Translations under genes and position numbers: made by a program | The notes under the pieces: generated by a model | The model's input: the letters and a program-made list of their open reading frames with translations, nothing else | What the model was told of the DNA's origin: nothing | The model's database searches: none | Part shown: positions 1 to 64,000 of the stretch, piece after piece | How positions within the stretch are numbered: position 1 is the first letter of the stretch | How the letters are laid out: every line of letters begins with the position of its first letter | IMG/VR virus record: IMGVR_UViG_3300049458_000012 | Location: 11,425 to 75,424 of that record | Origin: a virus | Lineage: Duplodnaviria > Caudoviricetes | DNA length: 64,000 nt | Direction: 5' to 3' (one strand)

Positions 1-18
1 AGCGATTACACCCCCGAG

Positions 19-477
19 TTGGGATTGCGCATCTGTGAACGTATTGCCAGCAGCACAATCTCTATTGCTCGGCTGTGTGAAGAGGACTGGATGCCAGCGT
101 ATATCACGATCGCGAAATGGCGACGGGATGTGCCGGAGTTTGATTCCTCATTCACACGCGCGCGCCATGATCGCGCAGACTTGTACGCTGAGGAAACGAA
201 GGACATCGCTGACACTCCGGTGATTGGCGAGAAGACGAAGATCAGTCAATTCGGGGTGGAAGTCACGCGTGGCGATATGATCGAGCACCGCAAGCTTCAG
301 GTGCAAACGCGGCAGTGGCTCGCTTCGAAGATCAACAAGAACGTTTACGGCAATGCGGTGGAAGTAACCGGTGCGGGTGGCGGGCTGGTCACGCCTAACT
401 CGCCGGACGAGATGAGTGATGCTCAGTTGGCGGCCATTGCGAAAGCGGGCCAACCAACTTCCGAGCCCGAAGAGTAG
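19..477 (+). CDS. terS: Terminase small subunit (Sf6-like); true start may lie upstream of the window
   Basis: ORF has ICERIASS..IARLCEE..P...TIAKW, ARHDRADLYAEE..DIAD and EHRKLQVQTRQWLASK, typical of this TerS family; lies upstream of TerL. Confidence 0.8.
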   Translation: MGLRICERIASSTISIARLCEEDWMPAYITIAKWRRDVPEFDSSFTRARHDRADLYAEETKDIADTPVIGEKTKISQFGVEVTRGDMIEHRKLQVQTRQWLASKINKNVYGNAVEVTGAGGGLVTPNSPDEMSDAQLAAIAKAGQPTSEPEE

Positions 478-487
478 CTCAGCTCTT

Positions 488-616
488 CAAAGTCAATCGC
501 TTCGGATTCGAACGTTGCACGAGTTGCGTGTCTTCTCGGGCTGCCTATTCGGATTTGACCTTTTCGCGCGAGACCCCCTCTGGTGCTGGAGGGCTCAAAC
601 GAGGCGATTGACTTTG
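488..616 (+). other. Intergenic multi-stem structure (candidate ncRNA or cis element)
   Basis: 17-bp inverted repeat caaagtcaatcgcttcg (488-504) / cgaggcgattgactttg (600-616) with one U-G wobble, enclosing smaller hairpins. Confidence 0.4.
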
Positions 617-648
617 GGGTATTGATTTGCAAAACGGAGAACTCATTT

Positions 649-918
649 ATGATCAATGGCTCGGACGGGGCACCCTTGCCCACGAAGACGGAAGTTGAAG
701 TTACGTTTCATTGCATGATGCGATCTAACGGCGCTAAGTTGGTTGTGTTCACGAAGGCGGGCGCGTACATCGGGGATGTGGAGTTCGAAGGTACGAACCC
801 GCTGGCCTACCCGGTGCTGGCGGCAGTGATGCAGCAATTCGTGCAGTCTACTCAGTCGGCTGTGCAGACGGCTCCGGCATCCGTATTGGCGGGCCTCGAT
901 CGGGCGACCAAGCGGTGA
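649..918 (+). CDS. Hypothetical protein
   Basis: GGAGA SD before ATG 649; stop overlaps next GTG. Confidence 0.55.
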   Translation: MINGSDGAPLPTKTEVEVTFHCMMRSNGAKLVVFTKAGAYIGDVEFEGTNPLAYPVLAAVMQQFVQSTQSAVQTAPASVLAGLDRATKR

Positions 919-1127
919 GCGTTGTGTTCGAGTGGCCGAAGTTCGATGTGCATGCGCCGTTCGATGCTCCGCTGCGGATGCGTGAGTTGCATGCCAAGCG
1001 TGAGCACGAGCAGGCAATGGAATACATGCGCAGTGAAGAGTTTCGACGTCTCATAGAGCCGATCGTGAAAAAGGCATATGAGACCATGCGTGGCGGCCCG
1101 GTGGGTGTTGCTGGTCGAACGGTGTGA
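915..1127 (+). CDS. Hypothetical protein
   Basis: GTGA overlap with the previous gene; 70 aa ORF. Confidence 0.5.
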   Translation: MSVVFEWPKFDVHAPFDAPLRMRELHAKREHEQAMEYMRSEEFRRLIEPIVKKAYETMRGGPVGVAGRTV

Positions 1128-1200
1128 CGTTCTCCTTCGCCGTGCGCTCAGTGCTGAGCTACCCCCTCGGTATGATCCTGCCGGGCCGCCACGCATGGCG

Positions 1201-2826
1201 ATGAGTCCACAGCACGCGTTGCTGCTGCCGGAGCCCTATGTAGGTGTGCACCAGCCCCTGACCCCTGCGCAAGCGGCCCAGCACCTTCTGAATCGACGGC
1301 TGTCGCGTACGGATGTGGTGACGTATGCGGGGGTGATCTCCGTACCGGGAAGACCGGTGCGGGAGGAAGATCCGGATTGCGAGTTGTTTCGCCCGGTGGA
1401 GACGCACCTCGCGGAACACATGGTGTTGATATTGCGGGCCATGGAGCGGACCTTCGCGAGGCGCTATGGGCGGTTGCTCATAATGATGCCGCCCGGTGGA
1501 GGGAAGACCACTTATGCCTCGGTTGTGTTCCCCTCGCATCATCTGGGTGCGCATGCGGGCTTCCGTTTGGGGCTGGGGAGTTATGGAGACGATTTGGCGT
1601 TGAAGATGGGCCGCAAGACGCGGGCCGTTATCCAGCAGCCACGTTACAAGTCGATCTTCAAAACCGAGTTGTCACGCGACTCGCGAGCGGGCAACCAATT
1701 CCAACTCACCAATGGGTCGGAGTACATGGCGGCCTCGATCGGGGGCGCTTTTCCCGGCAACCGGCTCGATGGGGCGATTGCGGATGATCCAATCAAGGGC
1801 CGCACCGAGGCGAGTTCGGAGACGGTGCGGGCCACGACGTGGGATGAGTACAAAGACAACTTTGTAACGCGCCTCGTGCCGGGCGGCCCCATCGTGCTCA
1901 TCATGACGCACTGGGATGAGGAAGACCCCGCGGGGCACATTCTCCCGGATGGGTGGAGCGGGGACTCGGGCATGTTCGTCGGCAAACATGACGGGTTGGA
2001 TTGGGAAGTGTTGTGCCTGCAGGCGAAGTGCGAGACCACGACCGATCCATTGCACCGGAAGATTGGGGAGTATTTTTGGCCGGAGTGGTTCGATGCGAAA
2101 CACTGGCAACAGTTCGAATCGGACATCCGCTCGTGGAACTCTTTGTATCAGCAGCGCCCCCGTCCATTGGAGGGCGCATTCTTCGCGCAAGAAGACATGC
2201 TGGTCAATGGCAAGCCGATCGAAGATCCACAGCGTGTGGATTACGTGTACGCGATCATTGACTCGGCGATGAAGGACGGGAAGCCGCATGATGGGTTGGC
2301 CGTTATGTTCTTCGCCCGCAGTAAGCTCAATGTGCCGCTCAATCCACCGCTCGCGGTGCTGGATTGGGACCTTACGCAGATCAAAGGCGCCTTCCTCAAC
2401 GAGTGGCTGCCGAGTGTGTTCGTGCGTGGACAGCAGCTCGCGAAGGACTGCTCCGCACGCTTAGGGTTCATCGGTGCTTTCATCGAGGACAAATCCTCGG
2501 GCACCGTGCTCCTGCAGCAAACCAAGCATCAAACTTGGGTGGAGGCGCATCCCGACTGGGCCGCGCACGCGATCCCCGCGGACCTCACTGCGCAAGGTAA
2601 GAAGGGTAAAGCGATCAATGTCGCGGGGTATGTGCACGCGGGGATGGTGAAGTGGACCCGCAGAGCGTGGGAGAGAGTCTGCACCTTCAAGGGCGTCACC
2701 AAGAATCACGCCCTCGGCCAAGTGCTCAAGTTCTCCCCTGACACGAAGGACACGGACCCGGATGATTGTTTAGACGATTTCACGTATGGAGTCGCATTGG
2801 GGTTGGGAAATCGAAAAGGATTCTGA
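1201..2826 (+). CDS. terL: Terminase large subunit
   Basis: Walker A MPPGGGKTT, Walker B region AIADDPIKG, LYQQRP, RNase H-like nuclease motifs IDSAMKDG..HDG and DDCLDD; start uncertain (1195 or 1201). Confidence 0.93.
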   Translation: MSPQHALLLPEPYVGVHQPLTPAQAAQHLLNRRLSRTDVVTYAGVISVPGRPVREEDPDCELFRPVETHLAEHMVLILRAMERTFARRYGRLLIMMPPGGGKTTYASVVFPSHHLGAHAGFRLGLGSYGDDLALKMGRKTRAVIQQPRYKSIFKTELSRDSRAGNQFQLTNGSEYMAASIGGAFPGNRLDGAIADDPIKGRTEASSETVRATTWDEYKDNFVTRLVPGGPIVLIMTHWDEEDPAGHILPDGWSGDSGMFVGKHDGLDWEVLCLQAKCETTTDPLHRKIGEYFWPEWFDAKHWQQFESDIRSWNSLYQQRPRPLEGAFFAQEDMLVNGKPIEDPQRVDYVYAIIDSAMKDGKPHDGLAVMFFARSKLNVPLNPPLAVLDWDLTQIKGAFLNEWLPSVFVRGQQLAKDCSARLGFIGAFIEDKSSGTVLLQQTKHQTWVEAHPDWAAHAIPADLTAQGKKGKAINVAGYVHAGMVKWTRRAWERVCTFKGVTKNHALGQVLKFSPDTKDTDPDDCLDDFTYGVALGLGNRKGF

Positions 2827-2830
2827 AGGC

Positions 2831-3016
2831 ATGATCGATGCATACTTCAAACTCGCCGTCATCCGACAGGTGCGAGCTTGGTTGCTCGATGGAGGGGCCA
2901 CGCACTCCGTGCTGCAGGATCGTTGCGATTTCATTCAGTGGGGGCCGGGTGGAGCGTGTCGTTGTTTCGGGGAGCGCAACCACTCCGGCAAGCATGAGTA
3001 TCCGGTGTGCAATTGA
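2831..3016 (+). CDS. Small Cys/His-rich hypothetical protein
   Basis: ATG 4 nt after the TerL stop; C..C.C...H..KH pattern. Confidence 0.4.
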   Translation: MIDAYFKLAVIRQVRAWLLDGGATHSVLQDRCDFIQWGPGGACRCFGERNHSGKHEYPVCN

Positions 3017-3033
3017 AAGAGGAGAAAAGACCA

Positions 3034-3219
3034 ATGGCGAAGATCAACGCAGATGAAGCGATCGAATACGGCACCACGCTCGTCAATGCGGGAGTCGCGG
3101 CGAAGCGGTGCGGGCTGACGGAGTTTGATTTGGCGGAAGCCGCCCGGCCCGATGTGCAAGAGGCAATGGAGCAATGGGCGAAGGACAAGGCGAGCCCTCC
3201 ACCGCCCGCGAAGGACTAA
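3034..3219 (+). CDS. Hypothetical protein
   Basis: GAGGAG SD upstream of ATG 3034. Confidence 0.55.
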   Translation: MAKINADEAIEYGTTLVNAGVAAKRCGLTEFDLAEAARPDVQEAMEQWAKDKASPPPPAKD

Positions 3220-3226
3220 CGGTAAA

Positions 3227-3257
3227 CGGGCCCCTGGCCAATAGGTTCAGGGGCCCG
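3227..3257 (+). terminator. GC-rich hairpin (terminator or processing stem)
   Basis: 10-bp stem cgggcccctg/caggggcccg; no clear U-tract. Confidence 0.4.
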
Positions 3258-3293
3258 AGCCGCTTATCCAACTCACCCGAGGAGTTTGCACCG

Positions 3294-6104
3294 TTGCAAC
3301 TGAAACGTTTATTCCTTACGCTGGCTGCGCTGTTCACGCTGGCGTTGCCTGTTTTTGCGAATCCTCCCACGCAGTCGTATCACCTCGTGCTCACGCCCTC
3401 GGGGAAAGCGGATTCGAGATTCCCGGATGGTAACGATGCTGCATTGCTGCACTGGGCAACGATCCCCGATATAACGGTCAACAACGGATCGAGTGGCAGC
3501 GTTAACCTGCGTTCGTTTTTGACGGAGCCGGGATCTCCGAACGCGGCACTGACGGTGGGGTGCACGACCTCGGCGCTGCCTACGGGCGGGTTCAGCTTCG
3601 CGGACCCAACGCTGACCTACACCACCACGACGACAACCGCGGTGGTGTGCACCGCAACCGCGACTCGTACGGGCGGTTCACCAGTCAACTCGTTTCAATT
3701 CAACTTAGTTTCCAACTCGGCGGCTGCTGCAGACACCACAGCGCCAATGACTCCGTCGATTGTGTCGGCCATATGTTCGACAACGACGAGCTGCGCGGTA
3801 ACGATATTGCCGTTGAGTGATCCTTGCGTATCGGGGGCGTCCACCTCGGGGCTGAAGGACATTCGCCTCTACCGCAACGCGGCGCTGATCAATACGCAGA
3901 CCGTGAGTGTGGGCCTCAGCCCTTGCTTAGTTCCAACTTCGATCGGTAATGCGAGCAGTGTTTCGACCTCGCAGACCGGGGCCAATTGGCAGGCCACGCT
4001 GACCTCGGGAGACTTTTACAGCACGGCCAGCAATGGTGTGTTGCTGACGCCTGCGGTCTCGTTGTCGGGCGACTTGGACATTGTTACCTACACCTCCAGC
4101 TTCCCGACCACTAATTACTCCTTCGCCAAGATTGGCCCGATCTTCGCGAAGACGTTGGATTCACCGCAGCAGGCGATCTGGGGCGTGCAGTTCCCGGTCA
4201 CGGCGGGGTTGGGCAACGGCGTCAACCTCGAACAACGAGCCACGGCGGGTGGAGCCGCTACGCAGCAAGCGCGCGTGGCCAACGTTGGCCCGGGTTGCCT
4301 GTGGATGCACCGCACCGCGGCCACCAGTACGTTCCAGCTCTATAGCTCCCCGGATTGCAACTCGTGGGTGACGCGCCAGTCCTCCACGATGACGCTGGCA
4401 GACCCGGTCTTCCCAGGGGTGATGTGGGGGCAGACGAATGCAGCGGCGATGACCGTGACGCAGCGCGTCTCCATCAATAACCTTGCGCAGTACACGTTCA
4501 CCGATACTGGACGATCGCCCAGCACGACCTACACATACACGGTCGATGCACGCGACAACGCGAGCACGCCGAATGTGTCCACGATCTCGGCGGGAGTGGC
4601 CGCTACAACGCAGGGATCGGCGCCCGCGGTGGAGGCGTGGCCTCGATTGGGTGCGGTGGTAACGGGCGGCAGCCCACGTGACTATTGTTCAGACCCGTCT
4701 GTCCAGTGGCAATCGCGCATGTCGGTTGTTATTACGAATATATGGAACGGGTGGCAAGCCACTTGCACGGTTCGCACCTGGGGACAGAGTGTGCAGGCGG
4801 TGCACGATCAATCCCCGCTGAGCGTTCCAACGCGCATCTTCTCTTATTACAATGCCACCCAGGGTTCGAACTCCTCTAGTGGGGTGGATGCGAACTTGAA
4901 TGCGGCCATGAACGCCAACAACTGGTGGCTGCGCACGACATACCCGTCTGGATCAATAGTGCCGGGGTTCTGGTCTTCGAGTTTGAATGTCTTCAATTTG
5001 TATTATCCGGGCGGCAACAACGATGGTGCGGGCCGCACGATGTGGCAGTGGCTCGGGCGGTATTTCCTGGATGTGAACTATTGCGGCGGGTGCAGTGGGC
5101 TCGCTACGAGCGGCAACGCTGCGGCGCCAGCCCTCGCGGGCGTTTATGCGGATGACTTGGCCCACAGTCCACAAGTAAGTGGCGACTTCAATCGTGACGG
5201 CACGTCGGACAGTTCCGGGAATCAAACCTTTTGGCCCGGGTGGCGTGTGGGCGGAAGGCGCATCATGGATGAGATCACCACTATAACGCCCACGCTGAAG
5301 AAAGCGGCGAATGTGGGCGGCGCATACAGTGATTCGTCCATCGCGAATGGCGCTGAGTTCATCGGGTACTATGACGTCGTGTTCATGGAAAACCTGATGG
5401 GCCAGCAGTATTTGGAATATTACAACGGGTTCGATGGAGTCGTGGCCGGGGAAATCAATGAGTTCAAACTCCTGAACCCCAACGGCCTCAAGCAAGCGAT
5501 CTTCAACCATCACATCAGCGCCGCGAATGGCACAGACTACTCCGACGCCACCCCTTATCGGGCGGCATGGTATGGGATGACCACGGCTTGGGTCACGAAC
5601 GACGGTTATTACTCCGCGGACATTGCCGCGGGCCTCAACTTCACCCAATACAACATCAACGATCGCGTATGGTTCGATTACTACGCAATCAACCCCTCCA
5701 CGGGCGTGCCGGTGAGCATGGGGAGCGCAACCAACTCCTCGCTGAAGTGGCTCGGAGCCGCCACCGGGGCGATGCAAACGGTTGCGGGCACCGGGACGGA
5801 TGGCATTCGCATTCGCTTCTATGCGAACGGCTTTTGTGCGGTGAATCCGAAAGGCAACGGCACGCAGGGGCTGACGACAGCCGCGGTTGGAGGAGCGGGC
5901 CTGTATGAGCGCGTGCACGGTACGCAGCGACAAAGTTGGGATGACGGCACAACGTTCAACAGCACGCTGTCGATGCCCGCGCGAGACGGGATCTGCATGC
6001 GCAAGCTCTATATGTGGCTGATGCTGCTGTTGCTACCGAATCTGTGGCGCCGACGTCGGGCTGCGAATGACGATTTTTTCAATGCGCGAAGGAGGGCAGC
6101 ATGA
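3294..6104 (+). CDS. Large secreted/membrane-anchored protein: signal peptide, beta-sandwich and FN3 domains, putative glycoside-hydrolase TIM barrel, C-terminal TM plus SsrA-like tail
   Basis: TTG start after GAGGAG; KRLFLTLAALFTLALPVFA signal; FN3 motif SPSTTYTYTVDARD; YYSAD..WFDYY..LG..RFYANG..AVNP resembles GHL15-type hydrolases; ends MWLMLLLLPNLWRRRRAANDDFFNARRRAA. Confidence 0.7.
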   Translation: MQLKRLFLTLAALFTLALPVFANPPTQSYHLVLTPSGKADSRFPDGNDAALLHWATIPDITVNNGSSGSVNLRSFLTEPGSPNAALTVGCTTSALPTGGFSFADPTLTYTTTTTTAVVCTATATRTGGSPVNSFQFNLVSNSAAAADTTAPMTPSIVSAICSTTTSCAVTILPLSDPCVSGASTSGLKDIRLYRNAALINTQTVSVGLSPCLVPTSIGNASSVSTSQTGANWQATLTSGDFYSTASNGVLLTPAVSLSGDLDIVTYTSSFPTTNYSFAKIGPIFAKTLDSPQQAIWGVQFPVTAGLGNGVNLEQRATAGGAATQQARVANVGPGCLWMHRTAATSTFQLYSSPDCNSWVTRQSSTMTLADPVFPGVMWGQTNAAAMTVTQRVSINNLAQYTFTDTGRSPSTTYTYTVDARDNASTPNVSTISAGVAATTQGSAPAVEAWPRLGAVVTGGSPRDYCSDPSVQWQSRMSVVITNIWNGWQATCTVRTWGQSVQAVHDQSPLSVPTRIFSYYNATQGSNSSSGVDANLNAAMNANNWWLRTTYPSGSIVPGFWSSSLNVFNLYYPGGNNDGAGRTMWQWLGRYFLDVNYCGGCSGLATSGNAAAPALAGVYADDLAHSPQVSGDFNRDGTSDSSGNQTFWPGWRVGGRRIMDEITTITPTLKKAANVGGAYSDSSIANGAEFIGYYDVVFMENLMGQQYLEYYNGFDGVVAGEINEFKLLNPNGLKQAIFNHHISAANGTDYSDATPYRAAWYGMTTAWVTNDGYYSADIAAGLNFTQYNINDRVWFDYYAINPSTGVPVSMGSATNSSLKWLGAATGAMQTVAGTGTDGIRIRFYANGFCAVNPKGNGTQGLTTAAVGGAGLYERVHGTQRQSWDDGTTFNSTLSMPARDGICMRKLYMWLMLLLLPNLWRRRRAANDDFFNARRRAA

Positions 6105-8314
6105 ACACTCGTGTATTCTTGCGTGGAGTGCTGTGCGCCTTAGCGCTGACATTGTTCGTGCCACGCTTGGCACTCGGCACAGCGAGTGTTTTGCAAACCG
6201 GCCACGCCGAGACCGCGAGCGGCGTGGCGACGTTCACTGTGACCCCAACGGGCTTGACGGCGGGAAGTCTGGTTGAGGTCTGCTCTGAACTCAACCGCAA
6301 CAATACGGTCAGCTCGGTCAGTGGCTCGGTCAACGGGAGTTACACGGTAACGGGAGCGGATGCGGATGACGGAACCGCGCGACGGTTGTCTTGTTGGCGG
6401 AAGGAGAACGTTGCGGCGGGAAGTGAAATAATCACCTTCACTTACAACTCCTCCACCAGTGCCCCGGGCATCGCGTGGGTTGAGGTTGGAGGGGTGAAAA
6501 CCAGCTCCGCGTTGGACATCGCTGCGAGTGGACGCGCACAGACGACGCCAACCACGGGTACGGATCTCGTGGTGAGCAATGCAGCCACGAGCACCGCGCA
6601 ACCTGCCATCATTATTAGTTTCAGCGGTGCGGTGTTCGCCAATGGACCTGCTGCAGGCACCGGGTTCACTAGCGCGGCCCTGGTCGATTGGGGCGGCACG
6701 GGCCCGGGTGGACAGGTCCGTATTGAGTCCAAGCGCATCACGGCCACGGGGTCGCAGACCTCTACTTTCACTGCCACCTCCAACGTGACGCACCTCACCA
6801 CGATGGCGGTGTTCGATGAGCTGACGGTAACGAATCCAACGTTCACTTCCGCGCCCGCGTTCTCTTCACGCACCACCAGCTCGATAGTCGATGCATCGAC
6901 TGCGAGTGAGACGGGTACGTATTATGGCGTGCTGGTCACCAGTGGATCGGGCGCACCGAGCTGCACCCAGGTGAAGGCGGGCCAGGATAGTACCAGCTCC
7001 TTCGCGTATGCGGCCAACAGTGTGGCGGAGACGGCCACAGTGAGCGCGAACCTGACTTTTGGATCGTTGACGAGTGGGACGGTGAAGGACGGTTACTTTT
7101 GCGTGCATGGCACGGTTAGTAATCTGGACAGCACGGTCTCTTCGATCCTGAATCAGTACAAGACGCCCGCATTCTCTGTGGCTCCGTCCGTGACGGCGCG
7201 CAGCACGACCTCGTACACCGTGGGGCAGACGCTTGATGGTGCGGGCTCGGTGGCCCTCGTCACATGCAAAACGCCCGACACCGCCCCCACGGGCACCCAG
7301 GTGAAAGCGGGCCAGTGCACGGGGAACGTCACCGCGACCTCTTCCGCCACCAAATCGACAACGGGCGCCGACACGGAGACCTTATCCGGGCTGGACACGA
7401 CCATTCGCCCGATCTATACGGTGTACGAGGTGGGCACCTATGGCTCGATTGATTCCGCGGTGACGGCGATAGCCTCACAGTTGTTGTCGGCTCCCGCGGG
7501 CCAGCAATACATTGTGGCTGCGGCCCTCCCGTGGCCCGGAGGCGCGAATTCGGTCTTTGCGAATATATCCCCCGCGGTCGTCAATGGGGACGTGTGGCAA
7601 GCGCCGTTGGTGGCGTCTCCGAGCCCCAGCAACTATGCCATTACACAAGGCACCGATGGCACCTTTCAGATCGCCACCGCGGGGGATCAATCGCGCCAGT
7701 CTTTCGTCTCCAACGTGTATGACGTGTCGGTGGATGCTTGGTCTGGAACGTTCACCTCGTACGTCAACGATCAATCACCCGTTTGTACGGGGCTGCCTTC
7801 GAGCCCTGGCGGCGCTCCCGGAGTTACGACAACGCAGACGGGCGTAGCACTAACTCCGATCGATTGGAATACGTTCTTCACGGATGCGGAGAACGATGCG
7901 CTCACAATTTCGCTGTCGCCTTCGTCCTTGAACTCGATCCCCTTGAACTTGGGGCTGAGCAGCGGAGTATTGTCGGGCTCGATCGCCGCAGCGGGCACCT
8001 CGTTGCTGACGTTTCGAGCGACAGACATTGCCGCGGAGCACACGGACTGCGCCGCTTGGTCGATTTCAGCATTCACCACGGTCACCGTGCCGTCGGTTGT
8101 TGGGCAGAGCTTCTCCGCGGCTAGCAGCACTTTGACGGGGCTGCAGTTGACCGTGCCCGCAGAGCAACAGATCTACCGTTGCCGTCGAAAGACCGCATAT
8201 GACCAGATCCTGAATCAAACTCCCTCCGCTGGCGCCGTGGTCAACCCATTCACGACCATGCAATTGACGGTCGCCAAGGCTTGTGCATTCTTCAACGCTC
8301 CGGTGGTCCAATGA
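6101..8314 (+). CDS. Secreted Ser/Thr-rich multi-Ig-like protein with C-terminal PASTA domain
   Basis: Signal-like N-terminus; two tandem P.F..AP....R..TS...AP...QVKAGQ repeats; Ig/cadherin-like FTDAENDAL; PASTA-like VTVPSVVGQSFSAASSTL...ILNQTPSAGAVV. Confidence 0.65.
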   Translation: MNTRVFLRGVLCALALTLFVPRLALGTASVLQTGHAETASGVATFTVTPTGLTAGSLVEVCSELNRNNTVSSVSGSVNGSYTVTGADADDGTARRLSCWRKENVAAGSEIITFTYNSSTSAPGIAWVEVGGVKTSSALDIAASGRAQTTPTTGTDLVVSNAATSTAQPAIIISFSGAVFANGPAAGTGFTSAALVDWGGTGPGGQVRIESKRITATGSQTSTFTATSNVTHLTTMAVFDELTVTNPTFTSAPAFSSRTTSSIVDASTASETGTYYGVLVTSGSGAPSCTQVKAGQDSTSSFAYAANSVAETATVSANLTFGSLTSGTVKDGYFCVHGTVSNLDSTVSSILNQYKTPAFSVAPSVTARSTTSYTVGQTLDGAGSVALVTCKTPDTAPTGTQVKAGQCTGNVTATSSATKSTTGADTETLSGLDTTIRPIYTVYEVGTYGSIDSAVTAIASQLLSAPAGQQYIVAAALPWPGGANSVFANISPAVVNGDVWQAPLVASPSPSNYAITQGTDGTFQIATAGDQSRQSFVSNVYDVSVDAWSGTFTSYVNDQSPVCTGLPSSPGGAPGVTTTQTGVALTPIDWNTFFTDAENDALTISLSPSSLNSIPLNLGLSSGVLSGSIAAAGTSLLTFRATDIAAEHTDCAAWSISAFTTVTVPSVVGQSFSAASSTLTGLQLTVPAEQQIYRCRRKTAYDQILNQTPSAGAVVNPFTTMQLTVAKACAFFNAPVVQ

Positions 8315-9660
8315 GCATACAAACATTGCCTATTGAGAGTTCGGTCACAATCCGGATTCTCGTCAATGCGCCGGACACAGGGCTGCCTGCGCCAGCGGAC
8401 TTCGCCCCAACAATCGATATCTTCGATGGGGCCTCTGCGGTGCCCGTGTTGGCGGGCATTGTCTCCGCACCAGTGGGGGCGATCGTTGGGGATTATTCCG
8501 CGGTGCTGCCGTTCACCACAGCCAACACGTTTCAGACGGGTCACTCGTACACCGTGAAACGATATGTGACGATCGGTGGGGACGTCTTCACATACTCGGA
8601 CGGCACGTATTTGCTGACCGCGGTGAATGTGGCGCAGTCCGTGGACAACGCAACCGGCATTGCGGCCATCAAGGCGAAGACCGACAACTTGCCTTCAGAC
8701 CCCGCGGACGAATCGCTCATCATTGCGGCCACCACGGCCCTGGCCAACTCGATTGCGGCCCTGGCCGCGACTCTCGGGGCGCCCGTAACTACGATCGCGG
8801 GCGACATTGGGGCGGTGAAGACAGTGAGCGATACGCTGTCAACGCGGTTGACGCCCACTCGGGCGGGATACTTGGACAACTTATCAGCGGGCGCGGTGGC
8901 CCTCGCCACTACGGCGGCTGCGATCAAGGCGAAAACGGATAACTTGCCCGCGGCGCCGGCAGACGAAACATTGATCATTGCGGCCACTAATGGCATTGTC
9001 GCCCTCATCAATGCGTTGACGGCCACGCTTGGCGCTCCCGTCACCACGATCGCGGGCGACATTGGCGCGGCGAAAGCGGATACAGGGACGTTGATCACGC
9101 GGCTCACGGGCGCGCGAGCGGGATTCCTGGATAACTTGTCTGCGGGTGCGGCAGCGCTGGAGGCCACTGCCCAGTTGATCAAGGCGAAGACGGATGGGCT
9201 GCCCGCGGCCCCCGCGGATGAAACGGCAATCATTGCTGCCATCACCGCGGTCATGACTCGATTGGGTGTGCCTGCGAACGTTACCATTGCGACCGATATC
9301 GCGGGATTGGGCGCGAGACTTCCGGATGTGTTGGTGGGTGGATTTTTGAAGGTGGTGGTGCAGCAGATCGCCAACGGGGTTATCACGACGCCAGCTTTCG
9401 CGGCCAACGCGATCGACGCCACAGTGCTGGCGGCATCCGCAGCGACGGAGATCGCTACCGCGGTGCGCAACCTCGTCGTTGAGGTGAATGGCAACCGTAC
9501 ATTGCAGCAGGCTCTCTCCATCATCCTCTCCTTCGCCGCGGGCATCACGACGGGCGGAGGCAACACGCTCAAGGACCCGAGCGGCACGGACGTTCGTATA
9601 GCGGCAGTGACGAATTCGAGTAATGAGCGCATCGGCATCAACTTGACACCGAGCCCGTAA
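8311..9660 (+). CDS. Ala/Thr-rich helical repeat protein (putative virion/fibre-like)
   Basis: ATGA overlap; about 2.5 copies of an ~85-aa unit AIKAKTDNLP..PADE..IIAA...RAG.LDNLSAGA. Confidence 0.7.
   Translation: MSIQTLPIESSVTIRILVNAPDTGLPAPADFAPTIDIFDGASAVPVLAGIVSAPVGAIVGDYSAVLPFTTANTFQTGHSYTVKRYVTIGGDVFTYSDGTYLLTAVNVAQSVDNATGIAAIKAKTDNLPSDPADESLIIAATTALANSIAALAATLGAPVTTIAGDIGAVKTVSDTLSTRLTPTRAGYLDNLSAGAVALATTAAAIKAKTDNLPAAPADETLIIAATNGIVALINALTATLGAPVTTIAGDIGAAKADTGTLITRLTGARAGFLDNLSAGAAALEATAQLIKAKTDGLPAAPADETAIIAAITAVMTRLGVPANVTIATDIAGLGARLPDVLVGGFLKVVVQQIANGVITTPAFAANAIDATVLAASAATEIATAVRNLVVEVNGNRTLQQALSIILSFAAGITTGGGNTLKDPSGTDVRIAAVTNSSNERIGINLTPSP
8659..9250 (+). repeat. Intragenic tandem repeat (~255-nt unit)
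   Basis: atcaaggcgaa(g/a)ac.ga recurs at about 8668, 8923 and 9178. Confidence 0.75.
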
Positions 9661-9667
9661 GTGCCTC

Positions 9668-10132
9668 ATGGGTTACCTAGCTTCAAACTACCTACCGGCG
9701 CACTACTTCAACACGCATTACTTTGCGACGGAGGGAGGCACCTCTCCGCCCGGGTTGGATGCGCAGTTTGGTTTTGCAGACATCAATGTGTACAGCACCA
9801 CGGGGCTGCCCGTCGCGCGCTCCGCGTTCATTGAGAAGTCCGCGTGCATCGTGACCATTGGTTACTTCAATGGGCTGGGGGCGCCGTTCGTGCCCAATAT
9901 TGTGACATATCAAGTGCTCGATGTGATCAGCAAAAAGATCCTCGTGCCCGCCACGGCGCTGATCCCGGCCTTGATCAATAAGATCACCATCACCGCCGCC
10001 CAGAACGCTATGGTTAGTTTGACGCGGGACTCGGAAGGGCACCAAGTGCTCTTCCAGATAACGGACGCCACGGGCAACGTTAGTTACGCGCTGGATGAAT
10101 ACGACTTGCTGCGTGTGCCGGGAGCGGTGTAA
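9668..10132 (+). CDS. Hypothetical protein
   Basis: 154 aa ORF; stop overlaps the portal ATG (TAATG). Confidence 0.65.
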   Translation: MGYLASNYLPAHYFNTHYFATEGGTSPPGLDAQFGFADINVYSTTGLPVARSAFIEKSACIVTIGYFNGLGAPFVPNIVTYQVLDVISKKILVPATALIPALINKITITAAQNAMVSLTRDSEGHQVLFQITDATGNVSYALDEYDLLRVPGAV

Positions 10133-11700
10133 TGGCCACCGACACGCCCACCGGGATCTTCGCAGGCTTCAACGGCTCGGCACTATCGACCGTGCTGAAA
10201 GACTTGCTGATGGAGGACAGCATTGAGCCAGGCTCGGATGCGTCCTACCAGTTGTGCAAAACGCTGTACCTCTATCACCCGCTGGGGCAGAAGATGGCGG
10301 ACGCGCCATTGACGATGGCCCAGAGCCAAGCCCGCACGATCACCGTGCAAAGCGCTCCGGACGAAGTGGTGAAGGCGTTCACCGATCAATGGGACAAGGA
10401 CAACTGCGACGGTTATATCCACAACGTCTACAGTTTGTCCCGGGTGTACGGCATCGCCTCCATCACCCTCGGGTGTGAGGGGAAAGCGGCGGATATTTTC
10501 CTGGAGCCTGCTGAGTATTGGCAGCTGCCTTTGTTCTTCAACGTCCTCGATCCTCTCAATACCGCGGGCTCGCTCGTACTGAATCAGGTGCCGACTGCAG
10601 CGGACTTCAACAAGCCCGTCGCGGTGCGCACCAATGGGGCAACGTTTCACCGCTCCCGGTACCAAGTGGTGATGAACGAAACGCCCGTGTATCTTGCATA
10701 CACCACTGCGGCATTCGGATTCGTTGGCCGTAGCGTGTACCAGCGGGCCCTTTTCCCGTTGAAGTCGTTTGTGCGATCGATGATTGCAGACGACATGATA
10801 GAAACGAAGCTCGGGCTGCTCGTCGCGAAGCAGGAGCAATCGGGCTCGGTGCTGGACGCGGTGATGGCGAAGATTGTTGGCCTGAAGCGCTCCTTACTGA
10901 AGCAAGCGCAAACGGGCCAAGTGTTGTCGATCGGAGTTGAGGAGGATATCGAAACCCTCAACATGATGAATGTGGACGGGGCGGGCGGATTCGCTCGCAC
11001 CAACATCCTGAAGAACATCGCCACAGCCGCGGATATGCCCGCGAAGCTGTTGGAGAATGAGACGCTGGTGCAAGGATTCGGAGAAGGCACAGAGGATGCG
11101 AAGAATATTGCGCGGTATGTCGGGTCTGTGCGCAAGAAAATGGACCCAACTTACCGCTGGTTCGACAACATCGTGCAGTACCGGGCGTGGAATCCGGACT
11201 TTGTGCTGCGGATGCAAAGCAAATACCCCCAGCAGTACGGTGGGCGCTCCTATTTCGACGTCTTCGCGGAGTGGCGGGCAACGTTCACCGCAGAGTGGCC
11301 TTCGCTGCTGATCGAGCCGGAAAGCGAAGAGGTGAAGGTTGAAGACACGAAGTTGAAGGCCATCACCTCGGTCGTGGAAGTGCTGCTGCCGGAGATGGAC
11401 CCAGACAATAAGGTGCGCGTGATCGAGTGGATGGCGAACAACCTGGGCGAGAATAAGCGCATGTTCGCGCATGACTTGATCCTGGATTACGTCGGCTTGG
11501 GCGAGCACCAAAACGAGCAACTGGAAAACGAGCGCGCCAACGAAGAGGCGCAACGAGAGGCTGCACGCCTCGGACTCAATGCTGGCGAAGCCGAGCCGGG
11601 TGAAGGTGGGGAAGAGGGTGCGCCGCCCGGGAAGAAGGGGGACGAGAAGCAACCCCCGGTGCGTAAACTAGCGGCGATGAAGTTGGCGGGAAAGAAGTAG
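10132..11700 (+). CDS. Portal protein (DUF1073-like)
   Basis: 522 aa; SRVYG, FH.SR, FGF.GRSV and AAD.P.KLL motifs; position before head-morphogenesis gene. Confidence 0.85.
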   Translation: MATDTPTGIFAGFNGSALSTVLKDLLMEDSIEPGSDASYQLCKTLYLYHPLGQKMADAPLTMAQSQARTITVQSAPDEVVKAFTDQWDKDNCDGYIHNVYSLSRVYGIASITLGCEGKAADIFLEPAEYWQLPLFFNVLDPLNTAGSLVLNQVPTAADFNKPVAVRTNGATFHRSRYQVVMNETPVYLAYTTAAFGFVGRSVYQRALFPLKSFVRSMIADDMIETKLGLLVAKQEQSGSVLDAVMAKIVGLKRSLLKQAQTGQVLSIGVEEDIETLNMMNVDGAGGFARTNILKNIATAADMPAKLLENETLVQGFGEGTEDAKNIARYVGSVRKKMDPTYRWFDNIVQYRAWNPDFVLRMQSKYPQQYGGRSYFDVFAEWRATFTAEWPSLLIEPESEEVKVEDTKLKAITSVVEVLLPEMDPDNKVRVIEWMANNLGENKRMFAHDLILDYVGLGEHQNEQLENERANEEAQREAARLGLNAGEAEPGEGGEEGAPPGKKGDEKQPPVRKLAAMKLAGKK

Positions 11701-11704
11701 CCAT

Positions 11705-12547
11705 TTGGCCAAGTTCTCCAGCCAGTTCTACACCGTGCTCACCGACGCCGTGGCAGACCTCGCGGAGCATGGCTTCGATTCGCAGAAGCGCTTGGACGCC
11801 TGGCTCCAACGCCTGGAGATCGCGGCCCGTGGGGCCTTGGTGGACCCCTCGGTGCTGCAGCGCGAGGTGTGTGAGGCGTTGGCCCAGACCTACAAGCGCA
11901 CTGTGGAGGGCCGTGGGCTGGTGCGTTTGCACAAAGGCGTGAGCGAATTCACCCTGGCCTCCATTAAGCCGAAGCTGCGTGCGGAGCTGGATAGACGAGT
12001 GCTGGCCTCCGCGCAGTTGATAAAGCTCAACCGTGAAGCCTCGATCCGTCGCACCTTGCAGCGCTTCGCGGGCTGGGCCACTTCGGTGCCCGCGGGCGGT
12101 ACGGATGTTGTACAGCGGAAGAAGACGGTGGACTCGGTCCGCAAAGGCATTGCTGCGCTGCCGTTCGAAGAGCGTCGAGTGGTGATTGATCAGGGACACA
12201 AGCTCAACTCCGCGGTGAACGATATCGTGGCCCGGGATGGAGGTGCGATCGCCGCGAAGTGGCGTCATGTCATGGAGCGTGGGGCCGGGTACAAACCGCG
12301 TCCGGAGCACGTTGCTCGCAACAACTTGGTCTATGTGCTGCGAGATTGCTGGGCGATGCGCGACGGATTGATGAAGCTCGCGGGCGCCCAGTACTCGGAT
12401 GAAGTGACGCAGCCCGGGGAAGAGGTCTTTTGCCGCTGCACGTACGAGTATCTGTACAACCTGCGTGATCTTCCGCCCGCCATGCTTACGGTGAAGGGCC
12501 GTGAGGAGTTGGCGCGGGTGCGGGCGCAGATTGCGGGCTGGCGATGA
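11705..12547 (+). CDS. Head morphogenesis / minor head protein (SPP1 gp7/Mu F-like)
   Basis: KWRH...R.EH..R and PGEEVFCRC motifs; follows portal; TTG start. Confidence 0.8.
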   Translation: MAKFSSQFYTVLTDAVADLAEHGFDSQKRLDAWLQRLEIAARGALVDPSVLQREVCEALAQTYKRTVEGRGLVRLHKGVSEFTLASIKPKLRAELDRRVLASAQLIKLNREASIRRTLQRFAGWATSVPAGGTDVVQRKKTVDSVRKGIAALPFEERRVVIDQGHKLNSAVNDIVARDGGAIAAKWRHVMERGAGYKPRPEHVARNNLVYVLRDCWAMRDGLMKLAGAQYSDEVTQPGEEVFCRCTYEYLYNLRDLPPAMLTVKGREELARVRAQIAGWR

Positions 12548-12708
12548 CGGCCATTGTGTACACGCACCGCTTCCAGCCTACAGGGCTCGCGGGGTCCGCC
12601 TGCCAAGTTTGCCGTCAGCACCCATGGTATCGATTGCATCAAGTCGATGGCCGTCCAATTTCCCGTTGGGCCTTTGTCGCGAGTCTCGGGTGCAAGGCGA
12701 TACGGTAA
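12544..12708 (+). CDS. 54-aa putative Zn-binding protein (not in ORF track)
   Basis: MTAIVYTHRFQPTGLAGSACQVCRQHPWYRLHQ...; ATGA and TAATG overlaps on both sides. Confidence 0.55.
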   Translation: MTAIVYTHRFQPTGLAGSACQVCRQHPWYRLHQVDGRPISRWAFVASLGCKAIR

Positions 12709-13043
12709 TGGATAAGCTGGATCAAATATTGTCCAAGTGCGATGCGGTTGGCGCGACACACTATTCAATTCCTAACTCTTCGGTCATCTGTGGCAGCAAC
12801 AGCAAAAGCGCCACGACTGATAAGGGGGCGGTGACATGCAAACGCTGCCGCCACCTGATGGGTTGGGATGTTGCGCGAAAGGATGCGCAATACACGCACA
12901 AGGTTGAAACAAACTTTGGCGGCTTGGCCAGTGAACACGGTTCGCGCGCGTTGGCCGAGAAAGCAGTCAGGCGGTATGTTTCCCAAAGCAACGGCAAGTT
13001 GACCGAGAAGGACTTCCCCATCAGCGAGATTAAACGTCCATGA
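12708..13043 (+). CDS. Hypothetical head-associated protein
   Basis: MDKLDQILSKCD resembles the scaffold segment KLDKILTHMD of the next gene; CxxC motif. Confidence 0.55.
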   Translation: MDKLDQILSKCDAVGATHYSIPNSSVICGSNSKSATTDKGAVTCKRCRHLMGWDVARKDAQYTHKVETNFGGLASEHGSRALAEKAVRRYVSQSNGKLTEKDFPISEIKRP

Positions 13044-14806
13044 TTCGCGCTGCCGGCACTTTGTGTGTAGACCCCAATGGCCACGTTCTATTGGTGCATC
13101 GGACAGACGGCCAGGGTTGGTCCACCCCCGGGGGTCACATAGAAGACGGCGAGTCTGCACAAAGGGCCGCGCAGCGCGAGCTGGAAGAAGAGACCAAGCA
13201 CGAAGAGAAGCTCGAAGCCTTGCTGCCTTGGACTCGACGCATTAAAGATGGGGTAGATTTCACGACGTTCCTGGTCAAAGTGCCGGAACAGTTCACACCT
13301 CGGCTCGATGGCGAGCATGATCAGTTCCGTTGGGTCGATCGCCACGTGGCCCTGGACTCGATGGAGCTGCATCCGGGTGTGAAGGTGGCCCTGCTGCTCC
13401 CGGATCTGGATGAGTTAGGGGTTGCGAAGGCGATCCGGGCGGGGGAGCTGATGAGCCCCTGGCGGTACAAGAATGTGCTGTTGATCGCGTTGCGCATCAC
13501 GGGCACCGGAGCCGCATACCGTTTGGCGGAGAAGGAGTTCGTTTGGCGGGATGAGTCGTTGTATCTGAACGATGAGTTCCTGCAACGGTGCAATGGGCTG
13601 CCGGTTATCTGGGTGCACCCGGAAAATAAACCGCAGCTCAACTCCAAAGAATTCCACGACCGTATCGTGGGAACCGTTTTTCTGCCCTACATACTCGAAA
13701 ACGAGGTGTGGGGCATTGCCAAGATCTATGACGACGGAGCGATGGCGGTGTTGGAGGAAAACACGCCCAAGCTGTCCACCTCTCCATGCGTTGTACTGCG
13801 GCCTGATGGCAGCAGCAGTAAGTATCGGCTGCAGGATGGATCGATCATTTTGATCGAAGGCAAGCCTGCCCTCCTGGACCATCTCGCGATTGTTGAAGTC
13901 GGAGTTTGGGACAAGGCGGGTGAACCGTCCGGTGTACTCAATCAACTAGAGGATCCAAAAATGCCCGAAGCAACACTTGCGCCTGCCGCTGCTGCGCCTC
14001 CTGGAGAGGCAAAGTCCGACAGTGACGTGAAACTCGACAAGATTCTTACTCACATGGACTCCTTCCAGGTGTCGCACAAAGCTCTCGCGGATGGCCAAGC
14101 GGCGCTTTGCTCCCGGATGGATGCCTTCGAAGCGGCTCACAAGCCCGCGGAAGGTAAGGAGCCCGTGGCCCCCGCTGCTGTCGCTCCGGGCGGAGAAGCC
14201 GCACCTTTGGCCGTGGACCGTAAGGACGGAGAAGCGCAGCCCGGCAAAGAGAGCGAAGGTGCCGCACTGGCATCCGAGCGCGATCCCAATCACCTTCAAC
14301 CAGCGGACAGTGCCATGGCGGACAGCAACTCGAAGCGCATCAACGAACTCGAAGCGCAGATCAAGACGATGAACCAGCGCATCCCGACCGACATGCCGGA
14401 AGAAGACCGGCTGAAATTCGTCGCGGTGCAGGAGCGCGCCGAGCGTGTTGCGCAGGCGTTCGGTGATGCCCAGGGCGCCCCTCGTTGGCTCCATGGGGAA
14501 ACGCTCGATCAGTATCGGCGCCGGATGGCCAACAAGTTCCGCACGCACAGCCCCGCGTGGAAGGACATCGACATCACGCCGTTCGCTGGGGCGACGCTCG
14601 TGCCGGTGGAAACTCAGATCTACGCAGACGCGATGAATGCAGCAATGCACCCCTCGTCGGTGGAGGGTGGGCAGCTGCGCCAGGTGATTGAGCAGGACGC
14701 TACGGGCCGCCGCATCAAGAACTTTTACGGTGACCCGGAAGTGACGTGGGGACCTTTCAAACTCCATCCGCGACTCGTGTCCGATCTTCGCACCAAGTTC
14801 AACTGA
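13040..14806 (+). CDS. NUDIX hydrolase fused to DUF2213-type prohead protease and scaffold
   Basis: Nudix box GHIEDGESAQRAAQRELEEET; LPVIWVHP..LN, STSP, DHLAIVEVGVWD of DUF2213; acidic/Ala-rich scaffold C-terminus. Confidence 0.8.
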   Translation: MIRAAGTLCVDPNGHVLLVHRTDGQGWSTPGGHIEDGESAQRAAQRELEEETKHEEKLEALLPWTRRIKDGVDFTTFLVKVPEQFTPRLDGEHDQFRWVDRHVALDSMELHPGVKVALLLPDLDELGVAKAIRAGELMSPWRYKNVLLIALRITGTGAAYRLAEKEFVWRDESLYLNDEFLQRCNGLPVIWVHPENKPQLNSKEFHDRIVGTVFLPYILENEVWGIAKIYDDGAMAVLEENTPKLSTSPCVVLRPDGSSSKYRLQDGSIILIEGKPALLDHLAIVEVGVWDKAGEPSGVLNQLEDPKMPEATLAPAAAAPPGEAKSDSDVKLDKILTHMDSFQVSHKALADGQAALCSRMDAFEAAHKPAEGKEPVAPAAVAPGGEAAPLAVDRKDGEAQPGKESEGAALASERDPNHLQPADSAMADSNSKRINELEAQIKTMNQRIPTDMPEEDRLKFVAVQERAERVAQAFGDAQGAPRWLHGETLDQYRRRMANKFRTHSPAWKDIDITPFAGATLVPVETQIYADAMNAAMHPSSVEGGQLRQVIEQDATGRRIKNFYGDPEVTWGPFKLHPRLVSDLRTKFN

Positions 14807-14887
14807 GTTTCTCTTCCCCTCACTTCACATCCAATCGTTGTGCGCCGTTACGCGCACCCCGGCTAACCGGGTCAGGAGTTTACTATC

Positions 14888-15517
14888 ATGCCAGGCATCA
14901 CAATCAACCCGGCCCTGATGAGCAATGCAGCCGGGGGTTTCTTCACGTCCAGCGATGGCTATGTGCAAGGAACCGCACTCGATAGCCCAACTGCGCGGTT
15001 CGGGCTCATTGCGGGGTTTGTTGCCCCCGCGCAGCAGTCCCCTCTTTGGGGTGGAATGGCCGTCAAGGATTCTCTCCCGGCAGCGGGCGTAGAAGCGCAG
15101 GCCATGGGCCACGGGCTCGTGCTCGCGGCGAACGCAGCGGAGATCACGGGCTTCACGGTCTTTGATCAGTCGCTGGCCATGATCCAGTCGCCTCAGTCGC
15201 AGTGCCCACTCGCGCCCGCAGGGGATGGCACGAAACCGGGCGGCGCGATCAACTTCTATCGCATGGGCTCGGGTGCACGCATCGCGGTGCAGCTCGATCA
15301 AGCGGTGGCCGGAGCCCTCGCGGGCGCGCTGTCCAACGTGGCGGTGTACTGGGACTATGTGAACCAGAAGCTGTTGTCCGCTCCAGGCGGCACAGCGATC
15401 CCGGTGAAGTTGGTTGGCCTCGATACCCAGGGCAACTCGAAGATCGTGAGTTACAGCTCGGTCACCGGGTTCGCCAACTGGACCGAAACGGGCTTCTGCG
15501 CCATCATCCAGATCTGA
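14888..15517 (+). CDS. Capsid decoration/cement protein
   Basis: GGAG SD; located between scaffold and MCP; LWGG.A, G.GARI motifs. Confidence 0.65.
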   Translation: MPGITINPALMSNAAGGFFTSSDGYVQGTALDSPTARFGLIAGFVAPAQQSPLWGGMAVKDSLPAAGVEAQAMGHGLVLAANAAEITGFTVFDQSLAMIQSPQSQCPLAPAGDGTKPGGAINFYRMGSGARIAVQLDQAVAGALAGALSNVAVYWDYVNQKLLSAPGGTAIPVKLVGLDTQGNSKIVSYSSVTGFANWTETGFCAIIQI

Positions 15518-15565
15518 TTTCCGCACGACCTCTACACCCCAACATTCTTTCAGGAGTTTTCTTTC

Positions 15566-16585
15566 ATGGCAAATCTCGCAACTTCATGGGCGGTCGTGCA
15601 CCCCTCCTTCATGGAGCCGGAGCTGATCCTCCAAATCAATCAGGCCTCGGGAGCGTTCGAAACGCTGGCCGGGGGCAACCCTCGCGTGAAGATCGGGTCC
15701 GAGGACAAGGCAGTGTACATGCGGCGCATTGGCGTTCGCACCTCCGTTCGCAGCAATCAGGCGTCCGGCAACCAACTGCCTTCGTGTTCGGTTGTCCCGG
15801 GCATGATCTCCGCGCCCACGTACCTCAACCGCACCCGCGCTGAGTACGACCACCACGACACGGCGATGATGTCCGAGTGGGGCACCAACATCGTGGAGGC
15901 TCAGCGCCTCGCGATGCGCCAGGGGCACTTCCAACTCTTGCGCAACATGCTGCTGGCTGGCAACATCCCCGCGAACGGCGAAGGACTGCTGAATGCCAAC
16001 GGGGCAACCTCGGTCAACCTTCCGCCCGATAGCTTCGGGTTTTCGACTGCACGCACGTACGACAATGGCCAGATGGCCACGTTCTTGCTCACGCAGCTGC
16101 TCAACACCAAGGTCCGCACCATGCAGCTCGGTATGCCGCAGCGGTTCGTGATCCTGGGGCCGCAGCGCACGCTCGGACTCTTCGAGTACGCGAACATTGT
16201 GCAGCTCACCTCGTACCAGCGGCCCGGAGCTGGCTCCACCACCACCGCGGGCGTCGTGAAGGACGTGGCGGGGCTGAATGGGGACATTGTTGAGTGGACG
16301 TATGACGACACCCTGGCCAATTACAGCGGTGCGGGCATCGACACGATCATCATCACAATGCCCGAGGTGAAGAACCCGCGCGCCCACAACATCAACACCA
16401 ACGAGTTCGGCTCCCTCACCCCCGGCCAAGTGGCCTGCACGCTGCAGTACACCGACATGGCCGCGCCGAAGGAGATCCCGACTCCGCTACCCGGTGGAGC
16501 GATTGACGTGGTGTCGGAGCTTCGCGCCAGCCCGGGTTGGGCCATCCGTCCGGAGGCGGTAACGATTGTCGCGATGACCTATTGA
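15566..16585 (+). CDS. Major capsid protein
   Basis: 339 aa; GLLNANG, SELR.SPGWAIRPEAV C-terminus typical of HK97-fold MCPs in this family; followed by a hairpin. Confidence 0.85.
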   Translation: MANLATSWAVVHPSFMEPELILQINQASGAFETLAGGNPRVKIGSEDKAVYMRRIGVRTSVRSNQASGNQLPSCSVVPGMISAPTYLNRTRAEYDHHDTAMMSEWGTNIVEAQRLAMRQGHFQLLRNMLLAGNIPANGEGLLNANGATSVNLPPDSFGFSTARTYDNGQMATFLLTQLLNTKVRTMQLGMPQRFVILGPQRTLGLFEYANIVQLTSYQRPGAGSTTTAGVVKDVAGLNGDIVEWTYDDTLANYSGAGIDTIIITMPEVKNPRAHNINTNEFGSLTPGQVACTLQYTDMAAPKEIPTPLPGGAIDVVSELRASPGWAIRPEAVTIVAMTY

Positions 16586-16605
16586 GGTTTTGCGGCAACT
16601 TTCAA

Positions 16606-16640
16606 AACGCCCATTCGATCCCTGTGAAGGGGTGGGCGTT
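16606..16640 (+). terminator. Hairpin downstream of MCP
   Basis: aacgcccat / gtgggcgtt stem. Confidence 0.45.
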
Positions 16641-16672
16641 GTACTTCAGCAAGTTCTAAAGGAGAACTTCAC

Positions 16673-17218
16673 ATGCCCAAGCTTTTTGTAGCCAACACTA
16701 GCAAGCAGCACCATGACTTTGCGTATCGTTTGGCGGAAGACAAGAACATCCGCATCGAAACCATCCGCATCGGCTCACAGGTGTGCGTCGGGGGAGACTC
16801 TCTCACCCATGAGATGATTGCGAAGATCATCGAGCAGCACGCCCCCTACGGCCTGCGAGATGCGAAGACTCTCTCCGGGGTGAAGGATTTCGTCGGCCTG
16901 TGCTATAGCATCGACAAGCCCGTGCCGATGGACAACATGCTGGTGTTGTTCGAGAAGAATGACGTGGTGCTGAATGATCGCGCAGCCGATCGGCGTGAAG
17001 ACATCGCGGCATCGATCGCCCACAACACCCAGGCGCAGATGGAAGGCGCCGACGTCACGCTGCAGCGCACCGAGGTCGAGATCGAGGAGCAGACGAAGGA
17101 CGGCGCACCGAAGGTGAATGAAGGGTTCGAGGTGACGGGCGACGGAGTGACCCCACGACACCCCGGGCGCACTGGGCGTCGAGATAAGCGCGGAGGATCG
17201 CGGAGCGCACGCACGTGA
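16673..17218 (+). CDS. Hypothetical (head-associated) protein
   Basis: GGAGA SD; 181 aa; directly after MCP. Confidence 0.7.
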   Translation: MPKLFVANTSKQHHDFAYRLAEDKNIRIETIRIGSQVCVGGDSLTHEMIAKIIEQHAPYGLRDAKTLSGVKDFVGLCYSIDKPVPMDNMLVLFEKNDVVLNDRAADRREDIAASIAHNTQAQMEGADVTLQRTEVEIEEQTKDGAPKVNEGFEVTGDGVTPRHPGRTGRRDKRGGSRSART

Positions 17219-17364
17219 GTTCCAAAGGTGCGCCTCAGCAGCCCGCCAAGCACAGCACGCGGATTGAGTTGGACACGTTCGAATCGGTTGATTTCGCCAA
17301 TCGCCGCAACAAACGACGTCGCGCACGGGCCCTGGCGAAGGCATCTCGCCGCAAAAACCGCTGA
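17215..17364 (+). CDS. 49-aa arginine-rich basic peptide (not in ORF track)
   Basis: GTGA overlap; ends NRRNKRRRARALAKASRRKNR. Confidence 0.5.
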   Translation: MSSKGAPQQPAKHSTRIELDTFESVDFANRRNKRRRARALAKASRRKNR

Positions 17365-17376
17365 AGAGGGGCCCTT

Positions 17377-18048
17377 ATGTTCGCCAACCCAACCAAACCC
17401 AACTTGGTCGATTACCTAGCATTTTTGTCGGGTAGCGTTCTGGTGGGCGTGCCTGCGGGAATATTCCCGAGCGTGGTTGGGTTGGTGACGGGCGGCACCC
17501 TTGGGTCATTGCTCGATACTGCCCAGGCTTGGACAGTGGACCAATGGCAAGGATACTCGATTATCGACTTGACGAAGAACACGCGGGCCGTTGTGGCGAG
17601 CAATGGCGCCACTTCCGCGATCTTCGTAACTGCGATGCCTGCGGCGCCCGTGCCCGGGGATCAATACGCCATTGCCCCGGGTTCAGCGCTGATGACGTTG
17701 GACGTAGCGGTGGCAACGGTGAACCCGGCTATCTGTGCTGCGTCCGCGGAGTTGTACACACTCGCGGTTTATAACTTGGCGACGGATAGGCTGTTCAATT
17801 ACGCCCAAGACGTCCCTGGGCAAACGTTCTTCCGGGACCAACGCGGGAAGGACAAGCTGAACCTGTCTGCGTTCGCACCGGGCGTGGTGGCCAGCAGTGG
17901 GGATGAAGGCAGCAGCACCTCATTGCTGAATCCGGAAGCAATGAAGCGGTTCACGCTGCGTGACTTACAGATGCTGAAAACCCCTTGGGGCCGCGAGTAC
18001 ATGGGCATTGCGCAAATGTACGGCGTCAACGTCTGGGGCCTCACGTGA
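17377..18048 (+). CDS. Head-tail adaptor (DUF4054-like)
   Basis: YTLAVYNLA...G.V.SS.DE.SSTS...LKTPWGREY motif. Confidence 0.75.
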   Translation: MFANPTKPNLVDYLAFLSGSVLVGVPAGIFPSVVGLVTGGTLGSLLDTAQAWTVDQWQGYSIIDLTKNTRAVVASNGATSAIFVTAMPAAPVPGDQYAIAPGSALMTLDVAVATVNPAICAASAELYTLAVYNLATDRLFNYAQDVPGQTFFRDQRGKDKLNLSAFAPGVVASSGDEGSSTSLLNPEAMKRFTLRDLQMLKTPWGREYMGIAQMYGVNVWGLT

Positions 18049-18497
18049 AATTCGTGATGCACTTCGGTGTGCTGGTGCAGCCGTATCGAGTGAGCGGGAA
18101 GAAAGTGCGCGCCATGACCACGGGTGACGTCGCCAAAATTCTGGAAGACAAATACGGTGTCATGGCAGCCTTCTACAAGGTACACGGCGCCGACGTCGTG
18201 GTGCCCGCGATGGAGGTGTCACTCGGTGGCGCAATGGAATCGCTCATGATGGGGCGCCCGGTGAACCCATGGGATCGGGGAGCGCAGATGATTCAAGCGG
18301 GCTTCCGGGACTTCATCTCTTCGCGGGAAGCGGAGCGAGTTGGTATTCCAGGGACTCCGACGAAAGCGGCGTTGGCGGGCGTGAATCACCGGCTCAAGCA
18401 CCCTTACCGACGCCGCAATGCCTCTCGGCCTTCGTTCCGTGACACTGGGCTGTACATGAACAGCATGCGTGTTTGGGTGGAGAAGGTTGGCGTATGA
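18045..18497 (+). CDS. Neck / head-tail joining protein
   Basis: GTG overlap start; RPSF.DTGLYMNS motif. Confidence 0.65.
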   Translation: MKFVMHFGVLVQPYRVSGKKVRAMTTGDVAKILEDKYGVMAAFYKVHGADVVVPAMEVSLGGAMESLMMGRPVNPWDRGAQMIQAGFRDFISSREAERVGIPGTPTKAALAGVNHRLKHPYRRRNASRPSFRDTGLYMNSMRVWVEKVGV

Positions 18498-19459
18498 CCT
18501 CGATCGGTGAAGCGGGTGATGTTCAGGGGCAAATGCTCGGCACGCTGCAAGCCGGGCGCGATTCCCTGGACCTCGATCAAGAGGTCACTTTCAACAAATA
18601 CTCTCGCGTTGTGCTGCCGCTGGACGGATACGTGTTTTGGGCCCCGGGCGCCCCCTTCGTCGCTAAGGGAGCGCTGCACTACTCGCAAGAGGTCGTGCAA
18701 TCGGAAGACGAGACCCAAGGCTATGCGACGCTGACGTTCACCGCGCGAGATCCGATTGTGGAGTTCACCGCGGCCCCCTCCAATACGTTGTATGTGGCAA
18801 CGGTGGACGGGTTCCGTTATTCCTTTTCGCAGCAGCAAGGCTTTTTCCAACAAGCGGCCCTGTGGCATTACTTCGGGCACTCGATCCCGCCCGCGTTGGC
18901 CGCGCAGTTGGTGGACAAGCCGGGGAGCATAGACCCGGATCGCGCTGTGGTGTCGAACTCCTTGCCGCTGTGGCTCGCGATGAACAACTATGTGTCGCCT
19001 TTCTATGACGGATTCTCGGATGCAGGCGTGCCGTTCGTAACGGCGCCACCCACGTTGTACCCGTCGTTTTTGGTGGAAGACAATAAGGTGCCTCCATATG
19101 GGGCGGTGCACATTGGGGAGGACGACACCCGCGCGTTGCAAGCGGCCCCTCTCCTCGATCGCAACCGCAGTCACTCTCAACTCGTTTCCGATCGCGTGCG
19201 CATCACGCTCTATGGGCTGCAAAATGACGAGGCAATGGACTTCCTCGACACCATCAATCAATACAGCTTGCTCACCGACAGCTTCGGCATCATGAATTCC
19301 CCCGTAGTGAGAGACGGGAAACGTAAACAGGAGGAGTTGAAAGCGGTCGCCATGAAGAAGGTGATCGATTTGGAAATAAGTTACTACCAAACGCGCGCCG
19401 CGGCAGTGGCTCGACAGTTGATCTTATCGAGCATTCCGAGTTTTTTCCTGAAGTCTTGA
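18494..19459 (+). CDS. Head-closure / tail-completion protein
   Basis: YSRVVLPLDGYVFW motif; position before the tail genes. Confidence 0.6.
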   Translation: MTSIGEAGDVQGQMLGTLQAGRDSLDLDQEVTFNKYSRVVLPLDGYVFWAPGAPFVAKGALHYSQEVVQSEDETQGYATLTFTARDPIVEFTAAPSNTLYVATVDGFRYSFSQQQGFFQQAALWHYFGHSIPPALAAQLVDKPGSIDPDRAVVSNSLPLWLAMNNYVSPFYDGFSDAGVPFVTAPPTLYPSFLVEDNKVPPYGAVHIGEDDTRALQAAPLLDRNRSHSQLVSDRVRITLYGLQNDEAMDFLDTINQYSLLTDSFGIMNSPVVRDGKRKQEELKAVAMKKVIDLEISYYQTRAAAVARQLILSSIPSFFLKS

Positions 19460-19487
19460 TCCCTTCACTCAATTCGAGGAGTTTGCC

Positions 19488-19850
19488 ATGCTCAGTTTCT
19501 TTTCCGTTGTCGCTGCAAAGCTCGCTGGCCTTCCCGGGATAATCAGCACGGTGCTTCTGTGGCGCGGAGGTCGCACCGCTGTACTCAACGTGGCTGCCGC
19601 TGCCGCCATAAAGACCGGCCCCGGCACGCTCGTACGCATCGTTGTCGTCGTGGCGCCGACTGCGAACAACCTGACGGTGAACGATAACAACGTCACAGGT
19701 GGCACCAATGTGGCGGCCAACACCATTTTGGACGTCGCCTTCGGTGCACTGACCAAAGGCCAAGTGATCACGCTGGAGTGGCCGTGTGCGGTCGGCATCA
19801 CGATCTCCTCCGTTGGAACGAATGGCGTGTATGCCGTGTCCTACACATAA
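19488..19850 (+). CDS. Hypothetical structural protein
   Basis: GAGGAG SD; beta-rich. Confidence 0.6.
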   Translation: MLSFFSVVAAKLAGLPGIISTVLLWRGGRTAVLNVAAAAAIKTGPGTLVRIVVVVAPTANNLTVNDNNVTGGTNVAANTILDVAFGALTKGQVITLEWPCAVGITISSVGTNGVYAVSYT

Positions 19851-19862
19851 GGGTATCGCCCC

Positions 19863-20192
19863 ATGTTAATTCCAACCGCAACGATCGGATTGGCAACGCC
19901 CGTGGGCAACGGCTTGACGGGCAATTCCGCCGTCATCAACACAGCCGGACTCTTCAAAGGTGTTGCCGGACTGAAGAGCGATCACGCGGGCACGCTGAGT
20001 GTCCAACGATACGCGGATGCCGCAGGAGTTGTTCCGGTGGGCGCACCACTGAGCGTGGCTGTGGCGGCCAATACGCCAATCGCAGTCGGTTGGTCGGAAG
20101 GACTGCCGTGTGGGTCCATCGTGATGACATTCGTCAATTCGGGTGGCGCAGCGGCCAACTTGACGAATGTCACCGTTAACCTGGGGCCATGA
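19863..20192 (+). CDS. Hypothetical structural protein
   Basis: 109 aa beta-rich ORF in frame with the operon. Confidence 0.55.
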   Translation: MLIPTATIGLATPVGNGLTGNSAVINTAGLFKGVAGLKSDHAGTLSVQRYADAAGVVPVGAPLSVAVAANTPIAVGWSEGLPCGSIVMTFVNSGGAAANLTNVTVNLGP

Positions 20193-20193
20193 A

Positions 20194-21729
20194 ATGAAAT
20201 GCTTGCTTGCGTTGCTGCTCTGTGCGATGGCGCCGCTCGCGATGGCGGATCAATATTCACTGCCATACGGTTGGACTGGAGGCAACGGGCTCCTCGGGCA
20301 ATGTTTGACGAGCAATGGTTCGCTTCTGCCGCCATCGTTTCAAGCGTGTAGTGGCGGTGGAGGCGGGGGCGACGTCACGCTCAACGGCACACAGACGCTC
20401 ACCAATAAGACGATCGATGGTGCATCCAACACGCTGTTGAACATTCCCGCTGCGCAACTCGTCGGGTCTCTCAACGTCAGTGCCCTGTCCGGTCAACTCG
20501 GGGTTGCGAACGGCGGCACCAACCTCGCTTCGGGCCTCTCCGGTGGGCTGCTGTACTTCTCGGGCACAGGGACGATTGCCAGCTCCGCGGCATTGACGGC
20601 GAACGCATTAATGCTCGGTGGAGGCGTTGGAAATGCCCCTGGCCCAATGGGCAGTTTGGGAACAACAATAACCCTCTTGCATGGCAATGCGTCGGGAGCC
20701 CCGACGTTTGGCCCGGTAAACTTCGCAACCGAGGGGACTGGGCTGTTGCCCGTGGCCAATGGCGGCAGCGGCGTTGGCACGCTCACGGGCCCAATAAAGG
20801 GCAATGGCACGAGCGCTTTCACCGCAGCAGCGGCAACCGATATGGTTGGGCTGTTCAGTGGTGGGTCCGCTACGTCTTCCTACTATCTAGCGGGTGACGG
20901 CACCAAACAACTGATCGCCTCGGGCGCCGCGGGAGGAAATCCAACTGCGACCACAGGGCTGACAGCAGTCAACGGATCGGCCAATACGTTCTTACGTTCG
21001 GACGGCGCGCCCGCGTTGGATCAATCGATCACGCCGACTTGGACCGGTAACCACACGTGGTCCAAGGTTGAGCCTCGATTGATTGTGTGCGACACCGGGG
21101 GTGGAACCAACGGCAAATGTTTCGATATTGATGTCACGCCAACCTTGATTTCTATCCGCACACGCACGGACGCGGACGGCGCTGGCGTCACTATTTTTTC
21201 AGCAACTCGCACAGGGTCCTCCACCGCTATCACGGGCATAGCGCTCGGGGCTCCAATTACGGTTTCAGGGTCCGGCACCTCCACCCTCACGGGGCAGGCC
21301 ACCGCGGATAAGTTCAATGCCACGGCTGCGACGAGTTCATCTTGTCCGGCGAACGGCATGTATCTTCCTGCTGGCAACACGTTGGGGTTCTGCTCCAATA
21401 CGGCAGAACGTTACCGCATCACGTCCGCTGGGATAAGCATCACGGCGGGAGGACTGAATCTAGCGGGCACAAAGCCCACGGTCACCGGCTGCACCAACAG
21501 CGCCACACTAGGCGGGGCAACCGCAGGGCAGTACACCTCCGGAACTACGGGGACGTGCAGTGTGACGCTGACCTTGCCTGCGGCCACGAACGGATATTCA
21601 TGCTGGGCGCATGACGAAACCACGGCAGCGGATTATGTGCAGGCCGCCACTACGTCGAGCACCACGTTGTCCATCACAGGCACCACGGTCTCGGGGGACA
21701 TCGTTAAATGGGGCTGCATCCTTTACTAA
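20194..21729 (+). CDS. Gly/Thr-rich fibre-like protein with signal-peptide-like N-terminus
   Basis: MKCLLALLLCAMAPLAMA; QTLTNKTID and L.VANGG motifs common in phage fibre proteins. Confidence 0.6.
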   Translation: MKCLLALLLCAMAPLAMADQYSLPYGWTGGNGLLGQCLTSNGSLLPPSFQACSGGGGGGDVTLNGTQTLTNKTIDGASNTLLNIPAAQLVGSLNVSALSGQLGVANGGTNLASGLSGGLLYFSGTGTIASSAALTANALMLGGGVGNAPGPMGSLGTTITLLHGNASGAPTFGPVNFATEGTGLLPVANGGSGVGTLTGPIKGNGTSAFTAAAATDMVGLFSGGSATSSYYLAGDGTKQLIASGAAGGNPTATTGLTAVNGSANTFLRSDGAPALDQSITPTWTGNHTWSKVEPRLIVCDTGGGTNGKCFDIDVTPTLISIRTRTDADGAGVTIFSATRTGSSTAITGIALGAPITVSGSGTSTLTGQATADKFNATAATSSSCPANGMYLPAGNTLGFCSNTAERYRITSAGISITAGGLNLAGTKPTVTGCTNSATLGGATAGQYTSGTTGTCSVTLTLPAATNGYSCWAHDETTAADYVQAATTSSTTLSITGTTVSGDIVKWGCILY

Positions 21730-21744
21730 GGTAGGAACGATACC

Positions 21745-23085
21745 ATGGCACTGACGCTTACGCTCTCTCCGCCAAGCCCCGCCAAAGTGGCGCCACCGCT
21801 GTCTTTCGGCAATTCGTTCGCGGATTCCTTGGGCGTGCTCAATTGCGGGTTGGTGGCGGATTATTTGTTTGGCTCCGCGGCCTCGGGTGCGGCACCCGTC
21901 ATCCCCATCACCAGTGTTGCGGATCTCACTGCCAACTTCAATCCCCAGGCGGACGTCTCCGGGACCTCGGTGCAAGTTGAAGCCATCGAGCGCTATCAAG
22001 CCTTCAACGCCACCAATCACGCATTCGCCTCGGATCACCTCTCACTCACCGCAGCCCTAGAGGCGGGCGGCAATGCTGATGTGCTGCAGCTCGTTTCGAA
22101 TGCGCCAACAACCGCTGCCACGGTCTTAAACTTCGCCAACACGGCAGGCGTACAAGACGGGCAGATTGTCGCGATTGCGGGCGCCTTCACCTCCAGTCTC
22201 GCGCGAGTTGTTTCGCATGATGCCACCACGGTCACGATCGGACAGAGCGTCACCATCGCCTCGGGCGTCACGGTTTATTTTCTGCCTGCCTTTGTGCCTT
22301 CCGGTGCAGTAGCGGCCAGCAACAATGCGGTGCAGACCTACGCGAGCGTCCCCGCTGGAGTTGCAGCGGGCATGTTCTACAATAACATCACCGCGGGCAC
22401 ATTCGGCACCCGTCGAGTTGTGAGCCGGACCGGCACCACGATCACATACGATGCCCCTGTCTCACAGGCGGCGAGTGATTTTTGCATCCTCTCGCCCCCA
22501 ATCACGAGTGGTCAGTTTTGGACCAAGGTTGGATACCAGCCGGGAAAGAACGGCGCCAACTACATCGCGATGGAGTTGACTTGCCAAATACCCGGCAACA
22601 CGAAGCAAGGTGCATGGCCCGCTTTTTGGGGGTACTCCCGTTCATCCGAAGGCTTCAGCTTCGATGCGTCCGAACCCGATATCTTTGAATTCAATATGTG
22701 CGCCACCGCGAATGCGAGCGCATACAGCGGCAACATCCATGGCGGTTGGTATCAGCGCGAGGACTACAAGAAGTTCATCGGAGTGCACAGCAGCTATTGG
22801 GATGCGTCGGGCTTTTACCGCCCCTCGGGCGCTCCAGACTACTCTGCCGCCCAGCACAAATTCCAGTTCATCTGGACGTCCGATCGGATCTATTATTTCA
22901 TTGACGGCATATTGATTAAGTGCCAGGTGTGGCCTTGGAGTTCGGCCTGCACCGCGCAGATTGGTTGCAATCTAGGGGCGGGAAGCTTCCTGCCAACTTA
23001 CGTATCGGTGCTGCTCTTCCCCCTGTTGACTTCGCAATTCCCCTACTCGTATGACGTGTACGAGTTAAAAATTTGGCAAGGCTAA
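21745..23085 (+). CDS. GH16/ConA-like glycoside hydrolase with inserted beta-repeat modules
   Basis: GAWPAFWG and EPDIFE (cf. GH16 E-x-D-x-x-E); FQFIWTSDRIYYFIDG. Confidence 0.65.
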   Translation: MALTLTLSPPSPAKVAPPLSFGNSFADSLGVLNCGLVADYLFGSAASGAAPVIPITSVADLTANFNPQADVSGTSVQVEAIERYQAFNATNHAFASDHLSLTAALEAGGNADVLQLVSNAPTTAATVLNFANTAGVQDGQIVAIAGAFTSSLARVVSHDATTVTIGQSVTIASGVTVYFLPAFVPSGAVAASNNAVQTYASVPAGVAAGMFYNNITAGTFGTRRVVSRTGTTITYDAPVSQAASDFCILSPPITSGQFWTKVGYQPGKNGANYIAMELTCQIPGNTKQGAWPAFWGYSRSSEGFSFDASEPDIFEFNMCATANASAYSGNIHGGWYQREDYKKFIGVHSSYWDASGFYRPSGAPDYSAAQHKFQFIWTSDRIYYFIDGILIKCQVWPWSSACTAQIGCNLGAGSFLPTYVSVLLFPLLTSQFPYSYDVYELKIWQG

Positions 23086-23096
23086 GGAGTTAGGTT

Positions 23097-23294
23097 ATGT
23101 ACATCTCAATCTCTTGTGGCGGGGCAAAGGCCGCGGTGGTCGCCCACTTGCAGCAGCTCATCGAGGACAAATCCCAGGTGCCGGGGGTCGTTGAGGCTAT
23201 TCTGGCGCACGTTGAAGCGGGTGCTGCGGAGGGTGCCACAGTGACCGTGTCGGTGACCGGATCAATTGGCTATTCAAAAGGCGCTGGGGCTTAA
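23097..23294 (+). CDS. Hypothetical protein
   Basis: AAGGAG SD. Confidence 0.55.
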   Translation: MYISISCGGAKAAVVAHLQQLIEDKSQVPGVVEAILAHVEAGAAEGATVTVSVTGSIGYSKGAGA

Positions 23295-23339
23295 TCCCCG
23301 GCCCCAGCACCCTACCTACCTTTCCGAGGATTGTCATCA

Positions 23340-24719
23340 ATGCCATCCATCGTACAAACCAACGTCTCGCAGATCCTGGCGCCCACACCTCCGACTCTGC
23401 AGCGTACGGGTGCTGTGATCTCGCAAGGTGGCACCAACCTCTCCTCGGGCACCTCCGCGCTGCTCACCGAGCCGGATGATCTCACGCCAATACTGGCCGC
23501 GCCATTAGCGCTTTCGTCTTTGGCCTGGAGCGCGGGCGCAGTCCTGGCGACCACAGGCATTGCGATCCCGGGAGCGGCGCCCGGGGATAAGTTCCTCACC
23601 ACCATCGCGGGGGCGACGCCCGCTGGATACAACGCGAAAGTTTGGGCCACGGTCACGGGCGCGAACACCTTCACATATCCGTTGGCCAGCAATCCGGGGG
23701 TGGAAACGGTTGCCGGAACATACACCCCGCCCGGCAATGGTGAGCTGTTGACGATGATCAATAGTTACTACGGCCAAGGCAGCACACAAGCGGTGTACGT
23801 CCTGGAGCTGGGGCCCGCGAACGGTAGCACAGGGCCCACTGCGCTGGATGCGTGGATCACGGCCAACCCGGGCGTGTTCTACAGCTACCTCGTGCCCAAG
23901 GGCTGGGACACGCAAGCCAACTACCTCGCGCTCATCGCCAAGTACGAGAATCCAACTTCCAAAACCTACTTCTTCACCACCACCACAGTTGCGACCCGCG
24001 GCGCGTACACCGCATTGATGAAGGACGTATTGGCCGAGATCGAGTCCCCCACGACCCCGATCACTGAATTCAGCGCCGCGGCAACCTTTCAAGCGGCCCT
24101 GGCCTACAATCCCGGGTCCGCGAGCCGGATGACGCCGTTCGCCAACAAGTTCCTTTTCGGCGTCACCCCCTACCCATTGGCCGGGAATAACGCCCTGTTG
24201 CAGACGTTGTATGACCAGAACTTCAACGTGGTGGGCACCGGAGCGGAAGGCGGCATCAGCACCGCGGCCCTCAGTGGCGGGGCCACGATGGATGGCAACG
24301 ATTTCACTTACTGGTATTCCGCAGACTGGACCCAGATCAACGGCAAACTCGTGCTGGCCAATGAAGTGTTCAACGGCGCCAACGACTCGGCCAACCCGTT
24401 GTGGTATGACCAAAACGGCATCAACCGGCTACAGGACCGCGTTGTGAAACTCTTTCAAGCGGGCGTGGCGTTCGCCTTGCTGCAGGGGTCCGTTGGCCGG
24501 GCGCAGTTGGATGGGGTGACGTTCCAGCAGAACTTTGATGACGACCTCTACGTCAATCAGTGCATCGTGAACGCGGTGCCGTTCGTCATCTACACTCAGC
24601 AAAACCCCACGCACTACAAAGCAGGCATCTACAACGGCTTGCAGTGCGTGATTATCCCCAAGAGGGGGTTCAAGCAGATCATTTTCAACTTGACGGTCAG
24701 CAGCCTGATTGCACCGTAA
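23340..24719 (+). CDS. Tail sheath protein (DUF3383-like)
   Basis: About 460 aa followed by tube-sized gene; YWYSADW.QIN, LWYDQNGIN.LQ motifs. Confidence 0.85.
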   Translation: MPSIVQTNVSQILAPTPPTLQRTGAVISQGGTNLSSGTSALLTEPDDLTPILAAPLALSSLAWSAGAVLATTGIAIPGAAPGDKFLTTIAGATPAGYNAKVWATVTGANTFTYPLASNPGVETVAGTYTPPGNGELLTMINSYYGQGSTQAVYVLELGPANGSTGPTALDAWITANPGVFYSYLVPKGWDTQANYLALIAKYENPTSKTYFFTTTTVATRGAYTALMKDVLAEIESPTTPITEFSAAATFQAALAYNPGSASRMTPFANKFLFGVTPYPLAGNNALLQTLYDQNFNVVGTGAEGGISTAALSGGATMDGNDFTYWYSADWTQINGKLVLANEVFNGANDSANPLWYDQNGINRLQDRVVKLFQAGVAFALLQGSVGRAQLDGVTFQQNFDDDLYVNQCIVNAVPFVIYTQQNPTHYKAGIYNGLQCVIIPKRGFKQIIFNLTVSSLIAP

Positions 24720-24739
24720 AAACGTAAGGAGTTGACCCC

Positions 24740-25180
24740 GTGCCCAATCCACAAATTGCCCAAGGCTCTCTCAACCGTCTGGTCACCAGCCTGACGTGGG
24801 AGAGTGCGCCCGAGCTGAACGTCACCGCATCGTTCTTAAGTCGCGAGATGATCCGATTTGCGCGTAACGGGAATGCCGTGACGTTCATCCCCACGGGGAC
24901 AGGTGCTGTCACGTCTGGGGAGCCGTTCATGATGATCACGCTGACGATCGGGTTGTTGAAAACGCAGAGCTTGGCCGCGGCATACGAGGCGCGGCTATTG
25001 GCCAATGCGAGGATCGGTAATGGGACGGTGCGCCCGGATGTAAGCGAAGGGATCGGGGCCTTCGACCTGACCAACTGTGCCATCGAGAATGTGGGCGAGC
25101 TGACCTTTGACGGCTCGAACCCGATTTATCCGGTGATGCTGAGCGGGTACATGCCGGTGAACAACGACCTGTGGCCGTAG
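24740..25180 (+). CDS. Tail tube protein
   Basis: 146 aa after sheath; GTG start. Confidence 0.75.
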   Translation: MPNPQIAQGSLNRLVTSLTWESAPELNVTASFLSREMIRFARNGNAVTFIPTGTGAVTSGEPFMMITLTIGLLKTQSLAAAYEARLLANARIGNGTVRPDVSEGIGAFDLTNCAIENVGELTFDGSNPIYPVMLSGYMPVNNDLWP

Positions 25181-25215
25181 TGATTTGAAGGGGTTTGGAA
25201 AGAGGAGACTGAGCG

Positions 25216-25791
25216 ATGAAGATTGATAAGCGTTTGACCTTAGTCGTGCCGATCCCGCGCGGGGAAAAAGAACTGCTTTATGTGCACTCCACGCCCGTTT
25301 CGGTGGATGTGTTCCGGCAGTATTGGGAGGTCGTTGGGCAGACCATGAATGCGTTGTACAGCCGGGGGTTCGGTCAATTCTCTCCGCGCTTCGCATGCGA
25401 GATGCTGAAGAAGATCGCCGCTGAGAATGGCGGGGCGAGTGCTGCGGGGCAAGCCGCCGAGTTGGCCCGGGTGGAGAAAGGATTCTTGGCCGAGATCCGT
25501 CGCATGACCAATGTGTTCGCGCTAGGGGACAAGGGGTGGGCGATGGTGCCGTTGGACGATGCACGTAAAAGCGGCGTGATTGACGAGGACGAAGCCGACG
25601 AGGTGGACAACGCCATCGTGTATTTTACGTGTGCCTCGCGCAGTCACCTCAAGTCCCAACTGGAGGAGCTGCGTGGGGCCTTGAGTCTGTGGAGTGCGCG
25701 GATAGAGTCGTTGAGCTGTATGGAATTCAAGAGATCCTTGCAGACCTCGATCGAGGACGTGAATACTGGCGTGACGGCGATAGCGTCGTAA
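25216..25791 (+). CDS. Tail assembly chaperone
   Basis: Between tube and tape measure. Confidence 0.65.
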   Translation: MKIDKRLTLVVPIPRGEKELLYVHSTPVSVDVFRQYWEVVGQTMNALYSRGFGQFSPRFACEMLKKIAAENGGASAAGQAAELARVEKGFLAEIRRMTNVFALGDKGWAMVPLDDARKSGVIDEDEADEVDNAIVYFTCASRSHLKSQLEELRGALSLWSARIESLSCMEFKRSLQTSIEDVNTGVTAIAS

Positions 25792-25943
25792 GCGTCGTGC
25801 TCGATTGGCTCAGTGGCCCGGGGTTCTATGCTTTCTTTTCGCGCCCCGGTTTGACGGATCACTTCCCCTTCACTTCTGCGCAGGAGTTTCGGCAACGGCA
25901 TTTGCGTGGCGCTACGTTGGTGAGATAAAAGGACCCCTTACAA

Positions 25944-27590
25944 GTGAGCCTGAAGTCAGTCCTGGATGTTGAAGTCAATGCGTCAGCGTTCGAACGCTAT
26001 CAGCAGCTCTTCAACAAGTACCAGGACAATCTAACCAAGCACCCAGGCTTTTGGAAGTCCATCAGCAAGGAGACCGCTTCAGCCTCCGGCTCATTCAATC
26101 GGATGGCCGCCGCCGCACAAGCGCAAGCTCGGGTGCAGCGCGAGCTGAGCGAGGTGTACAAGACGCAAAATCAACACCTGATGCAAGGGGAGAGACTTTG
26201 GGGCACGATGTCCCGGCATGCCACCTCGATCGCCTCCACCATCCTCCGGGCCACCCGTTCTCTAATCTCCTGGAGTGGGCTGGTGGGCGCCGCGGGTGGG
26301 CTCCTGGGGGCAGGGAGCTTGTTTGGGATCGATCGTATGGCCCGAACCGCGAACGACTCCCGACGCTCCTCCATGGGCCTCGGGATGACGATCGGGGAGC
26401 AGCGCGCCTTTCAGATCAATTTCGGGCGTGTAGTGGACCCGGATGCGTTCTTAGGGTGGATCAATGCGATGGAAACCGATCCACGCAAAGCCGCCAGCGC
26501 CGCCGCTCTGGGCGTCGGCTTGACGCAGAACACGGGCCGCGATGCCGTAGGGATGTTGCGGGCCTTGCGTGCGCGGGCGCAATCCACGCCCCTGGCCCAA
26601 TTAGGCATGCTGCCGGGGATGTTTGGACTGGAGGGCGTGAGCGGGGAGGACCTTCGCCGGTTACGCACCATGAGCGGGAAAGAGTTCGAAGGGTTGGTCT
26701 CGGGCAATGCGCGGGACGTCAACAAGCTGAACATCCAGGACAAGACCGCGGAGAAGTGGGCCGATTTCGTCAACATGCTCGATCGGGCCAAGTCCTCAAT
26801 CTTCGCCACTTTAGTACAGGGGCTGGCCCCGCTCGCGGGCCCCTTGGGGCATTTGTCGGGGGCGTTCGAGAAGTTCATATCCACGTTACTGAAGAGTGAT
26901 GTGGTCAAGCACGCCATCGATGGCTTCGCGGGTTGGTTGGAGAAATTCTCGGGCAGCCTCGGATCTTCCGAGTTCATCGAGCGCGTGCGCCGGTTCACGT
27001 CCGATGTGGGCGACCTCGCGGATGCCTTTCATACGGTGATGCACCCCATCAACTCCATCGAGAATTGGGCCAACTCCGATACGGGCGGCACGCCCAAGGC
27101 CGCTAAGCAACGGTTCTCATCTCAGCTCTCGACGTTGGAGGAAAACTCCGGACTGCCCAAAGGGATGCTTGGCTATCAATTCATGAAAGAGTCGGGAGGG
27201 ATGTTCAATCCGCCCGACAACAAAGGCCACGTCGGCGCATTTCAGTTCGATCCGAACACGGCGAAGTGGCTCAACAAACTCTACCGCAAGCATCTCGACC
27301 CGCGTAAACCGGGAGAGGCTGCCATCCTCGCGAGTTATTATGACGACTGGTTAGTGCGGCACTATAAAGGCGACGTTAAGAGCGCACTAGGGGCTTACAA
27401 CTGGGGCCCGGAGAACATGGATGCTTATTTAAAGACGGGCAAAGGTGCCCGAGGCCAGCCGATGCCCGCGGAGACCCGGGACTATATGGGCAATGCCCAG
27501 GTGTCGGGCTCCGGCTCCAACGTCACCATCACCGTCGTCAACGCAACGGGTGGCTCCGCTGCCGTGATTGCTAGCCAATTGGCGCACTGA
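25944..27590 (+). CDS. Tape measure protein with C-terminal soluble lytic transglycosylase domain
   Basis: Helical N-terminus; MKESGG (catalytic Glu), GAFQFDPNTA and ALGAYNWGP SLT motifs. Confidence 0.85.
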   Translation: MSLKSVLDVEVNASAFERYQQLFNKYQDNLTKHPGFWKSISKETASASGSFNRMAAAAQAQARVQRELSEVYKTQNQHLMQGERLWGTMSRHATSIASTILRATRSLISWSGLVGAAGGLLGAGSLFGIDRMARTANDSRRSSMGLGMTIGEQRAFQINFGRVVDPDAFLGWINAMETDPRKAASAAALGVGLTQNTGRDAVGMLRALRARAQSTPLAQLGMLPGMFGLEGVSGEDLRRLRTMSGKEFEGLVSGNARDVNKLNIQDKTAEKWADFVNMLDRAKSSIFATLVQGLAPLAGPLGHLSGAFEKFISTLLKSDVVKHAIDGFAGWLEKFSGSLGSSEFIERVRRFTSDVGDLADAFHTVMHPINSIENWANSDTGGTPKAAKQRFSSQLSTLEENSGLPKGMLGYQFMKESGGMFNPPDNKGHVGAFQFDPNTAKWLNKLYRKHLDPRKPGEAAILASYYDDWLVRHYKGDVKSALGAYNWGPENMDAYLKTGKGARGQPMPAETRDYMGNAQVSGSGSNVTITVVNATGGSAAVIASQLAH

Positions 27591-28435
27591 TGTCCGCTTC
27601 AGGCCGCGATGCATTCCGGTTGGCGTTCGAGATCTCGCCAATTTTGTTGACCCGAGGGATTGCGGAAAATATCCCGGGTGGCGTGCTACCGATTGTGGCG
27701 CTCACGGATGCATCGAGCTTCGCCACGGGGTTATTGACCAGCGGGCCGATGATCGATTTCGATAATTTCTTTGCTCATTGGTATGTGCTGCCGGGCGGTA
27801 CGCTGCAAAATCAATCCGTCGCCACGTACCCCTTCGCCAACCAAGCGGTTGCGGCCAACGCGGTGATCTCGGGCCCGTTGGGGGTGTCGATGATGATGGT
27901 GGCGCCAGCGCGAGCGGGCAATGGAGCCATCGGAGGAGTTGGAGGAGCTTTAACAGGGGCGGCCACTGCGGCGTTGAGCGGCGCCAACATCGTGGCGGGT
28001 GCCCTGGGGGGAGGTGTGTTGGCCGCGGTTGGAGGCTACACTGAGAAGTTGGCCATCATGACCGCGCTGCAAAAAACCATCGCCCAGCACAACGCCTCGG
28101 GCGGCACGTATTCGGTGATAACGCCCGCGTACATTTACACCGACTGCATCATGAACACTCCCGGCATCCGGGATGTGAGTGCGGAAGGCGAAACGCAGCA
28201 ACGGCAAGTGCGCTGGCAGTGGGATTTCCTGCAGCCTCTCGTCCTGACGCAAGCCGCAGCGGACGGCGCGTTGAACTCGCTGATGCAAAAATTGCAAAAG
28301 CTCCTGCCCCTCAGCGGGCCGTCACAGACCTTGACTTCTGCGGGGTTGGGCGTTGGATCCACGGCCATTTTGCCCAGCGCCTTTTCGCCTGTGCAAGGGG
28401 CGACGAGTGCGGCGCTGTCGCTGGTGCCGCAATGA
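27590..28435 (+). CDS. Baseplate / tube-initiator protein
   Basis: Follows TMP; coupled stop/start. Confidence 0.6.
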   Translation: MSASGRDAFRLAFEISPILLTRGIAENIPGGVLPIVALTDASSFATGLLTSGPMIDFDNFFAHWYVLPGGTLQNQSVATYPFANQAVAANAVISGPLGVSMMMVAPARAGNGAIGGVGGALTGAATAALSGANIVAGALGGGVLAAVGGYTEKLAIMTALQKTIAQHNASGGTYSVITPAYIYTDCIMNTPGIRDVSAEGETQQRQVRWQWDFLQPLVLTQAAADGALNSLMQKLQKLLPLSGPSQTLTSAGLGVGSTAILPSAFSPVQGATSAALSLVPQ

Positions 28436-28914
28436 CGACATTAGTCGATTTCACGCCGTCCGCCATTGCGGTGTTTCAATTCCTGGCCACGCTGGACGAT
28501 GGGGTGCAGTACAACGTGAGCGCCCCTTGGAACGCGCTCGGTGAGCGGTATTACGTTTCTGTTGCGGACCTCGCGGGCAACGTGGTGGCCAATCGCGCAA
28601 TCGTGCAAAGTGGCCCCGTGTTCCGAGGCACAATGTCCTGGGCATTAGGGGAAATCACGGCCTCCCTCCTGCAGCCGCACAATGTGCCGATTGGGGAGGT
28701 GGTCAATGCACGCATTACGCAAACCAACACCCCTATGGACGGCCTTTACCTCGCGCGCGCCACGGACTCAATGGCGTTAGCACTCCCCCTGGCCGCCAAT
28801 CCGAATCAGGCCACGCCGATCGTTGGGAAGGTGGATTTCCCTTTGGACCTGCTGGCCGGGTACGACATCGGCAGGTTGTATTTTCACGCTGATACGCAAC
28901 AGTTTGAATTCTGA
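28432..28914 (+). CDS. Baseplate protein
   Basis: WNALGERYYVSV motif; ATGA overlap. Confidence 0.6.
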   Translation: MTTLVDFTPSAIAVFQFLATLDDGVQYNVSAPWNALGERYYVSVADLAGNVVANRAIVQSGPVFRGTMSWALGEITASLLQPHNVPIGEVVNARITQTNTPMDGLYLARATDSMALALPLAANPNQATPIVGKVDFPLDLLAGYDIGRLYFHADTQQFEF

Positions 28915-29933
28915 TGCGTTACTACGATATCGCAGTATCGGACTCATCCGGAAAGGTGTGGAAGCCCACGGCCACGGGCGAAGCCTTCGTGAAGAGTGCA
29001 GGGGGCTCGACATTCACGAGCTTTACGAATGGGAAGACCAACCCGAACGCGCTCAACGTTGAGTTGGATATTCCTTCCATCCCGTTCAATCAGCCGCAAG
29101 GTGCGGGGTTTTTAAAGATCTGGGGCGTTGGGTTGCCAATGATCGGGCAGGCGGCAGACCTCGCGGGCCAGAATATTAAAGTCTCCGTCGGCATGCAAAA
29201 AGGTCTCCCCCTGGCCAAGCCCGCACAGGCGGGCCTCGTGTTGCAGGGCACCATCTTCCAGGCGTTCGGGAATTGGCAGGGCACCAACCAAACTCTCGAA
29301 TTGATCTGTTACCCGCCCGCCTCCCAAGACGATCAAGATATCTCCTGGAGCTGGCCCGCCAACACTTCGTTGTCGAGTGCCCTGTTCCAGACCTTCACGC
29401 AAGCATTCGGCAAATACGGCATGAAGGCGAGCGTGAACATCTCGGAGCTGACGCTATCGAGCGCGGAACACGGGCACTACACCCGACTCGCCACGTTCGC
29501 GGATTACATCCAACGCATCAGTGCGTCTTTGGGTGCGCAGAAGTTCGGAGACACTTACTCGGGGGTGCTGATTACGATCGTAGGCAATACGATTTATGCA
29601 TTCGATTCGAAGACCGAGCGCACTCCCACGAAGTTGGATTTTGTTGATCTCATTGGACAGCCGACTTGGATCGATCCGGCCACGGTGAACTTCAAAGCGG
29701 TGATGCGCAGTGACTTGACGATTGGAAGTTTGATCAAGTTCCCCGACAAAGGCGTGGCTACCCCTTATGTCCTCACAACGCAAAATTCCGCTTTCCCCAA
29801 TGCCCCCTCTCGCAACAAGGCCGTCTTTCAAGGTTCCTTCGTGATCATCGAGGCGCACCACTTCGGCAACTTTCGCCAGCCGGACGCGGACTCCTGGGTG
29901 ACCGCGTTCAATGCAGTGGCGCTGCCGCCATGA
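28914..29933 (+). CDS. Baseplate hub protein
   Basis: 339 aa; DLIGQPTW, H.GNFRQPD..SW motifs; precedes spike. Confidence 0.7.
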   Translation: MRYYDIAVSDSSGKVWKPTATGEAFVKSAGGSTFTSFTNGKTNPNALNVELDIPSIPFNQPQGAGFLKIWGVGLPMIGQAADLAGQNIKVSVGMQKGLPLAKPAQAGLVLQGTIFQAFGNWQGTNQTLELICYPPASQDDQDISWSWPANTSLSSALFQTFTQAFGKYGMKASVNISELTLSSAEHGHYTRLATFADYIQRISASLGAQKFGDTYSGVLITIVGNTIYAFDSKTERTPTKLDFVDLIGQPTWIDPATVNFKAVMRSDLTIGSLIKFPDKGVATPYVLTTQNSAFPNAPSRNKAVFQGSFVIIEAHHFGNFRQPDADSWVTAFNAVALPP

Positions 29934-30523
29934 ACAACGCACAAAAAACGCCGATGGCGCGCAGCCTCAATCTCTTCGCTCAGCGCAAGGCGATGGACGA
30001 GATTGAGAAGTTGGGCATGGCGTTACCGGGGCATGTGGTGGCGGTGGCCGGGTCGATTGTGACTGTGAACTTCGATGTAGAGGGTCTCACCCTCGATCGG
30101 GTGGCCATGCCCCTGGCCACGAGCGAATACATCCGGCTCCCAGTGCAGGTGGGGGACAAAGGCGTCGCGGAGCCCTCTGACGCTTATCTCGGGGGCATCT
30201 CGGGCCTCGGTGGAGGGGTGGCCGATTTGACCCTTCGAGGGAACTTGTCCACGCTGGTTTGGAAGCCCGTGGCCAATGCGAATTGGGCCGCGGCACCGGA
30301 CGCGAACACGCTGTGGATGTACGGGAAGAATCGAACCCGGGTTTCCGACTCCGTGGCCAACAATGCGCACATCGACGTAACGGCGAACGGCATCACGCTG
30401 CAATTCGGTGCGCACTCGATCGTGATCGATGCCACCGGGGTGACGATCGACGGGAAATTGTTCCTGCCGCACACTCACAGCGGCGTGACGACGGGTGGCG
30501 GCAACACGGGGGCGGTGGTGTGA
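29930..30523 (+). CDS. Baseplate central spike
   Basis: PV..GDKG OB-fold motif; C-terminal H-x-H (PHTHSGV) metal site. Confidence 0.85.
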   Translation: MNNAQKTPMARSLNLFAQRKAMDEIEKLGMALPGHVVAVAGSIVTVNFDVEGLTLDRVAMPLATSEYIRLPVQVGDKGVAEPSDAYLGGISGLGGGVADLTLRGNLSTLVWKPVANANWAAAPDANTLWMYGKNRTRVSDSVANNAHIDVTANGITLQFGAHSIVIDATGVTIDGKLFLPHTHSGVTTGGGNTGAVV

Positions 30524-30858
30524 GACTATACGGACGGGTTGGGAAAACGTGGTTCCAGGTTCAAACCGATGCCCAAGGCAATAACGACCTGGTGTATGTC
30601 ACCGCGGTGCTGCAATGCGTGAAGCTGAACAAGGGTGAAAGCCCGTTTTATTCTTGGGCCGGGATTCCCGCGGAGGATGCCGTTATCCAGCAGGTGTTTC
30701 CGGATTACGATGTGTCCGTTATCCAGCAGGTGTATGCGCCCAACTTTGCATCTTTGATAATCTCGCGCCGCCCGGGTGGCATAACCCCGGTGTATGATGT
30801 GAACGTCATCACGCATCAGGGCGTGAAACTCAACCCCAGTGTGAAAATAGCAGCATGA
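30520..30858 (+). CDS. Baseplate wedge subunit (gp25-like)
   Basis: GTG overlap start; LN.GESPFY..GIP motif. Confidence 0.6.
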   Translation: MRLYGRVGKTWFQVQTDAQGNNDLVYVTAVLQCVKLNKGESPFYSWAGIPAEDAVIQQVFPDYDVSVIQQVYAPNFASLIISRRPGGITPVYDVNVITHQGVKLNPSVKIAA

Positions 30859-32072
30859 GCACGCCAAATCCATTCGATTTCCCCGTGGTCGTTACCGCGG
30901 CAGGCATGCAACCCCAAGACCCTCAAGATTTACGGGATCAAATCCTAGCCGCAGCCACCGCCAACTCTCCCGGACTCACCGCCAACTTGCCCGGCACCCT
31001 TGTAGAGGACTTCTTGAGCACCAGCGTGCCCGCCGTGGCCCTGTGCGATCAAGGTCGAGTGGAGGCGGTGAACTGCCTGACTCCGGACGCGGCGAATGAA
31101 TTCACGCTCGGAAGACTCGGCACGATCTACATCGGTGAAGGTCAACCCGGGAAAGTAACCAATACGAGCGTGCTGCTGGTGTTCACGGGCACGGTGGGTT
31201 GGGTTGTGCCTCCGGGGTTTTTGGCGGGCGACGGGGCGCACTTGTTTCAGGTTCAATCGGGCGGGCCAATCGGAGGAGGCGGGAGCACCTCACCTTTGTC
31301 CGCGATAGCCATACAGCCCGGATCGTATGGCGTGCCTGCGAATACGGTGACGCAGCTGAAGTCTTCTGCCCCTCCGAACATCACCCTATCCGTGAACAAC
31401 CCCACGGCAGGCACCCCCGGAGGAACGGGAGAAACTTGGTCATCGTTCCGGGCGCGCGTGATGCGGGCGGGCCTAGCGGACTGCGTTGGAGGTCCGAGCC
31501 TAATCAAGACGCTGGTGGGCAGGGTCCCAGGGGTGCAGAAAGTTTCAGTGCAGGCAGCGGTTGGCGGGCTGCGCGTGATCGTAAAAGGGGGTGACGTCTA
31601 TGAAGTGGCCTATGCCATATACCGCGCAATCGACAGCCCCACCTCGTTGGTGGGGCATGTGGCGGGCGGAACCAACGTCACGGTCGGATTGATCGACTCG
31701 CCCAATACATACAACATTCTTTCCGTGGCCGCGGCGACACAAACGGTGACCATGGCCGTCACTTGGAATACGAACTTAGCCAACTTCACCGGTGGCGGAG
31801 CATTCCCCGCGCTGGTGCAACCGGTGCTGGTCAACTATATCAACTCGATCCCCATCGGGGCGCCGATCAATGTGCTAGAGATGAATGAACTGTTTCAAGA
31901 GACCGTGGCCGCGGTGCTCGCGAAGGACTTTCTAACGAGGTTGGTATTCGGGGTGAATATCAATGGAACTCCGACCGCTCCCGGGACAGGCACATATGCG
32001 ATCACGGGGGATGCGGAGAGCGATTTCTTTACCGCGGTTGACGGCAGCGGTGTCGTGGTGACGCAAGGCTAA
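30855..32072 (+). CDS. Baseplate J-like wedge protein
   Basis: NLPGTLVED, PGG...ETW.SFRARV motifs. Confidence 0.85.
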   Translation: MSTPNPFDFPVVVTAAGMQPQDPQDLRDQILAAATANSPGLTANLPGTLVEDFLSTSVPAVALCDQGRVEAVNCLTPDAANEFTLGRLGTIYIGEGQPGKVTNTSVLLVFTGTVGWVVPPGFLAGDGAHLFQVQSGGPIGGGGSTSPLSAIAIQPGSYGVPANTVTQLKSSAPPNITLSVNNPTAGTPGGTGETWSSFRARVMRAGLADCVGGPSLIKTLVGRVPGVQKVSVQAAVGGLRVIVKGGDVYEVAYAIYRAIDSPTSLVGHVAGGTNVTVGLIDSPNTYNILSVAAATQTVTMAVTWNTNLANFTGGGAFPALVQPVLVNYINSIPIGAPINVLEMNELFQETVAAVLAKDFLTRLVFGVNINGTPTAPGTGTYAITGDAESDFFTAVDGSGVVVTQG

Positions 32073-33112
32073 TGCGCACCACCACCCTAAGATCGTACCC
32101 GTACAAGCAGTACGAGGACGATGACGATATCCAGGCGTTGTTCAAGGCGTACAACGACGCGACGCAAGTGATTGTGGATTGGTTCAATGAGACGCCGCTC
32201 GCGTATTACCCGGCCCTGACGGGAGACTTGCTGAATTGGGTGGTGGCGGGGCTGTACGGCCTGCGACGCACGCAGCTCGCCTCCCCATTGAGCCCCGCAT
32301 TAGGTCCGCTCAACACTCTCGTACCGTTGAACTCTCTTTTCCCACTCAACACTTTTGTGCCCCCGGTGCAAACGTTCTACAACCTAACGGATGACGTTTT
32401 TCAGCGCATCCTCACGTGGAACTTTTTCAAAGGCGACAGCCGTCGATTTTCGATGCAATGGCTCAAGCGCCGTGTCATCCGCTTCCTCCTCGGCACCAAC
32501 GGCATCGACCCGCAACCACAGCAAGCCGATTTCGTTATTGGCACGGAGACCACCAGCGCCATCGGCGTTGTCATCGCGGCGAACGTGTGCACCGTGTCCA
32601 TTGATCAGTCCTTGCTCTCGCTGCAAGCCCCGAGCGTGACCCCCGGGATACTGAAGCTATTCAAGCTCGCTTTCGAAGGCGGCAATTTGGAATTGCCACT
32701 GCGGTACACATACGCTGTCAGCATCATAACCAACTTCGTGGCCTTGATACGGCCCGGAGTACTTTCAAGCAACCTTCCCGTTTTCACGCAGACGGTGGGT
32801 CCCGCTATTGTTGCGGTGTTGGGTGGCACGGGGATCTACACTTACGCGTGGACTTGGCAATCGGGAGGAGCCGGGATAGCGATTGATTCTCCCGCTGCAA
32901 TCAGCACGACATTCACCGCCGCGGGGATGGCTTGGGGTGAGTCTCGCTCGGGAGTGGCGCTGTGCACGGTGACGGACACGGTGTCGTCTTTGACCGCAAC
33001 CGCGGTATGCGAGGTGTTTATAGTTTGCGAGTTGCCCTCACAGCTGCTGATCGAGGGGACGGCCCTGCCACTTCTTACCGAGGATGGAGCGCCCATCGTC
33101 GTGGAACCATAA
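32072..33112 (+). CDS. Baseplate wedge protein (DUF2612-like) with extended C-terminus
   Basis: LL.WV..GLYG, TDD.F.RILTWN..KGD motifs. Confidence 0.7.
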   Translation: MRTTTLRSYPYKQYEDDDDIQALFKAYNDATQVIVDWFNETPLAYYPALTGDLLNWVVAGLYGLRRTQLASPLSPALGPLNTLVPLNSLFPLNTFVPPVQTFYNLTDDVFQRILTWNFFKGDSRRFSMQWLKRRVIRFLLGTNGIDPQPQQADFVIGTETTSAIGVVIAANVCTVSIDQSLLSLQAPSVTPGILKLFKLAFEGGNLELPLRYTYAVSIITNFVALIRPGVLSSNLPVFTQTVGPAIVAVLGGTGIYTYAWTWQSGGAGIAIDSPAAISTTFTAAGMAWGESRSGVALCTVTDTVSSLTATAVCEVFIVCELPSQLLIEGTALPLLTEDGAPIVVEP

Positions 33113-34213
33113 ATGACAACGCGCAGATTATTCTGGTCTGACAATGCGCAGACAACCCTGGCCGCAGGCATAACCAACGCCTCCCCAAGTCTGCAAGTTG
33201 TATCGGGCGGAGGTGCACTTTTCCCTGCAATAGCCACACTGGGCACGGGAGCAGCATTTCTCATCACTCTATTCAAGAATGGATCGCCAAATATAACGGA
33301 AGTGATGCTGGTCACTGGCCGTGCAGGGGATAATTTTACGGGGCTCGTGCGCAATTTCAGCGGCACGGGCGCTCTCGCTTGGAACGCGGGGGACACCGTG
33401 GCAATCGTGCCCACCGCAGAAGCCTTGAATAGTCTCGTGCAAGCGATCGATCTGCAGGGGCAATGGACAAACTATGCCCTCGACACGGGCGCAGCCAACA
33501 ATTATGTAGTTACTTTGGCGTTGCCGTTGAATGCTCATTTCCCCGGAATGCCCATTCGATGGAAAGCTGCGCACGCCAACACAGGGGCTTCCAACTTTAA
33601 TGACAGCATCGGAGCCGCAGCCCTTCTTACCGCCAACGGTCAAGCGCTTGTTGCGGGAGATATTGTGGCTGGCGGATTGTATGAAACCTGGTGGGATGGC
33701 ACGCAGTTCCGTGTCATTGCACTACAGCGCACGGCATTCTCACAACTCTCCGGGTCTATTGCCAATGGCCAAGTGCCCGCAGCCGCAGTGCTGCAGTGGC
33801 AGACGTTCTTGGCCATCTCGACCACGCAGCTATATAATCAGATCCTCAGCGCACAGATTCAAGCCAACTTGGCCCTGGCGGGCGCGCCTTCCGCTCCCAC
33901 CGCGGCAGTTGGAACCGCCAACACGCAGCTGGCCACCACCGGATTTGTCAACCCAGGGTCTTCGTTCGGCGGCGCCAGCAATTATCGAAGGGAGCCCGAC
34001 GGCAGCATCACGCAATGGGGCTTGTGCAACCCGAATGGCGGCGCGATCACTGTGACTTTCCCGGTTGCATTCCCGAGCGGCTGCAGGTCCTTGTCCTTTG
34101 GGCAAGTCAGTGCTGGGCCAACGCAAAGTTATGCCACCGCAGTGGCCTCTACAACCGGGTTCACTGTTGCCAATACGGGCGGCCAGACCTATTGGCAAGC
34201 GAAAGGAAATTGA
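33113..34213 (+). CDS. Tail fibre protein
   Basis: NNA.TTL N-terminus; APTA..GT..TQLATT.FV; PDGSITQWG C-terminal module. Confidence 0.8.
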   Translation: MTTRRLFWSDNAQTTLAAGITNASPSLQVVSGGGALFPAIATLGTGAAFLITLFKNGSPNITEVMLVTGRAGDNFTGLVRNFSGTGALAWNAGDTVAIVPTAEALNSLVQAIDLQGQWTNYALDTGAANNYVVTLALPLNAHFPGMPIRWKAAHANTGASNFNDSIGAAALLTANGQALVAGDIVAGGLYETWWDGTQFRVIALQRTAFSQLSGSIANGQVPAAAVLQWQTFLAISTTQLYNQILSAQIQANLALAGAPSAPTAAVGTANTQLATTGFVNPGSSFGGASNYRREPDGSITQWGLCNPNGGAITVTFPVAFPSGCRSLSFGQVSAGPTQSYATAVASTTGFTVANTGGQTYWQAKGN

Positions 34214-34217
34214 CGCC

Positions 34218-34766
34218 ATGAAAGAGCAACAAAAAATCGAAGCAAAAGACGTGGCGCCACTCGATCTTCGCCACAAACAAACTCCCCCTGTCCCCCTGGA
34301 GTCACTACCGCCCGAATCACCCCCGGACAAGTTCTACAGCGCCACGACGCAAGGCTTTTACTCCAGCGACATTCACTCCACAGAACAGATCCCCGCGGAT
34401 GCGGTGAAAATAACGCACGATCATTGGCAGCAACTGCTGAGTGCGCAAGCGCTGGGCATGCAGATCGTCCCCGACACCCGTGGGCACCCGGTCAACTCGG
34501 GCCCGAGCTTCGAAGAGCGGGCAGGGCGTTTACGCGCGCGTCGCAACCGGGCCCTGGCCGAGACGGATGGCCTCGTGGCCCGTCACCGCGACGAGTTGGA
34601 GATCGCGAAAGATCGGAGCTTGTTCCAGAAAGTAATCAGCCGCCCGACCACGCTCAGCGCACCCGCTTACGCGGAGCTGCAGCAATGGCGTCAAGCGCTG
34701 CGGGATCTCTCCCAGGTTTCCGGATTTCCGGATATTGAACTGCCTGCTGCGCCCAAGGGCACTTGA
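34218..34766 (+). CDS. Tail fibre assembly chaperone
   Basis: FYSATTQGFY..IP.DAV.IT; R.RRN..LAETD; WRQALRDL..GFP motifs. Confidence 0.8.
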   Translation: MKEQQKIEAKDVAPLDLRHKQTPPVPLESLPPESPPDKFYSATTQGFYSSDIHSTEQIPADAVKITHDHWQQLLSAQALGMQIVPDTRGHPVNSGPSFEERAGRLRARRNRALAETDGLVARHRDELEIAKDRSLFQKVISRPTTLSAPAYAELQQWRQALRDLSQVSGFPDIELPAAPKGT

Positions 34767-34775
34767 GGACAACGC

Positions 34776-35918
34776 ATGACCACCGGTGTACAAATCTCCG
34801 CGCTTCCAGTCGATCCCGCATTGACGGGTGGCGAGTTGGTGCCGCTGGTTATTGTCGGCACGATCACCGCCATTACGCAAGCCGTTAACGCTGTCATCAC
34901 GATCAACACCCCTACGCCCGTAAACCCTTTCACCGCGGGGATGGCGGTGTCTTTCGCAGGCGTCGGCGGCATGACGCAGTTGAATGGGCAGGGGGCTGCG
35001 ATATCTGCCGCGGGCGGCACATCGGGAAATTGGACCCTAACGATTCCGGTGAACTCCACAGGTTACGGTGCCTTCACTGCGGGCGGCATTGTAACCGCCA
35101 CAGCCGTGGCCACACTGTCCGCGATGCGCTTATCGGGTGGACAGCCATACAATCCAACTTTCCAATCGGGCAATGTACAGTACGCGGGCCCGGGTGGCGT
35201 CCTCGCGGGCGACAACAACTTGATTTTCGGGCTCGATCTGCCTAACCCTTCTGGCGTTAACGGGGCGTGCCTCTTACTGGGCAGCGGAGGTGGGGCCGGG
35301 GCCAACATCACCTTCGCCCTTATTCAAGATCAAGCCTTCGACAACATCACCCCCGGCAACCGATTGATCATCACCTCCGGCGAAACGCAACCCGCGGGCA
35401 TCGCGGTTGGAGGCGATTTCAATCAATATGCGGGCGCCTCTTTCGGTGGCATGGGCGGGCAATGGACGGCACAAGGGGGCACCTCGGCCAATGCGGCGGG
35501 CGGGCCCACGATCCTCAAAGGCGGAGCCGCCACCGGTCCCACGGGCGCGGCGATCCCGGGGGACTTGTTCTTAGAAGGTGGAGACGAGGGTCAGCAAGGC
35601 GCCAATGTCCACCTCATCATGACGGGTCTCGCGGGCTTGTGGGGCGTGATCCGGCACCGGGCCAATTCAACTCTCATCTGGGACGAGTTTCATGACGGCA
35701 GTTGGTTCTTTTATGCCAGCGCCGCGCTCCCCGGTGGAGGGTACGGTAATGCGGGGGCCCCAGCCATTTCCAACGGCATCGGGGCCCCGGTGGGTTGGGC
35801 AACGGATACACTACACCTGACGGTCCCCCTCGCGAAGCTCACCCCCGGAGGCGTAAATGGTTCAATCACCTATGTGCGTGGCATCCCGCAAGCAAGCACC
35901 TACGCCGCGCCAACTTGA
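34776..35918 (+). CDS. Gly-rich fibre/spike-like protein
   Basis: QISALP N-terminus; GG..GG-rich beta-helix-like repeats. Confidence 0.6.
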   Translation: MTTGVQISALPVDPALTGGELVPLVIVGTITAITQAVNAVITINTPTPVNPFTAGMAVSFAGVGGMTQLNGQGAAISAAGGTSGNWTLTIPVNSTGYGAFTAGGIVTATAVATLSAMRLSGGQPYNPTFQSGNVQYAGPGGVLAGDNNLIFGLDLPNPSGVNGACLLLGSGGGAGANITFALIQDQAFDNITPGNRLIITSGETQPAGIAVGGDFNQYAGASFGGMGGQWTAQGGTSANAAGGPTILKGGAATGPTGAAIPGDLFLEGGDEGQQGANVHLIMTGLAGLWGVIRHRANSTLIWDEFHDGSWFFYASAALPGGGYGNAGAPAISNGIGAPVGWATDTLHLTVPLAKLTPGGVNGSITYVRGIPQASTYAAPT

Positions 35919-35935
35919 AAAGGAAATTGAATACA

Positions 35936-36172
35936 GTGGACACTCATCACCCAATCGTCGCCCATCCCAAACTGCACTGCGGCAAATGCGGACACCCGCT
36001 TTTGCTACCTTTGAAAAGAGAGCCGGATCAACCGTTGCCGGATCGAGTGTTAGCGGAATGCAATGTTTGTTGCATTGCAGTGACTGTGCCGAAAGAATTG
36101 TTGGCGCCTGCCCATCCAACGCATTGCGAGGTTACGGTTGCGCGTCCCTGGCCGCGACCCCCGAATATTTGA
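35936..36172 (+). CDS. Zn-ribbon protein
   Basis: GTG start after AAGGA; CGKC...CNVC. Confidence 0.45.
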   Translation: MDTHHPIVAHPKLHCGKCGHPLLLPLKREPDQPLPDRVLAECNVCCIAVTVPKELLAPAHPTHCEVTVARPWPRPPNI

Positions 36173-36192
36173 GAAAGCAATGGAGGTGCACG

Positions 36193-36567
36193 ATGTCGGG
36201 GAGTCCAATAGATCCTCCGGATCTTCTCGGATGGAAGACCATTGCTTCGGCACTTTACGGATTGCTCACGCTGTTAGGGGTTGGCGTGGTGCGATGGCTA
36301 CTACAACGATTTCAAAAACAACTCGATGATCACAGCACACGAATTTCGAAGTTGGAAGGCTCTTACGTAACGCAAGAGCAATTGGACAAGCACCTAGATA
36401 AGCTCGAAGCGGTGTCATTTCGCATGCATGCAGAGAATAAAAATTCATTGGAGCGCATAGAGGAAAAAGTGGCCAACGCCTCCAACACTCGGCATGACAT
36501 CCGTGATAGTTCGCACACAATGCTGACGATGCTACGGGAGTTGGTAGAGCATGCCCGCCGCCAATAA
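36193..36567 (+). CDS. TM plus coiled-coil protein (holin/XhlA-like candidate)
   Basis: GGAGG SD; N-terminal TM, heptad C-terminus. Confidence 0.55.
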   Translation: MSGSPIDPPDLLGWKTIASALYGLLTLLGVGVVRWLLQRFQKQLDDHSTRISKLEGSYVTQEQLDKHLDKLEAVSFRMHAENKNSLERIEEKVANASNTRHDIRDSSHTMLTMLRELVEHARRQ

Positions 36568-37102
36568 CGAAGAGGGGGACTCGCCTTCGACCCGAGGCGG
36601 GATTGAGGACACGGTTAAAACTCTGCGCCTCACCACATTCACGCTGAGCGGCGTGGCTGAACAGTTCAAGAAGGTGGCGGACGATTTCCGCAACAATTTG
36701 AACCTGCGTAGTGCCTCGATGCATCGCGTGGCCATCACGGTTGGTGGTGGAATGTTCTGGCTTATGGCGGGACTGCTCATTGTTGTAGGCATCCTAGTTG
36801 GGCTGGATCGGGCCGAACGCTCAGCTCAACGTCGGCAATGGGACTCGGACACGGCCACTCTTCAGCGCCAATGGATCCAGGGCACTGAGACGTTGCAGCG
36901 TGAGTGGATTCGTGACACCCGGCAGATACAAGAAAGCAACGCACAGCTCTACCTGGAGTATCAGAAAGCCGAGCGAGAAGCGCGCGTGAAGGAACAACAG
37001 ATTATGGATCAATCGGCCCTCCTCTTACGGGAGGGGCACCGTAAGCCGAGCGACGCCACCAATGGGCCCGCTGGCAATCTCAATTACAACCGGGAGAAAT
37101 GA
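36551..37102 (+). CDS. Membrane coiled-coil protein
   Basis: Central TM segment GGGMFWLMAGLLIVVGILVGL. Confidence 0.5.
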   Translation: MPAANNEEGDSPSTRGGIEDTVKTLRLTTFTLSGVAEQFKKVADDFRNNLNLRSASMHRVAITVGGGMFWLMAGLLIVVGILVGLDRAERSAQRRQWDSDTATLQRQWIQGTETLQREWIRDTRQIQESNAQLYLEYQKAEREARVKEQQIMDQSALLLREGHRKPSDATNGPAGNLNYNREK

Positions 37103-37383
37103 ATATGGGCGGGGCAGTTTGTCGGATACTCGTGCGATCACAGTTGACCTTCGTTTCGGTCCCAACGAACACGGAGATGCTCAAAGTGTTCGATGCACAA
37201 ATGAAAGCGATTCACTTCAACACTTACTACGCGCAAGCGATCGTCAACGAGACGGATGATGCGGAAAAAATCTGCGCAATCTTACAAAAACAAACCCCCT
37301 ACTGGGCCCCTGGGCAATGGACTCATGCCGAACGGCAGACACTGTTGGACATGACGAACACGATATGCGGCCCATACACGTAA
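37099..37383 (+). CDS. Hypothetical protein
   Basis: ATGA overlap. Confidence 0.45.
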   Translation: MNMGGAVCRILVRSQLTFVSVPTNTEMLKVFDAQMKAIHFNTYYAQAIVNETDDAEKICAILQKQTPYWAPGQWTHAERQTLLDMTNTICGPYT

Positions 37384-37390
37384 TGCCTCG

Positions 37391-37687
37391 ATGTCTTCCG
37401 AAGCGCTCCTTATCTCAATCATCAGTGGGTTGCTGATGGTGGTGCAGTTGCTCGTGTCGTATATCTTCAAAAGCGCGATCACGGATTTGAAGGAGCGCAT
37501 CAACCGCCAAGATGCCCGTTTCGAGCAGTACGTGAAAGACAAGGAGCGCTTCGATTATGAGTTTCGTCACGATGAGTACGCGCAGCGCGTGAGCACGATC
37601 GAGGTGCGGTTGGGCGGTGTGGAACATGACCACAATCGGGTGGAGCAACTTTGGCGGAGAGCCTTCGACGGGGACAAACGCACATGA
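37391..37687 (+). CDS. TM plus coiled-coil protein (holin-like candidate)
   Basis: N-terminal TM; directly before the endolysin. Confidence 0.55.
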   Translation: MSSEALLISIISGLLMVVQLLVSYIFKSAITDLKERINRQDARFEQYVKDKERFDYEFRHDEYAQRVSTIEVRLGGVEHDHNRVEQLWRRAFDGDKRT

Positions 37688-38163
37688 GTAAAGCGCAGGC
37701 CATCGCCTGGACCCTCGAAAAGGAGACCGGGGAACTGACCGACAATCCGAGCGATCCGGGAGGGCTCACCCGCTGGGGCATCGCTCTCAACCGTCATCCC
37801 GAGTTGACCCGCGAGGATATCCTCAACATGACCGCAACCCGGGCCGGGGAAATCTTTGCGAAAGATTATTGGCCCGAGCGCGCGGATGAATTGCCGGATT
37901 ACTGGGCCCTTCCACTATTGGCCGCCGCGGTATTACAGGGGCCTGCCACAGCGGTGAAGGTGCTGCAAGCGGCGCTCAACGTCGGCGTCGATGGGATCAT
38001 TGGACCGATGGTGCTCAGTGCGGCTCGAACGGCCAACCCGAAAAAGGCCCTGCCCAAGTTTCTCGCTGAACAAGTGCGCCGCATGCGCGGTTACGCGGGG
38101 TGGAGCGCGAACGGCGTGGGCTGGGTGGAGAGAGGGGCGGAGGCGATTTTACTGGCGAGCTGA
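37684..38163 (+). CDS. Endolysin, glycoside hydrolase family 108 with PG-binding segment
   Basis: E..ELTDNPSDPGGLTRWGI; KVLQAALNVGVDGIIGP..L; F..GW-like VGWVER. Confidence 0.9.
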   Translation: MSKAQAIAWTLEKETGELTDNPSDPGGLTRWGIALNRHPELTREDILNMTATRAGEIFAKDYWPERADELPDYWALPLLAAAVLQGPATAVKVLQAALNVGVDGIIGPMVLSAARTANPKKALPKFLAEQVRRMRGYAGWSANGVGWVERGAEAILLAS

Positions 38164-38185
38164 TTTCGAAGAAAGGGGCCTGCAC

Positions 38186-38539
38186 ATGGACATTCACGTT
38201 TATATTCACCTTGACCATCGACAACCGACCGATTTCGAGCGGGAGGTGTTATCTCGGCTCGCCTCGGTCATTCACACCCAGGAGATACTTATGACGAAGG
38301 TAGATGACGCCACGGTTGCTCTCAACAACGCGAATGACCTTTTGCTGCAGGCCAGCACCGGTATCGATAACATCGCCACCGATGTCACCACGCTGAAGCA
38401 GCAAGTTGCCGATCTGCAGGCCGCCGGTCAGGGCAACACCACTCCGGAGTTCGACGCCGCGCTGCAGAAAGTTGTCGGCACCGTCAATTCCCTGGAGCAG
38501 AAGGTCTCCACCACGGATGCCTTGTTCCCCGGGGCGTAA
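38186..38539 (+). CDS. Coiled-coil hypothetical protein
   Basis: AAGGGG SD; heptad-rich. Confidence 0.6.
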   Translation: MDIHVYIHLDHRQPTDFEREVLSRLASVIHTQEILMTKVDDATVALNNANDLLLQASTGIDNIATDVTTLKQQVADLQAAGQGNTTPEFDAALQKVVGTVNSLEQKVSTTDALFPGA

Positions 38540-38546
38540 CAGTCCG

Positions 38547-38594
38547 CGGGACTCCCGGGGAAGATTGAGGCAGCTCAACTCCCCCGGGGTCTCG
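38547..38594 (+). other. Extended intergenic hairpin
   Basis: cgggac/gtctcg, cccgggg/ccccggg and ttgag/ctcaa stacked helices. Confidence 0.5.
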
Positions 38595-38614
38595 TACCTA
38601 ACGGAGCTGCGCAC

Positions 38615-38890
38615 ATGACCATCTTACGCGACCTAACTCACCGCAAAGCCCGCAGTGCGCAAGTTGGTCTGTCATACTTCTTTCTGGCCGGATTCTTCGG
38701 CATCATCATGCTAGAGGGCCTGGGGTGGATCAAGTTCGACGTCATGGGCCAGCTCGGACCGATGGCAATGTTAGTGCTGTCGTTTTGGTTCCAGCGCCAA
38801 CGCAGCAGCTCGGATGAGGCCAGCGAATTGCACCGGGGCCCCGATCCCGTAAACCCTATTGCGCCGCCCTCGGCGGCGAATTCTCAGTAA
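38615..38890 (+). CDS. Putative holin (two TM segments)
   Basis: Two hydrophobic helices, then FWFQRQRSSS. Confidence 0.6.
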   Translation: MTILRDLTHRKARSAQVGLSYFFLAGFFGIIMLEGLGWIKFDVMGQLGPMAMLVLSFWFQRQRSSSDEASELHRGPDPVNPIAPPSAANSQ

Positions 38891-38910
38891 CTTTCATCAA
38901 GGAGACGCCT

Positions 38911-39297
38911 GTGAGCAACCCAAACATCCCCTTCATCATGAAGATCGCCGTCGATCTCTTCGTGGGCCGCGAGATCACGAAGGACGGCCCCGAAAAAGCC
39001 CCCATCAACGCGCAGACCGCGATCGACGTCGCCAACGCGATCAAGGCGGGGATCGACGACCCGTTGAGCGGGGTGGCCGCACTCGACGCACTGCTCGCGA
39101 AGGGCACCACCGATCCGGCGAAGCTCGCCGCGCTGCAGACCCTCATTGGCTGGGCCAGCACCAAGGCCGCGGCCCTACAGACCCTGGCCTCGGGCGGGAT
39201 CGTGGCTTCGGTGCAGGCCTCGATCTTAGCCTCGGCGTGCGATGAGGCAATCGCCGTGGCGAAGAAGTATCTGCCCGCGACCCCAGCGGCGAAGTAA
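38911..39297 (+). CDS. Hypothetical protein
   Basis: AAGGAG SD, GTG start. Confidence 0.6.
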   Translation: MSNPNIPFIMKIAVDLFVGREITKDGPEKAPINAQTAIDVANAIKAGIDDPLSGVAALDALLAKGTTDPAKLAALQTLIGWASTKAAALQTLASGGIVASVQASILASACDEAIAVAKKYLPATPAAK

Positions 39298-39323
39298 GCG
39301 CCTTCGAGCTTCCCTCTCACCAC

Positions 39324-39355
39324 CGAAGGGGCCCACGCGGCCCCTTCGCTCTTTT
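39324..39355 (+). terminator. Rho-independent terminator
   Basis: 10-bp stem cgaaggggcc/ggccccttcg followed by ctctttt. Confidence 0.7.
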
Positions 39356-39373
39356 CGAGGAGCGATACACCCT

Positions 39374-40198
39374 ATGAGTCTCACCGACCTGGCCGCGGGG
39401 CTGCCTGTGGTTTATATGATGGATATGCACTGTCGGACGCCCAACGATCTGGAACCCACACCGGACCCACGCCTAGCGCCTCGGTGGGCCTTGAAGGGAT
39501 ACCTGATCGGAACGGATGACGCCTGGCGCCTCACCAGCGGATTCAGCTCCCGGGAGTGTTACGGGGTGCTTTTGGAAGGGGCGGCGGGAGAGTTCCTCGT
39601 GGCCATCCGGGGCACCAATGGGATACTGGAGTGGATCGAGGATGCGCAAGCGGTCCGCCCCACCCCTCATCCCCTCGGCGGGCGCGTCGGGGATGGCTTT
39701 TGGGGCCTATACGAGACACTCGTCTTTCGCCCACCGGGTGGCACGGACGTGGCCCCCGCGGCGAAGGGGATCGCGGACGCTATCGGCGTCGGGGGCACGG
39801 TGACCGTCGCGGGCCACTCATTAGGCGCGGCCCTGGCCACGTACTTGACGCTGGACCTCGCGGAGCGGCCCGGGATTCGAGTCCAGGGGCGGTATTTCGC
39901 TTCACCGCGCCCGGGGGATGCGGCTTTCGTGGACGTGTTCGACCGAACGGTGGCGGATTATCGCTCTTATGCCTATGCGCTGGACGTTGTGCCGCATGTG
40001 CCGCTCGGGTTCGTGCCACTGCTGAAGTCGGTGACGATCTCCCCCGACAAGGCGCAAGCGCGGATTCGCTTCGGGATCGGCTGCGCACACCACCTCGTGT
40101 GTTATCTGGCTGCGCTCGATTACGCAAACATGGAGAAAGGATTCGTGGCCTCACCGATCGACGTGGACAATTTGCTTTGCATCCGGGGGCCGCGGTGA
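39374..40198 (+). CDS. Class 3 lipase (alpha/beta hydrolase)
   Basis: VAIRGT oxyanion motif; GHSLGAALA nucleophile elbow; DVVPHVP and terminal His. Confidence 0.85.
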   Translation: MSLTDLAAGLPVVYMMDMHCRTPNDLEPTPDPRLAPRWALKGYLIGTDDAWRLTSGFSSRECYGVLLEGAAGEFLVAIRGTNGILEWIEDAQAVRPTPHPLGGRVGDGFWGLYETLVFRPPGGTDVAPAAKGIADAIGVGGTVTVAGHSLGAALATYLTLDLAERPGIRVQGRYFASPRPGDAAFVDVFDRTVADYRSYAYALDVVPHVPLGFVPLLKSVTISPDKAQARIRFGIGCAHHLVCYLAALDYANMEKGFVASPIDVDNLLCIRGPR

Positions 40199-40204
40199 AG
40201 AGGC

Positions 40205-40495
40205 TCATGGCACGATCACCTCGATCAGCGTGATGAGGGCGTGCCCGTCCGGCACCCATGCCTGACAATAGCGTGCGCGAGGGTCCATGGATTTTTTCAA
40301 CGTGCCATTAACCGCAATCAGTGCAGCGCCCGGATATCGGTGCGCCGCCACATACTGGGCAGTCTTCCCCGGCCACACTAGCACCTCCCCAATCCCAATT
40401 TCCACGCAGTGCGTGGTCACGGGGCGAAGCCCTTCAGCCGCTCCCATTCGGTCTCGCGTTGAGCGGCGAAGATCGCGGTGGCCGCTGCCACGCAC
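40205..40495 (-). CDS. Hypothetical protein (start uncertain)
   Basis: ORF at the convergence point of the two transcription units. Confidence 0.35.
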   Translation of the reverse strand: MRGSGHRDLRRSTRDRMGAAEGLRPVTTHCVEIGIGEVLVWPGKTAQYVAAHRYPGAALIAVNGTLKKSMDPRARYCQAWVPDGHALITLIEVIVP

Positions 40496-40590
40496 CGTTC
40501 ACAAATGGCTGCGGGTGAGAGCTGCGAGGCCACGAGGTGCCCGCAATCCAGAACGCTCCGCGCGCAAAAGCTACATGCGCCCGCGCTCAT
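40417..40590 (-). CDS. Stand-alone ClpX-type C4 zinc finger
   Basis: MSAGACSFCARSVLDCGHLVASQLSPAAICERCVAAA matches the ClpX CSFC..LIAG..ICDECV pattern; ATGA overlap. Confidence 0.7.
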   Translation of the reverse strand: MSAGACSFCARSVLDCGHLVASQLSPAAICERCVAAATAIFAAQRETEWERLKGFAP

Positions 40591-40901
40591 GAGGCACCCT
40601 TTAGCAACTGTCCCGCCTTCCAAACTCTTGCCCCCAGGTACGTGGCCGCTTGGAAACCGTCTTCGCAATTGGCAATCACAATCTTCGCGGCCAACTTCTT
40701 CTCCAACAGTTCATCGCGACCCACCTTACTCGGCACGGCTCCGTCGTATGTTGGCCCGAGTTTCACGAGACACAGCAGCGTTTCCCGGGCCGAAGGGGAT
40801 AGCGTGCGCCAAATGTCTCGCCAGCGCACCGCGTCCTCTCCTTCGGTGTAAAGGTGCTCGTCAATATCAATTCCATGCTTCTTCATGCTTGACCTCTTCA
40901 A
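40587..40901 (-). CDS. Hypothetical protein
   Basis: Coupled ORF. Confidence 0.55.
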   Translation of the reverse strand: MKRSSMKKHGIDIDEHLYTEGEDAVRWRDIWRTLSPSARETLLCLVKLGPTYDGAVPSKVGRDELLEKKLAAKIVIANCEDGFQAATYLGARVWKAGQLLKGAS

Positions 40902-41251
40902 TGGCGGAAAGTATCGAGTTTGATCACCTCGGCCTTCTCGGGCGAGAAGTTGACTTGTTTGAGCCCCGGTTGCAGCATCACTGTGACGGCCACAGTGTCA
41001 CCCTGCTCACACTTTTGTAGAAGTCGCTCATCCACCGTAAACTCCCTCCCATCGCGCGCCCGTACCGGATAGCCACAGAAGTTGAAATGGTGCTCGCAAC
41101 AAATGGCCAGGGGCCGCGCGAGACTAACCACCGTCACCAAGGCCCCTAGATACCGGTCCAAAGGCCCGGACATCAAAAACTTGAGATTGGGTTCCTCTTC
41201 AATGCGCTTTATGCGCGTTTGTTCACCGATATGAAAGGGGACAACGATCAT
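40898..41251 (-). CDS. Hypothetical protein
   Basis: Coupled ORF. Confidence 0.5.
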   Translation of the reverse strand: MIVVPFHIGEQTRIKRIEEEPNLKFLMSGPLDRYLGALVTVVSLARPLAICCEHHFNFCGYPVRARDGREFTVDERLLQKCEQGDTVAVTVMLQPGLKQVNFSPEKAEVIKLDTFRH

Positions 41252-41445
41252 GGGGCGTGGACCTCTCGCAATGGGATGGCGGGGTGTAGAGCGGGGGCGT
41301 GCAGCATCAGCTCGATGTTCTCCAGCAACGCTTGTAAGAACACCATGCGCTCATACGCGGTGTGCGCCATCAGTGCTTCCGCGAGCGCTTTCGCTTCGGC
41401 CCGGATCTCTTCGGACGTTTGTGTGCTCATATCATTTCCTTTCAT
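41248..41445 (-). CDS. Hypothetical protein
   Basis: Coupled ORF. Confidence 0.5.
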   Translation of the reverse strand: MKGNDMSTQTSEEIRAEAKALAEALMAHTAYERMVFLQALLENIELMLHAPALHPAIPLREVHAP

Positions 41446-41451
41446 ATCAAA

Positions 41452-41781
41452 CTAGTCTTGATGCCAGGATCTCTTGCGCACCACCCCACCCGGGCCCAAG
41501 GGCATCGGGGAATTGGCTCGCGGGCACTGGCACGTCGCGCAATGCAACCCGTTAGCGCTTTGTGTCGGAGGGGGCGCCGCACCCGCCACGATAGCGTCGA
41601 TCACCAACTCGCTCTCGTTCGTCTCGGGAGCGGGTCTCAGCAGCGCAATCGCCTTGCGAAGCTCGACCGGGCTTACATATGCCAGTCCGTCAGATCCGAG
41701 TTGTTCCCCCAAGGCTGCGCATCCTTCGAGGTATTGGATGAGCTTGGTGGTTGAGGAACCCACTACCGTCTTGTCATTCAT
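41452..41781 (-). CDS. Hypothetical protein
   Basis: ATGA overlap with the upstream ORF. Confidence 0.45.
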   Translation of the reverse strand: MNDKTVVGSSTTKLIQYLEGCAALGEQLGSDGLAYVSPVELRKAIALLRPAPETNESELVIDAIVAGAAPPPTQSANGLHCATCQCPRANSPMPLGPGGVVRKRSWHQD

Positions 41782-42080
41782 GCGATGAGCACCTCTCGAA
41801 ATTCGATTGGGCACTTCCCATCGCGCACCGGACCGTACCAGCACAGCAGCCAGCGACGAGCCGCGGGGGCACAGTTTCGGTCATAGGCGCCATCGTGTCG
41901 GCGCCACAGCTTCCCCGGGTAAACGCCCGTAGGCATCGTGGTGCTGTATTCCGCGAGACTTTCGAACGTCGCCCGTGACATCAGGGCGTGCGTCTCGTCA
42001 ATTAAAATCGACTCAAGCGGAGGTTGTGGCCACGCGCCCGGGTAAGGTGATTCTAACGCGGGCAGGGTTTGCGTGCTCAT
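41778..42080 (-). CDS. Hypothetical protein
   Basis: EYSTTMPTGVYPGKLWRR motif. Confidence 0.5.
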   Translation of the reverse strand: MSTQTLPALESPYPGAWPQPPLESILIDETHALMSRATFESLAEYSTTMPTGVYPGKLWRRHDGAYDRNCAPAARRWLLCWYGPVRDGKCPIEFREVLIA

Positions 42081-42643
42081 GCCGTGCCCCTCGTGTGCAA
42101 AATGGGTTGAGCGGTGGAAGGAAGATACAACGGATGCTTCGGGTGGCCTTTCGCAGTCAACCCTAGCGAATATATCAGCCGATTTCCGCACCAGCCCAAT
42201 GTCGTTTCGTCCTGGCCCAAGTGCCCTCCATGCGCGCCCCAGGCGCAGATGATCTTCCCCGCATCCAGAACGGCATTTTGCACATGGTCCCGATTATCCG
42301 GGCCCACCGGATCGGCCATGTAATCCATGGCGAGAATGACCGCGGGTTGCGTCGCCCGGTACGCGAAGAGGTTGACCACTTCCAACCGTTCATACCCCCA
42401 AGCCTTCGCGAACCCAACGCAACGACGAATGGTTGGATCGTCCTGGGCGCCGTCCGCGGTGGAGGGGTTGAGCATGATGAAGACGCACGCTTTCGGCTCA
42501 CCCAGCGGCGCCCCTGACCCATCCTTTGCGCCGAGCCAGCGCCAGTTTTTCGGGTCATGAGTTCCGCGCCACTCACGCCACAGCAGGTAACGATAGCTTT
42601 CGCACTTGGAGAGCTTCGCCCCCGCCTCGATGTATTGGTCCAT
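42077..42643 (-). CDS. DUF1643 family protein
   Basis: YRYLLWREW, FIMLNPSTAD..DDPTIRRC, VNLFAYRAT.P, HPKHPLY. Confidence 0.9.
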   Translation of the reverse strand: MDQYIEAGAKLSKCESYRYLLWREWRGTHDPKNWRWLGAKDGSGAPLGEPKACVFIMLNPSTADGAQDDPTIRRCVGFAKAWGYERLEVVNLFAYRATQPAVILAMDYMADPVGPDNRDHVQNAVLDAGKIICAWGAHGGHLGQDETTLGWCGNRLIYSLGLTAKGHPKHPLYLPSTAQPILHTRGTA

Positions 42644-42903
42644 CACTGCGGCATCCTCCCGACATTTCGCTTTAGTATTTTCCCGTGTCGATGCAGCACC
42701 CATCGCACCACATGATTGAAGCGCACGTCCATTCGGCGCCACTCCGGATGCCGAATGACGCCAGCCGCTTTCAGCTGGATAATGCCACGGCGCGTACGTT
42801 CCAAAGATGCCACGGCGTGGCCCGGGAGCTTCAGCCCTTGAGTGCGTAACTGGAGCCGGATGTGATCGGCCAACCCCGAGGTGTCGAACATGAGCAGCTT
42901 CAT
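42643..42903 (-). CDS. Hypothetical protein
   Basis: Coupled ORF. Confidence 0.45.
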   Translation of the reverse strand: MKLLMFDTSGLADHIRLQLRTQGLKLPGHAVASLERTRRGIIQLKAAGVIRHPEWRRMDVRFNHVVRWVLHRHGKILKRNVGRMPQ

Positions 42904-43112
42904 GGCTGCCTCCTGCTGGCGCTCAGCGCCGCACCGAACCCGATGGCAGCGCAGCCGATGCCGATCTCCATGAGCCGGATTGCACGCGAGGGGTGCACCG
43001 CCATATTCACCAACAAACTTCCAATCATGGAACCGATGCCCACGTAAATCAGCGCCACTCCCGCGATGGTCGCCCCTTTTTGCCAGTTCATGGCTTCACC
43101 TCCGAGGGCCAA
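42900..43112 (-). CDS. Small membrane protein
   Basis: Two hydrophobic segments. Confidence 0.5.
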   Translation of the reverse strand: MALGGEAMNWQKGATIAGVALIYVGIGSMIGSLLVNMAVHPSRAIRLMEIGIGCAAIGFGAALSASRRQP

Positions 43113-43603
43113 AGGCGCTCCGCCTTCGCAATCGCCTCTCGAATCAGTTCAGCAGTCGGGCTGTTAATCCCCAAATTATTGTGCGTCGTTGTTTCGATAT
43201 AACTGGCCGCTTGTCCCAGGGCCGCCAAGATATCGCGCGCAGCCTCCTGGGCTTGTGGCGATTGCCGCAGAAAGAGGCGCTTAAAATCCAGCAAACTCGC
43301 CTCCCATCCCGCGGGCAATTCGATCTCGAATGGCAACACGAAACGGCACAGCTTATGCCCCGCTCGAACCACAGAGCCATCGCGTAACACCTCAACCGGT
43401 GTCGAGTCCTCGGGCTGTGCCAAGGCTTCGAGGGCCAGTGGCTCGGTCAACAGCCCTGTGTCCTTTATCACGGCCAGGGCTGCCCGGAAGATCTTCGGCG
43501 CGTGCCAGTGCGGGTTGCTGATGATGGTGTTGGGGCCCGGATAATTACGCACGAAGTATTCGGCAAACCGAGCCTCCGCATTTTCGCGTGTAGTGGACAT
43601 CAT
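43088..43603 (-). CDS. Hypothetical protein
   Basis: FAEYFVRNYPGP..I..P.WHAPKIFRAA motif. Confidence 0.55.
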   Translation of the reverse strand: MMSTTRENAEARFAEYFVRNYPGPNTIISNPHWHAPKIFRAALAVIKDTGLLTEPLALEALAQPEDSTPVEVLRDGSVVRAGHKLCRFVLPFEIELPAGWEASLLDFKRLFLRQSPQAQEAARDILAALGQAASYIETTTHNNLGINSPTAELIREAIAKAERLWPSEVKP

Positions 43604-43818
43604 TTCGTCCTCTGATTTTGCGCGGCACGTTTGGCCGCTTCTTTTTCCTCTTCCTCCACGAAGCGGCGCCCACCCGAGAGGGCTGCCTCTACGTCGATGA
43701 AGAACCCTGACAACTCCACCCCGTCCACGTACCCGAGTAGATCCGGGCCCATGTGCCGAGCTTCGAGCCGTCGTCCGTGGAACTCCTCTTTCTTCACCAA
43801 CTTGCGTTCTAAAGCCAT
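43600..43818 (-). CDS. Hypothetical protein
   Basis: GAGGT SD. Confidence 0.55.
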   Translation of the reverse strand: MALERKLVKKEEFHGRRLEARHMGPDLLGYVDGVELSGFFIDVEAALSGGRRFVEEEEKEAAKRAAQNQRTK

Positions 43819-43824
43819 TTCATT

Positions 43825-44124
43825 TCACCTCAAAGAGTTTGTTGTGAGGGTGTGCTCGCCCCGTCGAATCTGACGCACCGTTGGCACAGAGAGTCCGGTG
43901 GCGGTGGAAGACTGCTGTATCGTCCACCCATTCAATGCGTGCGCTTTCACTCGGTCCACCAATGCAGGCGTGACTCGATATCGCGGATCAGCGGTGAGTT
44001 CCGCGGCCAATTCTTCCAGCACCGCCAGCACCTCACCTCGGGTCCTCGCCGCACGCGCCCGAATGAGGTTGCGATTGATCAATTTTTCTCGGGATGCTAT
44101 CGTGCTGTATTTCGATGCAGGCAT
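43825..44124 (-). CDS. HTH DNA-binding protein
   Basis: WTIQQSSTATGLSVPTVRQIRRG helix-turn-helix. Confidence 0.55.
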   Translation of the reverse strand: MPASKYSTIASREKLINRNLIRARAARTRGEVLAVLEELAAELTADPRYRVTPALVDRVKAHALNGWTIQQSSTATGLSVPTVRQIRRGEHTLTTNSLR

Positions 44125-44136
44125 TACATTGCACTC

Positions 44137-44412
44137 CTAATCTGTAAAAATGTTTCGTCCGTTTTGGGCATCCACATGCCCTCGTTTGTATGCGGATTCC
44201 AACCCAACTCCATGCTCCAATAAATACGCCAGGGCCGCGGCTCCCGCGTGCAGATCGCACAGCCCCTTGCCTTCGAAAATGAACCGTGCTTTGCGCTCAC
44301 AGTGCATATCGGTGCGCCCCGCTTGTTCGCGCCAACGCTGCCCCTGTTCAGTGACTTCGGCCTCGCACGCGGGGGCCCGGGAGGGGGAAAGTTTAATGCG
44401 CTGCAGCTTCAT
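44137..44412 (-). CDS. Hypothetical Cys/His protein
   Basis: C...HC..KA.....G..LC..HA pattern. Confidence 0.45.
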   Translation of the reverse strand: MKLQRIKLSPSRAPACEAEVTEQGQRWREQAGRTDMHCERKARFIFEGKGLCDLHAGAAALAYLLEHGVGLESAYKRGHVDAQNGRNIFTD

Positions 44413-44828
44413 TGGCGCGCACCCATGCGCAAGCATTGCGTGAACTCCGCCCAGTCAACGTGATTGCGCCAAAATTGGCTCGCTTTCGCGAGCAGTACCG
44501 TTTGCGTCGAGTGGGGCTTATCGACGTTGTGCACCGCATGGTACGTATTGAAGAGCAGATACTCTCGGCCCACCCGCACGAAAAGCCAGCCTCTACGAAA
44601 CTTTAAAAAGAGCCGCTGCAGGTCCTCCAATCCAAACTCCGCAGGCGTCGTGGCTCGATGTGGCCACTTGTCTAGTGCCTTCAGCTCAATCCAAATATTG
44701 CCCGCTCCCGGGAGCCAAGCGCTAAGGTCCGCGATGCCCGCGGTGAATCCGTCTGCGTGTTTCACGGGCCACTGCCATCGCGACTCCATCCCGCCCAAGA
44801 CGTAATCAACTAGGGTTCGCTCAGCCAT
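44409..44828 (-). CDS. PD-(D/E)XK nuclease (VRR-NUC/resolvase-like)
   Basis: GIADL......G.IWIELK motif. Confidence 0.75.
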   Translation of the reverse strand: MAERTLVDYVLGGMESRWQWPVKHADGFTAGIADLSAWLPGAGNIWIELKALDKWPHRATTPAEFGLEDLQRLFLKFRRGWLFVRVGREYLLFNTYHAVHNVDKPHSTQTVLLAKASQFWRNHVDWAEFTQCLRMGARQ

Positions 44829-47518
44829 TTTGTGCGCTCCACTTGCAGCATATTGAAGTCAGTCACCACCTTCCCCGTCACCACCATCCACTGCCCGATC
44901 GGCGCCCGCTCCACGATCGGCGCCCCGAGCGTTGCATATCGTTTCGCATTCACGCAACACAACACCCGGCCCGAGTCGTCCTCCAAGTTGAAGAGCAGCA
45001 TGTCCCGCATGTTGTCGGGGACTCGTTTGCCTTTGCGCTTGACGAGATACTTCTCATCATTCAAGTCGCGCAGATTCTTCTTAATGATGCGCCCGAGGAC
45101 CGCGAATTGTTGCATCGGATTGCCCGCCACAACGCTCGCACACTCGTGCAGCTCGCGTACGGTTTTGAAGTGTTTCTCCGGGTGCGCATACAGATCGCCC
45201 CAGATCCGATGGGCAGGGGCGTAGTCTGCGAACCGGGAGACCCCCGCCAGCAGTGTCTTGTGCCGGGCGCTGAGGGCGATGCCGTTGGCGCGACGAATGC
45301 AGATCTCCCGCGCGGTCTTCGGGCCACACCCCTTCAACCCGGTGAGAGGGCCGAGCAGCCGTTTGCCTTCGAACTCCCACCGCTCGGTGCTCTTCTCCGG
45401 GTCCACCGGCACGAACTCTATGCCGCTGCTCTCTCGCATCAACTCCCGCAACGTGCCGAGTGTGGAATCACTCTCCCCGGTGGAGGCTTTCGCGTGCCGA
45501 AGGTTGGCCACCGCGAATTCCAACGGGTGATGCGCCTTCAACCACGCGGTCCAATACGACAACAGCCCATAGGCCACGGCGTGCGACTTGTTGAAGGCCC
45601 ATGAACCCATCGTGTTGACGGACTTCCAAACCTTCTCCGCATCCGTAGCGGCCAGCCCCTTCGCCTGCGAGGCAGCAATGAACTGCTTTTCATACTTGGC
45701 GAATGCCTCATTGCCTTTTCGCCCCGACATCACCTTGCGGATCGCGGATGTATCGGCCCATGAAAAATCCCCCATCTCGCGCACCACGCGCATGACGGTT
45801 TCCTGATAGATGATCGTGCCGAACGTCTCTTCAGTGAAGGGCCCGAGCGCGGGGTGCAGCGGGTTATTGGTGCCGGTGTTCTTCCCCTTCACCCATCGTT
45901 CCGTCTCCCCCGAGGACAACGGCCCCGGGCGGGCGAGCGCCGTCACAGCGGCCACGTCCTCGAAGCGATCAATAGTGAATTGGCGGGCGACGCTTTGCAG
46001 CGCGATGCCTTCGAATTGAAACACCCCGGAGTACTTGCCCGCATTCAACATATCGAAGGTATCTTGGTCCTCCAGCGGCAGCTCATACAAACTCAACGGA
46101 TCGATCCCGATCAACCCACACGCCTCCTCGATCACGGAGAGCGTCCGCAGGCCCAACGCATCGATCTTCAGGAGGTTGATAGTCTCCGCGGTCTTCTTCT
46201 CCAGCTGACAGGCCCCGTCCCGCACGCCACAAAATTCATTCACCGGTGCATTGCAAACCACGATCCCTGCGGCATGGATGCCTGCCGAGCGCGCATGATC
46301 TTCGAGCCGCGTGGCGACCCTCAGCAACGGATACTTCGCCACCAAGGCCCTGCCCACCTCCATGCCGTCCAACGAGTCCGCCAGACACGCACTCGCCCGC
46401 GCGTCTCCGGAGGATCGTTCAATCATGACGTCCTTCAACTGATCCAGCTCGAAGAGGGGGACGTTGGCCACCTTGGCAACATCCGTCAATGCGGAGCGTG
46501 GCTTGTAACGGATCACCGTGCCGATGTGAGCGACGTTGGCCGCCCCATACTTTTCTCGCAGATATTCGATCACGGCTTCACGCTTGACGTCGGGGAAGTC
46601 AATGTCAATATCGGGGAGGTCCGCGCGGTTGACGTCAATGAAGCGCTCGAAGATGAGCCCATGGCGCAACGGGTCGATCTCCGTGATGCGGGTAAGCCAA
46701 CACACGACCGAGCCCGCGGAACTTCCGCGCGCGGGGCCCACAAGCATGGAGCGCTTCGCGAATTGCAGCAGGTCCGCGATCACTAGGAAGTAATCCGCAA
46801 ACTTCTTCTCCGCGATCAACCGCAGCTCATATTCCAACCGGGTCTTGTACTCCTTGCCGAGCTTTCGGCGGCGCAGCTCCGCGGTGGCCAGGGCCTTCAA
46901 TTCGGCGTCCGGGTCTTTCACCGGGAATTTAATATTCTCGGCCCTGGGCAGCGGCGTGTCGCACCGCTCGATGAGGGCTTTGAGCCTCTCAATCCAAGGC
47001 GCCAGCGCCCCTTCCGCAATCAGTTCCTCGGGACTAAGGATGTGGGCGGAGCCGGTACGGGTGCGGGCGGCTTTCCCCAGCATGAGGGCCCATGCCTGGG
47101 CGTCCTCGGGGGCCGGGAAGAGATTGTCCGAGGAAGCGATCGAGGTCGCCTCGCTGGCCAGCGACAGCCCCGGGAAGAAGCCCTGGAGGGCCTTGGGGAG
47201 CGAGGTTCGGCCCGCGGTGACCACGGTCCAATCCGCACCCCCCGCGCGCTCGGGTGTCAATGCGCCTGCCGCGATCGTGGCATATAGCTCCTTCAGTCCC
47301 GCGGGGGAGTGAGGGATGACGATCGCCGGACGGCCTTCATATTGGAACCGGGCGCCGAGGACGCCGTGCTTACCCGCTTTCTTACACTCGGTGGCGAAGT
47401 CCACGTGCCCCCAACAGTTGTTGTCCGCGATCACCCCGCCCCACGCGGGCAGGCGGGCCACGACCTCTTTTATAGGGCCGAAGACCGCGCGGAAAGAATA
47501 CTCAGATCGGACGATCAT
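44810..47518 (-). CDS. dnaE: DNA polymerase III alpha-like (family C, DnaE)
   Basis: VRSEYSF, GPARGSSAGS, LPDIDIDFP, GIHAAGIV, KIDALGLRTL, IIYQE.VM, FNKSHAVAY; C-terminal OB fold. Confidence 0.95.
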   Translation of the reverse strand: MIVRSEYSFRAVFGPIKEVVARLPAWGGVIADNNCWGHVDFATECKKAGKHGVLGARFQYEGRPAIVIPHSPAGLKELYATIAAGALTPERAGGADWTVVTAGRTSLPKALQGFFPGLSLASEATSIASSDNLFPAPEDAQAWALMLGKAARTRTGSAHILSPEELIAEGALAPWIERLKALIERCDTPLPRAENIKFPVKDPDAELKALATAELRRRKLGKEYKTRLEYELRLIAEKKFADYFLVIADLLQFAKRSMLVGPARGSSAGSVVCWLTRITEIDPLRHGLIFERFIDVNRADLPDIDIDFPDVKREAVIEYLREKYGAANVAHIGTVIRYKPRSALTDVAKVANVPLFELDQLKDVMIERSSGDARASACLADSLDGMEVGRALVAKYPLLRVATRLEDHARSAGIHAAGIVVCNAPVNEFCGVRDGACQLEKKTAETINLLKIDALGLRTLSVIEEACGLIGIDPLSLYELPLEDQDTFDMLNAGKYSGVFQFEGIALQSVARQFTIDRFEDVAAVTALARPGPLSSGETERWVKGKNTGTNNPLHPALGPFTEETFGTIIYQETVMRVVREMGDFSWADTSAIRKVMSGRKGNEAFAKYEKQFIAASQAKGLAATDAEKVWKSVNTMGSWAFNKSHAVAYGLLSYWTAWLKAHHPLEFAVANLRHAKASTGESDSTLGTLRELMRESSGIEFVPVDPEKSTERWEFEGKRLLGPLTGLKGCGPKTAREICIRRANGIALSARHKTLLAGVSRFADYAPAHRIWGDLYAHPEKHFKTVRELHECASVVAGNPMQQFAVLGRIIKKNLRDLNDEKYLVKRKGKRVPDNMRDMLLFNLEDDSGRVLCCVNAKRYATLGAPIVERAPIGQWMVVTGKVVTDFNMLQVERTKWLSEP

Positions 47519-47703
47519 GATTTTTCGATTTCCTCCCAATCCCACTCTGCAACCGCTTCGATGGAGATGCGTGCGGTGCTTACAGCAATCACTGCCGTTT
47601 GTACCGCGGCGGCAGAGTCGTAATCTCCATCCTTGTTGAGGAGCGTTACAACACGCACCAAGTCCGCTTCCATGGCACGCATATGGGAATCAAGCGATTT
47701 CAC
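47515..47703 (-). CDS. Hypothetical protein
   Basis: GTG start, coupled to dnaE. Confidence 0.45.
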   Translation of the reverse strand: MKSLDSHMRAMEADLVRVVTLLNKDGDYDSAAAVQTAVIAVSTARISIEAVAEWDWEEIEKS

Positions 47704-47874
47704 CTAATCTCTCCTTCTCGGATCGCGCACCGTGGTGGCGCATGAATTGGGGCGGTGAGGGTATTTGGCCGCCCCACAGTTGCAAAGCGGATACCGGGTG
47801 CGGTCTTCCCGAAGTTGTCGATTCCAATCGATCCCCCAACTAGGCCGCTTGCAACACCGGGGCAAGCGCAACAT
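47704..47874 (-). CDS. Small Cys-rich protein
   Basis: RCC...CNCGAAKYPHR..SC motif. Confidence 0.4.
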   Translation of the reverse strand: MLRLPRCCKRPSWGIDWNRQLREDRTRYPLCNCGAAKYPHRPNSCATTVRDPRRRD

Positions 47875-47995
47875 GAGCCCCGGTTGTTTCGGAAAAGTGG
47901 CCCGTTTCCAGCAAGCCCAGCATCGGCACCTCCAACTAGAAAATCTTTTTGTGACTGCGGCATGAGAGTGTTTAACGGTGAGTTTTCTACCCAAG

Positions 47996-48373
47996 TTATG
48001 CCCACACCGGGAAAAAGGTGAACTGTTCCGGCTCCGTGAACAATTCCCCGTGCCACTCGCACCAGTGGTTGGACTTCCGGGCATTGGGCCCTGCCAGGAG
48101 GATTTGCAAGTTGGCCGGAATATTGAGCCCGCATACCCGTTTGTGCGTGAGCGGGATGATGTGGTCCAAAACGTATTGCTTGCCCGTTTGTTCAGTTTTC
48201 TCCTTCGCCAACTTTCCGAGTCGGCGCAACTCGGCCAAATTGACCCAGGGAGGTGTCGCCATGACGCATTGCACGATGTAGCTGCGGCGCGGGTGCTTCG
48301 TAAGCCACGCAGGTTCCTCCCCTTTCAGCAGCCGCCCGCGAAGTTTGAAGTTGGAATATCGCAGCACCGTCAT
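47996..48373 (-). CDS. HNH endonuclease-like protein
   Basis: ATPPW, VLDHIIPL..VCGLNIPANLQIL...N.RKSN. Confidence 0.8.
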   Translation of the reverse strand: MTVLRYSNFKLRGRLLKGEEPAWLTKHPRRSYIVQCVMATPPWVNLAELRRLGKLAKEKTEQTGKQYVLDHIIPLTHKRVCGLNIPANLQILLAGPNARKSNHWCEWHGELFTEPEQFTFFPVWA

Positions 48374-48750
48374 TACTCCTCCAGCAGCAACGATTTGTAA
48401 GGGGCGTGCGATCGCTTTTCGAAACGCACTGGAGCCGTCTTGAGCATCTCCAGCGCCAGCTCCCCGGAGCAATAAGCTACGAGATGGCCGTGAGCCTTTT
48501 GAAAAAAGAAATAAGCGTCTCCAGCATGTTTCGGGGTGCAATGATCCGCGGCATCCACGTCCAACCGGATGCCGCGGGATCGATATCGCTCGTAATCAGA
48601 AAACTGCACCACGCAACGTCGCCCATCTTCGAGGAAATAAAAGTAAGCCCCTCCATTGGTGTCGGGGATCTCTTCGATACGGATCACGAGGGATGCCAAC
48701 CGATCGGCCACGATGTGTTCAGGCAGTTGGACCATTGCATGCATGTTCAT
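48373..48750 (-). CDS. Hypothetical protein (possible PD-(D/E)XK fold)
   Basis: TAATG coupling; AD..YFF pattern. Confidence 0.5.
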   Translation of the reverse strand: MNMHAMVQLPEHIVADRLASLVIRIEEIPDTNGGAYFYFLEDGRRCVVQFSDYERYRSRGIRLDVDAADHCTPKHAGDAYFFFQKAHGHLVAYCSGELALEMLKTAPVRFEKRSHAPYKSLLLEE

Positions 48751-48785
48751 ATATTCCTCTGAAAGATGGCCACCGGAAAGCTAAA

Positions 48786-49295
48786 TTAGAGCGTTTTCCA
48801 ACACTCGATTAGCCTCCGCACGTCATCCAACGCCCTGTGCGTTTGTGCCACGAAGGCGTCCGCCTTGATCACCTCCCGGCTCCAGTTCTCCAACTTCTTC
48901 CCGCCGCTGAGTGGCACCGTGTCGATCTGTTTCGAGGCGTAAGGGAAGCGGTGCTCCCAACCGCATCGACGCAGCTCGAACACGAGGCACCCTGCATCGA
49001 AGGGGTGATTGTGTGCCACGGAGGAGTTGTCCGGATCGGAGCGCCAGAAGTCGATAATCTCGGGCAACTTGGTGACGAACTTCGGCGCCCCCACTAAGTC
49101 CCCGTCCGTCAGTCCGGTGATCTTCGTGATGATGGCCGGGAGGGCCATGCCGGGGGAGAAGAGAGAAGTGAACGTGGCGCGTTCTTCACCATTCACCAGC
49201 AACACGGCAGCTAACTCAATGATGCGCGGCTGTTGTTTCGGATCTTCGATCCCGGGCAGCAGCAGGCCCGTTGTTTCTGTGTCCCAAAAAATCAT
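48786..49295 (-). CDS. DEDDh 3'-5' exonuclease (DnaQ/epsilon-like)
   Basis: FWDTETTG, VAHNHPFD, IDT, HRALDD. Confidence 0.93.
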   Translation of the reverse strand: MIFWDTETTGLLLPGIEDPKQQPRIIELAAVLLVNGEERATFTSLFSPGMALPAIITKITGLTDGDLVGAPKFVTKLPEIIDFWRSDPDNSSVAHNHPFDAGCLVFELRRCGWEHRFPYASKQIDTVPLSGGKKLENWSREVIKADAFVAQTHRALDDVRRLIECWKTL

Positions 49296-49552
49296 GGCAT
49301 CGTCTCCGGTAATTTAGCGAAATACATAACTCCATGCCATTCGGCATCCTCAGCATCCAATCCAAACTCCCCGTATTCGTGTAACCGCCAATGTTCTCCA
49401 TTTGCATCGGTTTTCCACCGCACGCACACCATGGGGACGTTCTTGTCGTCCAGCGTCAGCACCGCCTCATCATAATCGGGCAACGGCTCCGGACCGCCCA
49501 CGGGGTGAAAGGTCAAGGTGAGTGCGTTCATCCCTCGAACACCTCTCTCCAC
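49292..49552 (-). CDS. Hypothetical protein
   Basis: LPDYDEAVL...W pattern. Confidence 0.45.
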   Translation of the reverse strand: MERGVRGMNALTLTFHPVGGPEPLPDYDEAVLTLDDKNVPMVCVRWKTDANGEHWRLHEYGEFGLDAEDAEWHGVMYFAKLPETMP

Positions 49553-50037
49553 CGCAGCCCCTCTTCGAGCGTGAGCCGCTGAATCAACTTCAGCTCCGCT
49601 CCAATCATTGCCCGGGTGTTCAGGATGATGTACCGGTAGCGCCGGTCTGCGCAGCGTGCGTTGGTATGTTCGATCGTCACGACCTCCTGCAACGTTTTGT
49701 AATTACGCTTCCACTCCTCGATGGCCCCGGAGTCTTGCAGGTGCATGCCGAAGTGAGAGGTGTGCACGCAGTCGCATTGTAGCCAATCCAACCGGTGCCA
49801 GTTCCACCCATCGATGTACGTGAGTACCTCGTGCTCCAGGCGATTGGGCCAAACGTTATAAGTGAAGGACAGTTCCGCTTTGTTGCGGATGCGCTTGCCT
49901 TCATCATCGAACCCAACCGCGGTCACCGTGTCCATGGCATCGAAGCTAGCGCCACCCATCTGGAAGAAGTGGCGAGCTTTCGTGTGCGTGGCCATGTCAG
50001 GGGTGACGATGGCGATTTGATCTAGTTGTATTTTCAC
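49528..50037 (-). CDS. VOC/glyoxalase-like fold protein
   Basis: LDQIAIV, SHFGMH, EVVT..H.N, R.Y.Y..T...IG..LKLIQR; GTG start. Confidence 0.55.
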   Translation of the reverse strand: MKIQLDQIAIVTPDMATHTKARHFFQMGGASFDAMDTVTAVGFDDEGKRIRNKAELSFTYNVWPNRLEHEVLTYIDGWNWHRLDWLQCDCVHTSHFGMHLQDSGAIEEWKRNYKTLQEVVTIEHTNARCADRRYRYIILNTRAMIGAELKLIQRLTLEEGLRWREVFEG

Positions 50038-50576
50038 GAGTTGACTCCATCGGTGCGGGAATGAATCTGCACGGCCATGATGCAGTAGTTGGCCATGTCT
50101 CGGTAGGATTCCAGCAGCCCTGCATCATCCTTCCGGAGGAGTTGCTGCCGCAGCCGGATGTATTTCCGATGCACATCGGAGAACAGCATCCAGCGGTTGA
50201 ATTCAGCATCCGTCTCCTCGTAGCGGGACTCCCCATACTCGATGCACTTTTCGAGCCGGATGTAAGCGAGTGAGGAAAGCGTTATTTCGAACTCGACGTG
50301 ATACTTGAGCCCCTTCAGCTCCGCACTCACGAGGCGATCTGCGAGTGCCTTTTGCACAGAATATTTGAAGGGAGCGCCAGGCGGCTCACGGATAAGGGGC
50401 AGCTGAGCCTTCGCATCCAGCAGCGTAACGCCAACCAGTTGCCGAGCCAAGTTGAAAACTAACTCGGTTCCGCCATTATGAATAGAAGCCACCCGGTGCG
50501 TTGTTCCGCCGTCCCCCACATCATCCGCGATCTGAATAAACGCGGTGTTGTGCTCTTTGTCGTGAGTAACTTTCAT
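50034..50576 (-). CDS. DUF2283-like domain fused to Nmad1/DUF1599-like nucleotide-modification-associated domain
   Basis: N-terminal MKVTHDKEHNTAFIQI...LVGVTLLDA; C-terminal EYG...K..RL..LESYRDMANYCIMAV. Confidence 0.6.
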   Translation of the reverse strand: MKVTHDKEHNTAFIQIADDVGDGGTTHRVASIHNGGTELVFNLARQLVGVTLLDAKAQLPLIREPPGAPFKYSVQKALADRLVSAELKGLKYHVEFEITLSSLAYIRLEKCIEYGESRYEETDAEFNRWMLFSDVHRKYIRLRQQLLRKDDAGLLESYRDMANYCIMAVQIHSRTDGVNS

Positions 50577-51301
50577 CCCTGCGGCCCTCCATACGGGAAG
50601 ACGCACCCCGTAATGAAGGGGTGGTGCACCGGGCGCATCAGCTCCGCGATGAAAGCGGCCAGGGCCTGTGGTGGGGTCTCGACGCCCGCGGGCAGTGCTG
50701 CGAGTTGATAGCGCTTCGCCTCCTCGGGCGTCCAGCCTCGCATGTCGCACACTGCGGCTTCAATTTCGCGGCTCATTGGCGTGCCCGCGAGCTTGTTGGG
50801 GTTGACGGCGAATATGCAGTAGTCCTTCAACTCCCGGGCCATCTGCCGCGTGATCATCTCGGCGGCTGCCTTGGAAGCGTTGTACGCGAGTGAGTGTGTC
50901 ATCGGGATGTGCGCCGCGTTGCTCACCACGTTGCAGATGGCGGCCCCCTTCGCCAACAGCCCTTGGGATCGTAGCTCCCGCACCACCCACACCAACGCGA
51001 ACGCATTGACCTGCATCAGCTCTTCGAGCGCGTCCAAATGCAATCCGCTGAATGGCAGCAACAAATTTGCCCCTGCGCAATTGATCAGCCGAGTGACCGC
51101 CATCGGCAACTGCCCAGCGGCGCTATCGATAGATGGGAAATCGATGAGATTCACCCCGGTCTCATTCGACCAATTGACGGCCCCTGGGAAATGCGCCATC
51201 ACCACCCTCCCGAGCCCTCCCGAACCGCCAAGGATGAGCGTATCACGGCATTGCCGCGGTTGCTCTTCCGAGGCGCAATCTTGCATATAGTCACGAGTCA
51301 T
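50573..51301 (-). CDS. Short-chain dehydrogenase/reductase (SDR)
   Basis: GGSGGLG, NCAG, VN, YNASK (YxxxK). Confidence 0.9.
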   Translation of the reverse strand: MTRDYMQDCASEEQPRQCRDTLILGGSGGLGRVVMAHFPGAVNWSNETGVNLIDFPSIDSAAGQLPMAVTRLINCAGANLLLPFSGLHLDALEELMQVNAFALVWVVRELRSQGLLAKGAAICNVVSNAAHIPMTHSLAYNASKAAAEMITRQMARELKDYCIFAVNPNKLAGTPMSREIEAAVCDMRGWTPEEAKRYQLAALPAGVETPPQALAAFIAELMRPVHHPFITGCVFPYGGPQG

Positions 51302-51339
51302 TTCATGTTCCTTAAAAGTTTGTTTATGGGGGCAGCGAA

Positions 51340-51783
51340 CTAAAAGTCACCCGGGGCGACCTGCGCACAAGTGATCCCACGACGGCGCCACATCGCGACA
51401 ACCTTGTCGCGATCGTCAAACACTATGTCGATTTTGCGACCGTTGGCGAGTGCTTCGTCCAACCACTTCATCTTCAACTCGTCATCCGGGGTGTAGTCCC
51501 CCGTCGCCCGCATGCGCAAAAGGATGCCATAGGAGTCGATGTAAGGGGCGTGCTTCAAAAACCAATGGCGAGTCTCTTTGCGCACGGACTCTTCCCGCCC
51601 GCTCCAGATCTGCACCTCGTGGTTGGTGCGCACCATGGAATAAAGGACCTTGAGCACCGCGGGCTTCGGCGTGTCTTGCACGCAGGCCTTATAGAAGGCG
51701 GTCCAATCGGAACGTGGTGCTGTCACCAAGTGCCTGCGATGTTCAATATCGCACAGCGTGCCGTCGAGATCGAAAATGATCAT
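51340..51783 (-). CDS. HAD-family phosphatase (PNKP C-terminal-like)
   Basis: IFDLDGTL, SGR, MR..D..PDD.LK, FDDR..VV.MWR. Confidence 0.9.
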   Translation of the reverse strand: MIIFDLDGTLCDIEHRRHLVTAPRSDWTAFYKACVQDTPKPAVLKVLYSMVRTNHEVQIWSGREESVRKETRHWFLKHAPYIDSYGILLRMRATGDYTPDDELKMKWLDEALANGRKIDIVFDDRDKVVAMWRRRGITCAQVAPGDF

Positions 51784-51799
51784 TGTGCTTTACCCTTTT

Positions 51800-52654
51800 T
51801 TAAAATGGAAGGTCATCGAAATGGCTGCAGTCTTCCCCGTGCTCTCCGTCTTGGCCGCCACACTCGTCACAGGCCACCTCCACCGGAACAACCACCTCCA
51901 CCGCCATGCCGTCCTTCGCAACCGGCGCCGCATAATGGCGACGGGTCCAAAAGAGCATCTTTGCCTGCTCACGGACGTATGAATTTTCCATCGCGGGCAG
52001 ATAGACAGGACACTCCGCTTTCCCGTACCGCGGGAACGCACAGGTGCCTTCCGAGACGCAGTGCACCTGGATGAAGTCTTCGGCCCACGGGTGCACCTCG
52101 ATCACCGCAGCTCGCATCGCGCGCATGACGTCCTGATACTCGCCCGTCACCCGGGTGCAAAGGCGCACCTTCGCCGTGTCGTGGAGCGTGCGAAGGTTCC
52201 ACTTCGCCATGATGTTCGTGAGGACGTTGGTCGGCAGTAATCCACGGGCATCTTGCACCGGCACACCGTCATCAACCAACGCGCCATAAGCGGATTTCAC
52301 CCCATCCACTTTTTCATTCCAAACTTCCATACGCACATCGTGATCCCTCACACTCTCCGGCATCAACACTTCCGCATGCCGCGCATCAATCACGCGCATG
52401 GACTGCTGAGCGTAAGACCCTATGCGTGTGCGTACGAACTCGTGGGTGAAGGCGCGCGTCACACCCTCGATCTGGAACACGTAATCGATGAACTCCCAGG
52501 AGGACTTGATGCTTTGCAGCATGTAGTTCAAGTGCTCGCGCTTCTTCTCCTCCGTCCACCCCACGGGGTCTTCCTCATAAGAGAGGCGCGTATTCTTCGT
52601 CCGGAGCAGAAGGTTGAGCGCATCCGGAGTGTGGCTTATCAGTGTGACTTTCAT
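51800..52654 (-). CDS. thyX: Flavin-dependent thymidylate synthase-like (ThyX)
   Basis: EFIDYVF.I.GVTRAFTHEFVRTR..SYAQQSMR, DARGLLP, N.RTL; RHR motif is RTR here. Confidence 0.85.
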   Translation of the reverse strand: MKVTLISHTPDALNLLLRTKNTRLSYEEDPVGWTEEKKREHLNYMLQSIKSSWEFIDYVFQIEGVTRAFTHEFVRTRIGSYAQQSMRVIDARHAEVLMPESVRDHDVRMEVWNEKVDGVKSAYGALVDDGVPVQDARGLLPTNVLTNIMAKWNLRTLHDTAKVRLCTRVTGEYQDVMRAMRAAVIEVHPWAEDFIQVHCVSEGTCAFPRYGKAECPVYLPAMENSYVREQAKMLFWTRRHYAAPVAKDGMAVEVVVPVEVACDECGGQDGEHGEDCSHFDDLPF

Positions 52655-53016
52655 TGCATTTCTCCAACAGGGTAAATTATAGGGATATCATTTTTTTTGG
52701 CCTTCGTAACCATGTCCGTGGTGCCGCGGCCGCCTGGCAGGGCCACAACCAACTCGGGGTTTAGCAGCAGCATGGCGGAATTACGTTTTGGCCCAGCAGT
52801 ACGGTCAGTCACTCCACCAGGGAACCACAGTGCATCCACTTGCGCACAATGCACCAAATTAAGTCTACACCAACGTTTGGCCAATGCATCAGCCCCCTGG
52901 GCACCACCTTGGATAACGATGAGATTGTGTTTGTGCTGCTTTTTCAAATTGTCCAGTACAGGGAACAACCGTTCCCAATCATTGCATGCTCTTCCGCCGC
53001 AAACCAATACCCGCAT
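52651..53016 (-). CDS. YspA/DUF2493 SLOG-family protein
   Basis: RVLVCGGR, QGGAQGADALA, AGPKRN..ML, PGGRGT.DM. Confidence 0.85.
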   Translation of the reverse strand: MRVLVCGGRACNDWERLFPVLDNLKKQHKHNLIVIQGGAQGADALAKRWCRLNLVHCAQVDALWFPGGVTDRTAGPKRNSAMLLLNPELVVALPGGRGTTDMVTKAKKNDIPIIYPVGEMQ

Positions 53017-53028
53017 TTCATTTCTCCT

Positions 53029-53973
53029 TCAGGCATTAACTCGGAAAATGTCGTACGTCCCCATGTGCACCATGGCACGGATCTTGAAGAGGTCTTCCAT
53101 GACATCGTCTAGTAGTATGTTCCTCCAAGTGGCGAAGCGCCCGAGAGAAAACACACCGAACTTGAGGGTGAAATCAAGGAGCAGCTTTTTGCGCCGATCG
53201 TCCGGTAAAGGCATGATCTTCCCATAGCGCTGGGACACGGTTTCAATCTTCTCGATCCCGTAGTAATTCAACCCCAACGCATTCACCGCCTCATCCCGGT
53301 CCTTCGGCCCGATCGGCGTCATGCCCTCCAGCATCAACAACTCCCCCGAAAGCGTCGCCCGGTAAAGACCCAGGCCCTGGGCGGGGAAATAGGTTGTGGC
53401 GTACATATCCGAATCCGGTACCCGGTACCGTTCCACATGGATCGGCGCACTGGTGAATTGATCAACGACCTCGATGCTACAAATCTTGTGCAGGGCCTCC
53501 AGGGGGAGCGTGCTGACGATCGGCGCCCCTTCACGCACCACTCCTTTAACATTGCCGAAGGTATTGGCGGTGTACAGAATCTCACGAGTGATGCCGGTGA
53601 TGGTGGTGCCCCAATGGATTCGCCCCTCGCACCTTGCGGCCAGTAGCTCGTGCAAATTGTCCGGCGCAATGAACCGGTCTACTGGCGCCAAGTCCCCGAT
53701 CGATCGGGCCATGAGACGCCCAATCACCTTTTGGGAGTAAAGGTTCGCGGCCCGCGGCGAACACCAGTTGTAGCTGCGATCTTCGAGCCAGACGGCCTTG
53801 TTCACGCGCACGCGCTTGAAAGGGATGCCGAGTGCGCGGGACACTTTATCATCGCGGAATCGCAGCACCGCTTTGTGCTGTGCATGGGCGCCCGTTTGCA
53901 CCTCGTAGATTTCCGCATCCCGCTCCAAGGCCCCGGCCAAGCACCCCGCGAGTCCCGCGCCGAGAATGATCAT
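53029..53973 (-). CDS. FAD/NAD(P)-dependent oxidoreductase
   Basis: IILGAGLAG Rossmann motif; H.AVLRFR; SLGRFATWR. Confidence 0.85.
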   Translation of the reverse strand: MIILGAGLAGCLAGALERDAEIYEVQTGAHAQHKAVLRFRDDKVSRALGIPFKRVRVNKAVWLEDRSYNWCSPRAANLYSQKVIGRLMARSIGDLAPVDRFIAPDNLHELLAARCEGRIHWGTTITGITREILYTANTFGNVKGVVREGAPIVSTLPLEALHKICSIEVVDQFTSAPIHVERYRVPDSDMYATTYFPAQGLGLYRATLSGELLMLEGMTPIGPKDRDEAVNALGLNYYGIEKIETVSQRYGKIMPLPDDRRKKLLLDFTLKFGVFSLGRFATWRNILLDDVMEDLFKIRAMVHMGTYDIFRVNA

Positions 53974-54224
53974 AGCTTTGCCACCTGTTGATCCACTTTC
54001 CAGATCATCATCTGCGCGGCGCAAGCGAACGCCTCTTTGAGCTTTGCGCGCTGCCGCGTGTTCAGATCGCCTTGGTCTTTCATCTTGCGGTTTTTGTAGG
54101 CTTCCGCCCACGCCAGGACGGCCACGGGCGCCGCTTCGTCGTTCGCCCGCAGCACGAATAACGGCTCATCATCCCGGGCCATCGTCAGACAGCTCGGGCC
54201 TCTCAACTCGTCGATCTTTTTCAT
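53970..54224 (-). CDS. Hypothetical protein
   Basis: DEPLFVLRAND..AP..V..WA motif. Confidence 0.6.
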   Translation of the reverse strand: MKKIDELRGPSCLTMARDDEPLFVLRANDEAAPVAVLAWAEAYKNRKMKDQGDLNTRQRAKLKEAFACAAQMMIWKVDQQVAKL

Positions 54225-54517
54225 CGCTTCACTCCCGCTCGCCACAGCCTCAGCCGGGCGAGTAATTGGTTGTAGTCTTTGCGCAACCGACAAATTTCAA
54301 ACTTATCTATGTAGTGCGCACCCCAGAAGATCGGGCGCCAGGGGTCAAGCGCATCGGCCCGCTCCGCGGCGCTTACCGGGCCATCGCACCCGTATCCAAT
54401 CCCAACGCTTGTATTCTCGGTGCCGTCCAAAGCGAATCTCCTTCCAATGAAACAACTTGCCCCTGCCGAATCATCCACCCGCCCCAACGGACGCAGAAAT
54501 AAAAACGGGGCAGCCAC
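54221..54517 (-). CDS. Hypothetical protein (start uncertain)
   Basis: Stop overlaps the next ATG. Confidence 0.35.
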   Translation of the reverse strand: MAAPFLFLRPLGRVDDSAGASCFIGRRFALDGTENTSVGIGYGCDGPVSAAERADALDPWRPIFWGAHYIDKFEICRLRKDYNQLLARLRLWRAGVKR

Positions 54518-54545
54518 CCGTAGTTGGATGACTGCCCCGCGGACT

Positions 54546-55193
54546 TCACGATGCGACCACTTTCACGTATCCCTTCGCCTTCAGCTTCTGCACGCACCCG
54601 AGGACTTGCGCCCGGGTCATCTTCTCGAACTTCTTCTCCAGCGTATCGAGAAGGATGCCGTTGTCGCCCGCCTTCTTCACGGCGGCAAACACCTGCGATC
54701 GGGGCGACTCCGCGTTGAAGCGGATATCGTCCTTGCGCCCCGCAGCGGTCAATTCGACCTTCATCGCCTCTCCATTCACGCGAGGGGCACGAGCGGTCTT
54801 CGCTTTCGGGGGATTCTTGGCCTTGCGGCCTTTCTTCGTCTTCACGGGTTGCGTCTCCTGTTCAGGGGTTATGGTTGGTTTCAAAAAATCGCCCAGCACT
54901 TCCGCTGGGCTGGGTTCGAGTGCCGGGGGCGGCTGATTGTTGAGCACCTCCATCACTCGCTTATGGGCAGTGGATCGATCGGCAAAACGGGTGACCGGTT
55001 TCACGCCCGGGGTTGCGTTGAAGATGCGCACGAGGTCCGGCCCACTCAGCTGACTCAGATCTCCATCAACGATGGAGTAGGCCGGGGTGTTGGCTTCGTG
55101 GCACTCTTCCGCTGCGGCGCCATTGTCAATGAAGCGGCCCAGCACCGCGTATGTCTTCATGCTGATCACAATTATCGACGACATTGCATTCAT
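54546..55193 (-). CDS. Hypothetical DNA-binding protein (Lys-rich linker, C-terminal winged-helix-like)
   Basis: GAAGGAG SD; R.QV...V....G......E......QKL..KGYV. Confidence 0.65.
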   Translation of the reverse strand: MNAMSSIIVISMKTYAVLGRFIDNGAAAEECHEANTPAYSIVDGDLSQLSGPDLVRIFNATPGVKPVTRFADRSTAHKRVMEVLNNQPPPALEPSPAEVLGDFLKPTITPEQETQPVKTKKGRKAKNPPKAKTARAPRVNGEAMKVELTAAGRKDDIRFNAESPRSQVFAAVKKAGDNGILLDTLEKKFEKMTRAQVLGCVQKLKAKGYVKVVAS

Positions 55194-55214
55194 CTCCTTC
55201 TTTCAGGGGTTCAG

Positions 55215-55469
55215 TTAAAAACTACTCGGCGGCATTACGTCGGCAGCATAGTTCGCGTAATAGCGTGCCGTGTTGGACTCTGCCGCGCTCACCCGAGCGC
55301 GTGCGCGAGCGGCAGCAATTTGCTGCTCTCCGATGCGGTGCGCGCAACAGGACGCGGACCCTGTGCCGCCGTACATCTGCTTGCCTGTAGCCACCTTCTT
55401 CGCGTAGCTGGAGGCGCCGTTGGCCTTCGAAAGGCGCCCAACTTTGACGGTTTCGCGATTGCGTTTCAT
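55215..55469 (-). CDS. Basic hypothetical protein immediately after hammerhead HH10
   Basis: ATG 9 nt after the ribozyme 3' strand. Confidence 0.55.
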   Translation of the reverse strand: MKRNRETVKVGRLSKANGASSYAKKVATGKQMYGGTGSASCCAHRIGEQQIAAARARARVSAAESNTARYYANYAADVMPPSSF

Positions 55470-55478
55470 GACATCATT

Positions 55479-55534
55479 GGTCTCATCAGTGTGCGCACAT
55501 TACGCACAGACGGGCCTCGCGGCCCGTTTCGACC
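55479..55534 (-). ncRNA. Type II hammerhead ribozyme HH10
   Basis: Minus strand reads GGUC GAAA CGGGCC GCGA GGCCCG UC^ UGUGCG UAAUGUG CGCACA CUGAUGA GACC; predicted cut 55509/55508. Confidence 0.95.
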
Positions 55535-55735
55535 TCATCGGGGGACCTCTCGTTGCCTACGGATGAAAATTTCTTCTCTGTCGATGATCACCTCTCGGGC
55601 AGCGATGAAGTGCAGTTTCACTTGCTGCCCCTGGATGCTGGCCACTTGAATTCGAATCACCTCCCCTTTGCAGGTTATGAAAATTGACTCTCCAACCCTC
55701 CGACCGAGGACCAGTCCTTCACTTTGCGTTGCCAT
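55535..55735 (-). CDS. csrA: CsrA/RsmA-family carbon storage regulator homologue
   Basis: LVLGRRVGESIFI...I.V.SI.G.QVKL...A..EV.IDREEIF. Confidence 0.85.
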   Translation of the reverse strand: MATQSEGLVLGRRVGESIFITCKGEVIRIQVASIQGQQVKLHFIAAREVIIDREEIFIRRQREVPR

Positions 55736-55752
55736 CGCCACTACTCCTTTTG

Positions 55753-56352
55753 TCACCAGTAAAGTTTGCCGGGATTCAAGTCCGTGAGCATCCCCACTAC
55801 GTCGATTGGCACCAGGGCCTTCAACCGATCGTGTTGCGCCATGGCGGTGATTATCGCCTTCGCGGGCCACCCCTCGATAGGTGCGTTGGCCAGTGCATGC
55901 CAGCACTCGAACGTCATACCGCGAGGCGGGGTGATGTGCGCGAGAAAATCACGAGCCTCCTTATTCATGCCCACGTCCAAACGGATCACTTCCGCATTTC
56001 TCGACATTGATCGCGCATGCAGGTTCAACGCCGTCAAGTCGATCTTCCCGGCTCCTTTCGGGAAGTAATCCTCCGCATTACCGTGCCGATACACGACCAA
56101 CGCGGGCGGCGCCCCTTCGTATGACCAAAGAGTTGGATCGAGGATCTTTGCAGAGCGAAGGTACGGATTACCGATCACCACCCAGGAGTGCTGGCCCATG
56201 ATGTGACGGTGAAACCCGCGAGCCACCCGCGCCTTGTTGCTCAATAACCCGGTACGTACGAGCGCGAGAGAAGCGGCATGGCATTGCCGGGCCCACATCT
56301 CCAGGCCCCCGATTGCCTCAACAAGCGCGTTTTTCGAAAGCCGTGGCTTCAT
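55753..56352 (-). CDS. Hypothetical protein
   Basis: C..ASL..V, HSWV, ILDPTLWSY motifs (papain/transglutaminase-like triad possible). Confidence 0.55.
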   Translation of the reverse strand: MKPRLSKNALVEAIGGLEMWARQCHAASLALVRTGLLSNKARVARGFHRHIMGQHSWVVIGNPYLRSAKILDPTLWSYEGAPPALVVYRHGNAEDYFPKGAGKIDLTALNLHARSMSRNAEVIRLDVGMNKEARDFLAHITPPRGMTFECWHALANAPIEGWPAKAIITAMAQHDRLKALVPIDVVGMLTDLNPGKLYW

Positions 56353-56573
56353 GGCGTCCCCTCCGCGTCCGTGCGTTTCAAAAAGTTCGTGCGCGGGTCC
56401 TTCGATGGCGGCCAAGCGTGATCGCGCCTCGAATCGCTCGCGACCTCTTCCAACGCGACAATGGCTTTTTGCACATTGAGTGCCTTTTCGCCTTCGAGAC
56501 AATCGTTGTAAGCCGCTACGAGCTTCGCCAGATCCTCTCGCATGTCGGCCAGTTTGCCTACGACCGTTTTCAC
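56349..56573 (-). CDS. Hypothetical protein
   Basis: GTGA overlap. Confidence 0.45.
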   Translation of the reverse strand: MKTVVGKLADMREDLAKLVAAYNDCLEGEKALNVQKAIVALEEVASDSRRDHAWPPSKDPRTNFLKRTDAEGTP

Positions 56574-56824
56574 AGTGCCTCCACCCGCTGCGTGATGAAC
56601 TGCAGCCCGTTGCGCCAATCCGGCTGTGCAGGCATCGGGGTTTTATCAACCCTGACAACCGCACAGACCGCGGGACCGCGCGGCGTATCCGCCACCAGCA
56701 GCGCCCCTGGGACCACTTTCACCCCACGGCGAATCCCGTAGGTGTACACCTTATACAGGTTGTGGCCTTCGCCCCCGAGGAATCGCACCCCGATTGTGTT
56801 GTGCTTGAATTGAGTTCGTTTCAT
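56570..56824 (-). CDS. Hypothetical protein
   Basis: GGAGGAG SD; K.YTY..GALLV..TP.G..V..V motif. Confidence 0.6.
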   Translation of the reverse strand: MKRTQFKHNTIGVRFLGGEGHNLYKVYTYGIRRGVKVVPGALLVADTPRGPAVCAVVRVDKTPMPAQPDWRNGLQFITQRVEAL

Positions 56825-56849
56825 TACATCTCCTCCATTTCATTTCATG

Positions 56850-56906
56850 CCCAGACGGCGCCTCCTTCGCGCCGTTTCGCCGGAATCTCACCGGCTCATC
56901 AGTGGG
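56850..56906 (-). ncRNA. Type I hammerhead ribozyme HH9
   Basis: CCCA CUGAUGA GCCGG UGAGAUU CCGGC GAAA CGGCGC GAAGGAG GCGCCG UC^ UGGG; stem I extends GUG/CAU past an AA bulge; cut 56854/56853. Confidence 0.9.
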
Positions 56907-56907
56907 T

Positions 56908-57021
56908 TCACTTCCCGTCACCCTCCTTCGCGGACAATTCGCTGCGGCTCGGGGTTCCAACCCAAATGCCCGCAGCGAATGCCAGCACTACAGCGGCCAG
57001 GACGATGCTCCAATGGATCAC
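56908..57021 (-). CDS. 37-aa membrane peptide (not in ORF track)
   Basis: MIHWSIVLAAVVLAFAAGIWVGTPSRSELSAKEGDGK; GTGA overlap; stop abuts HH9. Confidence 0.55.
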   Translation of the reverse strand: MIHWSIVLAAVVLAFAAGIWVGTPSRSELSAKEGDGK

Positions 57022-58079
57022 GCGGCCTCCGCGATTGCCCGCCAATCGGTCTTCGGCAGCTCCAGGATGCGAGCCCCGTCCACCTCCAGCTGCGTCGCAC
57101 GCTCGTAGGAGGTCTCGTCCTGCGACTGCCGCGTGATGGCGTTCATCAGCCCGTAACGAGAAAGGTCCCCGCCTTCGATGAGGTGCCGCAGGATACCTCC
57201 CGCCGTTCCTTCGGTGTACCCGAAGTGCTTGGCCGTCACCTCCACGACGGAAGCGAGGTTCTTCGCCTCCAGACGCTGTTGCGTCGCGTCACGCATCTTC
57301 TCAACGAGCTTCTCCAGCACGTCGCGGGTGAGCACGCCGCGCACCGTGTCCTTCACCTTCATGAAGAACGCGGCATCGTCCAGCTGCTTGGTGCGATCGG
57401 AGTACAGCTCAAAAGCGTCCTCCGTCTCCGAGGCGCGCTTGCCGACGTGATAGCGGCGCTGGCCATAGTCCGGCGACACCATGCCGTTCTTGCAGATCAA
57501 CCGGTAGATGAGCGGCGCCACCTGCAACGCTCCAGAGCCAACCTCCGAATTCGACACCATGATGCCGATCTGCACCGGGTCACCCACCTTCACCTCCGTC
57601 TCGATCTTCGGCAACACGGCCTTCAAGTAGAAGCGCCGCTCCGTGAAGGAGGTGGATTCCACCCGGATCGAGTCATGGCTCATCAGCTCCGGCAGCACCG
57701 CCTGGGCCAGCTCGTAGTTATCGAGCGGGCGGTAACGATCGGAAAGAAAGGCCCTGGCCTTCCCGTCCAGCACCCGTACCATGCGGCGCGTGGGCTCTTC
57801 CTGGAAGAAGGTGTTGAGGGTGCGAGCATACAGGGCCGGGTGAGCGGTGCGGATGCGGTCCGCGTACTCCCGCGGTACCTTGTAGTGAGCCAGGGCCTGC
57901 TCGCGGAAGATCTCGCCTTCTTCGAGTGCGATCGGCTTCGCCCCCGGCAGCGCCAGCTCCAAACCCAGCTTGGCGTTCATGCTGAGCTGGGTGTCGATGT
58001 TGGCCACAAAGTCGCGCTTCGCAGCGTTGCGACGGTCGAGTTCAGTGGCCATCTGGGTCAGGGTCAAGTCGGTTTTCAT
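57018..58079 (-). CDS. DUF932/DUF945 family protein
   Basis: RAFLSDRYRPLDN, SNSEVGSGAL.V..LIYRL.C.NG, L.RYGL.NAIT. Confidence 0.85.
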   Translation of the reverse strand: MKTDLTLTQMATELDRRNAAKRDFVANIDTQLSMNAKLGLELALPGAKPIALEEGEIFREQALAHYKVPREYADRIRTAHPALYARTLNTFFQEEPTRRMVRVLDGKARAFLSDRYRPLDNYELAQAVLPELMSHDSIRVESTSFTERRFYLKAVLPKIETEVKVGDPVQIGIMVSNSEVGSGALQVAPLIYRLICKNGMVSPDYGQRRYHVGKRASETEDAFELYSDRTKQLDDAAFFMKVKDTVRGVLTRDVLEKLVEKMRDATQQRLEAKNLASVVEVTAKHFGYTEGTAGGILRHLIEGGDLSRYGLMNAITRQSQDETSYERATQLEVDGARILELPKTDWRAIAEAA

Positions 58080-58105
58080 TGCATTGTCTCCAAAAAGTTA
58101 GGTTT

Positions 58106-58159
58106 GGTCTCGTCAGTGCGGACCTTATCCGCAGACGGGCCTCGCGACCCGTTTCGACC
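58106..58159 (-). ncRNA. Type II hammerhead ribozyme HH8
   Basis: GGUC GAAA CGGGUC GCGA GGCCCG UC^ UGCGGA UAAGG UCCGCA CUGACGA GACC; cut 58134/58133. Confidence 0.95.
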
Positions 58160-58160
58160 T

Positions 58161-58613
58161 TTAAAAGAATCGGCTCCTGCGCAGACTTCCTTGTGCCCGC
58201 CGCGTGCTGAGTGTATCCCGGGACTCGTGTGCGCGTTCGAGTCCTTGATTGTAGAGATCGAGGAAGGGCTGCAGATCGGTCATGCGTGATTCACGCAGAT
58301 AAACCTCGATCTTCCGGCGCACATGCGGGCCGAAGCCCACCCGGACAAGCTGCCCGTCCAGCGTGACCCCGTATGAACGATCGGAGACGTTGCGCCGTGT
58401 GCCGCTCTTAATCAGCAGTGTTGTCACGATCCATCCAAAGCGCTCCGTGTTATAGAGCGTGAGACTTCTCGGCTGCGGATAAGCCAGCAACTTGTTCGCC
58501 TCGCGCCACTTATCGTAGGCCGCAACGCTCTTGTGAGGGCAGCGGTGCTCCAGGTCTGCTGCCGTAATGCCCGCGGGCAACGCGATCTCGGGAAGTTTGG
58601 TTTTGGCTTTCAT
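58161..58613 (-). CDS. Hypothetical protein
   Basis: Flanked by HH7 and HH8; the track's longer start runs through the ribozyme. Confidence 0.65.
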   Translation of the reverse strand: MKAKTKLPEIALPAGITAADLEHRCPHKSVAAYDKWREANKLLAYPQPRSLTLYNTERFGWIVTTLLIKSGTRRNVSDRSYGVTLDGQLVRVGFGPHVRRKIEVYLRESRMTDLQPFLDLYNQGLERAHESRDTLSTRRAQGSLRRSRFF

Positions 58614-58620
58614 TTCATTC

Positions 58621-58675
58621 GGTCTCATCAGTGACGGCATTTACCGCCAGACGGATCTCGCGACCCGTTTCGACC
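58621..58675 (-). ncRNA. Type II hammerhead ribozyme HH7
   Basis: GGUC GAAA CGGGUC GCGA GAUCCG UC^ UGGCGG UAAAUG CCGUCA CUGAUGA GACC; cut 58650/58649. Confidence 0.95.
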
Positions 58676-58789
58676 TCATCTCAAGTAATGGACACACGTC
58701 GCCAGCTCCGCGCAGAAGATCCCCAGCAGGATAAAAGCCAACACGGTTCTGGTCCATCGGACAGTGCGATGCTTCATTGTCATTGTCAT
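58676..58789 (-). CDS. 37-aa membrane peptide
   Basis: MTMTMKHRTVRWTRTVLAFILLGIFCAELATCVHYLR; AGGAG SD; stop abuts HH7. Confidence 0.55.
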   Translation of the reverse strand: MTMTMKHRTVRWTRTVLAFILLGIFCAELATCVHYLR

Positions 58790-59151
58790 TCTCCTGATCT
58801 CATAGAAGGCAACTCTTCCATCACCTCGGTGATCGATTTCACGGCCCCGTACCGTTGATAAGCGGCCCACGCATCCGCGGCCACCCCGGTGTCTCCCGCT
58901 CGCGCCATCCAATACTTGCGCGCACTCGGGGACAACGCATTCCACCAATCCATGCCGAGATCCTCCACGGCGAGCGTCATGCCCACGAAATGAGGTGAAG
59001 CACGCAGGCGACGGGCTTCACGGTTTGCCGCTTCCGGGGTGGTGAATTCAAAAGCCCCGCTGCTGAGCGCCGTGTACCCCTCGTCACCGTCCTTTCGGAA
59101 ATACCAGTACGCGCGGCGCTGGGCGTCAACACATTTTATCTTGATGCTCAT
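58786..59151 (-). CDS. Hypothetical protein
   Basis: ATG 6 nt after HH6; GMDWWNALS...R.YW...G...A.AW motif. Confidence 0.65.
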   Translation of the reverse strand: MSIKIKCVDAQRRAYWYFRKDGDEGYTALSSGAFEFTTPEAANREARRLRASPHFVGMTLAVEDLGMDWWNALSPSARKYWMARAGDTGVAADAWAAYQRYGAVKSITEVMEELPSMRSGE

Positions 59152-59157
59152 TGCATT

Positions 59158-59213
59158 GGTCTCATCAGTGCTGGCACTTCACCAGCAGACGGCGCGTCAG
59201 CGCCGTTTCGACC
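59158..59213 (-). ncRNA. Type II hammerhead ribozyme HH6
   Basis: GGUC GAAA CGGCGC UGAC GCGCCG UC^ UGCUGG UGAAGUG CCAGCA CUGAUGA GACC; cut 59188/59187. Confidence 0.95.
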
Positions 59214-59376
59214 TCGGTGTCATCGCGGCTCGCAGCGCCGCATCGCGTTCGGCCTTACGCGCGTGAAAAGCCGCGCGTCGGGCTTCATGCTCAATGCGCG
59301 TGGTTTCGGCGCTCTCGGGCGGCTGAGCCGTGGCCCGCTCGAAGAGTTTGAACAGATCGTCAGCGAGGGTTTTCAT
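59197..59376 (-). CDS. 59-aa protein whose stop lies in HH6 loop III (not in ORF track)
   Basis: MKTLADDLFKLFERATAQ...AAMTPRSKRR; ATGA overlap upstream. Confidence 0.5.
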   Translation of the reverse strand: MKTLADDLFKLFERATAQPPESAETTRIEHEARRAAFHARKAERDAALRAAMTPRSKRR

Positions 59377-59639
59377 GACCAGCGGTCCACCATTTCAGCC
59401 ATCTGCGCATCAATGTCAGCTTCCGCGAACACATCGACCTCGGCTTGTGTGCGGGTGCGTGGTGGGACAAACACGGCCTCTCCAACCGTCATCATTCGAT
59501 CCAGCTCCGCGCGCCGAGCAGCATTGAAGCGCTGAATGGCCACCAGCTCCGCGGCCCTGGCCACCTCAACCATCCGCTCCAATCGCTCGCGCTCCTGGCG
59601 AACAACGGTGACATCCTCTCTCAACTCGTTAAGTGTCAT
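59373..59639 (-). CDS. Coiled-coil hypothetical protein
   Basis: ATG 7 nt after HH5. Confidence 0.6.
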   Translation of the reverse strand: MTLNELREDVTVVRQERERLERMVEVARAAELVAIQRFNAARRAELDRMMTVGEAVFVPPRTRTQAEVDVFAEADIDAQMAEMVDRWS

Positions 59640-59646
59640 GGCATTC

Positions 59647-59702
59647 GGTCTCGTCAGTGACGGCACTTTACCGCCAGACGGATCTCGCGACCCGTTTCGA
59701 CC
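59647..59702 (-). ncRNA. Type II hammerhead ribozyme HH5
   Basis: GGUC GAAA CGGGUC GCGA GAUCCG UC^ UGGCGG UAAAGUG CCGUCA CUGACGA GACC; cut 59677/59676. Confidence 0.95.
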
Positions 59703-59705
59703 TTT

Positions 59706-60221
59706 TCAAGGCGGGCATTCGAGCAGCGTGCCCGTTTTCCCGTTCTCATCCGGACAATCCACGCGCAGCCCCCAATTCATGCGCGCAATGATCAGCACGG
59801 CAACGATCGAGAACACGGCATAAGCAACCGTCTTCCACTTGGCAATTCGAGCTTGCACCGCGTTCGCCTCCGCATCGGCCCGAGCGGCCAACCTTCGAGC
59901 GCGACTCTTCAAGGCCCCTGCCCGCATGCAATCGAACTCATCGTATTCCTTTTTCTGGATCGCATAATCCAGGGCCTGGGACGTAAGCCCGAAGCGCTCA
60001 GCAACGCGCGTGAGCAGGGCCTCGTAAACTTCCTGCTCCCGGGTGGAGTTGGCCGGGCCGCTCCACTCCCCACCATCAAACTGCGCATCTGCCTCCGCGC
60101 CAATGGCGAAAGATTCCCCAATCGGCGCCCACAGCCGCACCATGGCCTTTACCGCGAGCTTCGTGCGGTCTGCCGGCCAGTTGATGGTGTTGTGGCAAAC
60201 AATCCGTTTGGTAACTATCAT
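59706..60221 (-). CDS. Hypothetical protein with C-terminal TM helix
   Basis: GAGGAG SD after HH4; WKTVAYAVFSIVAVLIIA. Confidence 0.6.
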   Translation of the reverse strand: MIVTKRIVCHNTINWPADRTKLAVKAMVRLWAPIGESFAIGAEADAQFDGGEWSGPANSTREQEVYEALLTRVAERFGLTSQALDYAIQKKEYDEFDCMRAGALKSRARRLAARADAEANAVQARIAKWKTVAYAVFSIVAVLIIARMNWGLRVDCPDENGKTGTLLECPP

Positions 60222-60234
60222 TTCATTTCTCCTC

Positions 60235-60289
60235 GGTCTCATCAGTGCCCGCACTTACGGGCAGACGGTGCCGGAGCACCGTTTCGACC
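60235..60289 (-). ncRNA. Type II hammerhead ribozyme HH4
   Basis: GGUC GAAA CGGUGC UCCG GCACCG UC^ UGCCCG UAAGUG CGGGCA CUGAUGA GACC; cut 60264/60263. Confidence 0.95.
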
Positions 60290-60296
60290 TCTTCCC

Positions 60297-60713
60297 TCAA
60301 CCGCGCGCCACTGGTAAGTTTACATCCAGGAGCTTCTCGCGTGCCAACTTGATCTTCGCCTCCAACCGGTCCAGCTCTTCGTACATTCCCTGTACGCCCC
60401 AGGCCGGGTTGCAGCGTGGATCGGCCTGGATCACGCTGATGGCTACGGATGCCGCACGTAACGCGGTTCGCTTGCGCACTTCTTCGCGCGCCACGTCGAT
60501 ATCCGTGCGCAGTGTTTCGCGCCCATGGGGACTGGAGACTTTGTCCACCGCGCGCCCCTCTTTATCGAAGCGCTTGGTGATCTTCCCGCCGTCCCCGAGA
60601 TCGCGAACCGCCACGACTTGCCCCGTGGGCGTGATCTTCGTCACTTTGTATCCGAAGACGATGCCGTGATAGCCATCGACAGCAACCTCTTGATCAACTT
60701 TCACTTCGTTCAT
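60297..60713 (-). CDS. Hypothetical protein (SH3/KOW-like N-terminus)
   Basis: VKVDQEV...KVTKITPTGQV...RFDKEG. Confidence 0.65.
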   Translation of the reverse strand: MNEVKVDQEVAVDGYHGIVFGYKVTKITPTGQVVAVRDLGDGGKITKRFDKEGRAVDKVSSPHGRETLRTDIDVAREEVRKRTALRAASVAISVIQADPRCNPAWGVQGMYEELDRLEAKIKLAREKLLDVNLPVARG

Positions 60714-60737
60714 TGCATTGCCCCTTGAAGTTGGTTT

Positions 60738-60792
60738 GGTCTCGTCAGCACCCGCTTCACGAGTGGACGGCGCTCAGCGCGCCGTTTCGACC
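60738..60792 (-). ncRNA. Type II hammerhead ribozyme HH3
   Basis: GGUC GAAA CGGCGC GCUGA GCGCCG UC^ CACUCG UGAAG CGGGUG CUGACGA GACC; cut 60766/60765. Confidence 0.95.
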
Positions 60793-61014
60793 TTATGCGC
60801 GTAGTTTCCGGATGGTCTCTTCGAATTCGCGGATGTGTTCGCGAGGAACAACGATCGCAAACTTCGCGACCTGCCCCATGTCGTTGACCATTGCGGTGGA
60901 GGGGATATCTTGCGCAGCTATGCGGTTGGCCTTGCCCTTTTCAATCAGCAAGTCTGCGGCCACTTCTTCTATCTGCCCAAAGATGGAATAAACCTCAGTT
61001 CCAGAACGTTTCAT
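60793..61014 (-). CDS. 73-aa hypothetical protein
   Basis: ATG 6 nt after HH2; stop TAA abuts HH3. Confidence 0.6.
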   Translation of the reverse strand: MKRSGTEVYSIFGQIEEVAADLLIEKGKANRIAAQDIPSTAMVNDMGQVAKFAIVVPREHIREFEETIRKLRA

Positions 61015-61020
61015 GGCGTT

Positions 61021-61075
61021 GGTCTCATCAGTGACGGCATTTACCGCCAGACGGGCCTCGCGACCCGTTTCGACC
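61021..61075 (-). ncRNA. Type II hammerhead ribozyme HH2
   Basis: GGUC GAAA CGGGUC GCGA GGCCCG UC^ UGGCGG UAAAUG CCGUCA CUGAUGA GACC; cut 61050/61049. Confidence 0.95.
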
Positions 61076-61079
61076 TTTG

Positions 61080-61277
61080 TCAGTGTGCTGCTGGAATCCA
61101 AAGAATCCAATGATCGGTGCAAGGTGCCCAAACGCGCCCCAGAGGATCGGTGACATACATGTCCGGGGTAGAAGTGCCGGAAGTCTCTTGCGTTTTCGCT
61201 TGGCTCATCCGGGCAGCCAGCTCACTGTCCACGCGATAAGCGCCGATCCCTTCGAGTTGGACAATAACGTTGCTCAT
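61080..61277 (-). CDS. 65-aa hypothetical protein
   Basis: GGAGA SD; stop 4 nt before HH2. Confidence 0.6.
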   Translation of the reverse strand: MSNVIVQLEGIGAYRVDSELAARMSQAKTQETSGTSTPDMYVTDPLGRVWAPCTDHWILWIPAAH

Positions 61278-61294
61278 TTCATACTCTCCAAGAG

Positions 61295-61317
61295 TTGGTT
61301 TGGTCTCATTCGCCTTA
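61295..61317 (-). pseudogene. Internally deleted hammerhead relic
   Basis: UAAGGCGAA-UGAGACC-AAACCAAC keeps the 5' (AAGG(U)CGAA) and 3' (UGAGACC AAACCAAC) ends of the repeat but lacks stems I/III and the cleavage site. Confidence 0.65.
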
Positions 61318-62154
61318 AATCTTTTCGACGCGGTACACCTCGTGAGCCCGCAGTGAGTTCCTCGCGGACCAATCCACCGTTACCCCGTTCACGACCCCGG
61401 CCAAGTGCCGGTTCGTGCGCATCAGGTAGTTGGCCCCATCTGCCCAGACCTTGTTGAAGCGAGTGGGGTGGTGCGTCGTGACGTTCTTTAGTCCGGCGTG
61501 AACACCGGGGTAGCGGCGGATAAAGCTCTTGGGCGCAATGTTCGTCACTCGGAACCCGAGCGCCTTGGCAGCTTGCGCGGTGAGGTGGAAATAAGTTCCT
61601 TTGCCGGGTTTACGGCCTGCCGCGGCCAAGGCCGCGAGACACCGCGCGTAGTCGATCCCCGTCACTGCGCTCAGTGCGATAACCGCACAATCACGCTTTT
61701 CGTTGTTGGCACGAGACTTCGTTTGCAAGGCGCAATACTCGACCGGGGTGCGACGAGCGCGGATCGTTGCTCGACGCTTAGCGGCGGCACCGACGTAATC
61801 CCGGGAGGGCTTTCTTGACTTCGACTCGGGCACTGAGTCGCGAATCGCTTTCTGCGTCTCGGACGAGATGCCCAAAATGTTCATCACGGTCGGCGCAGGC
61901 GTCGTGGCCTCGGTATATGCCTTCACCCCTTCCGCGGTCATCTGGACCGTTGCCTCGTTGCCCGCACCGCCGCAAACAACGAAGCCTTTCTTTACGAGGC
62001 TGGAGACGACACCGGGGATCGACCGCAACTTCAGGTCGGAATTGTCCCCGATCGTGAACGACCAAACGGTTGCGGTCAGCGAGCCGCTGTCGTTGTATTC
62101 ACTCTTCACGATCGCGGTGAGGGCCTTCAGCTCGTTCGAAGTTAGTTTAGACAT
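61315..62154 (-). CDS. Two-domain protein: winged-helix-like N-terminus plus NEKRDCAVIALS..TG..Y domain
   Basis: GGAGA SD; GVVSSLVKKGFV...V.MT.EG; DC.V.A and H..GVVNG...DWS motifs. Confidence 0.65.
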   Translation of the reverse strand: MSKLTSNELKALTAIVKSEYNDSGSLTATVWSFTIGDNSDLKLRSIPGVVSSLVKKGFVVCGGAGNEATVQMTAEGVKAYTEATTPAPTVMNILGISSETQKAIRDSVPESKSRKPSRDYVGAAAKRRATIRARRTPVEYCALQTKSRANNEKRDCAVIALSAVTGIDYARCLAALAAAGRKPGKGTYFHLTAQAAKALGFRVTNIAPKSFIRRYPGVHAGLKNVTTHHPTRFNKVWADGANYLMRTNRHLAGVVNGVTVDWSARNSLRAHEVYRVEKI

Positions 62155-62183
62155 TTCATTTTCTCCGGGGAATAAGTTGGTTT

Positions 62184-62274
62184 GACTCGTCAGTGCTGCG
62201 GGAACCGCCCAGCCAGCAGACGCACCCCGAAGGCTTGCGGCCTTTATGCGTAATCGCGCGGGGTGCGTTTCGTC
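62184..62274 (-). ncRNA. Expanded type II hammerhead ribozyme HH1
   Basis: GAC GAAA CGCACCCC [31 nt incl. AAGGC-CGCAA-GCCUU hairpin] GGGGUGCG UC^ UGCUG [GCU GGG CGGUU CCC G] CAGCA CUGACGA GUC; cut 62219/62218. Confidence 0.85.
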
Positions 62275-62434
62275 TTGAGTCCAACTTGCTCTCGGCAACG
62301 GGCATCCTTTTTCCCGTATTGCCCGGAATCGTCCGGTTGGGTGCGAACCGTTTCGGCGTCATCCCTCGGTTCTCCGGTGCGTTAGTCACCTTGCGGACCT
62401 TCGGGGCGCCCGGCACGGTCTGCCGGGGAAGAAG

Positions 62435-62464
62435 AGTATGCCTCGAAGTGCTGCGCAACGGCAA
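62435..62464 (-). promoter_or_regulatory. Possible sigma70-type promoter upstream of the ribozyme array
   Basis: TTGCCG-N18-CATACT on the minus strand; weak match by eye only. Confidence 0.3.
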
Positions 62465-62513
62465 CATATTTCGGCATCTTTTTCACGCCCCAGATCATAT
62501 GCTTACGTGGCTT

Positions 62514-63383
62514 TTAGACCTCCGCCCCCTCCCCTTCTGCCGTCTCCTCGTCATCCGTCCGCGGACGGGCCAGGAGCTTAAACTCCTTGGCCACGGGGAT
62601 CGCGGCGCGCACCTCCGCGTAGATCGCCGGATTGGAGTGCCGGGTGACGTGCGTCACGGTGAGCGCGAACCAGGAGTTTTCCCCCTTCGTCCGCAGCACC
62701 GTCCCCAGCCGCCAGATCTCGGACGGGGCCACCGGCGCCTTGTTCTCCCCTACCCGGGCGGAGCGCAGCGAGATGAGTGAGTTCCACTCCCGCGCGGCCT
62801 TCAACTGGCTCTTCGTGAGTGAAACCAGCAGCGGCTCGGATGCCGTGCCCGTCTGCGAGTCCACGATCTGGCAGTAAAAGTTGCGGTGCTCGGTCATCTC
62901 CTTGTCTTCTTTCGTGATGGCCCGGTTCTTCTCATCCCGCTCCAGCCCCTGGAACTCCATTACGGCGTCCGTTGTGGCCTCGAACTCGGTGATGAATCCC
63001 CCGCCGTCCTCGCGCTTGTTCCAAACACACATCGTATGTGTCCGCCGCACCACAGAGACGTCGATCGTAGCGGCCAGGGCCTTGGTGAGGGAGTTCATGA
63101 GCATCCCCGGGCGGGCCTCCTCGATGAACTCGGGCTTGCCTTGCTGCACGGCGGGCGAGAGGGCCTGCAGAATCACGAGGAACGGGACCGCGAATGCGCC
63201 CGCATCCACCCCCTCGTCGAACCCCGCTCCCGCATCCGCACCGAAGAGTTGCTCACTCACCGCCTGATCCACGGGCGTGGCTGGAGGGGTGGGTTTCACC
63301 GGAACCGGGGCCCGGCTCGCGGGTGGTGCGGGCTTCGCAGCCGTCTTCGCGGGGGTGGGCTTTGTTGCTTGTTTCATAGCCAT
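62514..63383 (-). CDS. Putative ssDNA-binding/annealing protein
   Basis: GAGF, AVPFLVILQALSP, W..REDGGGF, SL.KSQLK..R.WNS; acidic C-terminal tail DDEETAEGEGAEV. Confidence 0.65.
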   Translation of the reverse strand: MAMKQATKPTPAKTAAKPAPPASRAPVPVKPTPPATPVDQAVSEQLFGADAGAGFDEGVDAGAFAVPFLVILQALSPAVQQGKPEFIEEARPGMLMNSLTKALAATIDVSVVRRTHTMCVWNKREDGGGFITEFEATTDAVMEFQGLERDEKNRAITKEDKEMTEHRNFYCQIVDSQTGTASEPLLVSLTKSQLKAAREWNSLISLRSARVGENKAPVAPSEIWRLGTVLRTKGENSWFALTVTHVTRHSNPAIYAEVRAAIPVAKEFKLLARPRTDDEETAEGEGAEV

Positions 63384-63389
63384 GGTCTC

Positions 63390-63686
63390 TCATCTCCTTT
63401 CATACAGTTTTTGAACATGATCGAAATAAATTTTCAAATCTCGCTCCTCTTCCGGAGTCAATTCACGATCGATCCTGCCGAGTAGCCAATGGAGGTCTGT
63501 CGGCCAATCAATCTTGCGCAGGTGCGGCGGGTCCACCAGCTCCTCAATCCAGGTGACCCCCGTTGGCTCGCACACAATCACGCCATCCTCACGCAGCAAT
63601 CCATACTGACGGCTCCCGATACGGACAAGGATTAACCGTTGCCCGCTCGGGAGCTTCTTCAGCCAAATGCCCGTGACTTCTTCCAT
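63390..63686 (-). CDS. Hypothetical protein
   Basis: 98 aa ORF in operon. Confidence 0.5.
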   Translation of the reverse strand: MEEVTGIWLKKLPSGQRLILVRIGSRQYGLLREDGVIVCEPTGVTWIEELVDPPHLRKIDWPTDLHWLLGRIDRELTPEEERDLKIYFDHVQKLYERR

Positions 63687-63695
63687 CCCCTCGTC

Positions 63696-63980
63696 TCAGC
63701 CGAGCTTCGCCAGCTCTGCGTTGATCTCCTCCTCGGACATGGTCTCCAACTTGTTCTCCCGCTTGCGCTCCAGCGCGGCCTGGAGGCGTTCGCGGGCGAG
63801 CTTGCGCCCCTTCGCTGCGACGGTTTCCGCGTTCTCCTTCATGCGGGTGTCGATCACGTGCTTGACGATATCGAAGCGCAACTGCGTGATGGCATCCGGA
63901 GTGGCCGCAGCCTCAACGAAGGAGGTGACGTCCGCCGTTTCGCGCAGCTTACTGTGCAGCCTCAAGGCGATATCGTCCAA
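63696..63980 (-). CDS. Hypothetical protein (5' end beyond the window)
   Basis: L.FDIVKHVI..R..E...LE..S.EE...L motif; frame open to the window edge. Confidence 0.55.
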   Translation of the reverse strand: MDDIALRLHSKLRETADVTSFVEAAATPDAITQLRFDIVKHVIDTRMKENAETVAAKGRKLARERLQAALERKRENKLETMSEEEINAELAKLG

Positions 63981-64000
63981 GTTCGGACGGTTGATGAGCT

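Follow-up and report, generated by a model that had tools for sequence, protein, structure and literature searches.

We analysed a window of 64,000 nucleotides from the 75 kb IMG/VR contig of a soil phage (completeness rating of the virus record 100%), in which hammerhead ribozymes occupy most gaps of one small-gene operon. The array lies on the minus strand between 62.3 and 55.4 kb, its hammerheads sitting on the coding strand, and comprises eight canonical type II hammerheads with a GGUC/GACC stem II, one expanded type II hammerhead, one type I hammerhead and one remnant, i.e. 10 intact hammerheads and one remnant within 6.8 kb. Apart from a DUF932 protein (g11) the genes are mostly small and unannotated. 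At junctions without ribozyme the genes either overlap as AUGA or GUGA or are 4-28 nt apart, and no sigma-70-like promoter was found on the minus strand inside the array. The ribozymes and their neighbouring stops, starts and Shine-Dalgarno (SD) sequences are:

62183..62275, minus strand: expanded type II hammerhead (RF02276, 31.3 bits) with GAC/GUC as stem II and a long insert in stem III; lies in the untranslated leader before g1, no upstream ORF; tail AAACCAACUU...GGAGA, then AUG 62154
61296..61310, minus strand: hammerhead 3' remnant, AUGAGACC plus AAACCAAC tail; downstream of the g1 stop 61315-61317, followed by SD GGAGAG and AUG 61277
61021..61075, minus strand: type II hammerhead; g2 stop UGA 61080-61082, 4 nt upstream; g3 AUG 61014, 6 nt downstream, without SD
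60738..60792, minus strand: type II hammerhead; g3 stop UAA 60793-60795 at 0 nt; g4 AUG 60713, 24 nt downstream, SD AAGGGG
60235..60289, minus strand: type II hammerhead; g4 stop UGA 60297-60299, 7 nt upstream; g5 AUG 60221, 13 nt downstream, SD GAGGAG
59647..59702, minus strand: type II hammerhead; g5 stop UGA 59706-59708, 3 nt upstream; g6 AUG 59639, 7 nt downstream, without SD
59158..59213, minus strand: type II hammerhead; g7 ORF extends 17 nt inside, its stop UGA 59197-59199 in loop III, upstream of the cleavage site 59188/59187; g8 AUG 59151, 6 nt downstream, without SD
58621..58675, minus strand: type II hammerhead; stop UGA 58676-58678 of the small ORF g9 at 0 nt; g10 AUG 58613, 7 nt downstream, without SD
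58106..58159, minus strand: type II hammerhead; g10 stop UAA 58161-58163, 1 nt upstream; g11 AUG 58079, 26 nt downstream, SD GGAGA
56850..56906, minus strand: type I hammerhead (23.2 bits, under threshold; orthologue in the relative L121), layout CCCA / CUGAUGAG / CCGG hairpin / CGAAAC / stem III hairpin / GUC / UGGG; stop UGA 56908-56910, 1 nt upstream of stem I; g13 AUG 56824, 25 nt downstream, SD GGAGGAG
55479..55534, minus strand: type II hammerhead; g16 stop UGA 55535-55537 at 0 nt; g17 AUG 55469, 9 nt downstream, without SD

The pattern CGAAAC..CTGAYGA is observed eight times compared to 0.15 expected, and RNAalifold returns a type II hammerhead fold for the window copies with 8 of 18 pairs being compensatory and none broken. 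The same fold is found in 140 distinct relatives with 99% of the cells paired and a covariation score of 0.715 compared to at most 0.10 with the partners slid; the Rfam gathering score is reached by one of the nine type II copies (60235..60289). A pseudoknot between loop I and the 3' tail, described for most type II hammerheads (PMC3088659), shows no excess in the GGUC/GACC subfamily. Modelling places a stem III hairpin of -9.4 to -14.1 kcal/mol at the 3' end of the 5' product and a stem I hairpin of -6.9 to -11.2 kcal/mol at the 5' end of the 3' product, its predicted 5'-OH being paired from the first nucleotide, in agreement with the hairpin-led 3' product of the original prediction.

At all window junctions the stop codon lies upstream of the cut, including the stop in loop III, and the distances of 0, 1, 3, 4 and 7 nt noted beforehand are correct on the minus strand. 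This abutment is the rule for phage hammerheads generally and not peculiar to the window phage. With stops counted as the ends of ORFs of at least 50 codons, 105 of the 152 scored type II hammerheads of other viral contigs have one at -1 to +4 nt relative to stem II (74/106 with one hammerhead per contig), compared to 15/510 random anchors (3%) in related contigs. Among type I phage hammerheads the stop lies at -1 to +4 nt in 17/30, and the core's own UGA is the stop in 7/30. Stops of all three kinds, UAA, UGA and UAG, often overlap the ribozyme because the base preceding stem II is an A in 149/150 relatives; in three window junctions this A ends the stop codon. Spacing is tighter on the 5' side than on the 3' side: the medians are 2 nt from stop to ribozyme and 8 nt from ribozyme to SD, and in 78 of 107 pairs it is the 5' gap that is shorter (Wilcoxon p = 6e-6). 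Stop abutment is far above chance compared to random positions, yet expected from the tight gene packing of these phages; in ribozyme-less junctions of the same contigs the SD of the next gene begins at or before the stop in 47%. Genome compaction and the need for a stop upstream of the cut are together enough to account for it.

Unusual in the window phage are only the five genes starting 6-9 nt past a ribozyme without SD. Their AUGs at 61014, 59639, 59151, 58613 and 55469 lie 6, 7, 6, 7 and 9 nt past GACC, in line with the distances noted beforehand, the start of g10 at 58613 being backed by homologue N-termini, and the absence of an SD at all five, as originally noted, is confirmed by duplex energies with a generic anti-SD of -2.7 to -3.0 kcal/mol compared to a random median of -3.0 kcal/mol. 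Most SD-bearing starts in the same operon reach -6.4 to -9.3 kcal/mol, and the other genes of the phage mostly have GGAG-type SDs. Such an SD-less start follows 5/9 ribozymes here versus about 2/159 elsewhere; a normal spacer and SD follow the ribozyme in 129/159 cases in relatives, and in L121, the closest relative, stop abutment occurs together with a normal spacer and SD.

Our data argue, with moderate confidence, for the ribozymes punctuating the mRNA of a compact small-gene operon of the phage, generating hairpin-capped mono- or oligocistronic messages. Three observations speak against this reading: compaction alone does not account for the 5' side being tighter than the 3' side, punctuation offers no positive initiation mechanism for the five SD-less starts, and of the nine type II copies only one attains the Rfam gathering score. 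The closest known systems are clustered prophage and phage hammerheads (PMC3088659; PMC6155905), where several type I and type II copies also lie on one strand of a phage, between single small genes or short unconserved-gene blocks, and where cutting a long transcript into gene-length mRNAs was the proposed role. In prophages, hammerheads were found on either side of single genes or of short blocks of genes, and they cleaved polycistronic transcripts of about 2 kb in vitro (Perreault et al. 2011, PMC3088659); their biological role was described as an open question (PMC6155905). Compared to the arrays of PMC3088659, the main text of which does not mention stop codons, the window array is denser and five of its copies are fused to SD-less starts.

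A translation-coupled switch, as envisaged in the original prediction, appears unlikely. According to this model a terminating ribosome would sit on the invariant A and the adjoining 5' strand of stem II, thereby delaying folding; its release would permit the cut, and the 3' half of the ribozyme would become the landing site for the SD-less cistron, resulting in downstream translation being switched on and the message being capped. The known ribosome footprint reaches some 10-12 nt past the A site in the downstream direction, and with the stop in the A site GGUCGAAA would indeed be covered. Stops at 0-7 nt from stem II here and at -1 to +4 nt in most relatives fall inside this footprint, the A at position -1 closes the stop codon in three window junctions, the 5' side is the tighter one, and at the five starts lacking their own SD the AUG lies so close to GACC (6-9 nt) that a 30S subunit placed there would extend over the folded catalytic core. 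However, a role of GAGACC as a ribosome-binding region is not supported, the pairing of GAG(AC) with the generic anti-SD (-2.7 kcal/mol) being at the random median and no better than that of random sequence. Nor is freeing of the start region by cleavage supported by modelling: the mean unpaired probability from -15 to +12 around the AUG differs little from precursor to 3' product at the five tight junctions (0.45 to 0.42, 0.41 to 0.48, 0.58 to 0.67, 0.39 to 0.66 and 0.54 to 0.57). Abutment needs no SD-less partner, since it is family-wide and equally found in phages with spacer and SD after the ribozyme, L121 included, and the first array ribozyme lacks an upstream ORF. Termination is brief relative to typical hammerhead rates, and the expected folding delay is therefore small.

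Engineered hammerhead riboswitches, attributed to Ogawa and Maeda 2008 and to Wieland and Hartig 2008, follow the same logic of cleavage turning on translation of the next gene, the RBS reportedly being hidden in a stem and released by cleavage. There the SD is paired in an extended stem, whereas in the window only GACC is paired, which is not an SD, and cleavage barely alters modelled access. Linear RNA viruses that infect fungi and plants set a precedent for self-cleavage alone enabling translation initiation; they use self-cleaving ribozymes for this purpose, with a hammerhead ahead of an ORF whose translation requires self-cleavage (PMC13725137). These viruses employ eukaryotic cap-independent initiation from 5' UTRs with no link to an upstream stop codon, unlike the intercistronic array of a bacterial DNA phage. 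As a whole, the original interpretation is partly supported.

The arrangement could also be a footprint of spread, a module of stop context, ribozyme, leader and AUGNNAUGA being copied within and between phages and pasted into junctions by recombination, so that stop and start would arrive together; we judge this improbable as the explanation. Near-identical copies exist in the genome (HH61075 and HH58675 differ at 2/55 positions), AAACCAAC tails and the AUGNNAUGA start context are common to copies, UAACA precedes GGUC in about one quarter of the relatives, and UGAACCCA-CUGAUGA is present behind unrelated upstream ORFs in the type I copy as well as in its orthologue from L121. Ribozyme presence varies at homologous genes of related phages, and a decayed copy lies at 61296-61310, where the orthologous site of L121 holds an intact ribozyme. 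In contrast, the stop takes any of six positions, all three stop codons are used, and the long ORFs that they close in frame are unrelated, suggesting local adjustment at each junction, and [AGT]TGA stop-start overlaps are not enriched at abutting stops (judged by eye in the relatives' stop list). Spread would account for origin rather than function and is compatible with punctuation.

Shunt-like coupling before cleavage is rather more doubtful still. Here the SD-less cistrons would mostly be read by ribosomes fresh from termination at the abutting stop, which pass the compact ribozyme with its stem II holding stop and next AUG side by side; cleavage would end the coupling and thereby turn the downstream gene off, the ribozyme serving as a timer. 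SD-less starts elsewhere in the operon are found at AUGA/GUGA stop-start overlaps and would thus depend on coupling, the AUGA start context is kept at the five tight junctions, and in the type II topology a single 4-bp helix has the stop at one end and the next AUG at the other. By the footprint argument, however, a ribosome on the stop would melt stem II, abolishing this juxtaposition at termination, and stop and start are 60-65 nt apart with two stable hairpins in between.

Closed-loop or circular messages, in which the ends of an excised cassette re-form the hammerhead around the ORF and are held or ligated with its own stop beside its own start, are highly improbable: hammerheads also catalyse the reverse reaction, GGUC/GACC is invariant in the eight window copies and stop and start both lie a few nt from the stem II strands, but a 4-bp helix closing a loop of 200-1100 nt is marginal, no ribozyme can re-form from cassettes that have the type I copy, the GAC/GUC copy or the remnant at a border, and the invariance needs no special reason because GGUC/GACC is anyway the most frequent stem II in this subfamily, among phages unrelated to one another (each of the four pairs in 117-137 of the 140 distinct sequences).

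The first array ribozyme (62275-62183) has no ORF upstream, which makes trimming of the 5' leader a use in itself. RiboJ is a type III, sTRSV-derived part whose added hairpin exposes a normal RBS. This synthetic hammerhead insulator (attributed to Lou et al. 2012) is said to sit just upstream of a translation start and to remove 5' sequence. It resembles the window ribozymes in that the resulting message has a defined leader and begins with a 5'-OH and a hairpin, and the first array ribozyme is placed likewise on an untranslated leader; the window ribozymes are natural, type II and repeated between cistrons, and five of them lack any SD. Use of ribozyme insulator parts is documented (e.g. PMC7536230). 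For particular genes the ribozymes appear dispensable, judging from the g3 homologue of L121, which has an SD and an AUGA overlap without ribozyme, and from g10 homologues located in ribozyme-free arrays.

For the punctuation reading we propose that a presumably early or accessory operon is transcribed as a single long minus-strand RNA from about 62.5 to at least 55.2 kb, which as many as ten hammerheads would divide by self-cleavage into the messages g1-g2, g3, g4, g5, g6-g7, g8-g9, g10, g11-g12, g13-g16 and g17 onward. The stops would touch the ribozymes because these phages have no free spacer, because a ribozyme can overlap coding sequence only little and because a stop downstream of the cut would leave a non-stop mRNA; UAA, UGA or UAG often incorporates the invariant A preceding stem II, together with the initial G of that stem. 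The five tight-AUG copies look like copies without the usual A/C-rich spacer and SD, and the SD-less cistrons probably initiate on the single-stranded CUGAUGAGACC-RA left once the 4-bp stem II dissociates. We infer cleavage in vivo, after which the stem I hairpin of every product would hold its 5'-OH end in a base pair, and the 3' end, a few nt past the stop, would lie in the stem III hairpin and carry a 2',3'-cyclic phosphate. Bounded by hairpins at both ends, the cistrons would be uncoupled from their neighbours and may be protected against RNase E-type as well as 3'-exonucleolytic decay.

The virus record is rated 100% complete at 75,424 bases, of which the window comprises the last 64 kb, and a soil metagenome, probably its source, is the only sequencing run listed for it; the listing shows no RNA run. 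On the minus strand of the window the pattern CGAAAC..CTGAYGA occurs eight times, compared to 0.15 occurrences expected, and all eight are type II hammerheads of 54-56 nt with closed stems I and III, a GGUC/GACC stem II and a GUC cleavage triplet. The RNAalifold consensus of these eight copies shows the type II topology (closed I and III, open II) with compensatory changes in 8 of 18 pairs and no broken pair; for the expanded ninth copy the topology was assigned by inspection. All nine carry the core CUGA(U/C)GA, CGAAAC and GUC, in agreement with CUGANGA, GAAA and NUH required for the class, and judged by sequence they would self-cleave at the predicted GUC sites. The following elements accompany the eight copies:

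62275-62183, minus strand: ninth type II copy with a GAC/GUC stem II and a long stem III insert, in the untranslated leader
56906-56850, minus strand: type I hammerhead, core and topology by inspection, with an orthologue in L121, the closest relative found
61310-61296, minus strand: 3' hammerhead remnant after g1, of which AUGAGACC plus tail is left

The type I element has a stem I of just 4 bp, its best Rfam clan match reaching 23.2 bits against a cut-off of 48.5. With ten intact hammerheads between 17 genes on one strand, the array is of the clustered gene-flanking kind of Perreault et al. 2011.

Scored with Rfam RF02276 (gathering score 37 bits), one of the nine type II copies reaches 38.2 bits, six lie at 23.3-33.2 bits and two are unlisted. 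Within 13 related loci (L001-L012, L121) this model gave no matches at the gathering score and, with the E-value limit relaxed to 1, two sub-threshold ones. Under a covariance model derived from the eight window copies the type II hammerheads of these 13 loci score 40-70 bits, and 151 matches were obtained in 100 viral loci other than the window, the majority at 40-72 bits. In 140 distinct sequences, aligned by fitting to the model, paired cells make up 99% and covariation scores 0.715, compared to 0.14 after shuffling and no more than 0.10 after sliding the partners. Since the scores with its own model and the covariation are strong while most Rfam scores stay below threshold, the GGUC/GACC ribozymes constitute a well-defined subfamily that is systematically under-called by the Rfam threshold. 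A loop I-3' tail pseudoknot has been described for the majority of type II hammerheads but not for all (PMC3088659) and was not taken as class-defining. In the GGUC/GACC subfamily the loop I-tail helix lengths (2-5 bp in the window copies) show no excess over a swapped-tail control, so the start region is not tied up in this pairing, and the subfamily probably uses another contact between stem I and stem II instead. The base preceding stem II is A in 149/150 copies (L001-L120), with G at position -2 in 5/150 and in 4/8 window copies, a purine follows stem II in 140/150, and stem I has U-G as its innermost pair in 112/140; these positions may form the tertiary stem I-stem II contact replacing the pseudoknot.

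The genes of the array are small, mostly unannotated and located on the minus strand. GC3-based gene calling over the whole window was too noisy to be used, and g1-g18 (62154 down to 54546) were set by hand from ORFs, Shine-Dalgarno (SD) sequences and stop-start overlaps. Pfam and PHROG searches of the flanking genes revealed no function besides the DUF932 protein, and the start of g10 at 58613 agrees with the N-termini of 14 homologues and with an independent gene call.

58079-57018, minus strand: g11, DUF932 protein, the sole family match in the block
start 58789 or 58783, minus strand: g9, hand-set ORF

The tiny hydrophobic ORFs g9 (58676-58789) and g12 (56908-57021) on the minus strand, of about 35-37 aa, provide the stops abutting ribozymes 58675 and 56906, respectively, their start signals (AGGAGA with an AUGA overlap; a GUGA overlap) being the one argument for their reality. 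A promoter and terminator scan gave no signal above shuffles. A terminator-like minus-strand hairpin at 54891-54910, 8 bp followed by a U run, lies within the g18 ORF (55193-54546, 215 aa), so that either the called g18 is too long or the hairpin has arisen by chance.

The original prediction started from stop codons lying directly at the ribozymes, and rechecking the coordinates confirmed each of its distances. The stops of the hand-set upstream genes are located as follows:

55535, 58676 and 60793, minus strand: stop 0 nt from the ribozyme
58161 and 56908, minus strand: stop 1 nt from the ribozyme, 56908 preceding the type I copy
59706, minus strand: stop 3 nt from the ribozyme
61080, minus strand: stop 4 nt from the ribozyme
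60297, minus strand: stop 7 nt from the ribozyme
59197, minus strand: stop within loop III, preceding the cut site 59188/59187

A scan of IMG/VR for GGTCGAAAC..CTGAYGAGACC resulted in 120 loci, and the type II comparison set, defined by core and stem rules ignoring the flanks, contains 169 non-redundant copies on 111 contigs. Outside the window, the stop of the longest upstream ORF (≥50 codons) ends within -1 to +4 nt of stem II in 105/152 copies, or in 74/106 counting one copy per contig, compared to 15/510 random anchors on the same contigs. Abutting stops of the relatives use all three codons and span six positions, arguing for a working stop and not for a fixed motif. Because A is invariant before stem II and G nearly absent at -2, stop codons share conserved ribozyme positions (UAG/GUC, UAA/GGUC, UGA/GGUC), as they do at three window junctions. 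In a second scan, type I hammerheads had a stop -1 to +4 nt from stem I in 17/30 copies, and in 7/30 (L129-L247, e.g. L201, L214, L241) the UGA of the catalytic CUGAUGA is the ORF end, a long upstream ORF running through the 5' strand of stem I in these cases. L121, encoding a 71% identical DUF932 protein, carries four ribozymes, three of type II and one of type I, with stops at 0 and 2 nt from two of the type II copies, at 1 nt from the type I copy and none before the leading expanded copy. Abutment is real and far from random, yet it is a family-wide rule, which can be simply quantified: roughly 70% of the type II hammerheads in phages have their upstream stop within about 4 bases of the ribozyme or overlapping it. 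Full-text searches combining hammerhead and stop codon with phage or prophage returned nothing on stop abutment, the main text of Perreault et al. 2011 (PMC3088659) does not mention stop codons, and we found no paper in the literature stating the rule.

This rule matches plain compaction and therefore reveals no mechanism by itself. At same-strand junctions of the same contigs lacking a ribozyme the next SD starts at or before the stop in 47%, a noisy control given the crude ORF calls, and the other window junctions are AUGA/GUGA overlaps or gaps of 4-28 nt; in such tight packing an element unable to overlap coding sequence comes to lie directly after the stop. The stop must also precede the cut, because the message would otherwise be non-stop, and it does so in every window junction. 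Compaction leaves the asymmetry of the two sides unexplained: the stop-to-ribozyme distance has a median of 2 nt (IQR 0-4) compared to 8 nt (IQR 4-15) for the A/C-rich spacer from ribozyme to SD, the 5' gap being smaller in 78/107 pairs (Wilcoxon p = 6e-6). As the spacer may serve a purpose of its own, the asymmetry counts as a hint and no more.

On the 3' side, five AUGs directly follow the GACC of a ribozyme:

61014, minus strand: AUG 6 nt after GACC, no SD
59639, minus strand: AUG 7 nt after GACC, no SD
59151, minus strand: AUG 6 nt after GACC, no SD
58613, minus strand: AUG 7 nt after GACC, no SD
55469, minus strand: AUG 9 nt after GACC, no SD

That these tight starts lack a separate SD, as originally proposed, is supported by a best generic anti-SD pairing of -2.7 to -3.0 kcal/mol at a random median of -3.0 kcal/mol; most SD-bearing starts in the operon reach -6.4 to -9.3 kcal/mol, and for 14 well-defined genes in other parts of the window the values are -3.0 to -12.2 kcal/mol. 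Among 159 ribozymes outside the window, 129 have an SD and start within 40 nt, with a median ribozyme-to-start distance of 19 nt, and about two (L044, L115) are followed within 10 nt by a credible SD-less ATG, compared to 5/9 here. In an alignment with paralogues that carry an SD, the five tight copies resemble the same module minus the AACCAACU...SD segment. L121 has an SD behind every ribozyme, its g3 homologue has an ordinary SD and an AUGA overlap without a ribozyme, and g10 homologues elsewhere reside in ribozyme-free arrays, so ribozymes come and go at homologous genes. Being rare elsewhere, with homologues either having an SD or being ribozyme-free, the SD-less fusion appears from these comparisons to be a rare local variant peculiar to this phage. 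The AUG within CUGAUGA is in frame with the gene at 58613, and at 61014, 59151 and 55469 it starts an ORF of 5-6 codons whose stop is the UGA of the real AUGA; the idea of a functional core AUG was dropped, four cases at a 2-in-3 chance each not being significant.

The start context ATGNNATGA occurs 21 times in the window compared to 7.8 expected, 13 copies being on the minus strand at 49.3-61.3 kb (49295, 51301, 52654, 52982, 55469, 56824, 58079, 58613, 59151, 59639, 60221, 60713 and 61277). Twelve of the 13 lie at a called gene AUG, whether a ribozyme is upstream or not, and copy 52982 matches no called ORF. The motif reads as a two-codon mini-ORF AUG-NNA-UGA with its stop overlapping the true AUG; where an SD is present, it precedes the first AUG by 2-3 nt and the second by 7-8 nt. 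L121 contains an intact ribozyme (3872-3927) after the g1 homologue, at the place of the window remnant 61296-61310 (minus strand), preceded by GGAGAAGAUGGCAUGA, i.e. an SD plus AUGNNAUGA start context serving as the end of the upstream gene. Likewise, the g16 ORF ends in GAGAGGUCCCCCGAUGA (55535-55555, minus strand) directly before ribozyme 55534, resembling SD, spacer and AUGA overlap, which would fit insertion of the ribozyme into a junction that was once coupled. SD and AUGA directly precede both HH55534 and the second ribozyme of L121. Insertion at AUGA/GUGA coupled junctions was rejected, since inspection of the IMG/VR list by eye showed A, G or T not to be enriched before abutting UGA stops.

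We favour, with moderate confidence, a model in which the ribozymes punctuate the operon transcript into capped messages. One long transcript would be cut into hairpin-capped mono- or oligocistronic messages and its leader would also be trimmed by a ribozyme, much like leader trimming by synthetic ribozyme insulators, while abutment would result from compaction and from the need for the stop to stay in the 5' product. The end protection already proposed in the original prediction matches this anatomy: in the predicted 3' product the very first nucleotide is already paired (stem I hairpin, -6.9 to -11.2 kcal/mol), and the predicted 5' product ends in a hairpin, one base past stem III (-9.4 to -14.1 kcal/mol). 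As no ORF precedes leader ribozyme 62275, the predicted function does not require an upstream stop.

The translation-coupled switch of the original prediction, in which termination delays folding and cleavage frees GAGACC for ribosome binding, we regard as unlikely. The abutment rule implies that each terminating ribosome must disrupt the ribozyme, and known ribosome footprints suggest that it would cover GGUCGAAA. GAGACC fails as a ribosome-binding site, its GAG pairing with the anti-SD at -2.7 kcal/mol, equal to the random median. Release by cleavage received little support: the modelled mean unpaired probability around the AUG shifts by 0.27 at a single tight junction, and at the other four the shift does not exceed 0.09, a comparison of secondary structure to which tertiary occlusion by the folded core is external. 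In engineered cleavage-released ribosome-binding sites the site is sequestered by the ribozyme and then freed; the five tight junctions differ from this arrangement, having no SD, only GACC paired and nearly unchanged accessibility. An origin of the array as a spreading module, on which the coming and going of ribozymes at homologous genes bears, is compatible with punctuation but as the explanation appears less probable still. Coupling across an uncut ribozyme is very unlikely, and closed-loop cassettes seem highly improbable next to punctuation.

Perreault et al. 2011 described type II hammerheads, which cluster at single genes of prophages, and the in vitro cleavage of polycistronic transcripts (PMC3088659), a 2017 review lists the role of prokaryotic hammerheads as an open question (PMC6155905), and a 2026 paper reports translation enabled by ribozyme self-cleavage in eukaryotic RNA viruses (PMC13725137). 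As a summary, the window provides a dense and clean array for this acknowledged question of what ribozymes do in phages, and the five SD-less fusions are natural constructs for a direct test of the interplay of translation and ribozyme. It is doubtful, though conceivable, that at these five cistrons without ribosome-binding site, 6-9 nt behind type II hammerheads whose first conserved base is shared with or at most 4 nt from the previous stop, one stop lying in loop III, the ribozyme is a true translational gate. Either terminating ribosome and ribozyme fold would compete for the same nucleotides, and cleavage would license initiation on the 3' half that it frees, or ribosomes would, after termination, pass over the folded ribozyme to the neighbouring AUG for as long as cleavage has not severed the connection. 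If true, phage hammerheads, the role of which has been open since 2011, would gain a defined function in coupling or uncoupling the translation of neighbouring genes.

Follow-up and report, generated by a model that had tools for sequence, protein, structure and literature searches.

Prophages can carry multiple hammerhead ribozymes flanking single genes or short gene blocks, and Perreault et al. (2011, PLoS Comput Biol; PMC3088659) proposed that these cut long phage transcripts into mRNAs of single-gene or operon length. Triple arrays of this kind cleave in vitro, during transcription and in E. coli (PMC3088659), findings restated in the review of de la Pena et al. (2017; PMC6155905); in cells of Desulfovibrio vulgaris, type II hammerheads that neighbour phage-like genes likewise cleave (PMC8782182), and twister, pistol and other self-cleaving ribozymes occur in the same phage contexts (review PMC6765202). 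What biological role hammerheads play in bacteria and phages has been asked since 2011 without a settled answer (PMC6765202, PMC6155905). In retrozymes and viroid-like RNAs, repeated hammerheads excise unit-length RNA (PMC4918200, PMC5680766); those repeats are of type I or III and belong to a single non-coding unit that circularises, whereas at the locus described here the type II copies separate distinct protein-coding cassettes.

The window analysed (64,000 nt in all) derives from a 75,424-bp IMG/VR record of an uncultivated soil phage (CheckV 100% complete), and contains ten hammerheads, nine of type II and one of type I, which span 6.8 kb of its (-) strand (55479–62274). As in clustered phage hammerheads generally, several ribozymes on the coding strand flank genes or short gene blocks, and the mixture of types, the small non-conserved phage genes and the proposed role are those of the Perreault prophage arrays; the gene class is also similar (ardA in that study, DUF932 here). 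The locus differs from those arrays in its copy number (ten plus a remnant, compared with three in the arrays tested there), in belonging to a complete uncultivated soil phage genome, in the evident recent duplication within that genome, and in having five copies fused to a start codon without a separate Shine-Dalgarno (SD) sequence and no detectable pseudoknot between loop I and the 3′ tail. Unrelated IMG/VR contigs have the same layout with 12 (L140), nine (L141) and nine (L028) hammerheads. The initial annotation knew of no description of an ordered ten-ribozyme operon in a phage; novelty of the architecture is contradicted by the 2011 prophage arrays and these contigs, whereas its structural account stands: the hammerheads are complete, lie on the coding strand, show compensatory stem changes and have the cut sites it gave. 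The locus is a clean, sizeable instance of an arrangement already known, for which no purpose has yet been proven, and not a new kind of system. It is nonetheless a good test case, with a complete genome, ten intact copies and one decayed copy, a clear terminator, two module designs, and relatives with four ribozymes, none, or a different ribozyme class at the same gene; as such, it could be used to study cistron stabilisation and insulation, translation licensing, and how arrays grow.

The hammerhead core was defined as C3 U4 G5 A6 N7 G8 A9, G12 A13 A14, an A15.1-U16.1 pair and H17 at the cleavage site. All ten copies contain the complete conserved core, comprising the CUGA(U/C)GA, GAAA and GUC elements that the initial annotation had described alongside three stems, as well as A15.1-U16.1, and pattern searches, Rfam, a model built from the copies themselves (R1) and folding place the ten elements at the (-) coordinates that it gave. 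The core pattern CGAAAC..GTC..CTGAYGA has eight matches in the window (0.11 expected from shuffles), all of them in the array region, on one strand and intergenic; a permuted type I pattern gives one match (56854–56902), and HH1 is picked up both by Rfam and by R1. The pairs adjoining the core (G10.1-C11.1, and U1.1-A2.1, which is C-G in HH3) are all canonical. For each of the ten isolated elements the minimum-free-energy fold is the three-stem hammerhead; in nine of them stem II is open and the other two stems are closed, and HH9 has the type I topology. No other self-cleaving ribozyme class (twister, pistol) was found in the window.

In the nine type II copies 96.9% of stem cells are paired, an agreement that in part reflects shared recent ancestry, given that HH2, HH5 and HH7 are 91–94% identical, and nine of 18 stem pairs are changed on both sides, with stems I and III covarying. 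None of 500 shuffles equalled the observed pairing and double changes, and controls with slid partners were 26–48% paired; the compensatory changes reported initially are thereby confirmed. All but one of the nine type II copies share the same stem II, with GGUC/GACC in HH2–HH8.

One copy scores above the gathering threshold of the Rfam Hammerhead_II model (HH4, match 60228–60289, 38.2 bits; threshold 37) and six more score 23.3–33.2 bits (E<1); nine of the ten array copies thus lie below gathering. HH5 (59647) and HH7 (58621) were removed by the cmscan filters but score 85–87 bits with the model built from the copies, whilst HH9 reaches only 23 bits on the Hammerhead_3 model. The type II copies share the permuted topology, the open stem II, the closed stems I and III and an identical core with RF02276, but differ from its consensus in their 4-bp stem II (GGUC/GACC) and in a missing or weak 3′-tail pseudoknot, which lowers their RF02276 scores to 23–33 bits. 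The sub-threshold scores, together with one clear relic, are what would be expected if the motifs were chance matches or inactive relics, but this we consider extremely improbable in view of the number, strandedness and intergenic placement of the exact core matches, the covariation, the canonical folds, and the conservation of positions in the closest relative, L131. Chance structures, in particular, are effectively refuted by the core counts, covariation, folds and L131 positions.

Most type II members have a pseudoknot of 4 bp or more in which loop I pairs with the 3′ tail that follows stem II (PMC3088659). Comparison with shuffled tails revealed none beyond chance here: the only candidates, in HH3 (UGAAG in loop I with CUUCA in the 3′ tail) and HH1 (GGUU/AACC), do not beat the shuffled tails. 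As this pseudoknot speeds most type II hammerheads, failure to detect it makes the predicted cleavage less secure as regards rates at cellular Mg2+. Conserved A residues beside stem II and a U-R-A in loop I may provide an alternative contact.

The array punctuates a set of 18 (-) strand genes (g1–g18; 54546–62154; from ORFs, Pfam and PHROGs), which are mostly small and have no recognisable family in Pfam or PHROGs, except for g11, a DUF932 gene (57018–58079, (-) strand; Pfam), and g16, a CsrA-like gene (55535–55735, (-) strand; PF02599, E 4.6e-12). DUF932 shares plasmid and phage entry regions with ardA. Comparison of g1–g18 with one another revealed no paralogy. The assignment of the coding strand is supported by (-) strand Pfam matches to CsrA, DUF932 and Pam3_Gp34, and by homologs in L131. 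A non-coding leader of approximately 240 nt (62275–62513, (-) strand), located between the Pam3_Gp34-like gene and HH1, may contain a promoter, and a sigma-70 scan gave no promoter match on this strand; at the opposite end a strong intrinsic-terminator-like hairpin (54505–54540, (-) strand), with a 15-bp stem then a U run directly 3′ of g18, probably terminates the transcription unit. Each hammerhead is sited after one stop codon and ahead of the next start. On any one piece, successive genes are mostly joined by ATGA or GTGA overlaps; junctions lacking a ribozyme are overlaps of this type, and those lacking an overlapping stop and start carry a hammerhead, the exceptions on both counts being g1|g2, which has a hammerhead remnant, and g15|g16.

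All ten elements lie on the (-) strand and are described in the order of transcription. HH1 (62184–62274; Rfam Hammerhead_II 31.3 bits, R1 47.4 bits, and fold) is an expanded type II copy with a 3-bp stem II (GAC/GUC), a branched stem I, and a stem III of approximately 10 bp that carries a long insert and is capped by two small hairpins; its stem II could continue into the flanking AAGUUGG and CCAACUU. A long counterpart precedes the g1 homolog in L131 (5269–5382). Between g1 and g2, GAAUGAGACCAAACCAAC (61294–61311, (-) strand) reads as the 3′-terminal remnant of a hammerhead that has been lost; R1 matches it weakly at 61292–61321, and at this position L131 has an intact type II hammerhead (5866–5937), directly after its g1 homolog. 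HH2 (61021–61075), HH3 (60738–60792), HH4 (60235–60289), HH6 (59158–59213), HH8 (58106–58159) and HH10 (55479–55534), all of type II, were each identified by Rfam, the core pattern, R1 and fold; HH5 (59647–59702) and HH7 (58621–58675), also type II, were identified by the core pattern, R1 and fold. HH3 is a C1.1-G2.1 variant with CUGACGA and adjoins the TAA stop of g3, HH8 is sited upstream of the DUF932 gene, and HH10 adjoins the UGA stop of the CsrA-like gene. In HH6, stem II, GAAAC and stem III contain the last codons of g7 and its UGA stop (59197–59199). In HH9 (56850–56906; permuted type I pattern and fold) stem I (CCCA/UGGG) is open, stems II and III are closed, and the loop of stem III has the sequence GAAGGAG.

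Cleavage is predicted after C17 at 62219 (HH1), 61050 (HH2), 60766 (HH3), 60264 (HH4), 59677 (HH5), 59188 (HH6), 58650 (HH7), 58134 (HH8), 56854 (HH9) and 55509 (HH10). Recomputed from these sites, the nine internal pieces measure 1169, 284, 502, 587, 489, 538, 516, 1280 and 1345 nt, exactly as listed in the initial annotation, and the ORFs agree with its estimate of one to four genes on each. Stop codons lie 0–6 nt ahead of stem II, and every stop codon is upstream of its own cut site, so cleavage would leave the ORFs intact. Of the two module designs, the first has an SD of its own, whereas in the second the ribozyme is joined straight to the start codon; in the latter, compact form (HH2, HH5, HH6, HH7 and HH10) the start codon is 6–9 nt past stem II (6 nt for g3 after HH2, 7 nt for g6 after HH5), and no separate SD precedes it.

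We consider it likely that the ten motifs are functional self-cleaving hammerheads which divide a leftward polycistronic mRNA into gene-group pieces; a single transcript that cuts itself into segments bearing one to four genes explains the locus best. The act of cleavage, the single transcript and the early-gene status of the operon are predictions from sequence; a search of RNA runs turned up none that contains it. The phage mRNA would extend from upstream of 62275 to the terminator at approximately 54505; each ribozyme would fold within its 55–95 nt stop-to-start gap and cut after GUC, yielding nine internal pieces of 284–1345 nt, a 5′ leader and a 3′ piece of approximately 1 kb, with each coding piece comprising one translationally coupled group of one to four genes. 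From the anatomy of the elements, every upstream piece would carry the GC-rich hairpin of stem III and a 2′,3′-cyclic phosphate at its 3′ end, and every downstream piece would begin with a 5′-OH and the stem I hairpin, so that both ends would be capped against exonucleases and 5′-monophosphate-dependent decay. Each gene group would presumably also acquire a leader of standard form that depends neither on adjacent groups nor on host RNases. Where the copies are compact, with the start codon so close to stem II and no separate SD, the folded ribozyme would occlude the initiation region, which cleavage, then melting of the 4-bp stem II, would free. Stabilisation and translational unmasking are thus both predicted effects; as a less likely extension, self-cleavage in the compact modules could be an obligatory unmasking of the start codon, making the ribozyme part of the ribosome-binding site.

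Processing of this kind would be analogous to that of the T7 polycistronic early mRNA, which RNase III cuts at intercistronic hairpins to give mRNAs that keep protective terminal hairpins. The proposed outcome, discrete mRNAs with protective hairpins, is the same, but here the RNA is predicted to cut itself without need of a host enzyme, and cleavage would leave 5′-OH and 2′,3′-cyclic phosphate ends where RNase III leaves 5′-phosphate and 3′-OH ends. In synthetic insulators such as RiboJ, a hammerhead ahead of each cistron strips away the upstream context, so that the leader is uniform and starts with a hairpin; by analogy, the natural arrangement here is predicted to insulate.

Ribosomes could keep the ribozymes from folding, since these adjoin stop codons and five of them a start codon as well; this counts against the proposed segmentation. 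The same positions, with g7 ending inside HH6, would suit a mechanism in which cleavage is conditional, terminating or initiating ribosomes or a CsrA-like protein gating folding such that the switch sets cassette output. CsrA binds GGA-in-loop motifs; a CsrA homolog is encoded within the array, and the GAAGGAG loop of HH9 is a motif of this kind. Regulated cleavage of phage hammerheads was also raised by Perreault et al. (PMC3088659). We regard such a switch as unlikely, however, as the GGA loop is present in one of the ten copies only, and the L028 array, which has an ordinary SD well past the ribozyme and no CsrA gene nearby, indicates that the general layout does not need it.

The closed hairpins of stems I and III in the type II copies, along with the shared GGUC/GACC of HH2–HH8, mean that the ends of a cassette could rebuild a hammerhead. 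Hammerhead-catalysed ligation is established chemistry, and the ends are compatible in six successive cassettes (HH2 to HH8), by virtue of the stem II common to eight of nine type II copies; excised cassettes might therefore be re-ligated into circular or spliced, translatable mRNAs, or joined to one another, which, if true, would mean that a DNA phage naturally uses ribozymes to make circular mRNAs. This idea, too, was raised by Perreault et al., who sought circular or spliced products of tandem arrays and detected none (PMC3088659). It appears very unlikely here, since a 4-bp helix closing a loop of 230–1200 nt is weak, HH1, HH9 and HH10 interrupt the chain of compatible ends, and in L028 the stem II strands are compatible in only about half of neighbouring copies, by which comparison the stem II invariance is better explained by recent common descent.

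Whilst most copies are 68–85% identical, HH5 and HH7 are 94% and HH2 and HH7 91% identical, the trio together spanning 91–94%, which indicates recent duplication within the genome. The array would thus have grown recently by duplication of a compact module (hammerhead plus start context), with ribozymes marking the borders of shuffled gene cassettes. The closest relative, L131, has only four hammerheads and the close relatives L132 and L133 have none, so the array is dispensable for such phages, a point against the segmentation reading. L131 carries homologs of g1, g3, g13 and DUF932, but lacks the block g4–g10, in which every gene group is hammerhead-bounded, and its type I hammerhead (9905–9965, near-identical to HH9), which lies directly ahead of DUF932, and its g13 homolog are on the opposite sides of DUF932 from those seen here. 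These rearrangements, the high identity of HH2, HH5 and HH7 across the GGUC-to-start module between unrelated flanking genes, the highly variable ribozyme content of relatives and the decay of one copy to a remnant would also fit repeats that act mainly as DNA, either as recombination joints or as mobile promoterless cassettes, with RNA cleavage serving the cassette or being secondary. This is possible, but we think it somewhat improbable: the conserved part is the catalytic core and the stems covary, implying selection on RNA and not on DNA identity, and copies that are mostly 68–85% identical are poor substrates for homologous recombination. A DNA-level role and RNA cleavage are compatible with one another.

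Cleavage as the selected trait is further suggested by the position directly before DUF932, which is occupied by a type II hammerhead here, by type I in L131 (71% identity) and by a Twister-P5 ribozyme in the remote relative L134 (42% identity), whilst in L082 (25% identity) type II hammerheads flank the gene. Ribozymes of different fold appear interchangeable at this site, pointing to selection for cleavage as such. The search of related phage and metagenome contigs, an avenue suggested initially, recovered L131 as well as the arrays of L140, L141 and L028, and in 30 copies from the latter three 98.7% of stem cells are paired, with 162 double-change cells.

The ten hammerhead ribozymes reported in the initial annotation on the minus strand at 55479–62274 lie exactly there, as judged by core patterns, Rfam and a covariance model; they are designated HH1–HH10 in order of transcription, HH9 being of type I and the others of type II. 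A pattern describing the type II core (CGAAAC, GTC, CTGAYGA) is expected 0.11 times in the 64-kb window but matched eight times, always on the minus strand within 55479–62274, and the type I order gave a single match (56854–56902). HH1 (62184–62274, minus strand), which the core pattern missed because of a long insert in stem III, was detected by Rfam (31.3 bits) and by our own covariance model. With Rfam Hammerhead_II, the check proposed initially, one match lies above gathering (60228–60289; 38.2 bits, threshold 37) and six more have E<1. Our covariance model combines the nine type II copies and a hand-supplied canonical structure; an RNAalifold consensus of the copies was rejected because it lacked the catalytic fold and lengthened stem I into the core (CGUC with GAYG). 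The model recovers all nine type II copies (47–87 bits) and found no extra copies in the window or the remainder of the 75,424-bp record.

In the type II set of nine, pairing holds in 96.9% of cells and 9 of 18 pairs have changed on both sides, values reached by none of 500 shuffles, in agreement with the compensatory stem changes described initially; slid partners pair at only 26–48%. The minimum-free-energy fold of each isolated element is the three-stem hammerhead. A pseudoknot between loop I and the 3′ tail was not significant against shuffled tails, in a comparison where a greedy definition of stem I had shortened the loops. The RNA pieces between successive cuts, calculated from the C17 positions (the nucleotide 5′ of each predicted cut), are 1169, 284, 502, 587, 489, 538, 516, 1280 and 1345 nt long, identical to the lengths first proposed.

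Motifs, fold, placement and precedent for activity all support a self-segmenting array, the part of the initial interpretation that stands, and it is likely that the ribozymes cleave and segment the operon RNA. Self-cleavage would be constitutive or nearly so, dividing a transcript that presumably carries all ten ribozymes into units with hairpin-capped ends. These units may be protected by the stem III hairpin with its cyclic phosphate at the 3′ end and by the 5′-OH stem I hairpin; the cistrons would be insulated, and the start region of those modules in which the start codon lies close to stem II would be unmasked.

The virus record has a CheckV completeness of 100%, and the window covers its right-hand 64 kb; the sequence is contained in one sequencing run only, a soil metagenome DNA run that is possibly the source sample, with no RNA run listed. 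Searches with the terminase and the DUF932 protein against isolated phages gave no host assignment. The ribozymes lie on the coding strand, and the gaps between them are filled by minus-strand ORFs (the genes from 62154 down to 54546 are designated g1–g18), four of which have homologs in a related contig, L131. For the flanked proteins Pfam, PHROGs and NCBIfam give only DUF932 (g11; 57018–58079, minus strand), CsrA and unnamed PHROGs, the others falling in no recognisable family, and comparison of the flanked proteins with one another revealed no paralogs. A Pam3_Gp34-like gene (Pfam) lies at 62514–63383 (minus strand), between it and HH1 on the same strand is a non-coding leader of some 240 nt, and a terminator-like hairpin (54540–54505, minus strand; 15-bp stem, then a U run) follows directly 3′ of g18; scanning the minus strand for sigma-70 promoters gave no hit.

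Stop codons lie 0–6 nt 5′ of stem II. The end of g7 (59197–59213, minus strand), made up of its UGA stop and the five codons before it, overlaps HH6, covering the 5′ strand of stem II, GAAAC and half of stem III; the UGA falls within the loop of stem III, 9 nt 5′ of the cut site. Since every stop is 5′ of its cut site, the cleaved pieces would retain whole ORFs. Ribozyme-free junctions, except g1/g2 and g15/g16, are ATGA or GTGA overlaps, so that the pieces correspond to translationally coupled groups. Two very small ORFs (58676–58789 and 56908–57021, minus strand), each of 37 aa with a single hydrophobic segment, overlap the preceding stop by ATGA or GTGA and lie directly 5′ of a hammerhead.

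Within the array, g16 (55535–55735, minus strand; PF02599, E 4.6e-12) encodes a CsrA-family RNA-binding regulator, and its stop codon abuts HH10. An alternative that we regard as unlikely is conditional cleavage, with ribosomes or the CsrA-like protein in control. The stem III loop of HH9 (56850–56906, minus strand) reads GAAGGAG; GGA in a loop is the kind of motif that CsrA binds.

The modules are of two designs. A tail of 13–29 nt carrying a GGAG-like Shine-Dalgarno (SD) sequence lies 3′ of HH1, HH3, HH4, HH8 and HH9; it starts AAACC(U)AACU in HH1, HH3, HH8 and a hammerhead remnant, and the same tail follows the L131 hammerheads. In the compact copies (HH2, HH5, HH6, HH7 and HH10) the start codon lies 6–9 nt after stem II with no separate SD, and the ribozyme's own GAGAC occupies the position of GGAGAC in other genes; it is possible that this GAGAC serves as a weak SD, locked in stem II until cleavage. 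At nine gene starts following a hammerhead or the remnant the context is AUG-NNA-UGA, the second AUG being the start; the first AUG would open a mini-frame of two codons, with a stop overlapping the true start. The array region has 10 occurrences of this context, where 0.23 are expected (61282, 60718, 60226, 59644, 59156, 58618, 58084, 56848, 56829 and 55474, minus strand). As it is also found at SD-preceded leftward starts outside the array (52659, 51306, 49300 and 41435, minus strand), it belongs to the typical gene starts of this phage, not to the ribozymes.

HH2, HH5 and HH7 are mutually 91–94% identical, HH8 and HH10 are 79–85% identical to those three, and HH3, HH4 and HH6 share 68–81% identity with the other window copies; the similar stretch begins at GGUC and ends at the start codon. 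L131 (IMGVR_UViG_3300010371_000060), the closest relative found (DUF932 71% identical), has only four hammerheads. Its first is long and precedes the g1 homolog, like HH1. Its second (5866–5937) is intact and directly follows the g1 homolog, at the site where the window retains a hammerhead 3′-end remnant, GAAUGAGACCAAACCAAC (61294–61311, minus strand), between g1 and g2; GUCGAAAAG was rejected as the 5′ half of this relic, since it consists of g1 codons with homology to coding sequence in L131, which leaves the 3′ remnant alone. The third lies beyond the g3 homolog, separated from it by one small ORF, while HH3 directly follows g3; the fourth, a near-identical homolog of HH9, directly precedes DUF932, while HH9 lies after it. 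Nothing in L131 corresponds to the block g4–g10 and its five hammerheads. The rapid gain, loss and relocation argue against an essential role for any single copy, and suggest that the ribozymes mark cassette borders. The alternative that the hammerheads are primarily DNA-level cassette joints is partly supported, and is compatible with self-cleavage.

Among more distant DUF932-bearing viral contigs, no ribozyme was found in L132 or L133 (56% and 50% DUF932 identity). L134 (42%) has two Twister-P5 ribozymes above Rfam gathering (9898–9966 and 8257–8316, plus strand; 44.8 and 41.7 bits), one of which, at the place of a hammerhead in the window phage, ends 35 nt 5′ of the DUF932 start, and the other lies upstream; in L082 (25%) the gene lies between type II hammerheads. 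In Faecalibacterium phage Roos the intergenic gaps at the DUF932 homolog are too short for a ribozyme. That more than one class of ribozyme is found at the DUF932 gene argues that cleavage itself is probably the selected property. Self-cleaving ribozymes repeatedly precede or flank this gene (window, L082, L131 and L134; 25–71% protein identity), and our literature search found no paper linking the two.

The novelty initially suggested for an ordered ten-ribozyme phage operon does not hold. In prophages, single genes or short blocks are often flanked by multiple hammerheads, implying processing of long phage transcripts, and triple arrays from three bacteria gave the predicted cleavage during in vitro transcription, one also in E. 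coli (Perreault et al. 2011, PMC3088659). In cells of Desulfovibrio vulgaris, cleavage has been shown for type II hammerheads adjoining phage-like genes (PMC8782182), and later reviews regard the function as still open (PMC6765202, PMC6155905). Re-ligation of the pieces into circles, a weakly supported alternative to linear segments, would be allowed by the invariant stem II of HH2–HH8; circular or spliced products have been sought and none found (Perreault et al. 2011, PMC3088659).

The search of related phage and metagenome contigs proposed initially also recovered the same architecture. At least 120 stretches in IMG/VR match a GGUC...GACC type II pattern; among the matches listed, L140 has 12 hammerheads in 5.4 kb (868–6251), L141 nine in 4.1 kb (641–4738) and L028 nine in 2.9 kb (2145–5086), all type II arrays between small genes on the plus strand. 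The locus is a large, well-preserved example of an already known arrangement. The proteins of these three contigs show no similarity to those of the window array. A regex descriptor for stop and start distances in other arrays missed most copies, and the covariance model was used instead; the 30 copies of the three contigs are 98.7% paired, with 162 double-change cells. In L028 neighbouring copies differ in stem II, and UUGGAGAAC and then a start codon come after every copy.

Follow-up and report, generated by a model that had tools for sequence, protein, structure and literature searches.

A hammerhead array among small early genes

The window analysed here, i.e., the whole stretch of 64,000 nt taken from the IMG/VR record IMGVR_UViG_3300049458_000012, belongs to an uncultivated 75-kb tailed phage, and all coordinates given below are window positions. 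A structure-aware scan of both strands, together with Rfam matches and a map of the open reading frames (ORFs), revealed a co-oriented series of ten hammerhead ribozymes among the small early genes; all ten are on the minus strand, follow one another from 62274 to 55479 (~6.8 kb) and are sited in intergenic gaps. Nine are type II hammerheads, i.e., eight standard copies that span 55479–61075 and one variant located upstream of them (HH1), and a single type I hammerhead (HH9) lies within the same operon.

The head of the array is formed by HH1 (62184–62274, predicted cleavage between 62219 and 62218), which has a stem II of 3 bp (GAC/GUC), a long stem III with an inserted hairpin and an expanded stem I. 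The standard copies, each with GGUC/GACC as stem II, are HH2 (61021–61075, cleavage at 61050/61049), HH3 (60738–60792, 60766/60765), which is the sole copy with a stem I beginning with C-G and A-U, HH4 (60235–60289, 60264/60263), HH5 (59647–59702, 59677/59676), HH6 (59158–59213, 59188/59187), HH7 (58621–58675, 58650/58649), HH8 (58106–58159, 58134/58133) and HH10 (55479–55534, 55509/55508). HH9 (56850–56906, predicted cleavage between 56854 and 56853) was recognized by reading its core and helices from the sequence; it has an open stem I (CCCA/UGGG) and loop-capped stems II and III, and it matched the Rfam models Hammerhead_3 and RAGATH-1 hammerhead with 23.2 and 18.1 bits, respectively, in both cases under the gathering score. 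A hammerhead relic, read in the same way, was seen on the minus strand at 61302–61329, where GUCGAAA and UGAGACC-AAACCAAC are kept and stems III and I are lost; the 3′ leader AAACCAAC is common to this relic, HH1, HH3 and HH8. Downstream of the array, a strong hairpin resembling an intrinsic terminator (54505–54540, minus strand) has 15 pairs and then a T run, and one weak terminator-like site is the only one on this strand inside the array.

The cleavage sites of HH2 to HH8 delimit six predicted cassettes of 284, 502, 587, 489, 538 and 516 nt, which agrees with the range of 284–587 nt given in an earlier, sequence-only reading of this DNA. According to the ORF map, the cassettes carry eight small minus-strand ORFs (58161–61014), coding for 73 aa (60793–61014), 138 aa (60297–60713), 171 aa (59706–60221), 88 aa (59373–59639), 59 aa (59197–59376), 121 aa (58786–59151), 37 aa (58676–58789) and 150 aa (58161–58613). 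Their stop codons end 0–7 nt upstream of GGUC and their start codons are 5–24 nt downstream of GACC, and the 59-aa ORF upstream of HH6 has its stop codon inside the stem III loop of that ribozyme. The seven cassette ORFs of at least 59 aa gave no match in PHROGs, Pfam or NCBIfam.

Ribozyme structure and the pairing of stem II

Each of the eight standard copies reads 5′ GGUC-GAAA ... CUGA(U/C)GA-GACC 3′, and CTGANGAGACC is present eight times where chance would give 0.12. The core motifs CUGA(U/C)GA and GAAA recur in all nine type II copies, as do the A...U that closes stem III, a GUC ahead of the cleavage site and a G-C pair at the start of stem II; loops close stems I and III, and stem II is open. 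Among the standard copies, which the sequence-only reading had described as sharing an identical open stem II while stems I and III varied freely, GGUC/GACC was indeed found in 8/8, and pair counting showed compensatory changes at all six pairs of stem I, at two of the seven pairs of stem III and at none of the four pairs of stem II. The free variation thus applies to stem I and was overstated for stem III, where five of the seven pairs never vary (the ACGG/CCGU base and the closing C-G). All helix cells of these eight copies are paired (100%), a score that was reached by 0/500 shuffles. The mean identity among copies is 82%, and identical alleles of stem I or stem III recur in varied combinations among HH2, HH5, HH7 and HH8.

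The catalytic core and the topology, with capped stems I and III and an open stem II, are those of the Rfam family RF02276 (clan CL00010). The consensus of that family has a 2-bp stem II, and in most of its members loop I pairs with the 3′ tail, whereas here stem II has 4 bp, an A is fixed at position −5, and tail complementarity above chance was seen in one copy out of nine. In eight of the nine type II copies the 3′ tail was no more complementary to loop I than shuffled tails were, HH3 alone exceeding them (5 bp, p = 0.01). The pseudoknot form underlies the Rfam model, and its gathering score of 37 bits was reached by only one of the nine copies, HH4 (38.2 bits); six others scored 23.3–33.2 bits (HH1, 31.3), and HH5 (59702–59647) and HH7 (58675–58621) were absent from the RF02276 matches, even at E values of up to 10.

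The composition of stem II was followed in a set of 51 hammerheads of this subclass, gathered by means of a search pattern that took no account of stem II. Four to five paired stem II positions were present in 47/51, A at −5 in 96%, C11.1 and G10.1 in 98%, G11.3 in 88% and C10.3 in 84%; a larger set of 201 hammerheads, for some of which the search pattern itself constrained part of stem II, agrees with this consensus. Nearly all members of the subclass therefore have a stem II of exactly 4 bp, with A on its 5′ flank and the pairs G10.1-C11.1 and C10.3-G11.3, one or two pairs being free. The stem I hairpin of 17–19 nt has a sixth pair that is usually G-C, and the loop I consensus is U-N-A-N-G. 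One useful outcome of the analysis is thus that a widespread type II subclass, poorly scored by Rfam, can be defined by sequence: its stem II has 4 bp, position −5 is A, loop I reads U-N-A-N-G and there is no pseudoknot.

Between arrays, stem II covaries (GGUC/GACC, GGCC/GGCC, GGAC/GUCC, AGGC/GCCU, GAUC/GAUC). Variation of stem II between adjacent ribozymes, which the sequence-only reading had named as counting against its own proposal of circular mRNAs, was found in other phage arrays: among 33 such arrays, adjacent ribozymes differ in 10, which hold mixed stem II types, and eight contain incompatible neighbours, i.e., halves unable to pair; of the arrays with at least three members, 6/13 are mixed. 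Compatible halves were nevertheless counted in 56 of the 68 adjacent pairs (12 incompatible) versus 35% of random pairs across loci. The foreign stem II types of mixed arrays are always intact pairs and never mismatched chimeras. An identical stem II is shared by 62% of within-array pairs versus 22% of pairs between loci, and this excess persists (63% vs 23%) in pairs whose stems I and III have diverged like those of unrelated copies. Because the uniformity within arrays outlasts the divergence of stems I and III, there may be an array-level pressure on stem II beyond simple descent; the measured tendency of copies in one array to share stem II is a second useful outcome. The same arrangement, with GGUC/GACC retained, was found in a relative that has 48% protein identity in the neighbouring gene, and the array of a relative (L234) also opens with an expanded copy bearing a different stem II.

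Probable cutting of the operon transcript into messages

With a probability of roughly 70%, the ten hammerheads act in cis to cut one early-operon transcript from the minus strand into separate messages, and the identity of stem II reflects a constraint of the subclass together with descent. Each ribozyme would cut after its own GUC while the operon is transcribed, and the polycistronic RNA would be converted into linear messages of one or two genes. Such a message would have a 5′-OH and then the stem I hairpin at its front and, at its other end, the GC-rich hairpin of stem III with a 2′,3′-cyclic phosphate, and these terminal hairpins may protect it. Since in type II only the 4-bp stem II would hold the cleavage products together, they are expected to part at once, and this separation would expose the start codon 5–24 nt downstream. 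The sameness of GGUC/GACC would then have two causes, the first being that the subclass appears to demand exactly 4 bp with a 5′ flanking A, G10.1-C11.1 and C10.3-G11.3, the second a probable origin from a single founder, with compensatory change being slow in such a short and critical helix. This reading is supported by complete cores, eight compensatory pairs and full pairing, by the layout abutting stop and start codons and by the strong terminator-like hairpin after the array. The mixed arrays found elsewhere and the type I HH9 in the same operon also indicate that cleavage, and not the formation of hybrids between neighbours, is the common feature.

Processing into gene-length mRNAs was proposed for clustered phage hammerheads by Perreault et al. 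(2011, PMC3088659), who obtained cleavage products of the expected sizes from three clustered arrays in vitro and from one in E. coli. In vivo cleavage by three type II hammerheads is also known from Desulfovibrio vulgaris (PMC8782182). The clusters described by Perreault et al. resemble the present array in that several co-oriented hammerheads separate individual genes, or short groups of them, along a phage transcript and that different topologies are mixed in one cluster. They differ in that the arrays tested had three copies, while the ten copies here are contained in 6.8 kb and abut stop and start codons, and in that the copies here belong to a strict subclass whose stem II has 4 bp and in which loop I and the 3′ tail form no consistent pseudoknot. 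The evidence points to the array being a large new example of an arrangement known since 2011, in which a phage operon is cut into hairpin-capped messages.

Proposed circular messages and other possible explanations

The sequence-only reading had gone further, proposing that GACC on the 5′ side and GGUC on the 3′ side of an excised cassette pair, so that the ORF becomes loop II of a hybrid hammerhead, and that the ends are then joined by reversal of the ribozyme or by RtcB. The product would be a circular, exonuclease-resistant and translatable mRNA, with RtcB supplied by the host, and on this model stem II would be kept uniform for its sake. Natural circular protein-coding mRNAs of a phage would, if real, add a novel mode to bacterial gene expression, with possible resistance to RNases and RNA-targeting defences. 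The closest known systems are Avsunviroidae, viroid-like satellites and retrozymes (PMC7229834, PMC7761336), in which cleavage by two hammerheads also leaves a 5′-OH and a 2′,3′-cyclic phosphate on ends able to rebuild a ribozyme, and whose hammerhead-excised units are closed by tRNA ligase or RtcB. These elements consist of identical tandem repeats and yield persistent circles, whereas here, as far as the sequence tells, the ribozymes alone repeat, each unit holds a different protein-coding gene in the operon of a DNA phage, and there is no phage RtcB. In the engineered Tornado system (PMC12628768), a coding RNA likewise lies between two self-cleaving ribozymes that leave ends fit for native RtcB. 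There, both ribozymes are described as cleaving themselves off, so that the circle is understood to be without an active ribozyme, and the ends are made for ligation; here, they would be paired by 4 bp only, and ligation would recreate a full hammerhead.

The structural premise of the circular proposal stands: stems I and III of type II are self-contained, so the cassette ends need stem II alone, its strands are identical in the eight copies, and the ribozyme halves are therefore interchangeable among them. The proposal gains further from hybrid helix probabilities of 0.94, 0.77, 0.44, 0.64, 0.02 and 0.99 for the six cassettes (ViennaRNA; 0.44–0.99 in five of them), from the excess of compatible neighbours in other arrays (56/68 vs 35%), from a within-array uniformity greater than the divergence of stems I and III would lead one to expect, from the circularization by RtcB of 30–80% of hammerhead-excised retrozyme RNAs in vitro (PMC7229834) and from the circular, translated mRNA that native RtcB yields in E. 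coli with the Tornado system. Against it, the helix probabilities were not significantly above those obtained with shuffled (p ~0.08) or natural-sequence interiors (p ~0.15; Fisher combinations in both cases), 8/33 arrays have incompatible neighbours and 6/13 of those with at least three members a mixed stem II, and within the operon itself HH1, with its different stem II, and the type I HH9 are unable to form hybrids with their neighbours. To read the invariant stem II as a sign of circularization was thus a weak step, invariance being mostly a trait of the subclass. Hammerheads circularize themselves to just 1–3%, even in natural circular-RNA elements (PMC7229834), and a religated cassette would be expected to cleave again, because ligation restores an intact hammerhead that is predicted to form in the same folding model; an alternative fold silencing the ribozyme in the circle was not apparent in this nearest-neighbour model, where the hybrid stem II reaches a probability of at least 0.44 in all but one of the six cassettes. 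The start codon is 5–9 nt from stem II in several of these cassettes, and ribosome binding and the hybrid fold would therefore be mutually exclusive. Neither the phage nor any of 10 further viral records with arrays, several of which are incomplete, encodes RtcB (PF01139), and circular or spliced products, a possibility raised by Perreault et al. (PMC3088659), were looked for in three arrays and none was detected. We therefore regard the circular proposal as unlikely; even given a host with an active RtcB, it is improbable that an appreciable fraction of the six cassettes bounded by GGUC/GACC is circularized and translatable and that the need of neighbouring halves to pair partly maintains the uniformity of stem II.

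A standardization at the level of the DNA would account for the shared stem II in another way: hammerheads would serve as module boundaries, related phages would swap cassettes by recombination in the conserved core blocks, and a common stem II would keep the chimeras functional. This would fit a stem II type that is common within arrays and with a diverged relative and different between lineages, the variable genes between the hammerheads, which lack family matches, the observation of Perreault et al. (PMC3088659) that the flanked genes are not constant, and the identical stem I or III alleles that are found in different combinations among HH2, HH5, HH7 and HH8. We hold it to be unlikely, since foreign stem II types in mixed arrays are always intact, never chimeric, so that whole ribozymes appear to move with genes and standardization would not be needed, and since only three of the four possible allele combinations are present in the window, which descent with mutation can explain. 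That the copies are selfish or decaying repeats, devoid of a role in expression and uniform through recent spread, appears very improbable. The internally deleted relic at 61302–61329 and the average identity of 82% are what such repeats might show, but all ten cores are intact and precisely placed between stop and start codons, the compensatory changes at every pair of stem I indicate long-term selection for pairing, and the arrangement is kept in the relative whose neighbouring gene has diverged to 48% protein identity.

Hammerheads of the array

A rule-based detector searching for GAAA ... CUGANGA with paired flanks was applied to both strands of the window, which makes up the final 64 kb of a 75,424-nt IMG/VR virus record rated complete by CheckV, and nine type II hammerheads were found, all on the minus strand. 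Numbered in array order, the eight standard copies are HH2 (61075-61021), HH3 (60792-60738), HH4 (60289-60235), HH5 (59702-59647), HH6 (59213-59158), HH7 (58675-58621), HH8 (58159-58106) and HH10 (55534-55479), while the first copy, HH1 (62274-62184), is an expanded type II variant with stem II GAC/GUC. A type I hammerhead, HH9 (56906-56850, minus strand), has an open stem I (CCCA/UGGG) and capped stems II and III.

All eight standard copies share the layout GGUC-GAAA-(stem III hairpin)-C, cut, (stem I hairpin)-CUGA(U/C)GA-GACC, and the motif CTGANGAGACC occurs 8 times in the window versus 0.12 times in shuffles. In their alignment the modelled positions form standard pairs throughout, with compensatory changes in six of six pairs of stem I, two of seven in stem III and none in stem II. 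The identical open GGUC/GACC stem II described in the sequence-only reading was thus also seen by the structure-aware scan and the alignment; its companion statement, that stems I and III vary freely, is borne out for stem I but overstated for stem III. The predicted cuts reproduce the sizes of the six cassettes, i.e., the ORF-carrying segments between successive cuts from HH2 to HH8 (284, 502, 587, 489, 538 and 516 nt), as well as the example junction 60766/61049 proposed for a circle. Recombination between stems was considered and no claim is made, the recurring stem I/stem III alleles showing only three of four combinations.

In Rfam, the gathering score of RF02276 (37) was exceeded by a single window copy; seven type II copies scored 23-38 bits, six of them at 23-33, and the two others were unlisted, so that genome annotation may miss ribozymes of this kind. 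A pseudoknot between loop I and the 3′ tail is typical of RF02276, in contrast to the subclass found in the window, where it is absent: such pairing was above chance in only one of the nine window copies.

Stem II within the subclass and in other arrays

For comparison, hammerheads in viral contigs were collected with two patterns, one blind to stem II and one fixing part of it, the latter biased to GNCC on the 3′ strand. Each scan gave at least about 120 stretches, and in all fetched loci, which are parts of their contigs, type II hammerheads were re-detected by the script used for the window. Among the matches listed, the stem-II-blind set held 51 copies with the short 17-19-nt stem I hairpin of the window copies, which make up a clear type II subclass. 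Stem II has four paired positions (five in a few) in 47 of the 51; A at -5 is present in 96%, C11.1 and G10.1 in 98%, G11.3 and C10.3 in 88% and 84%, and the outermost stem II pair is C-G in 65% and U-A in 31%, leaving pair 10.2-11.2 free to be any pair. At least half of the "invariant" helix thus reflects the subclass and not the array. In a larger set (201 copies, among the matches listed), loop I has the consensus U(99%)-N-A-N-G and the sixth stem I pair is usually G-C. A tertiary contact between the free pair and loop I bases was dropped as an explanation, the covariation being weak, diffuse and ancestry-like. Since a change of the free pair must pass through a mismatch or wobble state, which is probably poorly tolerated in a core-adjacent 4-bp helix, stem II would change at a lower rate than stems I and III with their 6-7 bp.

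The subclass, with its 4-bp stem II and no pseudoknot, is widespread in viral loci (L008-L234, e.g., L037, L069, L089, L129 and L176). In a relative, L234, whose neighbouring gene is 48% identical, the standard copies keep GGUC/GACC and the array begins, as that of the window does, with an expanded copy of different stem II. A scan of bacterial genome contigs for the subclass gave at least 120 stretches; among the matches listed, 23 were convincing copies, each standing alone, and none formed an array, so that the comparison of neighbours gained nothing from it.

The constancy of stem II in other phage arrays had been proposed as a check on circular mRNAs, and it did not hold up. Among the matches listed, 33 other loci carry at least two subclass copies, 23 with uniform and 10 with mixed stem II, and the 13 arrays of at least three copies divide into 7 and 6. 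Counting neighbours as compatible when they could form a 4-bp hybrid stem II, G-U pairs included, 56 of the 68 adjacent pairs in these other arrays are compatible and 12 are incompatible, with at least one incompatible pair in 8 of the 33 arrays (again among the matches listed). GGUC/GACC, AGCC/GGCU and UGCC/GGCA are interleaved in L072, one GGUC/GACC stands with four GGAC/GUCC in L233, and L172 has four stem II types in five copies; L160 is a further example. The cores of the ribozymes in these arrays are intact and their spacing is normal (median 416 nt), so arrays persist without interchangeable halves, and the foreign stem II types are always matched pairs. Uniformity within arrays nevertheless exceeds chance: compatibility is 35% for random pairs across loci, and stem II is identical in 62% of within-array pairs versus 22% between loci, an excess that persists among pairs with stems I and III no more alike than in unrelated copies (63% versus 23%). 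This is most simply explained by descent together with slow evolution of stem II, to which a pressure at the level of the array possibly adds.

Pseudoknot-type hammerheads also form arrays, of 10 copies in L121 (AGC/GC-AGCC) and 8 in L070 (GUC/GAC-AGG). Copies in L121 that differ in the 3′ tail differ correspondingly in loop I (GCGA with UCGC, AGCC with GGUU), which amounts to pseudoknot covariation inside one array.

Probable self-cleavage and proposed circularisation of the cassettes

The hammerheads all sit between genes, within a single minus-strand block of small genes, with stop codons ending 0-7 nt ahead of GGUC (one exception lies within stem III) and start codons 5-24 nt past GACC. 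Only one weak terminator-like site is found inside the array on the minus strand; past the array, at 54540-54505 (minus), a terminator-like hairpin of 15 pairs is followed by a T run. Clustered hammerheads flanking prophage genes have been described before: cleavage was shown for three such arrays in vitro and also for one in E. coli, and neither circular nor spliced RNA was detected among the products (Perreault et al. 2011, PMC3088659). The window array, large and compact, adds a new case to this known arrangement. The best explanation, to which we give a probability of about 0.7, is that the ribozymes cut the RNA of the early operon during transcription; the products would be hairpin-capped mRNAs of one or two genes, and the uniform stem II would be accounted for by subclass constraints and common descent.

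The sequence-only reading had taken the invariance of stem II as a sign that the ends of each excised cassette can pair into a hybrid hammerhead and could close into a circular mRNA. This is physically conceivable: according to ViennaRNA, the 4-bp hybrid helix forms in the six cassettes, once excised, with predicted probabilities of 0.94, 0.77, 0.44, 0.64, 0.02 and 0.99, so the helix is not forbidden. When the ribozyme halves were kept and the interior was replaced by dinucleotide shuffles or by natural plus-strand phage sequence, the medians were 0.01 to 0.28 and 0.04 to 0.14, respectively, with single controls from 0 up to 0.99 in either set. The native cassettes exceeded the control median in five of six cases (shuffled) and four of six (natural, a fifth lying just below), and selection for end-pairing was not significant across the six (Fisher-combined p ~0.08 and ~0.15). 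In precursor context, this model assigns the cis stem II a probability of only 1e-4 to 0.6, and since this helix is of a proven type, nearest-neighbour folding is of limited value for judging hammerhead folds in either direction. GAC/GUC of HH1 meets GGUC with a U-U clash, and HH9 has type I topology, so that three of the nine operon cassettes cannot rebuild a hybrid; the presence of such members points to cleavage as the function shared by the ribozymes of this operon. A ligated hybrid, being a complete hammerhead whose folding is predicted, would be expected to cut itself again, in contrast to the Tornado design, in which both ribozymes cleave off the coding RNA and re-cleavage is avoided (PMC12628768). 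The start codon lies 5-9 nt from stem II in several cassettes, which would make ribosome binding and the hybrid fold mutually exclusive. Natural retrozyme RNAs excised by hammerheads self-circularise to 1-3%, versus 30-80% with RtcB (PMC7229834), and no RtcB gene was found in this phage or in 10 other array-bearing records, several of which are incomplete. No report of circles from phage arrays was found in the literature after Perreault et al. 2011. With its comparative prediction failing in a quarter to a half of arrays, and half or more of stem II fixed by the subclass itself, the circular mRNA is an unlikely reading. That stem II serves as a "standard connector" at the DNA level is likewise improbable, and that the copies are selfish repeats is very improbable.

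Genes and minor features of the operon

A Pam3 gp34-like gene (PF23977) lies upstream. The seven ORFs of at least 59 aa in the six HH2-HH8 cassettes had no match in PHROGs, Pfam or NCBIfam, and the 353-aa gene after HH8 (57021-58079, minus) encodes a DUF932 protein (PF06067, E = 1.2e-8). The stop codon of the 59-aa ORF at 59197-59376 (minus) falls within the loop of HH6 stem III, only 9 nt ahead of the cut, so that a ribosome terminating there would need to open up the ribozyme, and the message left after cleavage would carry almost no 3′ untranslated tail. The motif AUGNAAUG, with two AUGs five nt apart and the second as start codon, occurs 23 times versus 9.0 ± 2.8 expected. The minus strand from 43.8 to 62.2 kb holds 18 of the 23 (e.g., 58077-58084, 58611-58618 and 60711-60718), and at least nine sites coincide with gene starts mapped in the early operon, which often lack a Shine-Dalgarno sequence.

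A hammerhead relic at 61329-61302 (minus), overlapping the stop codon of a 279-aa gene, keeps GUCGAAA and UGAGACC-AAACCAAC with both hairpins deleted, so copies can be lost by internal deletion. At HH9, whose open stem I is only 4 bp, an upstream GGGU...ACCC hairpin could compete for the ACCC strand and could act as an on/off switch for that single cut. Inside the operon, the stop codon of a 66-aa CsrA homologue (55538-55735, minus; PF02599, E = 4.6e-12) abuts HH10, and a phage-borne RNA-binding translational regulator beside an RNA-processing array may merit separate study.
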